DNA from: Planctomycetota bacterium
GTDB lineage: Bacteria; Planctomycetota; UBA1135
Assembly: GCA_045047305.1 (NCBI GenBank)
Contig: JASFYO010000040.1
Span: 1 to 24,019 of the forward strand
Length of the DNA: 24,019 nt
Direction of reading: 5' to 3'
A program made the position numbers and the translations under genes. Under the pieces are notes generated by a model. It saw only the letters and a program-made list of their open reading frames with translations. It was not told the DNA's origin and did no database searches. Below are positions 1 to 24,019 of this stretch, in pieces (within the stretch, counting starts at the first letter, position 1; each line of letters begins with the position of its first letter).

Positions 1-1
1 T

Positions 2-1423
2 GTAGCGCAACTCTTCGGTCTATTTGCAGGGCTTCAGTCTAGTCGCGTCTTGCGCCATTGGCTCGAGGAAGTGCCGACCGAAGAGTTGCGCTACATTGCA
101 CCAGAGATTCTCGCAGGAGGTGATGGTAGCCCGGCGAGCGATATCTACGCCATGGCTGCGATGTTAGTGGACCTGTCTGTCGGTACCGATGGCAAGAGCA
201 GACGAGAAGCGGACAAAAAACTGGAAGAGCAAGCCCCGGAAAGGTGGCGAGCGATTCACGGGGCACTTTCGGAGAATGCCATCAACAGGCCAAGTTCGGC
301 CGCTCAGCTCCTAGCCTCGATGGAACTTCTATGGAGCGGCAATGTCGGTGAATCAGAAGCCCCACAAACAGCACCGGTGATCATCGCTGTCGGTACCGAA
401 TTCGGTGCGGAGGAATCCACGGAAACTACCTTGGACGATTACATCGGCGGACAAAAACTGCTGGATGATGATGATGAGTCCGACCCATATCCGGACAGTA
501 CTAGCGGGGTAGAATCGTCGGACGACTTTTTTGTGTCCGAAGTCGTTGCGCCTGCGCCTGTTCGCGAGAAAGTGAAACACGCGAGGGAACTCGATGTCGA
601 TGAGGGCGCAGAGGCATTCGAGCTTGGCTCTTATGACGGTGGCGAAGCCGATAACGACACCATCATCAACTTGGTTGCCAAGCCCGCAGTGGACAGCCAT
701 GTGCAACTGCAACCGCCACTGCAAGATCGGCCGGCGGCACAAGGTGAACTCTTCAGCTCATTTCAAGATCGCAAGAGCAGCTCAGGGTTCTTGCCACTCC
801 TGGTCGCTGCGTTGGTGGCTGGCGCTGCGGCATACCTGTTATCGCGCTCGCAAGGGGACTCGGAACCTTCGGCAAGCTCGTCACAAGAAAAGACTCCCGA
901 TGCTGGTGTCGCTACCGAAGACTCGACCGTGCTTGTGGCCGAGCCTCTGCCTATTTGCCCGACCTCGATGCTGCATCTTGCCGAAAAATCACTGTGTATC
1001 GACGCCTACGAGTCCCCTGGGCTTGGGCAACTGCCAACAGTCTCGATTTCGCTAGAAGACGCTAGGCGGGCGTGTGAGGCACGAGGTGTTCGTCTCTGCC
1101 TCGCTGTCGAGTGGGAGGGGGCGTGCAGACACAAGGGCAACCAGAGCTTTGGCTACGGCAACCGCTACCGTGCCGAGATCTGCAACTTACAGTCGGAGAA
1201 GCTGGGGCCTGCCGGCGGCAAAGGCGAGTGTCATACCGATATCGGTGTCTATGATTTGAACGGGAATGCTGCTGAATGGGTGCATGAGGGCGAGATTCGT
1301 GGAGGCTCCGCTCTCGATGGAAGCACAGGTCGGTGTTCGCTCTCCCGGGCCAAGCCCGAAGCTGCGCCGAGTTATTCTGACGTTGGCTTTCGCTGTTGTG
1401 CTGACGCTATTGCATCGCCCTAG
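2..1423 (+). CDS. Ser/Thr kinase-fold domain (C-lobe) + acidic linker + TM helix + FGE-sulfatase (SUMF1/formylglycine-generating enzyme-like) domain protein; 5'-partial
   Basis: Frame is open from base 2. Kinase subdomain VIII-XI-like motifs RYIAPE, SDIYAM and NRPSSA. TM stretch FLPLLVAALVAGAAAYLL. C-terminal CPTSM..CIDAYE..ARRACEARGVRLC..EWEGAC..GVYDLNGNAAEW..RGG..GFRCC is typical of FGE-sulfatase domains. Confidence 0.8.
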   Translation, partial: VAQLFGLFAGLQSSRVLRHWLEEVPTEELRYIAPEILAGGDGSPASDIYAMAAMLVDLSVGTDGKSRREADKKLEEQAPERWRAIHGALSENAINRPSSAAQLLASMELLWSGNVGESEAPQTAPVIIAVGTEFGAEESTETTLDDYIGGQKLLDDDDESDPYPDSTSGVESSDDFFVSEVVAPAPVREKVKHARELDVDEGAEAFELGSYDGGEADNDTIINLVAKPAVDSHVQLQPPLQDRPAAQGELFSSFQDRKSSSGFLPLLVAALVAGAAAYLLSRSQGDSEPSASSSQEKTPDAGVATEDSTVLVAEPLPICPTSMLHLAEKSLCIDAYESPGLGQLPTVSISLEDARRACEARGVRLCLAVEWEGACRHKGNQSFGYGNRYRAEICNLQSEKLGPAGGKGECHTDIGVYDLNGNAAEWVHEGEIRGGSALDGSTGRCSLSRAKPEAAPSYSDVGFRCCADAIASP

Positions 1424-1462
1424 AGTTCTGGCTAACAGTTGGGCCCGAAAGGGCATCCCACT

Positions 1463-2785
1463 ATGATCGATCGCTACTCTCGTCCCGAATTCGCACAACT
1501 TTGGTCCGACTCTTCCAGGTTTGAAATCTGGCTTCAAATTGAGTTGGCCGTCTGCAGCGCCATGGAGGATCGCGGCACGGTCCCCAAGGGAACAGCCGCT
1601 GCTGTGTCCGCGCTGTGCACTGGTAATCTGAGTGCAGACCGCATTCTCGAAATCGAGGCGAAAACTCGTCACGATGTTATCGCATTTCTAACGCACGTAG
1701 AAGAACTCGCAGGGGAGCCAGCTCGTTGGCTACACTTGGGTATGACTTCTAGCGATGTCTTGGATTCGTCGCTCGGCATGCAATGCAAAAACGCTCTAGG
1801 TGAAATTCTCAAGGGTGTAGATGTGTTGCTCGCATCACTGAAGAAGCGCGCCGAGGAAGAACGCAATACTCCGGTTATGGGGCGCTCTCACGGAATCCAC
1901 GCCGAGCCAATCACGGCCGGACTGGTGTTTGCCCGGTGGCATGCCGAACTCGCTCGTTGCCGCGGACGAATCTCGGCAGCACGGGAGCAAATTGCTGTTG
2001 GCAAAATTGCTGGAGCAGTTGGCACCTACGCTAATATAGATCCTGAAGTCGAAGAAGTCGCGCTGACTGCGATTGGTCTTAAACCCGAGACTGTGGCCTC
2101 ACAGGTCGTCGCTCGCGACAGGCACGCAGAACTTCTCAACGCCTTGGCCTTCTTAGGCGCGGCGATTGAGAACATGAGCGTCGGAGTCCGGCATTGGCAG
2201 CGCACTGAAGTGGGCGAAGCAGAAGAGGGCTTTGGCAAGGGGCAAAAAGGCTCGAGCGCGATGCCCCACAAGAAAAATCCCATCTTGTCCGAGAATCTCA
2301 CTGGGCTGGCTCGCATGTTGCGCGCGTATGCTGGAGCATCTTTCGAGAATATTGCTCTGTGGCATGAACGCGACATCTCTCACTCTTCGGTAGAGCGAAT
2401 TAGCATTCCCGATGCGACAATTTTGGCCGACTTTATGTTGGCTCGTTGCACAAGGCTTATCGACGGGCTGGTCGTACACCGAGGCCGCATGATGGAAAAC
2501 TTGGAGCGAACTGGCGGGCTGTGTTTCTCCGAAGCGGTTCTACTGTCTCTTGTCCGAAGTGGACTTCCTCGGCAAGAAGCCTACGTCATGGTTCAGCGAT
2601 GTGCGCTCGCAGCACACGCAGGCGAGGGCGGGTTCCGCGAGAATTTGGGCAAGGACAAAGACATCACCGAACACCTCGACGCTGGGCAACTCGACTCTTG
2701 CTTCGACTTGCAACACCACTTGCGGCATGTGGATACGATCTTTGCCAGAGCCTTTGGTACGGCTGTCCCGAAAGCAGAAGGATAG
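1463..2785 (+). CDS. purB: adenylosuccinate lyase
   Basis: Starts MIDRYSRPE. Contains [29 protein letters not shown], the fumarase/aspartase-family signature [11 protein letters not shown], and [13 protein letters not shown]. Confidence 0.96.
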
Positions 2786-2787
2786 TC

Positions 2788-3717
2788 ATGGCGGTCGATT
2801 TGGAAACACTTCGCAAACAGCTTCCCAATACACTGGAGAGCACTAGCTTTCCCTCTCTTGGCGAGAAGTACGAAGGCAAAGTTCGGGACTGTTACGTCGG
2901 TGATGGGCGCCGGACAATCGTGGTCTCGGATAGAATTAGCGCCTTTGATGTGGTCTTGGGGACCTTGCCTTTCAAGGGGCAGGTGCTCAATCAAATCGCT
3001 CAATATTGGTTTGACGAATCCAAGGATGTCGCGCCCAATCACATGCTCGATGTGCCGGATGCAAACGTCATGGTCGGACAGGAATGTCGGCCGCTAAAAG
3101 CGGAGTTTGTCATGCGATCGTATTTAACGGGAGTGACTTCAACCTCGATTTGGCAGGCGTACAAGGGCGGGGCTAGGACCTTCTGTGGCCACGATTTGCC
3201 CGAGGGCATGAGCAAAAATCAGAAACTTCCACACCCGATATTGACGCCTTCGACCAAGGCTGAAAAGGGTGGGCACGACGTCTCGGTGTCTCGTGAAGAG
3301 CTTATCGAACTCGGACATATCTCGGCTGAGGATTTCGACAAAGCGGCAGCGATGGTGCACCGACTCTTCGAGTTTGGCGTGACCAGAGCGGCGGAGCGCG
3401 GGCTTATCTTGGTCGACACCAAGTACGAAATCGGGGTATCTCCAGATGGCGAGATGATGTTTATCGACGAGATTCACACGCCGGACTCCTCGCGCTATTG
3501 GTACGCTGCTGACTACGAGAAGCGGCTGGCGGAAGGGCTTGCGCCTCGAAGTCTAGACAAAGAGTATCTGCGTTTGTGGATGTCCGAGACCCATGGCTAC
3601 ACAGGCGAAGGTGATCCGCCGGCTCTGACAGATGAAGTTCGTGTCGAGGCAGCCAAACGCTGCAATGACCCAGCCCATGCCAAGACAACAGGAGTGGGTC
3701 GATGGCTTTCAGGGTAG
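2788..3717 (+). CDS. purC: phosphoribosylaminoimidazolesuccinocarboxamide (SAICAR) synthase; native C-terminus apparently lost after ~3660
   Basis: ATG 2 nt after the purB stop (MAVDLETL). Motifs [49 protein letters not shown] and SLDKEYLR. After EAAKR the sequence reads into the antisense strand of the symporter remnant. Confidence 0.92.
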
Positions 3718-3826
3718 TCGCAATTTCTGAGAAACCACCTATAAAGCTGTAGGCCACCAATGGTAGCGCAACCAAGCCAATCACTAGCAGAATGACGGCG
3801 TAAATGCTGACCGCCAGCAATTTCAT
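3661..3826 (-). pseudogene. Na+/solute (PutP/SSS-like) symporter remnant, internally deleted and truncated
   Basis: MKLLAVSIYAVILLVIG resembles SSS TM1 and is joined directly to [34 protein letters not shown], which resembles a mid-protein helix plus loop of PutP-like transporters. It then runs into antisense purC. Confidence 0.5.
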
Positions 3827-3958
3827 GGCAAGTTCTAGATGGATGTCATGTCCTTATGTTTGAGACCACTGCGGTAACGACGTCCATCTCCGCAGGCTTC
3901 CCATCACAGGAAAAAGATAGGGGCTTTCCCTGTCCAGCACGCGCATTTCCTTTGAGAG

Positions 3959-5365
3959 TCAAAGCACAGAAGAGCGAAACACCACCATGCGCTCCAATGT
4001 CATATCCTTCATGGAGTGACCGATGCCGCCAATACCAAGGCCGGACTGCCGGTGCCCTCCAAACGGCATCCAGTCAACACGGAACGCAGAATGATCATTT
4101 ACCATGACTGCCATGCCGTGCAAGCGTCTGGAAGCTAAAAGCGCCGTGTTAAGGTCGCGAGTGAAAATTGATGCTTGGAAAAACAAATCCGGCCGGTTGG
4201 CGCGAGCGATTGCATCGTCTAGGTTTTCGAATGTATAAATCGCGACGACAGGACCAAAAATCTCTTTTTGAGAGACCTGAGCACTCTCAGGCGGGTTCCA
4301 TAAAACCGTCGGTGCGTAAGTGGTGGCAGAAATCTTCCGCCCCCCACACAACAAAGTTGCACCCGCTTGAACCGCTTCTTGAACCCAAGCATGCACGCGC
4401 TCCACTTCTTGAGGGCGAATCAGTGGCCCAACATCGGTGTCGCCATTGAGCTGGTCCCCGGTGATTAACTGCTCTGCGGCGGCCACAAAATCGTTGGCAA
4501 ATTCCGTTGCTACTTTTTCATGAACGTAGATTCTCTGTACCGAAACACAGACTTGCCCGGCGTGATAGAAGCCACCACGTACAAGCAATGGGATGCTGTC
4601 TTTGACATCAGCCGTTGCATCTATAATTACCGGGGCAGCGCCTCCATGTTCTAATGCACAAGTGGCGCCAGCGGCTAACTTCGAACGCAAATACCAACCG
4701 ACCTTGGAGGAACCAATGAAAGTAAGAAAGGACACGCGGCAATCGCAAATAATCTTGGTGGTCACCTCATCTGCGCAGGTGATTAACTCACACCAGCCCC
4801 TTGGTAGGCCTGCCTCATGCAGAAGATTGACCACACTGATTGCTGACAGTGGCGTATCGCGAGAGGGTTTGACCAGGACCGGGCAGCCCGCAGCTACTGC
4901 GGTAATCGCCTGATGGATGATGAGGTTGAATGGGTGATTAAATGCACTGACCGCCAGGACCACACCGCGCGGCTCACGAAAAGTGTGCGCGAATCTCTGC
5001 GTGGATGAATCAGTCAAGCCCATGGGGACTTCGGTGCCGTGTAACTTGCCGATTTCCTCGATGGCAACTTCCACCCCTTGGATTGCGCGGCGGATTTCCA
5101 CCAAGGAATCTTTGAGAGGTTTGCCTCCTTCGCGCGCAGCCTGAAGTGCCAAAGCCTCTGTTTGCTCCGTAACCAATCCCGCAAATCGTTTAAGAATTTC
5201 AATGCGGGCCTGAGCTCCAAGCCAACCATCGCGATTCCGATATAGTTGAACAGCGCATTCTAATGCATCGAAAGCTTGTGCTTCGGTTGTTTCCGCCACG
5301 GTTGCAAAGATGGATTCATCGAAGGGATTGGTGACGTCAAAGGTTTGTTGATTTGCGTTGGTCAT
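3959..5365 (-). CDS. NAD(P)-dependent aldehyde dehydrogenase (possible succinic semialdehyde dehydrogenase)
   Basis: AFNHPFNL, VKPS, FIGSSKVG, LEHGG (general-base Glu), AGQVCVS (catalytic Cys), EIFGPV, MPFGG. Likely start MTNANQQTFDVTNPF at 5365. Confidence 0.92.
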   Translation of the reverse strand: MTNANQQTFDVTNPFDESIFATVAETTEAQAFDALECAVQLYRNRDGWLGAQARIEILKRFAGLVTEQTEALALQAAREGGKPLKDSLVEIRRAIQGVEVAIEEIGKLHGTEVPMGLTDSSTQRFAHTFREPRGVVLAVSAFNHPFNLIIHQAITAVAAGCPVLVKPSRDTPLSAISVVNLLHEAGLPRGWCELITCADEVTTKIICDCRVSFLTFIGSSKVGWYLRSKLAAGATCALEHGGAAPVIIDATADVKDSIPLLVRGGFYHAGQVCVSVQRIYVHEKVATEFANDFVAAAEQLITGDQLNGDTDVGPLIRPQEVERVHAWVQEAVQAGATLLCGGRKISATTYAPTVLWNPPESAQVSQKEIFGPVVAIYTFENLDDAIARANRPDLFFQASIFTRDLNTALLASRRLHGMAVMVNDHSAFRVDWMPFGGHRQSGLGIGGIGHSMKDMTLERMVVFRSSVL

Positions 5366-5408
5366 TGCGTTGGTTATTGCGTTTTCTGAATTCGTGCCGA
5401 GAATGCGC

Positions 5409-7052
5409 TTACAAAATGCACGTTTTTTGCTGAAGTTGTTCGAGAAAGACTGCTTCGTTCTCAGAGTAATCCACCGGCGTTTCAATGAGATGAATTCCAC
5501 CTGCATCAAAAGCCTTGTTCAACTCTTCCACCAATTGTCCGGTGCGCTCAATCCGCACGCCATGAGCGCCGTAGCTTTCTGCATACTTCACAAAATCTGG
5601 GTTACCGAAGTCGAGTCCAAAGACTGGAAATTGGGAGCCAGCTTGTTTCCACTTAATCATGCCGAAGCCGTTGTCTCGCAACACAATCACAACCAAATCA
5701 AGCCCTAAGCGAACTGCCGTTTCCATCTCTTGGGAGTTCATCATGAAACCGCCGTCGCCGCAAATGGCAACCACCTTACGCGTAGGGTTGACTAGCTTTG
5801 CACCAATTGCAGCAGGTAGACCGGCACCCATCGTCGCAAGGGCATTATCCAATAGAACCGTGTTGGGCTGGTGCGCCTGATAGTTGCGTGCGAACCAAAT
5901 CTTATACATGCCGTTATCCAAAGACAGAATCCCATCGCTTGGCATCGCTGCACGCACATCCGCGACCAACCGTTGTGGCACGTTCGGGAAACGATCTTCT
6001 TGCGATTTATGCGCGAACACATTGCTCGCAATCTGAGTGCGCACACGCTCAAAGTAATCAAAATCCCAACTGGGTGAAGGTGTGATGGAATCGGTCAAGG
6101 TACGCATATTCGTTGCCGTGCAGCCAATCACTTCGTGTTGGGGGAAATACACGTCATCCATTTCGGCTTGGAATTGAGAAATGTGAATGACTTTATGGCC
6201 CCCTCGCCGCATCAAAAAAGGCGGCTTTTCGCTTACATCATGGCCGACGTTAATGATCAAGTCAGCCCGCTCAATCGCACAGTGAAGGTAATCTGTATCG
6301 GAAAGCGCCGCTGTGCCAAGGCATTGTGGGTGACGTTCATCAACTGCCCCCTTCCCCATTTGGGTTGAAAAAAAGTAAATGCCCGTCCGATCGATGAAAT
6401 CGCGTAACGCCGAACCACAATGGTTGCGATTACACGCCGAGGCAATCAACAGCAAAGGTTTCTCTGCTGCTTGAATCATATTTACAGCGTGGTGAATCGC
6501 GCGCTGGCTAGCTCCGGAAGGCGAAACCTTGGTCACCGTAAACGGCAAGCGATCTACTTCTTCGGCCGCAATATCTTCTGGCAACTCCAGATGAACGGGT
6601 CCCGGTTTTTCACTCACCGCAATACGAAAACACTCTCGGACAAGATGTGGGACATTATTGCCGTCAACAATCTGCGTCGAGAATTGAGTCACGGGCTCCA
6701 TGAGAGCCACGATGTCAACGATTTGAAATCGACCTTGTTTGCTGGCGCGAATAGGTTTTTGTCCAGTAAGGAACAGCACGGGCATTCCTCCAAGCAAAGC
6801 GTACGCCGCCGAAGTTACGAAATTGGTTGCGCCAGGTCCTAAGGTAGAAAGGCACACGCCAACTTTCCCGGTCAGTCGCCCAACAGTGGCGGCCATGAAT
6901 CCTGCCGCCTGTTCATGACGAGTTAAAATGAATTTGATCTTGGAGTTGCGCAACGACTCCAAAAAATCAAGGTTCTCTTCTCCGGGGATACCGAAAATAT
7001 ATTCCACGCCCTCGTTTTCCAGGCACTGGACCAGTAGGTCTGATGTTTTCAT
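5409..7052 (-). CDS. ThDP-dependent acetolactate synthase large subunit-like enzyme (possible 2-oxoglutarate decarboxylase)
   Basis: FGIPGEENL, TRHEQAAGFMA, STLGPGATN, PGPVHLELPED, and the ThDP motif GDGGFMMNSQE...RDNGFGMI; 547 aa. Confidence 0.9.
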   Translation of the reverse strand: MKTSDLLVQCLENEGVEYIFGIPGEENLDFLESLRNSKIKFILTRHEQAAGFMAATVGRLTGKVGVCLSTLGPGATNFVTSAAYALLGGMPVLFLTGQKPIRASKQGRFQIVDIVALMEPVTQFSTQIVDGNNVPHLVRECFRIAVSEKPGPVHLELPEDIAAEEVDRLPFTVTKVSPSGASQRAIHHAVNMIQAAEKPLLLIASACNRNHCGSALRDFIDRTGIYFFSTQMGKGAVDERHPQCLGTAALSDTDYLHCAIERADLIINVGHDVSEKPPFLMRRGGHKVIHISQFQAEMDDVYFPQHEVIGCTATNMRTLTDSITPSPSWDFDYFERVRTQIASNVFAHKSQEDRFPNVPQRLVADVRAAMPSDGILSLDNGMYKIWFARNYQAHQPNTVLLDNALATMGAGLPAAIGAKLVNPTRKVVAICGDGGFMMNSQEMETAVRLGLDLVVIVLRDNGFGMIKWKQAGSQFPVFGLDFGNPDFVKYAESYGAHGVRIERTGQLVEELNKAFDAGGIHLIETPVDYSENEAVFLEQLQQKTCIL

Positions 7053-7061
7053 AATTTCTCT

Positions 7062-7445
7062 CTAAAGAGTGCTACCTACAATCGGCAATTCTTTACGCCG
7101 CGTGTACAAGACATAACTGGAACACAACAGTACGCAAGCGAGCATGGCCACAAGCATTCCGCCATCGCCCTGCACATCAAAACCAATACGCGTGGTGTGG
7201 GCAAGGATTGCTCCACACATCATGGCGACTGCGAGTAAGGATCCCAGTGCTGCAAATGGAGAAAGCAGCAGTAGCGCGGCGGTCAATTCGATGACTGCGG
7301 CGAGATAGCGCCCCACGGGCTCCATTTTCAAGGTGTTAAACATTTCCACGCTTTCTGGCGCACTGACGAATTTGCTATAGGCCGCCAGCAACAGCAGAGA
7401 CGCCGCGATTAGCTGCGCTAAAAAAGTAATCTTGGAGTGCTTCAT
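7062..7445 (-). CDS. DoxX-family membrane protein
   Basis: 127 aa with about 4 hydrophobic helices. Motifs AAYSKF, GRYLAAVIELTAALLLL and MCGAILAH. ATGA overlap with the upstream gene's stop. Confidence 0.75.
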   Translation of the reverse strand: MKHSKITFLAQLIAASLLLLAAYSKFVSAPESVEMFNTLKMEPVGRYLAAVIELTAALLLLSPFAALGSLLAVAMMCGAILAHTTRIGFDVQGDGGMLVAMLACVLLCSSYVLYTRRKELPIVGSTL

Positions 7446-8938
7446 GTCAGTTGCTTGTTCAGACGAGGTTGCGCCGCTGAGCTAGCGCGGTAGATTTGTT
7501 CTTCACTCAAATCACAGGAAGATTTCTTACCGACTGCCGAAAGAAGCTCCTCGTAGTCGTGATGAATCGCGTCCACATAGTTCGCAACGCGCTGCGATTT
7601 GTCAGCGATATTCAGACCTTTTTGCAAATGAGCATCGTGGGTGGTGATTCCAACAGGGCACGTATTGCGGTTGCATTGCAACGCCTGAATACAGCCCAAC
7701 GAGAGCAAGAATCCGCGTGCGGAATAAACCACATCTGCGCCGAGAGTCATGGCTTTCATCTGCTTACCTGGGCTAATCAACCGTCCCGACGCAAACAGCA
7801 CGAGTCGATCACGGACTCCTGCCTCTACAAGAATATGTTGCACCATGGGCAAGGCTTCAAACAGTGGCATGCCAATATCATCCATGAAGCTCTTAGGCGC
7901 TGCACCTGTTCCACCTTCGCCGCCATCCACGGTGATAAAGTCGGGAAAAATATCCTGCCGTTTCATCTCCTCAACAAGTTCTAGGAATTCGTCGGGCCGA
8001 CCTAAACAGAATTTGATCCCGGTCGGAAGTTTGCTGACATTTTGCACGTGGCCGATAAAAGCGATGGTCGATTGAGGATCAACACATTCCGCATGGTGAG
8101 CAGGAGAAACAACATCTTCATCCATGCTAACGCCACGCAAGTCTGCGATTTCAGCGGTAATCTTCTCTTGCGGCAGTAGGCCACCCTTACCTGGTTTCGC
8201 TCCCTGTGACATCTTGATCTCAATCATCTTGACTGCATCCAACGCTGCTATCGCCGCCAGTTTTTCATCATCGAGATCATTCCCATTCTTACGCGCACCG
8301 AACTTCGCAGTGCCAAGTTGAAAAATCAAATCACATCCTTCCATTAGATGATACTTCGGGTAACCCCCTTCGCCCGTGTTCATCGGAATCCCAGCGAGCT
8401 TGGCTCCGCGCGCCAATGAGCGCACCGCGTTTTTCCCTAAGGCCCCATAACTCATGGCACTAATCATGATGGGGCGTTTGATGTGATATGCCGATGCCAA
8501 GCCGCGCGCCGCCCCAACTGCAACATCGAACGGCTCCAAATCGGTTTTATCTACGGGATAAAACGAGTGCCGTAATTTCATTTCGGTGCGATCATAATCC
8601 AACAAGGTTCCAAAGGCTGAAGATGAATCTAGCCCTTTAGCTTTTGCATAGATTTCGGCACGCTCCACGCGATTAAACGGCCGTTCCTCGGTATCCGAAG
8701 AAAAAAAGTACTGCCGCATTTCAGGCCCAACACTTTCTGCGATGTAACGGAATTGAGCCATGAAGCCAAAGTTCGCAAGCAAAGTATGGCTGCTTTGAAA
8801 ATGCCGCCAATACATATTGACAACCACCAGCAAAAAGAAGGCCACTGTCAAAAAGTGGAAGTAGAACGAAACAAATTGCCCGGTGAAGCCGAACATCACG
8901 AGAAGCACGACAATGCTGACATTTGCCATGCGCGACAT
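7442..8938 (-). CDS. FMN-binding glutamate synthase family protein (stand-alone GltB FMN domain) with N-terminal TM helices and Fe-S cysteine motif
   Basis: ISAMSYGALG, NTGEGG, IEIKMSQGAKPGKGGLLP, DFITVDGGEGGTGAAP, CIQALQCNRNTCPVGITT. Start is uncertain: ATG at 8938 chosen, ORF is open to TTG at 9007. Confidence 0.9.
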   Translation of the reverse strand: MSRMANVSIVVLLVMFGFTGQFVSFYFHFLTVAFFLLVVVNMYWRHFQSSHTLLANFGFMAQFRYIAESVGPEMRQYFFSSDTEERPFNRVERAEIYAKAKGLDSSSAFGTLLDYDRTEMKLRHSFYPVDKTDLEPFDVAVGAARGLASAYHIKRPIMISAMSYGALGKNAVRSLARGAKLAGIPMNTGEGGYPKYHLMEGCDLIFQLGTAKFGARKNGNDLDDEKLAAIAALDAVKMIEIKMSQGAKPGKGGLLPQEKITAEIADLRGVSMDEDVVSPAHHAECVDPQSTIAFIGHVQNVSKLPTGIKFCLGRPDEFLELVEEMKRQDIFPDFITVDGGEGGTGAAPKSFMDDIGMPLFEALPMVQHILVEAGVRDRLVLFASGRLISPGKQMKAMTLGADVVYSARGFLLSLGCIQALQCNRNTCPVGITTHDAHLQKGLNIADKSQRVANYVDAIHHDYEELLSAVGKKSSCDLSEEQIYRASSAAQPRLNKQLT

Positions 8939-9104
8939 TCTTCCAAGGTCGACGGCGAGAGTGGATTTCAAGAGATTGTAGTTCCGGGGGTTAGGGTGCT
9001 GGGCCAAGACCCTTAGGACACTGCGTCTTCGGTCTCAACCAATAGCTGTTACAGCATTGTTGAAGTTTCCAGTGACCATTCCACAAATGTTAGGGAAGAG
9101 AGCT

Positions 9105-9412
9105 GGGTCGATGCGTGTTGCCAAGAAGTTCAAGGGCACTATGGTGGCAGAACAGGGCATCGGGACACTCGACGGCCGCAACTTGGAATGCTTCCGGTTG
9201 AAAGCCCTCGGACGCGCCCCTGCTGGGACGACGGCGTAGAGTCCACGGGCCAGGAGCTTCAACTTGCCCCGGTCGAGGTGATAGCGCAGGCGCTCCCGCG
9301 TTCGGTCACGTTCCCCCGCCGTGTCCAGCTCCCGCACGGCCTGATTCAACGAGAAGACCGAGTGCAAAGAGAAGAACTCCTGGGCGGACACTTTGCGGCC
9401 AGTTCCGTTCAT
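9105..9412 (-). pseudogene. AbiEi-type (type IV TA antitoxin/wHTH regulator) pseudogene, frameshifted and 3'-truncated
   Basis: Frame 1 reads MNGTGRKVSAQEFF..VFSL..LRYHLDRGKLKLLARGLYAVVP. After a frameshift near 9205 it continues FQPEAFQVAAVECPDALFCHHSALELLGNAH (AbiEi-like 'HSALE.G'), then similarity stops. Confidence 0.7.
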
Positions 9413-9419
9413 GGGGAGA

Positions 9420-9458
9420 AATTTACGTGTTTGAGCGCTCGGCGGCAAGTGCGTGTTT
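9420..9458 (-). promoter_or_regulatory. putative sigma70 promoter of the AbiEi pseudogene with AAACACG direct repeats
   Basis: Minus strand reads TTGCCG-17 nt-TAAATT-7 nt-ATG. Two AAACACG(C/T)A copies flank or overlap the promoter. Confidence 0.45.
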
Positions 9459-9505
9459 CCAATCCAGGCTTACCGAATGGCTGAGGACAAAGGGCATCGC
9501 GCTCT

Positions 9506-9750
9506 TCATGATGCTGGCCTCGGCTGCAAGACCGGGTGCGCAGAAACGCTCGCCAGCGATTTCGCGCACCGAGTCATTGCCACGTACAAATTCTAGGTAT
9601 CGAGTTCATCAGCATCAAAAACGATGACATGGTCGCACTCCAGGCCCTTGACCAATAGAGTTGTCCCTAGTGCGTAGTGGGGCATAATGCGTCCGGCGAT
9701 GTCGGGTCGGTTCCGCATGCTCCATGCGGCTTCCTCAAGCTCTCCGCTTC
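9506..9750 (-). pseudogene. C-terminal remnant of a UvrD/SF1 helicase (GajB-like)
   Basis: GTTLLVKGLECDHVIVFDADELDT*NLYVAMTRCAKSL shows SF1 motifs V and VI in one frame, with an internal TAG at 9593-9595. The N-terminus is absent and the remnant abuts the hsdM stop. Confidence 0.7.
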
Positions 9751-9758
9751 TCCTGCCA

Positions 9759-11225
9759 TTACTCTTCCACACGAAGCGCATCTTCAACCCCGCGGAACTC
9801 ACCCAGGGCAACTTCCAACGCCTCTACAATCTCCGCAGCTAGAATCGCTGGCGCCGGCAAGTTCTCTACATCTTCAAGAGATTCATCTTTGAGCCACAAG
9901 ATGTCCAGGTTGGCTTTGTCTCTAGCAACAATTTCTTTGTAACTGAATTTCTTAAAACAGTCGGTCTCTTTACGCTTGGCAACTTTACCGGCTTGATAGA
10001 CGGCCTTGAAGTCCTCGAGATCTTTGCTCCCGAGAGGATTTGTTTTGAGAGTAAAATGTTGGTTCGTACGAAGGTCGTAAATCCACAGCTCCTTCGTCCA
10101 GGGCTTTTCGCTGGCCTCCTTACGATCAAAGAACAGGACATTCGCCTTAACCCCCTGGGCGTAGAAGATGCCGGTGGGAAGACGCAGCAGGGTATGCACG
10201 TTGCAGCGCTTCAGAAGTTCGCAGCGGATGGTCTCGCCAGCGCCGCCTTCAAACAATACGTTGTCGGGAAGCACAACGGCCGCAGTGCCCCCAACTTTGA
10301 GTTCGCTAACGATGTGCTGCAGGAAGTTCAGCTGTTTGTTGCTGGTAGTCGCCCAGAACTCGTCACGCTCGTATTCCTGCTTCTCCGTGGTGATCTTCCC
10401 GTCTTCACCAACGATGGTGTACCCGCCCTTTTTACCAAAAGGCGGATTGGCGAGGATCATGTCAAACTTCTTGCCACTGGGTTTGGCCAGGGCATCGGCG
10501 CGATCAACCGGTGGGTCATTAGCATCTTTCGTCGAACCGATGCCGTGCAGGTAGAGGTTCATGGCGCAGAGACTGACCACACCGGGGACGATGTCTGTGC
10601 CGCGCAGGGCTTCCGTCTTGAGGTGCGTGCGTGCAGCTTTATCGAGCTTGTGCTGCGCCTGGATGAAGTCGTGGGCGGCAAGCAGGAAACCACCAGTACC
10701 ACAGGCAGGGTCGCCGATGAGCTGTCCTGGTTTCGGCTGCATAACATCAACCATGGCGCGAATGAGAGGGCGCGGCGTGAAATATTGGCCGGCGCCCTTA
10801 TCGGAAGAGCTGGCGGTCTTTTCAAGCAAGCCTTCGTAGATAGCGCCCTTGATATCCACATCCATCCCAGACCAATCCTCATCAGCGATCATCTTAATCA
10901 CACGCTGGAGGTCGGAAGGATTAGAGATCTTGTTCTGGGCCTTGCGAAAGATGATGCCGACGAGACCGGGCTCTTTGCCGAGAGCCTCAAGCGTGTGGCG
11001 ATAGTGAATTTCGAGATCATCGCCGCTCTTGCTGTTCAGCTCGGACCACTTGAAAGCATCGGGAATCGGGTTGTCGAAACCCAACTCAGTCATCTCGTCG
11101 GCCAGCTTCAGAAAAAGTAGGTAGGTAATCTGCTCGACGTAGTCGCCGTAACCGACCCCCGCGTTCTTGAGCACGTGGGCGTAGTTCCAGACTTTGGAGA
11201 CGATGGAGGCGGAGTTGTCGGACAT
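9759..11225 (-). CDS. hsdM: type I restriction-modification N6-adenine methyltransferase subunit
   Basis: YVEQITYLLFLK, GAGQYFTPR, SAM-binding DPACGTGGFL, catalytic ANPPFG, LRLPTGIFYAQGVKANVLFF. Confidence 0.96.
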   Translation of the reverse strand: MSDNSASIVSKVWNYAHVLKNAGVGYGDYVEQITYLLFLKLADEMTELGFDNPIPDAFKWSELNSKSGDDLEIHYRHTLEALGKEPGLVGIIFRKAQNKISNPSDLQRVIKMIADEDWSGMDVDIKGAIYEGLLEKTASSSDKGAGQYFTPRPLIRAMVDVMQPKPGQLIGDPACGTGGFLLAAHDFIQAQHKLDKAARTHLKTEALRGTDIVPGVVSLCAMNLYLHGIGSTKDANDPPVDRADALAKPSGKKFDMILANPPFGKKGGYTIVGEDGKITTEKQEYERDEFWATTSNKQLNFLQHIVSELKVGGTAAVVLPDNVLFEGGAGETIRCELLKRCNVHTLLRLPTGIFYAQGVKANVLFFDRKEASEKPWTKELWIYDLRTNQHFTLKTNPLGSKDLEDFKAVYQAGKVAKRKETDCFKKFSYKEIVARDKANLDILWLKDESLEDVENLPAPAILAAEIVEALEVALGEFRGVEDALRVEE

Positions 11226-11232
11226 GTCAGAT

Positions 11233-12014
11233 TCAGTCTTGGTCTGGTTGCTTGTGGTTGCCTTCTAAGCGCTTCACTTCCCGGTCGAAATCGGAAATGA
11301 AGTCCTTGAGTAGTTCTTAGCTACGGTGATGTCGCTCTTGAGCACTTTTCCCTTTGGCCCGGCCTTCCAAGTGCTAAGGCCCATGTGAGGCTTGTCCGCA
11401 TCGGCCAGCTCGTGGATGGTCTCCGCTGCGGTCCTCCCGGTAATCGCCCAATGCAACTTGTTCTGCACATTGGCGAAAAACTCGTTTGTGATCGGCGCCT
11501 TCGAATCGTAATCGACCGCTAGGGAGTATATGTCGGTGATCTTCTGGTAGAAGCGCCGTTCGCTCGCGCGGATTTCGCGGATACGGTCGAGCAACTCGTC
11601 GAAGTAATCCTCGCCGAACGACTTGCCTTGCTTGAGCCGCTCATCATCCAACACAAAGCCCTTGATGACAAATTCCTTGAGTGTCTTCGTGGCCCAAATC
11701 CGGAACTGAGTGGCCTGGTAGCTATTGACCCGATAGCCGACGGCGATGATCGCATCGAGGCTGTAGAAATCAATCATGCGGCGAACCTCCCTCGTCCCCT
11801 CCTGTTGAACTATTTCCATTTTGGAAAGAGTTGCTTCCGCCTCCAATTCACCGGTCTCGTAGATGTTCTTGAAGTGCTTATTGATCGCGGGAATGCCAAC
11901 GCCGAAGAGGTCCGCCAAGCCCCGCTGGGTCATCCAGAAGTTCTCATCCTGATAAACAACCTCAATGCGCTGCTCACCTTCCGACGTCTTGTAGAAAATC
12001 AGTTCGTGAGCCAT
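11233..12014 (-). pseudogene. rhuM: RhuM-family protein with an internal deletion/frameshift near 11308
   Basis: WMTQ..LADLF, YSLDAIIAVGYRVNS..ATQFRIWAT, IREIRASERRFYQK, VQNKLHWA, KSDITVAKNY. The sequence then jumps to a different frame encoding KDFISDFDREVKRLEGNHKQPDQD*, a RhuM-like C-terminus with its stop at 11233-11235. Confidence 0.8.
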
Positions 12015-12034
12015 GATGGTGAAACGGATTGGAC

Positions 12035-12199
12035 GTCGAGGATCGGGTTGTCGAAACTCAGCTCAGTCTTCTCGTCGGCGAGCTTGAGGAAGAGCAGGTA
12101 GGTAATCTGCTCGACGTAGTCGCCGCAACCGACCCCAACGCTCTTGAGAATGTAGGTGGAGTTCCAGACTTTGGAGACGATGGCGGAGGAATCTGGCAT
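12035..12199 (-). pseudogene. degenerate 5' fragment of a second hsdM; diverged direct repeat of 11058-11225
   Basis: MPDSSAIVSKVWNSTYILKSVGVGCGDYVEQITYLLFLKLADEKTELSFDNPILD against HsdM; hand count gives 39/49 identical residues from IVSK to the final D. Confidence 0.9.
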
Positions 12200-12201
12200 G
12201 T

Positions 12202-14448
12202 TCATGGAAGGTTTCCTGCTTCTGCCGAAAATTCAGCCTCTAGTGAGGCAATATGACTCGGGTTGTGAGTGTTCAGAGCTGTTAGCACATCTCCGATTAT
12301 TTCTTTGCAATGCGCAACGTAGTTGGGAACCTCGGTTGCTTGAGTAAGGCTATGAGAGTGAGAGTTTTCATCTGCGAACTTTTTTATTTTTCCGCACGTT
12401 TCTTCGCACGGAATGATTTTTCGGAGCTTGTCACCCCATCCACCGGACTCTGGGAAAACGAATCCGAGGTATGCTTCGAGAAGCCGTCGAATCATATTCG
12501 GAACACCGCACAGAAGCTCAAATTGGGGTGCAGGATTCTCGTGGATTACCTTCAAGCAATAGTAAGTATACTGGTAGTCAGATTTGAACTTCTTCAGCAT
12601 TTTTGGAAGCCGAACAAGTGATGAAAACCACTCTTGCGATGCATCCAACTGCCGGTGTGTCATATAGAACCTGCCATCAACCTTTTTCATCCAATCTTTC
12701 GTGATTCCAAAAAAACTGGAATTGTGGGTTAAGACGAACAGTTGACGAGCCTTGCCGAGTCGGTTCTCGGTGATCGAGTGAACTGCGTAAATGTGATTTG
12801 AATCCAGGCTAGAGATTGGATCATCAAGAACGATGATGGTCTCTTCGAGTGGGATAGTTCCTTCTTCCAATTTCGCCAGAAAGTAGGCGAACGCGACTGC
12901 AGCCCTTTCGCCTTCGCTCATGTTCTTCGCGACCTGCCCACCACGCTGAAATTCGAAGTCAGTGTCATTGAGTTTAACAGCTTTGATATTGTCACCTGGC
13001 AGGAGCACCTTTAGGTTGTCGTTGATTCGACGTGCGGCGATAGACGCGTCTCTAATTGCTTGTTTTGCGTCTCTGATGGTCGTTCCAATCCTTCCGCAAG
13101 TTGCCGTGCAATTCCCGGCGCGAACTTCAATAGCGGCCATTTGCTCCTCCCTCTCGAGAACTTTGCAATCGCGCATATATTCGACAGCGTAGTGTTCGCA
13201 GATTTCCCTTTTTGCTTCTGCTTTTACTGTCTCGGCGGCGGCAACACGATCGTTGTGTTCTTTGAGAATCGCGTTGAATGCGGAAATGGCGGACCGCAAT
13301 TTTATAGCAGGTTCAGGGTCTGGTCTCCAATCGGTTGAAGTTTCAAGTGCAGCCAGCTTGGCGTCCACCACAGCAAGTAGGTTTTCGATCGCACCCTTCA
13401 CTCCTTGAAGTGCATTGCGAAGGGTTGCCAACGCCTCCTGAAAACGAATCCGGAGATCAGGGAAAAGGGCCGTCTCTGTAATTGCAGGAGAATCGAAATT
13501 CAGATTCTCAATCGATGTGCGATACGTTCTGAGACTAGCTTGTAGTGCTGCAAATGCCTCTGAGAAGTGCCCTCGCAGTTCAGTCCATCTGGCAGGAGAG
13601 ACTGTATTGCCACAAAATCCACAAGGACTGTCAGCCGCATTCAAGTCGATGCCAGTTTGAGCCCAATTCTCGAGGGCGTGGTTATCCTGCAGCGCATCAA
13701 TGGCTGTATTGGTAGCAATCTCGCGAAGAGCACGCCGGAGTTGGGGAACAACCCGAAAGGCTGAAGAATGGTCGGGAGAGAACAGAGACGCGGAAGAAAA
13801 ATCGGTCGCCTTCCGAAATTCCTCTTTCTTGTTCTCTAATGCGTTCTCCTTAAACGGGAGAGGCCAAATATTTCGCGGTAGGGCTCTGATTGTATCTCGG
13901 AGGTGGCGACGATCGTAAGGACCACCGACAATCCCGTTCACGATGCGAGCTTGCGCAGTTCCGTCGGTATCGGTCTTCTCCAGAATGGCGCCTTTGTCGC
14001 CTCGAAGCTTAGTGCGAAAAGCGTCAACCTTGGCGAGTCTGCGTTCTAAGTCAGTAAGGCGGTCTTTGAGTGCTTGGTTTGCTTCGCCTAGGACGGCGAT
14101 GACGTTTGCTCCCGTCATGTCAGTCCCATCTCGGAAATTGCGTTGCACGAACTGCCTGTTAAATACGCGTATGTGAGGGAGCGGTCCTGTAAATGTCGAA
14201 GCAACGGTGGTTCCGTCCCCTTTTGTAAACTTAAACGTTCCGCCAGCATAGTCCCCGTGGATTGCGGACTCCTCGATAGACTGAAAAACGCGCGACAAAG
14301 TGGTCTTCCCGGAGTAATTCCAGCCGTAGATCAGGTTGTAGCGACTAAAGTCGTCGAGTTGGCCGGCATCCCATACGAAACTCCTAAAGAGTCCGAAACT
14401 TGTAAGGGAGTCTAGAGTTTTGAGTCTGTCGTGGGAAGCAGGAGGCAT
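12202..14448 (-). CDS. RloC-like AAA_13 family ABC-ATPase with coiled coil/zinc hook and C-terminal HEPN (putative anticodon nuclease)
   Basis: Walker A GWNYSGKTT, Q-loop-region VFNRQF, zinc hook CGFC in a coiled coil, signature MSEGE, Walker B/D-loop IVLDDPISSLD, H-loop LTHN, and C-terminal RRLLE...NSHSH. Confidence 0.85.
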   Translation of the reverse strand: MPPASHDRLKTLDSLTSFGLFRSFVWDAGQLDDFSRYNLIYGWNYSGKTTLSRVFQSIEESAIHGDYAGGTFKFTKGDGTTVASTFTGPLPHIRVFNRQFVQRNFRDGTDMTGANVIAVLGEANQALKDRLTDLERRLAKVDAFRTKLRGDKGAILEKTDTDGTAQARIVNGIVGGPYDRRHLRDTIRALPRNIWPLPFKENALENKKEEFRKATDFSSASLFSPDHSSAFRVVPQLRRALREIATNTAIDALQDNHALENWAQTGIDLNAADSPCGFCGNTVSPARWTELRGHFSEAFAALQASLRTYRTSIENLNFDSPAITETALFPDLRIRFQEALATLRNALQGVKGAIENLLAVVDAKLAALETSTDWRPDPEPAIKLRSAISAFNAILKEHNDRVAAAETVKAEAKREICEHYAVEYMRDCKVLEREEQMAAIEVRAGNCTATCGRIGTTIRDAKQAIRDASIAARRINDNLKVLLPGDNIKAVKLNDTDFEFQRGGQVAKNMSEGERAAVAFAYFLAKLEEGTIPLEETIIVLDDPISSLDSNHIYAVHSITENRLGKARQLFVLTHNSSFFGITKDWMKKVDGRFYMTHRQLDASQEWFSSLVRLPKMLKKFKSDYQYTYYCLKVIHENPAPQFELLCGVPNMIRRLLEAYLGFVFPESGGWGDKLRKIIPCEETCGKIKKFADENSHSHSLTQATEVPNYVAHCKEIIGDVLTALNTHNPSHIASLEAEFSAEAGNLP

Positions 14449-14456
14449 CGGACGTC

Positions 14457-15722
14457 TCAGAGTTGCTTCGCTTCCGCGTTAAGAAGGTTGCCAGTGAATG
14501 CGGCGGCGAGAGTGGATTGGCGCAGGCGGTTGGAGCGGGTGATCTGGCGGTCGAGTTCGACTTCGAGGTGGTCGATGGCAGTGGTGCGACCTTCGACTTC
14601 GGCGACGATTTGGTGTTGCTCGGCGAGCGGTGGAAGAGGGATGGGAATCTGATTCAGGTTTGCCTGGGTAAGCTTTGGCTGTGCTGTGCCAGTAACAAAT
14701 CGTGTAATGTCCTTTCCATTGAAAAACAGCCCAACATAAGTCAGTGGTATGCCGCCTAGGGTTTGGACAATATGTGCGTGGTTGTTCACCCAGAATCTTC
14801 CGTGCGCTTGAAAGGCGATAGGAGTCGATCGCGAAAGTAGATTTGCACCGTCTTCAGCGATAAGCAGGAAGTCGCCATCGAATAGGTAATCATCAATATC
14901 ATCGATAATGCCTGATGCCCCGTAGTAAGGAAACTCTCCAGATCGTTGATCCCGATCTGCTCGCTTTAGGGGAATTCGTTGGCCATCAAAATTTTTACAG
15001 ATTTGGTCTACTGACGAAATTTGCCAACCTTCGGGAACATCCATTGGCTGCTTCAACTTGGGTCCCTTTGGCTCTTTGTATTTCCCTCTTCCACTCCAGT
15101 TCTCCCTCCGCTCCACTAGAATCCGCTCGAGCAGCTCTTCTGCAGGTTCGGTGTCGGGGTGTTCTTCGCGCCAAACTTGGGTGAGTTGGCCGGTAACGGC
15201 GGCGGCGAGGACGGATTGGCGGTAGCGTTTGAGTTGGGCTTTGGCGTGGCGCAAGGCGGCGACGCCGGCGTCGAGCCGCGAAAAGAGTTCCTCAATCCGC
15301 GCCACGATCCGACGTTGTTCGGGAAGGGGTGGGATCAACAGGCGAGCTTTCTTGAGATATTGAAAATGGCGAGCATAACCCTTGTCCGGAAAGTCGAGGG
15401 CGTGAGCTATGTGGTAAAGCCACTTTTCATCAACTCCGATTGGTTTGAAGACTTTGACGCCATCAGCACCTGGCACAAACGGACGGTTAAGGAATTTGAA
15501 GATTCGGGTGTGATCTCCAAAGACAAGCAATGGGAGATTATCCTCAACTACTCGTTCTAGATCATCCGAATACCCGCCGACAAGCTGCTGGCCTTGGTCG
15601 ATTACCGGAAATCGACCATCTTTCGAGTAATGCTTTCTGGGAAGCTTCTTATCGTTGATTGAAACGTTGCGGATTACGTCCCCGAAGGAGCATTCCTCCC
15701 AGCCTTCAGGAAGTTCACTCAT
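14457..15722 (-). CDS. hsdS: type I R-M specificity subunit with two TRDs
   Basis: LPEGW start. TRD1 has FGDHTR..GADGVK. Conserved PPLPEQRRIVARIEELFSRLD and PAEELLERI. TRD2 has PYYGASG..AEDGANL..WVNNHAH. C-terminal PLPPLAEQHQIV..AAFTGNL. Overlaps the hsdR stop. Confidence 0.95.
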   Translation of the reverse strand: MSELPEGWEECSFGDVIRNVSINDKKLPRKHYSKDGRFPVIDQGQQLVGGYSDDLERVVEDNLPLLVFGDHTRIFKFLNRPFVPGADGVKVFKPIGVDEKWLYHIAHALDFPDKGYARHFQYLKKARLLIPPLPEQRRIVARIEELFSRLDAGVAALRHAKAQLKRYRQSVLAAAVTGQLTQVWREEHPDTEPAEELLERILVERRENWSGRGKYKEPKGPKLKQPMDVPEGWQISSVDQICKNFDGQRIPLKRADRDQRSGEFPYYGASGIIDDIDDYLFDGDFLLIAEDGANLLSRSTPIAFQAHGRFWVNNHAHIVQTLGGIPLTYVGLFFNGKDITRFVTGTAQPKLTQANLNQIPIPLPPLAEQHQIVAEVEGRTTAIDHLEVELDRQITRSNRLRQSTLAAAFTGNLLNAEAKQL

Positions 15723-18547
15723 GCCACCAACACCTCATTGAGTTCTTCAATGATCGGCTTCAAATGATCCTTACCAAAAACCCGGTTTGCAACCGCCAGC
15801 GGAACACCTTCATTAGAGTCGACGCTTTCCCAGGCATTCCGGTAGGCCTCGGCGTCGTCGGTAGCGAAGGAACCGTTTAGAGCAACGTAGTTTTTGATGA
15901 CTTCGAGCCAGTCGAGTTGATCTTTGGTGAAACGGTCAGCCTGTAAGTTGAGCCAGTGCTGGTAGCGTTGCTCAACGAGTTCGGGGAAAGGCTCTAAGGG
16001 TTGATGTTCTGGATCGACAGTGTGGCGGACCAGAGTAATGAGATTAGTCAGAGTCTTAACCGGGTTACTAGTGAGCGGGCGCTTTTCGAGGTGCTCGTAG
16101 GCTTTCCAGACTTCGGCAGGTGCAATGTGATACGGCGGTCTGGCAACGGCTGCGGCAAGAGCCTTAAGTTCCTCGTAAACAAGATGGCGCTTGGCGTGGG
16201 GCTTGTTGTAGAGAATCTGCAGAGCGGTGATTTCGTCCTGGTTGTCGTTAAGGAACTGCTGCCAGTTCTGGATTAAGCCACGGGCTTTCTCTTCGTCGTA
16301 ACCAGTAGAAATAACTTCGTCACCACTAAGGTGGTCAATGGTGACTTCGGTATTGCGGCGCTTCCTTTCGAGCAGATCGCGGTAGGCAGGTTGCGTGGCG
16401 ATAGGAAATACAGCCTGCTGTTGCAGCTCGTCGGCGGCTTGCTGGAGTTGCTCCTCGCTGGGCTCGGTCGATTCCGATTCGCTTTCGGCGAGAGCGGCTA
16501 CAGCACGAGCGGCAATGACGTCGGGGTCGGTGGCTTGGAGCAAGTCTGAGGCAAGTTGCTTCAGCGAGATACCGCCGGTGGATTGAAGCTCGGCCTTATC
16601 GGTCTCACTAAGAGATCGATCGAGGCGGGCAAGACGGTTGGCAAGACTGGAAAGAGTGTCTTCGTCACGCTCCCCCATAGCGACTTTGACAAGAAGCTTG
16701 TCGAAAGGAACGGTGGGCTTGCGCTCCAGCGGGCGGGAGTCGGTCTTGGCGGATTCAGTAACTCCCACAGCATCGACAAGCACGAAGCGTGTCTTGTTGC
16801 CTGCGTCGGGAGTGACGGTGGCCAAGTCGGTCGGGTCAATGGTGCGTGTGCCCCGCCCCTTCATCTGCTCGAAGTAGAGCTGGGAGCGCACGTCGCGCAG
16901 GAAAAGCAGGCACTCAAGCGGCTTGATGTCGGTGCCAGTGGCAATCATGTCGACAGTAACCGCGATACGAAACTCTGGTGCGGTGCGGAAGGCCTTAATA
17001 ATCAGCTCGGGCTTGGCGCCGGCTTTGTAAGTGATCTTCTTGCAGAAGTCGTTGCCCTTGCCGAACTCCTCGCGAACAATGGCGACGATGTCTTCGGCGT
17101 GTGCGTCGGTCTTGGCGAAAATCAGAGTCTTGGGGACCCAGGGTTGGTCGAGCCCGAGAGAGGCAGCCCGGGCGGGACGATCAGGGAAAAGGTCGGTAAA
17201 AAGTTTGTCGCGGAAGGCACGGATGACAGTCCTAATCTGGTCAGGAACCACGACGGAGCGGTCGAGTTGGATCTTGGCGACGGCTTCCTCTTCATCTTGC
17301 GCCGCCCAGCGTTTCTCACGGGTGAGGCGGTCACGCTTCTGATAATCGAAGCCGGCATTAAGCTTGGTGCCGCTCTCTGAGATGCGGGTCTTGATGCGGT
17401 AGATGTCGTAGCCGACATTGACGCCATCGGCAACAGCCTGAACATGAGGGTATTCAGTGACCAGGTTGCGGTTGAAAAAACCGAGGGTGGCTTTGCTGGG
17501 CGTGGCGGTTAGACCAATGAGGAATGCGTCGAAGTAATCGAGAACCTGCCGCCAGAGGTTATAGATAGAGCGGTGACATTCGTCGACGATGATGACGTCG
17601 AAGGTCTCTATCGGGATTGCCGGGTTATAGACGACGGGGAGCGGCTCCTTGCTGGAAGTGCCGGTGCCATCGAGCTCATAGCCGGAGTGTTCGTCGGCCT
17701 CCTCATCGAGCTCGGTCCCCTTGAGTTGGGAGAAGAGGCGTTGGATTGTGGAAACGGTGACGCTGCAGACATCGTCGATGCCAGCTGGGCCAAGCATCTG
17801 CACGTTGTAGAGGTCGGTGAATTTGCGGCCGTCGTCGGGCGTGGTGAATTGCTGGAATTCGTTGACGGTCTGGCGGCCGAGGTTGCCGCGATCGACAAGA
17901 AAGAGGATGCGCTTGGCGCCGGCGTGCTTGATAAGGCGATAGGCCTGCGTGACGGCGGTGTAAGTCTTGCCGGAACCGGTGGCCATCTGCACAAGGGCGC
18001 GGGGGCGGTTGTCGGCCAGAGATTGTTCGAGGCCGGTAATGGCGGAGACCTGACAATCACGAAGCGGTGCTGCAACGAGTTCGTGGTCGCCGGGGAGGGC
18101 TTTGAGCCGAGCGCGGAAGGTGTCGGCTTGCTGGACCAGCTCGAACAGATGCTCGGGGCGGTGGAAAGCAAAGACTGGGCGAGAGCGGGCGTCGGGATCG
18201 CGCTGGTCGCAGAAGTTCGTTTCGACCCCGGTGGTCTCGTAGGTGAAAGGCAGCGGGTCGGCCCACCGCTGAGCGATGAAATGTTGGGCCTTCCCATAGC
18301 GAGCGGATTGCTCGGCTACTTGGGAAAGGGTAGAACCAACCTTCTTGGCCTCGACGATGCCAAGGGCTTTGCCGTCGACAAAGAGCATGTAGTCGGCAGG
18401 CCCACCTTTGGATTGAACCTCGCGAACAGCAACGCCTTTCGATGCGAAGAGGTTCAGCTCCGAAAGGCTTTGCACCGACCACCCAGCAGCTTCAAGTTGC
18501 TGGTCAATATTCTTGCGCGCTTCGGCTTCGGGAGTGTGGGGGGACAA
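15719..18547 (-). CDS. hsdR: type I R-M restriction subunit (EcoEI/EcoAI-like DEAD/H motor)
   Basis: PEAEARKNIDQQLEAAGW, nuclease ADY..IVEAK, MATGSGKT, LFLVDR, DECHRS, GLTATP, KTLIFA, VDMIATGTD, EQMKGRGTR. TTG start. Confidence 0.95.
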   Translation of the reverse strand: MSPHTPEAEARKNIDQQLEAAGWSVQSLSELNLFASKGVAVREVQSKGGPADYMLFVDGKALGIVEAKKVGSTLSQVAEQSARYGKAQHFIAQRWADPLPFTYETTGVETNFCDQRDPDARSRPVFAFHRPEHLFELVQQADTFRARLKALPGDHELVAAPLRDCQVSAITGLEQSLADNRPRALVQMATGSGKTYTAVTQAYRLIKHAGAKRILFLVDRGNLGRQTVNEFQQFTTPDDGRKFTDLYNVQMLGPAGIDDVCSVTVSTIQRLFSQLKGTELDEEADEHSGYELDGTGTSSKEPLPVVYNPAIPIETFDVIIVDECHRSIYNLWRQVLDYFDAFLIGLTATPSKATLGFFNRNLVTEYPHVQAVADGVNVGYDIYRIKTRISESGTKLNAGFDYQKRDRLTREKRWAAQDEEEAVAKIQLDRSVVVPDQIRTVIRAFRDKLFTDLFPDRPARAASLGLDQPWVPKTLIFAKTDAHAEDIVAIVREEFGKGNDFCKKITYKAGAKPELIIKAFRTAPEFRIAVTVDMIATGTDIKPLECLLFLRDVRSQLYFEQMKGRGTRTIDPTDLATVTPDAGNKTRFVLVDAVGVTESAKTDSRPLERKPTVPFDKLLVKVAMGERDEDTLSSLANRLARLDRSLSETDKAELQSTGGISLKQLASDLLQATDPDVIAARAVAALAESESESTEPSEEQLQQAADELQQQAVFPIATQPAYRDLLERKRRNTEVTIDHLSGDEVISTGYDEEKARGLIQNWQQFLNDNQDEITALQILYNKPHAKRHLVYEELKALAAAVARPPYHIAPAEVWKAYEHLEKRPLTSNPVKTLTNLITLVRHTVDPEHQPLEPFPELVEQRYQHWLNLQADRFTKDQLDWLEVIKNYVALNGSFATDDAEAYRNAWESVDSNEGVPLAVANRVFGKDHLKPIIEELNEVLVA

Positions 18548-18806
18548 GGTTGGATTCGTTAGGTGCTAAACAACTAGGCTAGCTGCTCAGGCAGTGGAGG
18601 GCTAGAGATGATTGCTCTGGATGTTCCTCCATAAACGGCGGGCAATAGTCTTAGATTCGTCCTTTTTGCGGACTCGCGCTTGCAAAAAACGGCGTCGGCC
18701 TCGGCCTCGACGCGGAAAAGAACTTCACCTTCGGCGCCGGTGGCATCGGCCACTCCTGGAGTTCAGTAGAAAGGCTGGTTGAAACCAAATTTTTCACATG
18801 ACCGAG

Positions 18807-18934
18807 CACTACTTTAAGCACCCCTCCTCTCTCTTAAACTAGTCAGAACATATGCTCTACAAAACCCTTACACTGCTTCCGCTGCTCGATTAGCACCGAT
18901 TAGTTTAAGATGTGGACTAGCCTTAAAGTAAGTG
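18807..18934. repeat. nested imperfect inverted repeat built from four TASTTTAAG/CTTAAASTA half-sites
   Basis: TACTTTAAG (18810-18) N14 CTTAAACTA (18833-41), and TAGTTTAAG (18901-09) N12 CTTAAAGTA (18922-30). The inner arms TCTTAAACTAGTC and GATTAGTTTAAGA pair at 12/13 positions. Confidence 0.65.
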
Positions 18935-19028
18935 GTTCTCCACTGAGCCTCACTCATGACCATTATCGCGCAACCATCTTAATTGCTAACCCGCTTCGGA
19001 TTAACTTCTTGAGGCGAGACTTTGTCCC

Positions 19029-20099
19029 ATGAAAAGACCCCCTAAATCCAAATCCATCCAAAAAGCAAGGAAGGAACGCAATCGCCTGACCTTCCGTTGG
19101 ATCATCGCAGGGCTAAGCGGAGTTGCAGGGGTGCTGCTCGGAGGCCTGGTCTATTACTGGATTCAGGAAATGAATCCGCCTCCTTACCGTCCGGCGAATG
19201 TTGCCACCGGAGCAGAAAGTTTCGCCCTCTGGTGGTTTGAGTTTGCGCACCGTTGGCAGCTGGTGTTTGCAGCGGCGACCTCGGGCACCTTTGGGGTGCT
19301 CCTGCCAGCGCTCAGCTTTCTGGAGAGAAGGAAGGAGGTCGCCACGCGGGTCTTTGGCACCGGGATTGCGGTGATTGGGATTAACGGCGTGGCCCTTGCG
19401 TGGGATGGTGGATTCTCGGCTTGGGAGATCGTCATCCCGGCTTTCCTAAGCAGTTTTCTAACCATGCTCCTGCTCGGCACGGAAGGCCCACCGGTAACCG
19501 AAGACCCGCTGATCCGCAAACATGTACCGACTTCCATTCCTCCAAGTCCCGCTTCCGAGCACGACCCAAACGCGGCCTGGAGTCTTCGCCACGATTCCAC
19601 CAAAGAGGAGTTTGTCGAAGACACCGTCGCACTTTACTTCCTTCCCGGCACTCTGACCTTCCGCAGCATTTTTGAAAGCCTCGGCATCGTCCTGGTCTTT
19701 CTTCTGCTGCACTTTATTTTGCCCGAGGCTCTCCCCCAGCGCGCGCTCCTTTTGAGTGTTGGTGCGGCGGCCTGCATATTCTTGAATTGGACGCGCTTTG
19801 AACGAAAGACGAAACGCCAAATGGCCGCGGCCTCGACTGAAAAGCTTGAACTGTCCTTTCCCATCACCGAGGATTGGGAGTTAGATGAGGAACACTTAAC
19901 GCATCGTATGGGAGATACGGAAACCAAACTCTCTTGGGACACTCTTGAGAGCTTTCAGGTGCTGAAAAATGGATTCCACATGACCTTTCGTGAATCGGGT
20001 GCCAGCTATATCCCTTACCGAGCCTTCGCTGATAACAAGGAGCAACGTCGCTGGGGTGCGCGATTTCGATCGCATCTGGCACAGAAGGCGGATTCGTAG
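19029..20099 (+). CDS. multi-pass membrane protein with C-terminal YcxB-like domain
   Basis: About 4 N-terminal TM helices, a Pro-rich linker, 2 more TM helices, then WELDEEHL..ETKLSW..F..YIPYRAF, the YcxB-like 'W..IP.RAF' pattern. Confidence 0.65.
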   Translation: MKRPPKSKSIQKARKERNRLTFRWIIAGLSGVAGVLLGGLVYYWIQEMNPPPYRPANVATGAESFALWWFEFAHRWQLVFAAATSGTFGVLLPALSFLERRKEVATRVFGTGIAVIGINGVALAWDGGFSAWEIVIPAFLSSFLTMLLLGTEGPPVTEDPLIRKHVPTSIPPSPASEHDPNAAWSLRHDSTKEEFVEDTVALYFLPGTLTFRSIFESLGIVLVFLLLHFILPEALPQRALLLSVGAAACIFLNWTRFERKTKRQMAAASTEKLELSFPITEDWELDEEHLTHRMGDTETKLSWDTLESFQVLKNGFHMTFRESGASYIPYRAFADNKEQRRWGARFRSHLAQKADS

Positions 20100-20217
20100 C
20101 TGGATTGATTTGCAAGCGATTGCCACCCCCAGCGGCCAAAAAATATTTCCGGCATGCGAAAGCACCCTGACAAATCTCAATGTACGAATGCCGAATTCGA
20201 TGCGGACGCTCTTGATT

Positions 20218-21078
20218 TCAAACACCACCGGCCTGCCGCAACAAGGGCCATAGGAAGTCATGCAGGGTTTGAATAACCTGTGCCAGCGGAGGAGCGGCTA
20301 AGTCATTCTTGCGCAGAAAAGCCTGCCATTGGGTTTGCTTGTCCTTGTCCTCGGCAAAAGCTTGCGTCAGCGCCAACGGGCAGGTGTCAGGCAGAGGGGT
20401 TTGCCGCCGCTCGAATGTGGCGCGTATCGCACGGATCAGAACAGCGGTATCAAAAGTCCGGTTTTGCGCCAGCCAGTGCAGATCGTAAAAATCTTTCATA
20501 CGGCTGTTCAGTCGCCCTAGCTTGACCGCCGCTTCCAGTTTCTCGGCAATCACCGTTTCGGGTGGATACGCGCGTAGCGTCGGCGCGGGCAGGTCCAGCA
20601 GGCTTGGCCAGGTAATCATTGTGGCCCCGGGGGTGATGGCATCGCCAAAGCCGACATCGACCTGGACGCGAATCTGCGCGCCGTGCAACAAAGCCACCCA
20701 GCCCAGACGGATGCCGCCGTATTCCGCCTCCTTGCGAATCGGTGCCACCTGAAGTGTGCCCGCATCCCAAATCAGGCCGTCATCGGGCATATCCGGCAAT
20801 TGTGCAAGCTCGGCAAAGATGGCGTGCATTGCCTCGGCCGAACTATCTCCATAGCCCAGGAAGTCCACATCGCGCGTGGGTCGGTGTGGCGTGCCCGCCC
20901 ATAGTGCGAACAATTGGGCACCCTTGAGCACGAAGCGATCGGCATAGGGGCTTTGGCTCAGGCGGTACAGCAGGCGTTCCAGTGCATAGCGTTCGAGCAA
21001 TGCCTGGAAATCACCGCCCTCTTTGCGAAAACGTGCTTTCAGCTTGGCGAAGACGCTTTCGGCTTTGGATGAGCTCAC
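20218..21078 (-). CDS. abiEii: AbiEii/AbiGii-family nucleotidyltransferase toxin (type IV TA)
   Basis: ERYALERLLYRL, FVLKGA, RPTRDVDF, VDVGFGD, ETVIAEKLEA, NSRMKDFYD. GTG start overlaps the antitoxin TGA, with GGAGG 7 nt upstream. Confidence 0.9.
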   Translation of the reverse strand: MSSSKAESVFAKLKARFRKEGGDFQALLERYALERLLYRLSQSPYADRFVLKGAQLFALWAGTPHRPTRDVDFLGYGDSSAEAMHAIFAELAQLPDMPDDGLIWDAGTLQVAPIRKEAEYGGIRLGWVALLHGAQIRVQVDVGFGDAITPGATMITWPSLLDLPAPTLRAYPPETVIAEKLEAAVKLGRLNSRMKDFYDLHWLAQNRTFDTAVLIRAIRATFERRQTPLPDTCPLALTQAFAEDKDKQTQWQAFLRKNDLAAPPLAQVIQTLHDFLWPLLRQAGGV

Positions 21079-21677
21079 ACCAATGCCTCCATCCATGGAC
21101 GCAGAATACCGCTGACCCGAAAACGCTCGCCCAAAGCATCCAGCTCGGCCGGTGTTGCCAGTTTGCGTTTCAGCACCTCGCGCAGTGCTTCCTGACAAGT
21201 GTCCAGCCCGACCTTGCGCCGATGCTTGATGCATTCCACCACCGTGCGCGGCGGTGACGTGATGCGCGCCACCCCCGATGGGAGACGGTACGTTTCCACC
21301 GCTTCCTGCAGTGCCCAATCAGCCAGGGTAATGGTGTGCAGTGGCATATCTTTGGGTGGGCGGTACCCGCGCGGTAGACCCAACCACACCTTTCGGGGTT
21401 GCTGCGATCCGATACCGTGAAAAGCCAGTGCCGAAAGCAGGCACACAACCCCTTGCGGCACGCGGGCACAGGCCTCGACCAGTGTCATGTGCGGGTCAAA
21501 CGGCGCATTTGGAAAGGTGTACACCCCGCGCGCCACGCGCTGAATACGCCCGTCATGCACCATGCGCGTCAGCATGGACGCAGAAAAACCTGCCGCATTC
21601 AGCTGTGCCGTCGTTTGCGAACCTGCCTGGTGCAAGTGCGCCAGGAGAGAAGCCGCTTGATCTGCGTGGCGTGCCAT
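21075..21677 (-). CDS. abiEi: AbiEi-family antitoxin / transcriptional autorepressor (type IV TA)
   Basis: wHTH segment LTRMVHDGRIQRVARGVY, GVVCLLSALAFHG, TSPPRTVVECIKHRRKVGLD. Translationally coupled to the toxin. Confidence 0.9.
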   Translation of the reverse strand: MARHADQAASLLAHLHQAGSQTTAQLNAAGFSASMLTRMVHDGRIQRVARGVYTFPNAPFDPHMTLVEACARVPQGVVCLLSALAFHGIGSQQPRKVWLGLPRGYRPPKDMPLHTITLADWALQEAVETYRLPSGVARITSPPRTVVECIKHRRKVGLDTCQEALREVLKRKLATPAELDALGERFRVSGILRPWMEALV

Positions 21678-21683
21678 GAAGCG

Positions 21684-21727
21684 ATTCTAGAAGTAATTAC
21701 ATCAACTTCAATCAATCTGATGTAATT
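21684..21727 (-). promoter_or_regulatory. abiE promoter with inverted-repeat operator
   Basis: Minus strand reads TTGAAG-16 nt-TAGAAT-6 nt-ATG. Perfect 10-bp IR AATTACATCA (21695-704) / TGATGTAATT (21718-727) flanks the -35. Confidence 0.7.
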
Positions 21728-21769
21728 CCTTTCAGAGAGAGCTTCTTCACACAGGAGGGTGCCGAGAAC

Positions 21770-21973
21770 CTGACGCATCGCATGGGAGATACAGAGACCA
21801 AACTCTCTTGGGCCGTCCTCGAAAACTTCCAGGAGCTTAAAGATGGGTTTCACCTAGTCTTCCATGAAACAGGGGCCAGCTATATCCCCTACCGCGCTTT
21901 TGCAGATGCCAAGGAACAGAGGCTTTGGGGTGCGCGGCTGCGGTTGTATTGGATGAAGAAGGCAGACGCATAG
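21770..21973 (+). pseudogene. orphan diverged copy of the YcxB-like C-terminus (repeat of 19896-20099)
   Basis: LTHRMGDTETKLSWAVLENFQELKDGFH..GASYIPYRAFADAKEQRLWGAR..KADA*; hand count gives 49/67 aa identical, with no indels and the same stop position. Confidence 0.85.
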
Positions 21974-22040
21974 TTCGAGATTTTGGTGTCGTGCGGGGTG
22001 CACGTGCGTCTTCTTTCCCGAGGAGAGAGATTCTCTATTC

Positions 22041-22083
22041 ATGATTGTCAAAGATTGACAATCATTGACATAGCCACTACGGT
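22041..22083 (+). promoter_or_regulatory. parDE promoter with palindromic operator
   Basis: Perfect 11-bp IR ATGATTGTCAA-aga-TTGACAATCAT (22041-65). TTGACA (22055-60)-17 nt-TACGGT (22078-83)-6 nt-ATG. Confidence 0.7.
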
Positions 22084-22089
22084 GGGTAC

Positions 22090-22356
22090 ATGAATGTCAG
22101 CCTCACTCCAGAACTCGAAACCATGGTGCAAAACAAAGTCCTCTCTGGTCTCTACAACAGCCAAAGTGAGGTGGTTCGTGAGGCGCTTCGCCTGCTGGCC
22201 GAACAGGACAAAATCCGTAGTGCTCATATGGATCATTTGCAAGCAGCTCTCGCGCAAGGATTGGCGCAAGCCGCATGCGGCGAGTTGGTAGATGGGCCCG
22301 GAGCGGTAGCTAAATTGCGCAAGGGAATAAAAAAACGCGTAAACAAAAGAGATTGA
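22090..22356 (+). CDS. parD: ParD-family (RHH) antitoxin, type II TA
   Basis: MNVSLTPELE..V.SGLYNSQSEVVREALRLL is a hallmark of this family; 88 aa. Confidence 0.9.
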   Translation: MNVSLTPELETMVQNKVLSGLYNSQSEVVREALRLLAEQDKIRSAHMDHLQAALAQGLAQAACGELVDGPGAVAKLRKGIKKRVNKRD

Positions 22357-22661
22357 GTTCCTATCGTTTTACAACTCAGGCGCATGCCGGGCTGGCAGGG
22401 ATCTTGGTGGATGTTGAAGCTCGATTTGGATCCGACATGGCCACCAAAGTTTTGGAGCGCATTTGGCAAGCCCTTGAATTGATAGTCGCCTCTCCAAGTC
22501 TTGGGCATCGCCGAGAAGACATCACCCAACTTGGGCATATCTATTTCTGGCACGTTGGCCCCACCCTAATTGCCTACCAAGTGCATGCATGCCAAGTAGA
22601 GATTTTATTCATAGAACGAGGGGAAAGAGATTGGGCAGCATTCGCTGAGGAGAATTCCTAA
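22353..22661 (+). CDS. parE: ParE/RelE-family toxin, type II TA
   Basis: YRFTTQA...PSLGHRREDI..LIAY..VEILFI; 102 aa; TTG start overlaps the antitoxin stop. Confidence 0.8.
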   Translation: MSSYRFTTQAHAGLAGILVDVEARFGSDMATKVLERIWQALELIVASPSLGHRREDITQLGHIYFWHVGPTLIAYQVHACQVEILFIERGERDWAAFAEENS

Positions 22662-22813
22662 TCCCAAAATGACTCGGCAAGGGGTGGCTAGGTAAGCCAA
22701 CATTTCGCCCCTGGGGGCACAGGGTTCTCTCAAGAATCCTGTCTGGAATATTCAAAGTGTGCAAGTTGGGGCTCTACAACGATCAAGAGCGGCCTTGATG
22801 GACAATCCACCCA

Positions 22814-22868
22814 TTTATCAATCATTATTTACTTATTTGTGATGGATAAACCGATAAGATATCCATCA
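22814..22868 (+). promoter_or_regulatory. operator/promoter of the Fic gene
   Basis: IR TGATGGATA (22840-48) / TATCCATCA (22860-68) overlaps the ATG. A third half-site TTTATCAATCA lies at 22814-24. A -10-like TAAGAT (22855-60) sits 7 nt before the ATG. Confidence 0.55.
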
Positions 22869-24019
22869 TGACCTGGAACTGGCAGCAATCCGACTGGCCC
22901 CATTTCACTTGGGACCGCTCGCGATTAGCGGCAGCAGAGGAGCAATTCCTGCTACGCGGCGGTGTCTTTTTGGGCAATCTTGAGCACTTGAATGAGGCCA
23001 GCCGCGAACAAATCACGGTCGACAGCTTGTCGGTGGAAGCTCACACTACCTCTGAGATTGAAGGCGAAATTCTAAACCGCGACAGCGTGCAATCCTCCAT
23101 CCGTCGCCAGCTTGGATTGCAACATGATGGACGTAGCGCATTGGCTGCGGAAAACGGGATTGCCGAGATGATGATCGACCTTTTTCGCAGCAGCCAAAAC
23201 ACACTGCAAAAGAACACACTTTGCGCTTGGCACTCCATGCTTTGCCATGGGCGACGCGACCTCCATGACATCGGCCGCTATCGCAAGCATGCAGAATCTA
23301 TGCAGGTAGTTTCTGGGCGACTTGATAAACCACGCGTGCATTTTTCGGCGCCACCCTCCTCTCAAATGCAATCCGAAATGGACCGGTTCCTGGAATGGTT
23401 TCGGGAAACGGCACCCGATGGAAACGAACCTTTACCTGGGCTTACCCGCTCTGGGATTGCGCATTTGTTTTTCGTTTCCATCCACCCCTTCGAAGATGGC
23501 AATGGGCGCATGGGGCGCGCGATTGCGGAGAAGGCACTGGCTCAATCCTTAGGTGAACCCAGCTTGATTGCACTGGCCTCCACCATTCTCCTTCGACGCC
23601 GCGCATATTATTCTGCGTTGGAAGCGGCGAATCAATCGAATGAGATTACCGACTGGTTAGCTTGGTCGGCCGGCATCACCCTGGAAGCGCAACGGCGAAG
23701 CCAAGCGCAAGTTTCCTTCACGCTGGAGAAGGCGCGGTTCCTAGAGCGTTTCCGCGATTTACTCAATACACGTCAGGAAATGGTCTTGCAGCGTATGTTC
23801 CAAGAAGGGCTCGGCGGTTTTAAAGGCGGGCTCAGTGCAAACAACTACACCAGTATTGCGAAAACTTCATCCGCAACCGCTACGCGCGATTTAGGAGACT
23901 TAGTTGAAAAAGGCGCATTGCATAAAACTGGCGAGCGCAAGGGGACGCGATACACACTCGCCATTTCAGAGATTCCGCTGCAACGTGCGGTGGTCAGGGA
24001 AGACGGAAAAGTTGATTGG
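22868..24019 (+). CDS. Fic/DOC family protein with N-terminal DUF4172-like domain and C-terminal HTH; 3'-partial (absent from the ORF track because it has no stop in the window)
   Basis: MTWNWQQSDWPHFTW, TSEIEGE.LNRDSVQSSIRRQLGL, the Fic motif HPFEDGNGRMGR, and C-terminal TSSATATRDLGDLVEKGAL..TGERKGTRY. Confidence 0.92.
   Translation, partial: MTWNWQQSDWPHFTWDRSRLAAAEEQFLLRGGVFLGNLEHLNEASREQITVDSLSVEAHTTSEIEGEILNRDSVQSSIRRQLGLQHDGRSALAAENGIAEMMIDLFRSSQNTLQKNTLCAWHSMLCHGRRDLHDIGRYRKHAESMQVVSGRLDKPRVHFSAPPSSQMQSEMDRFLEWFRETAPDGNEPLPGLTRSGIAHLFFVSIHPFEDGNGRMGRAIAEKALAQSLGEPSLIALASTILLRRRAYYSALEAANQSNEITDWLAWSAGITLEAQRRSQAQVSFTLEKARFLERFRDLLNTRQEMVLQRMFQEGLGGFKGGLSANNYTSIAKTSSATATRDLGDLVEKGALHKTGERKGTRYTLAISEIPLQRAVVREDGKVDW

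Follow-up and report, generated by a model that had tools for sequence, protein, structure and literature searches.

A possible optional glutamate-to-succinate route without CoA, encoded by two linked gene modules in a Planctomycetota contig

The window, that is, the entire 24,019-nucleotide stretch analysed here, which is assigned to a Planctomycetota bacterium, carries on its minus strand four co-oriented genes. The first encodes a GltB-like FMN protein (PF01645, E 2e-86); its longest open reading frame spans 9007-7442 but, because the homologues begin ~12 codons inside this frame, we moved the start from 9007 to the TTG at 8971, which is probably the actual one, so that the probable gene is 7442..8971. 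Next come the genes for a small membrane protein of the DoxX family (7062..7445; PF13564, 28.6 bits vs a cut-off of 26.3), for a ThDP enzyme of the DNGxYKxW sub-branch of the PRK08322 family, likely a 2-oxoglutarate decarboxylase (5409..7052), and for an ALDH21-like aldehyde dehydrogenase (ALDH), likely a succinic semialdehyde dehydrogenase (3959..5365; best PDB match 5mz5, E 3e-84). The tight packing described in an earlier, sequence-only reading of this DNA is confirmed: the FMN and DoxX genes overlap by 4 nt (ATGA), and gaps of 9 nt and 43 nt separate the DoxX gene from the ThDP gene and the latter from the ALDH gene, respectively, the 43-nt gap including 12 nt that are missing from the contigs of runs X1, X2 and X5. 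Scans for promoters and terminators yielded hits at the chance level (4 vs 4.6 and 6 vs 7.2, respectively). A profile scan of 21 open reading frames of the window detected no ilvH, ilvC or acetolactate decarboxylase, in agreement with the same reading.

A fifth member that had been included in the operon, a sodium:solute symporter, has to be removed from it. What is left of this gene (3666..3826, minus strand; matching the SSF genes L114 and L116) starts at 3826, 132 nt past the ALDH gene, is cut at ~3666, and has sustained an internal in-frame loss of ~522 nt at a 10-nt microhomology, the X1 contig carrying ~522 nt more; no match to it was found in any other four-gene locus. It is best described as a broken local neighbour outside the conserved set, and the candidate role of an importer for the pathway was rejected on account of the internal deletion and the missing counterparts at the other four-gene loci. 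On the far side of the remnant lies purC (2785..3717, plus strand), which is itself cut at ~3660, at the junction with the symporter remnant, and whose match to NF009251 stops at profile position 279 of 315; a second, genus-type purC is present on C29 in G000. This junction is the left border of the cassette. The X1 contigs cover only 3666-9007, at ~95-96%, bridging the gene junctions, and the tetranucleotide distance of the cassette is unremarkable, with 17% of 482 genome pieces equally far. The window contig is a mosaic and, therefore, the host is uncertain.

So could the locus consist of two unrelated mobile modules that were brought together by chance or by the assembly procedure? The mosaic structure of the contig is compatible with this possibility, as is the fact that the nearest relatives of each module stand alone (L001, L181, L190). 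Against it, the X1 contigs span the gene junctions, and the four genes are adjacent, in two gene orders, in 9 other genomes from four phyla (Bdellovibrionota, Verrucomicrobiota, Myxococcota and Planctomycetota), with the linkage between the FMN and ThDP genes represented in three subclades of the FMN protein. Thus, we consider a fortuitous juxtaposition to be quite improbable; their association exceeds chance, as shown by the 9 additional genomes in which they adjoin, and the co-occurrence of the FMN gene with the ThDP-ALDH pair, on which the sequence-only reading had staked its proposal, does extend beyond this contig. The notion of a single operon module survives only in part: the four genes recur together but they form two separable modules, the FMN-DoxX pair being found without a nearby ThDP-ALDH pair in 25 of 33 loci that encode DoxX. 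More generally, the ThDP and ALDH genes adjoin only 8 of the 37 close FMN loci and none of 29 further loci (within 1.5-kb flanks), and 18 of the 37 genomes with close FMN loci encode no PRK08322 gene over the cut-off. Viewed from the opposite side, the FMN gene is directly upstream in 7 of 80 metagenome loci selected for the ThDP gene, and an ALDH gene is present in 52 of the 80; on the ThDP tree, adjacency to the FMN gene marks 17 of 76 tips and requires at least 12 changes, and the three closest relatives of the ThDP enzyme (76-87%) have no adjoining FMN gene. YceI, considered as a candidate fifth part, is encoded near only a few loci and was set aside.

The gene complement of the carriers bears on the role of the set. 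The carriers include a cultured one, Puniceicoccaceae K14 (L153). Every one of the 9 four-gene genomes encodes SucA as well as an enzyme of the GDH family (ELFV dehydrogenase), so that the four-gene route would be an extra one, redundant on paper; full GltB and a separate AHAS-level match are each found in 8 of the 9, and acetolactate decarboxylase (PF03306) in a single one. Replacement of OGDH, GDH or GOGAT by the four-gene set was rejected inasmuch as the carriers possess these genes.

The ThDP enzyme passes the curated cut-off of PRK08322 (NF006187; 834 vs 509 bits) and falls below those of the biosynthetic AHAS (IlvB/G/I) model TIGR00118 (362 vs 538) and of the catabolic AlsS model TIGR02418 (389 vs 551). 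Mapping by motif from the residue numbers published for the Microcystis enzyme MaKGD equates E47, D433, D460, M408, K384, K469 and Y529 with MaKGD E50, D435, D462, M410, K386, K471 and Y531. Among these, E50, M410, D435 and D462 are needed for activity, and the substrate contacts of K386 and K471 come from docking, not mutagenesis (PMC10418658). K384 is present in all 50 of the sequences compared and K469 in 46 of the 50; the AHAS and ALS sequences that we compared lack both lysines. The likeness to the assayed cyanobacterial enzyme thus holds for the catalytic residues and the lysines and fails for six pocket residues reported in the same work (PMC10418658): Q254, V382, A384, H385, Y465 and L467 are replaced by S251, N380, M382, Y383, F463 and M465.

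These replacements, together with the identity of only ~40% between this sub-branch and the cyanobacterial-type branch, would be expected if the sub-branch acted on a different substrate, either in an Ehrlich-type route for another amino or 2-oxo acid or as a true acetolactate synthase; the database label is acetolactate synthase, and so is the name given to the nearest solved relative, PDB 13bb. We regard this alternative as improbable, given that both lysines are retained, that the AHAS and AlsS cut-offs are not reached, that 13bb lacks K384, and that both sub-branches accompany ALDHs bearing the semialdehyde triad and interchange within one gene set (L013, L021); at L013, the ThDP member of the equivalent four-gene set carries most of the residues typical of the cyanobacterial enzymes. 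The ThDP enzyme of the cyanobacterial bypass was itself initially labelled acetolactate synthase (PMC4224347). In the literature that we searched (mostly open-access main texts), no assay of the present sub-branch was found. The enzyme probably decarboxylates 2-oxoglutarate, and the earlier assignment of the ThDP-ALDH pair to a bypass from 2-oxoglutarate to succinate, rather than to acetolactate synthesis, appears likely to be correct.

The ALDH contributes to this assignment through the triad R94/Y268/R430, which corresponds to R121/Y296/R457 of ALDH21 and is found in 58 of 61 relatives, the other three being truncated. The proposal that this protein is a succinic semialdehyde dehydrogenase is upheld by the triad but has to be modified with respect to the family, which is ALDH21-like and outside the gabD1 type: the protein scores 200 vs 730 bits with the gabD1-type model NF006915, the type to which cyanobacterial SsaD presumably belongs. 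The cofactor motif, KPSRDTP vs KPASRTP in ALDH21, varies among the relatives and lacks the acidic residue that we take to be typical of NAD enzymes. Oxidation of succinic semialdehyde, perhaps with NADP, is a highly probable activity.

The FMN protein stands alone and begins with a membrane hairpin of two helices (motif SFYFHFLTV; hydrophobic segments 27-53 and 45-68). As noted in the sequence-only reading, it is a membrane-anchored FMN/Fe-S protein without a glutaminase domain: a profile scan detected PF01645 but no glutaminase domain, and the score with the full-length glutamate synthase profile NF008730 is far below the cut-off (103 vs 1047 bits), the match covering only positions 863-1165 of 1490. 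The predicted structure (pLDDT 86.8) has glutamate synthases as its top 7 fold matches. The cluster cysteines Cys439/445/450 as well as K271, R291 and T367 (P0001 numbering) are invariant in all 58 FMN proteins compared, and the latter three align with K972/R992/T1065 of Synechocystis GltS, which we take to be the 2-oxoglutarate ligands. The conserved residues of the site are silent on substrate or direction.

The DoxX protein is identified as a small multi-helix membrane protein (Atlas 0.94) in which K25, E53 and H83 are invariant in an alignment of 35 sequences. Its gene directly follows the FMN gene in 33 of 37 close loci vs none of 43 distant loci, and out-of-sample loci behave in the same manner (7 of 7 close and 0 of 22 distant, two of the 22 being incomplete). 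The His-Phe motif of the hairpin is present in all 31 full-length DoxX-linked FMN proteins and in none of four close proteins without DoxX, three of which form a nested clade; this co-variation amounts to about two events, one gain and one loss. Prediction of the FMN-DoxX complex weakly supports an interaction, with a score of 0.53 vs 0.00 for the best control, contacts shared among runs at 95% or more and a partner pLDDT of at least 84; the mark applied is reached by 116 of 157 solved pairs and 2 of 215 mismatched pairs, and the pairs that pass it at 0.60 or below comprise only 18 solved pairs along with both mismatches. Taken together, these observations make DoxX a likely partner of the FMN protein, as had been suggested, and binding of DoxX to the FMN protein is fairly probable. 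Because most of the family lacks DoxX, this protein is dispensable for the chemistry of the family. Two apparent FMN-DoxX fusions (P0197, P0259) were not counted as Rosetta-stone evidence owing to non-conserved linkers or internal losses that resemble frameshift artefacts, and the idea of an inter-subunit haem between His51 of the hairpin and His83 of DoxX is weakened by the replacement of the hairpin His with Asn in 2 of 120 homologues. No solved structure of a DoxX relative was found, and the literature searched (again, mostly open-access main texts) contained neither an assay of the FMN family nor an FMN-DoxX pair.

A scenario that could accommodate these findings is that the four genes, drawn from two modules, provide an optional route that leads from glutamate to succinate without CoA, a reading that we offer as somewhat short of an even proposition. 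The FMN/[3Fe-4S] protein with its DoxX partner would convert glutamate to 2-oxoglutarate and ammonia, passing the electrons to membrane quinone; the ThDP decarboxylase would then yield succinic semialdehyde, which the ALDH21-like dehydrogenase would oxidize to succinate. For the formation of 2-oxoglutarate from glutamate by the FMN protein, the case appears evenly balanced, and much the same holds for quinone as the acceptor. The more specific proposal, a two-subunit membrane glutamate:quinone oxidoreductase derived from the synthase domain of GltS working in reverse, with DoxX as the membrane subunit, which would act in respiration as a glutamate dehydrogenase independent of NAD(P) and feed a CoA-free path to succinate, is put forward only tentatively.

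Even with the bypass itself correctly identified, the FMN-DoxX pair might draw 2-oxoglutarate from another C5 donor, such as L-2-hydroxyglutarate, an N-substituted glutamate or D-glutamate. A site for a five-carbon dicarboxylate would be conserved equally, FMN 2-hydroxy-acid dehydrogenases come second to GltS among the fold neighbours, N-methylglutamate synthase includes a stand-alone FMN GltB domain, and ordinary GDH genes are already at hand in all of the carriers. We nevertheless deem such a donor unlikely: the fold matches that of GltS (E 1e-19 to 1e-22) much more closely than that of the hydroxy-acid oxidases (1e-11), GDH genes adjoin the ThDP-ALDH pair in 4 of the 80 ThDP-selected loci (a single clade), and genes for methylamine or hydroxyglutarate metabolism do not recur among the neighbours. 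In particular, the amidotransferase and GXGXG genes of N-methylglutamate synthase are absent from the window and, by clustering, form no recurring cluster among the 37 close loci.

Alternatively, the FMN protein might run in the reductive direction, as a glutamate synthase that depends on ammonia and shares its regulation, at the 2-oxoglutarate node, with the decarboxylase. This is the known direction of GltS and would suit its low potentials (FMN -240 mV, [3Fe-4S] -280 mV; PMC8097209), and gltB2 of S. aureus is assumed to assimilate ammonium (10.1101/2022.06.26.497478). However, full GltB is already encoded by most of the carriers, neither GltD (in the window and the 37 close loci) nor ferredoxin is a neighbour, and a reductive enzyme would draw on the 2-oxoglutarate that the decarboxylase needs; quinol-driven amination would be uphill. 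A reductive function therefore strikes us as very improbable. Should the proposed route turn out to be correct, glutamate oxidation would take the place of nitrogen assimilation in the usual reading, a catabolic function would fall to the 'FMN-binding glutamate synthase family', which is widespread, a DoxX clade would gain a defined partner, and the cyanobacterial 2-oxoglutarate bypass would extend to a widespread enzyme branch mislabelled acetolactate synthase. Stand-alone proteins of the FMN GltB-like family, found in 84 of 301 genomes sampled from Planctomycetota, mostly carry the annotation glutamate synthase with no assay behind it, and the linkage described here offers a testable substrate, direction and partner.

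How does this set compare with known systems? With the synthase domain of the glutamate synthase large subunit (1ofd, 1llw, 1ea0, 7mfm), the FMN protein shares the FMN barrel, the [3Fe-4S] cysteines and the Lys/Arg/Thr of the substrate site, whereas the glutaminase, central and beta-helix domains as well as GltD are missing, and a membrane hairpin and the DoxX partner are added. The membrane anchor is common to the broader stand-alone PF01645 family, from which the present proteins differ in forming a separate clade (support 1.0) that is marked by DoxX and has no mgs neighbours. The cyanobacterial OgdA/KGD and SsaD (Synechococcus PCC 7002 A2770/A2771; Microcystis MAE_06010; PMC5160925, PMC10418658) resemble the ThDP-ALDH pair in the presence of a semialdehyde dehydrogenase in the operon, the catalytic residues and both docked lysines; the differences are the other sub-branch, with its six pocket changes, the ALDH21-like partner, the retention of sucA, and the FMN and DoxX genes upstream. 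ALDH21 of Physcomitrium (PDB 5mz5), a succinic semialdehyde dehydrogenase that depends on NADP, is the nearest solved relative of the ALDH and has the Arg/Tyr/Arg carboxylate triad and the catalytic Cys and Glu in common with it; the present enzyme belongs to a sister bacterial branch (ALEHGG, FRVDWMPF) and is the likely partner of a decarboxylase rather than of the GABA shunt, GAD being encoded by one of the 9 carriers. Finally, BtdS, a DoxX protein that is the small subunit of hydroxyhydroquinone dehydrogenase, and DoxD of thiosulfate:quinone oxidoreductase (PMC10084136) likewise combine a small membrane protein of the four-helix type with a catalytic dehydrogenase subunit, whereas the partner of DoxX in the present case is an FMN/Fe-S barrel that bears an anchor of its own.

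On the minus strand of the window, the genes for an FMN GltB-like protein, a DoxX protein, a ThDP enzyme and an aldehyde dehydrogenase (ALDH) follow one another with a 4-nt overlap and then gaps of 9 nt and 43 nt, re-measured spacings that bear out the co-oriented, tight arrangement described in the sequence-only reading, and a Pfam search assigned PF01645, PF13564, three ThDP domains and PF00171 to the products. Homologues suggest TTG 8971 as the start of the FMN gene. The symporter has to be dropped from the set in which that reading had placed it: it is a broken remnant, with its start at 3826, ~522 nt missing in frame and a cut at 3666, and the other four-gene loci showed no match to it. 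At 9035-9760, immediately upstream of the four genes, inspection by eye shows fragments reminiscent of an AbiEi-type gene and of the C-terminus of a helicase; 9035-9448 has no Pfam match.

While the cassette itself is genuine, it is uncertain which host it belongs to: the window is either a chimera or the product of a recent transfer. Contigs of sequencing run X1 match 3666-9007 at about 95-96% across the gene junctions, leaving the flanks uncovered, and X1 has no long match to a typical region of the source genome, which is 88% complete and of which the window spans an entire contig. The ThDP gene and the cassette's FMN clade are absent from all eight same-genus genomes examined, four of which carry a distant FMN paralogue. 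On the left arm, purB shares 57-60% identity with its counterparts in two genomes of Myxococcota, as against 28% with the source genome's own copy on contig C36, and purC, duplicated elsewhere in that genome, is broken off at the cassette junction; on the right arm, HsdM groups with Akkermansiaceae proteins. Because the host is uncertain, we do not count as evidence that sucA and ilvC were not found in this incomplete genome. Over 1-3660 and 9035-24019 the contig is a mosaic, possibly a chimera or an island: a Myxococcota-like purB/purC arm comes first, then the cassette, then a cluster of type I restriction-modification, RhuM and AAA_13 genes together with AbiE, ParDE and Fic genes. Inside the restriction-modification cluster, a 155-nt direct repeat (86%; 11059-11213 and 12036-12190) brackets rhuM; a second, 165-nt repeat (19899-20062 and 21773-21936) brackets the AbiE pair. 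Elsewhere in the source genome (contig C3, locus L149:3673-12518), and likewise in genome G006, a genus-type FMN paralogue lies ~5 kb from GDH-family genes; the L149 copy possibly has a stop codon shortly before its end.

The FMN gene and DoxX make up one of two modules, the ThDP enzyme and the ALDH the other. Among the best 80 of 588 candidate FMN loci, from 26 of 64 parts of the genome scan, DoxX follows the FMN gene at 33 of 37 loci close to the window protein (51-72%), which form a single clade (support 1.0), versus none of 43 distant loci (37-47%); a sample of 301 genomes from the phylum added 29 further loci, and there it does so at 7/7 close and 0/22 distant ones, two of the latter cut short. 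The hairpin motif SFYxHFxTV occurs in all 31 full-length DoxX-linked FMN proteins and is absent from the four that lack DoxX, of which one is basal and the other three, including one truncated at a contig end, belong to a nested clade. The co-variation amounts to about two events. The motif's His is replaced by Asn in 2 of the 120 top homologues. Structure prediction lends slight weight to a putative FMN-DoxX complex (0.53 versus 0.00 for the best control; contact agreement at least 95%, partner pLDDT at least 84), on a benchmark in which 116 of 157 solved pairs, and likewise 2 of 215 mismatched ones, reached the mark, 18 solved and both mismatched pairs doing so at 0.60 or less. For the FMN protein model (pLDDT 86.8, pTM 0.88), the top fold hits are glutamate synthases (E 3e-22 to 1.5e-19), hydroxy-acid oxidases coming next, and a profile search found no glutaminase domain, as had been proposed. 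Three cluster cysteines and K271, R291 and T367 are invariant in 58/58 sequences, the latter three aligning with K972, R992 and T1065 of 1llw, residues which we take to be 2-oxoglutarate ligands in GltS. At L021:9012-11057, an NDH-2-like gene immediately follows DoxX, and collection protein P0257 is a DoxX-NDH-2 fusion.

Linkage to the ThDP-ALDH pair is partial. The expectation that the FMN gene co-occurs with this pair elsewhere held in our neighbourhood survey: all four genes are adjacent, in two orders, at 8 of 37 close FMN loci and at a second locus in genome G057, and the sets draw on different relatives, with a cyanobacterial-type ThDP enzyme at L013 and an ALDH21-branch ALDH at L021. 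Among the best 80 of 586 ThDP loci, an FMN gene lies directly upstream at seven, from two other FMN subclades and with no DoxX at these loci, and four loci of one clade (L214, L217, L219, L223) have GDH near the pair without an FMN gene. Against tight linkage, the pair lies within 1.5 kb at 0/29 new FMN loci, only 19 of 37 close-clade genomes have a gene of PRK08322, the ThDP enzyme's family, anywhere, and the closest ThDP relatives among those best 80 of 586 lack an adjoining FMN gene. In the ThDP tree, which left out 30 tips (outgroup or short upstream sequence), 17 of 76 tips are FMN-adjacent, 10 of them found via the FMN gene, and at least 12 changes are needed versus a shuffle mean of 15.5. 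The nine four-gene genomes encode sucA (9/9), ELFV dehydrogenase (9/9) and full GltB (8/9), and one has glutamate decarboxylase. YceI-like genes adjoin two four-gene loci (L002:8972-9652, L153:11306-12004). A second FMN-ThDP association, involving another ThDP family, pairs Rieske-fused GltB-like and ThDP proteins at L151:5563-9177 (G009) and L152:6889-10509 (G039), and similarly in G020.

The most likely route is one in which glutamate bound at the FMN site would be oxidized to 2-iminoglutarate, which would hydrolyze to 2-oxoglutarate and ammonia. FMN would hand the electrons to [3Fe-4S], and quinone would take them up at the membrane hairpin, against which DoxX would pack; 2-oxoglutarate would then be converted to succinic semialdehyde by the ThDP enzyme, and the ALDH would yield succinate and NAD(P)H. 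We regard this mechanism as a whole as tentative, its chances falling somewhat short of even. The oxidative direction is favored because of the membrane anchor, the lack of GltD, the downstream 2-oxoglutarate consumer and the GDH found in the same context; the cofactor potentials would have to exceed those of GltS (part of PMC8097209).

Among known systems, a DoxX protein has a precedent as the small subunit of a dehydrogenase (in the available text of PMC10084136), and Staphylococcus aureus gltB2 is assumed to be assimilatory in the part of 10.1101/2022.06.26.497478 consulted. No assay of the FMN GltB-like family or of the FMN-DoxX pair was found in a literature search of main texts, mostly of openly accessible papers. 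The ThDP enzyme exceeds the NF006187 cut-off (834 versus 509) and falls below those of the AHAS and AlsS models, and acetolactate decarboxylase occurs in 1/9 four-gene genomes, in agreement with the view that it is no ordinary acetolactate synthase. Of the two branches of its family, one holds most residues named for Microcystis KGD, the assayed cyanobacterial 2-oxoglutarate decarboxylase (PMC10418658, in part), and would be the cyanobacterial type, an assignment resting on those residues rather than on cyanobacterial sequences; the window enzyme, 40% identical to that of L013, belongs to the other. The substrate lysines of Microcystis KGD were placed by docking, and the portion of PMC10418658 consulted contained no mutants of either. 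The proposed 2-oxoglutarate bypass is the likely role of the ThDP-ALDH pair. The window enzyme retains E47, M408, D433, D460 and Y529, and its branch both docked lysines (K384, 50/50; K469, 46/50), but six pocket positions depart from Microcystis KGD. Of the best 80 of 586 ThDP-selected metagenome loci, 52 have an ALDH. The ALDH of the window has ALDH21 as its best solved relative, and the ALDH21 carboxylate triad (named in part of bioRxiv 10.64898/2026.01.13.699213; see also PMC7823795, likewise in part) maps to R94, Y268 and R430, and is kept in 58 of 61 neighboring ALDHs, the other three being truncated. Neither enzyme is shown by these comparisons to be a strict member of OgdA/SsaD; the likeness to that cyanobacterial bypass (available portions of PMC5160925 and PMC4224347) lies in the way the ThDP-ALDH pair would work.
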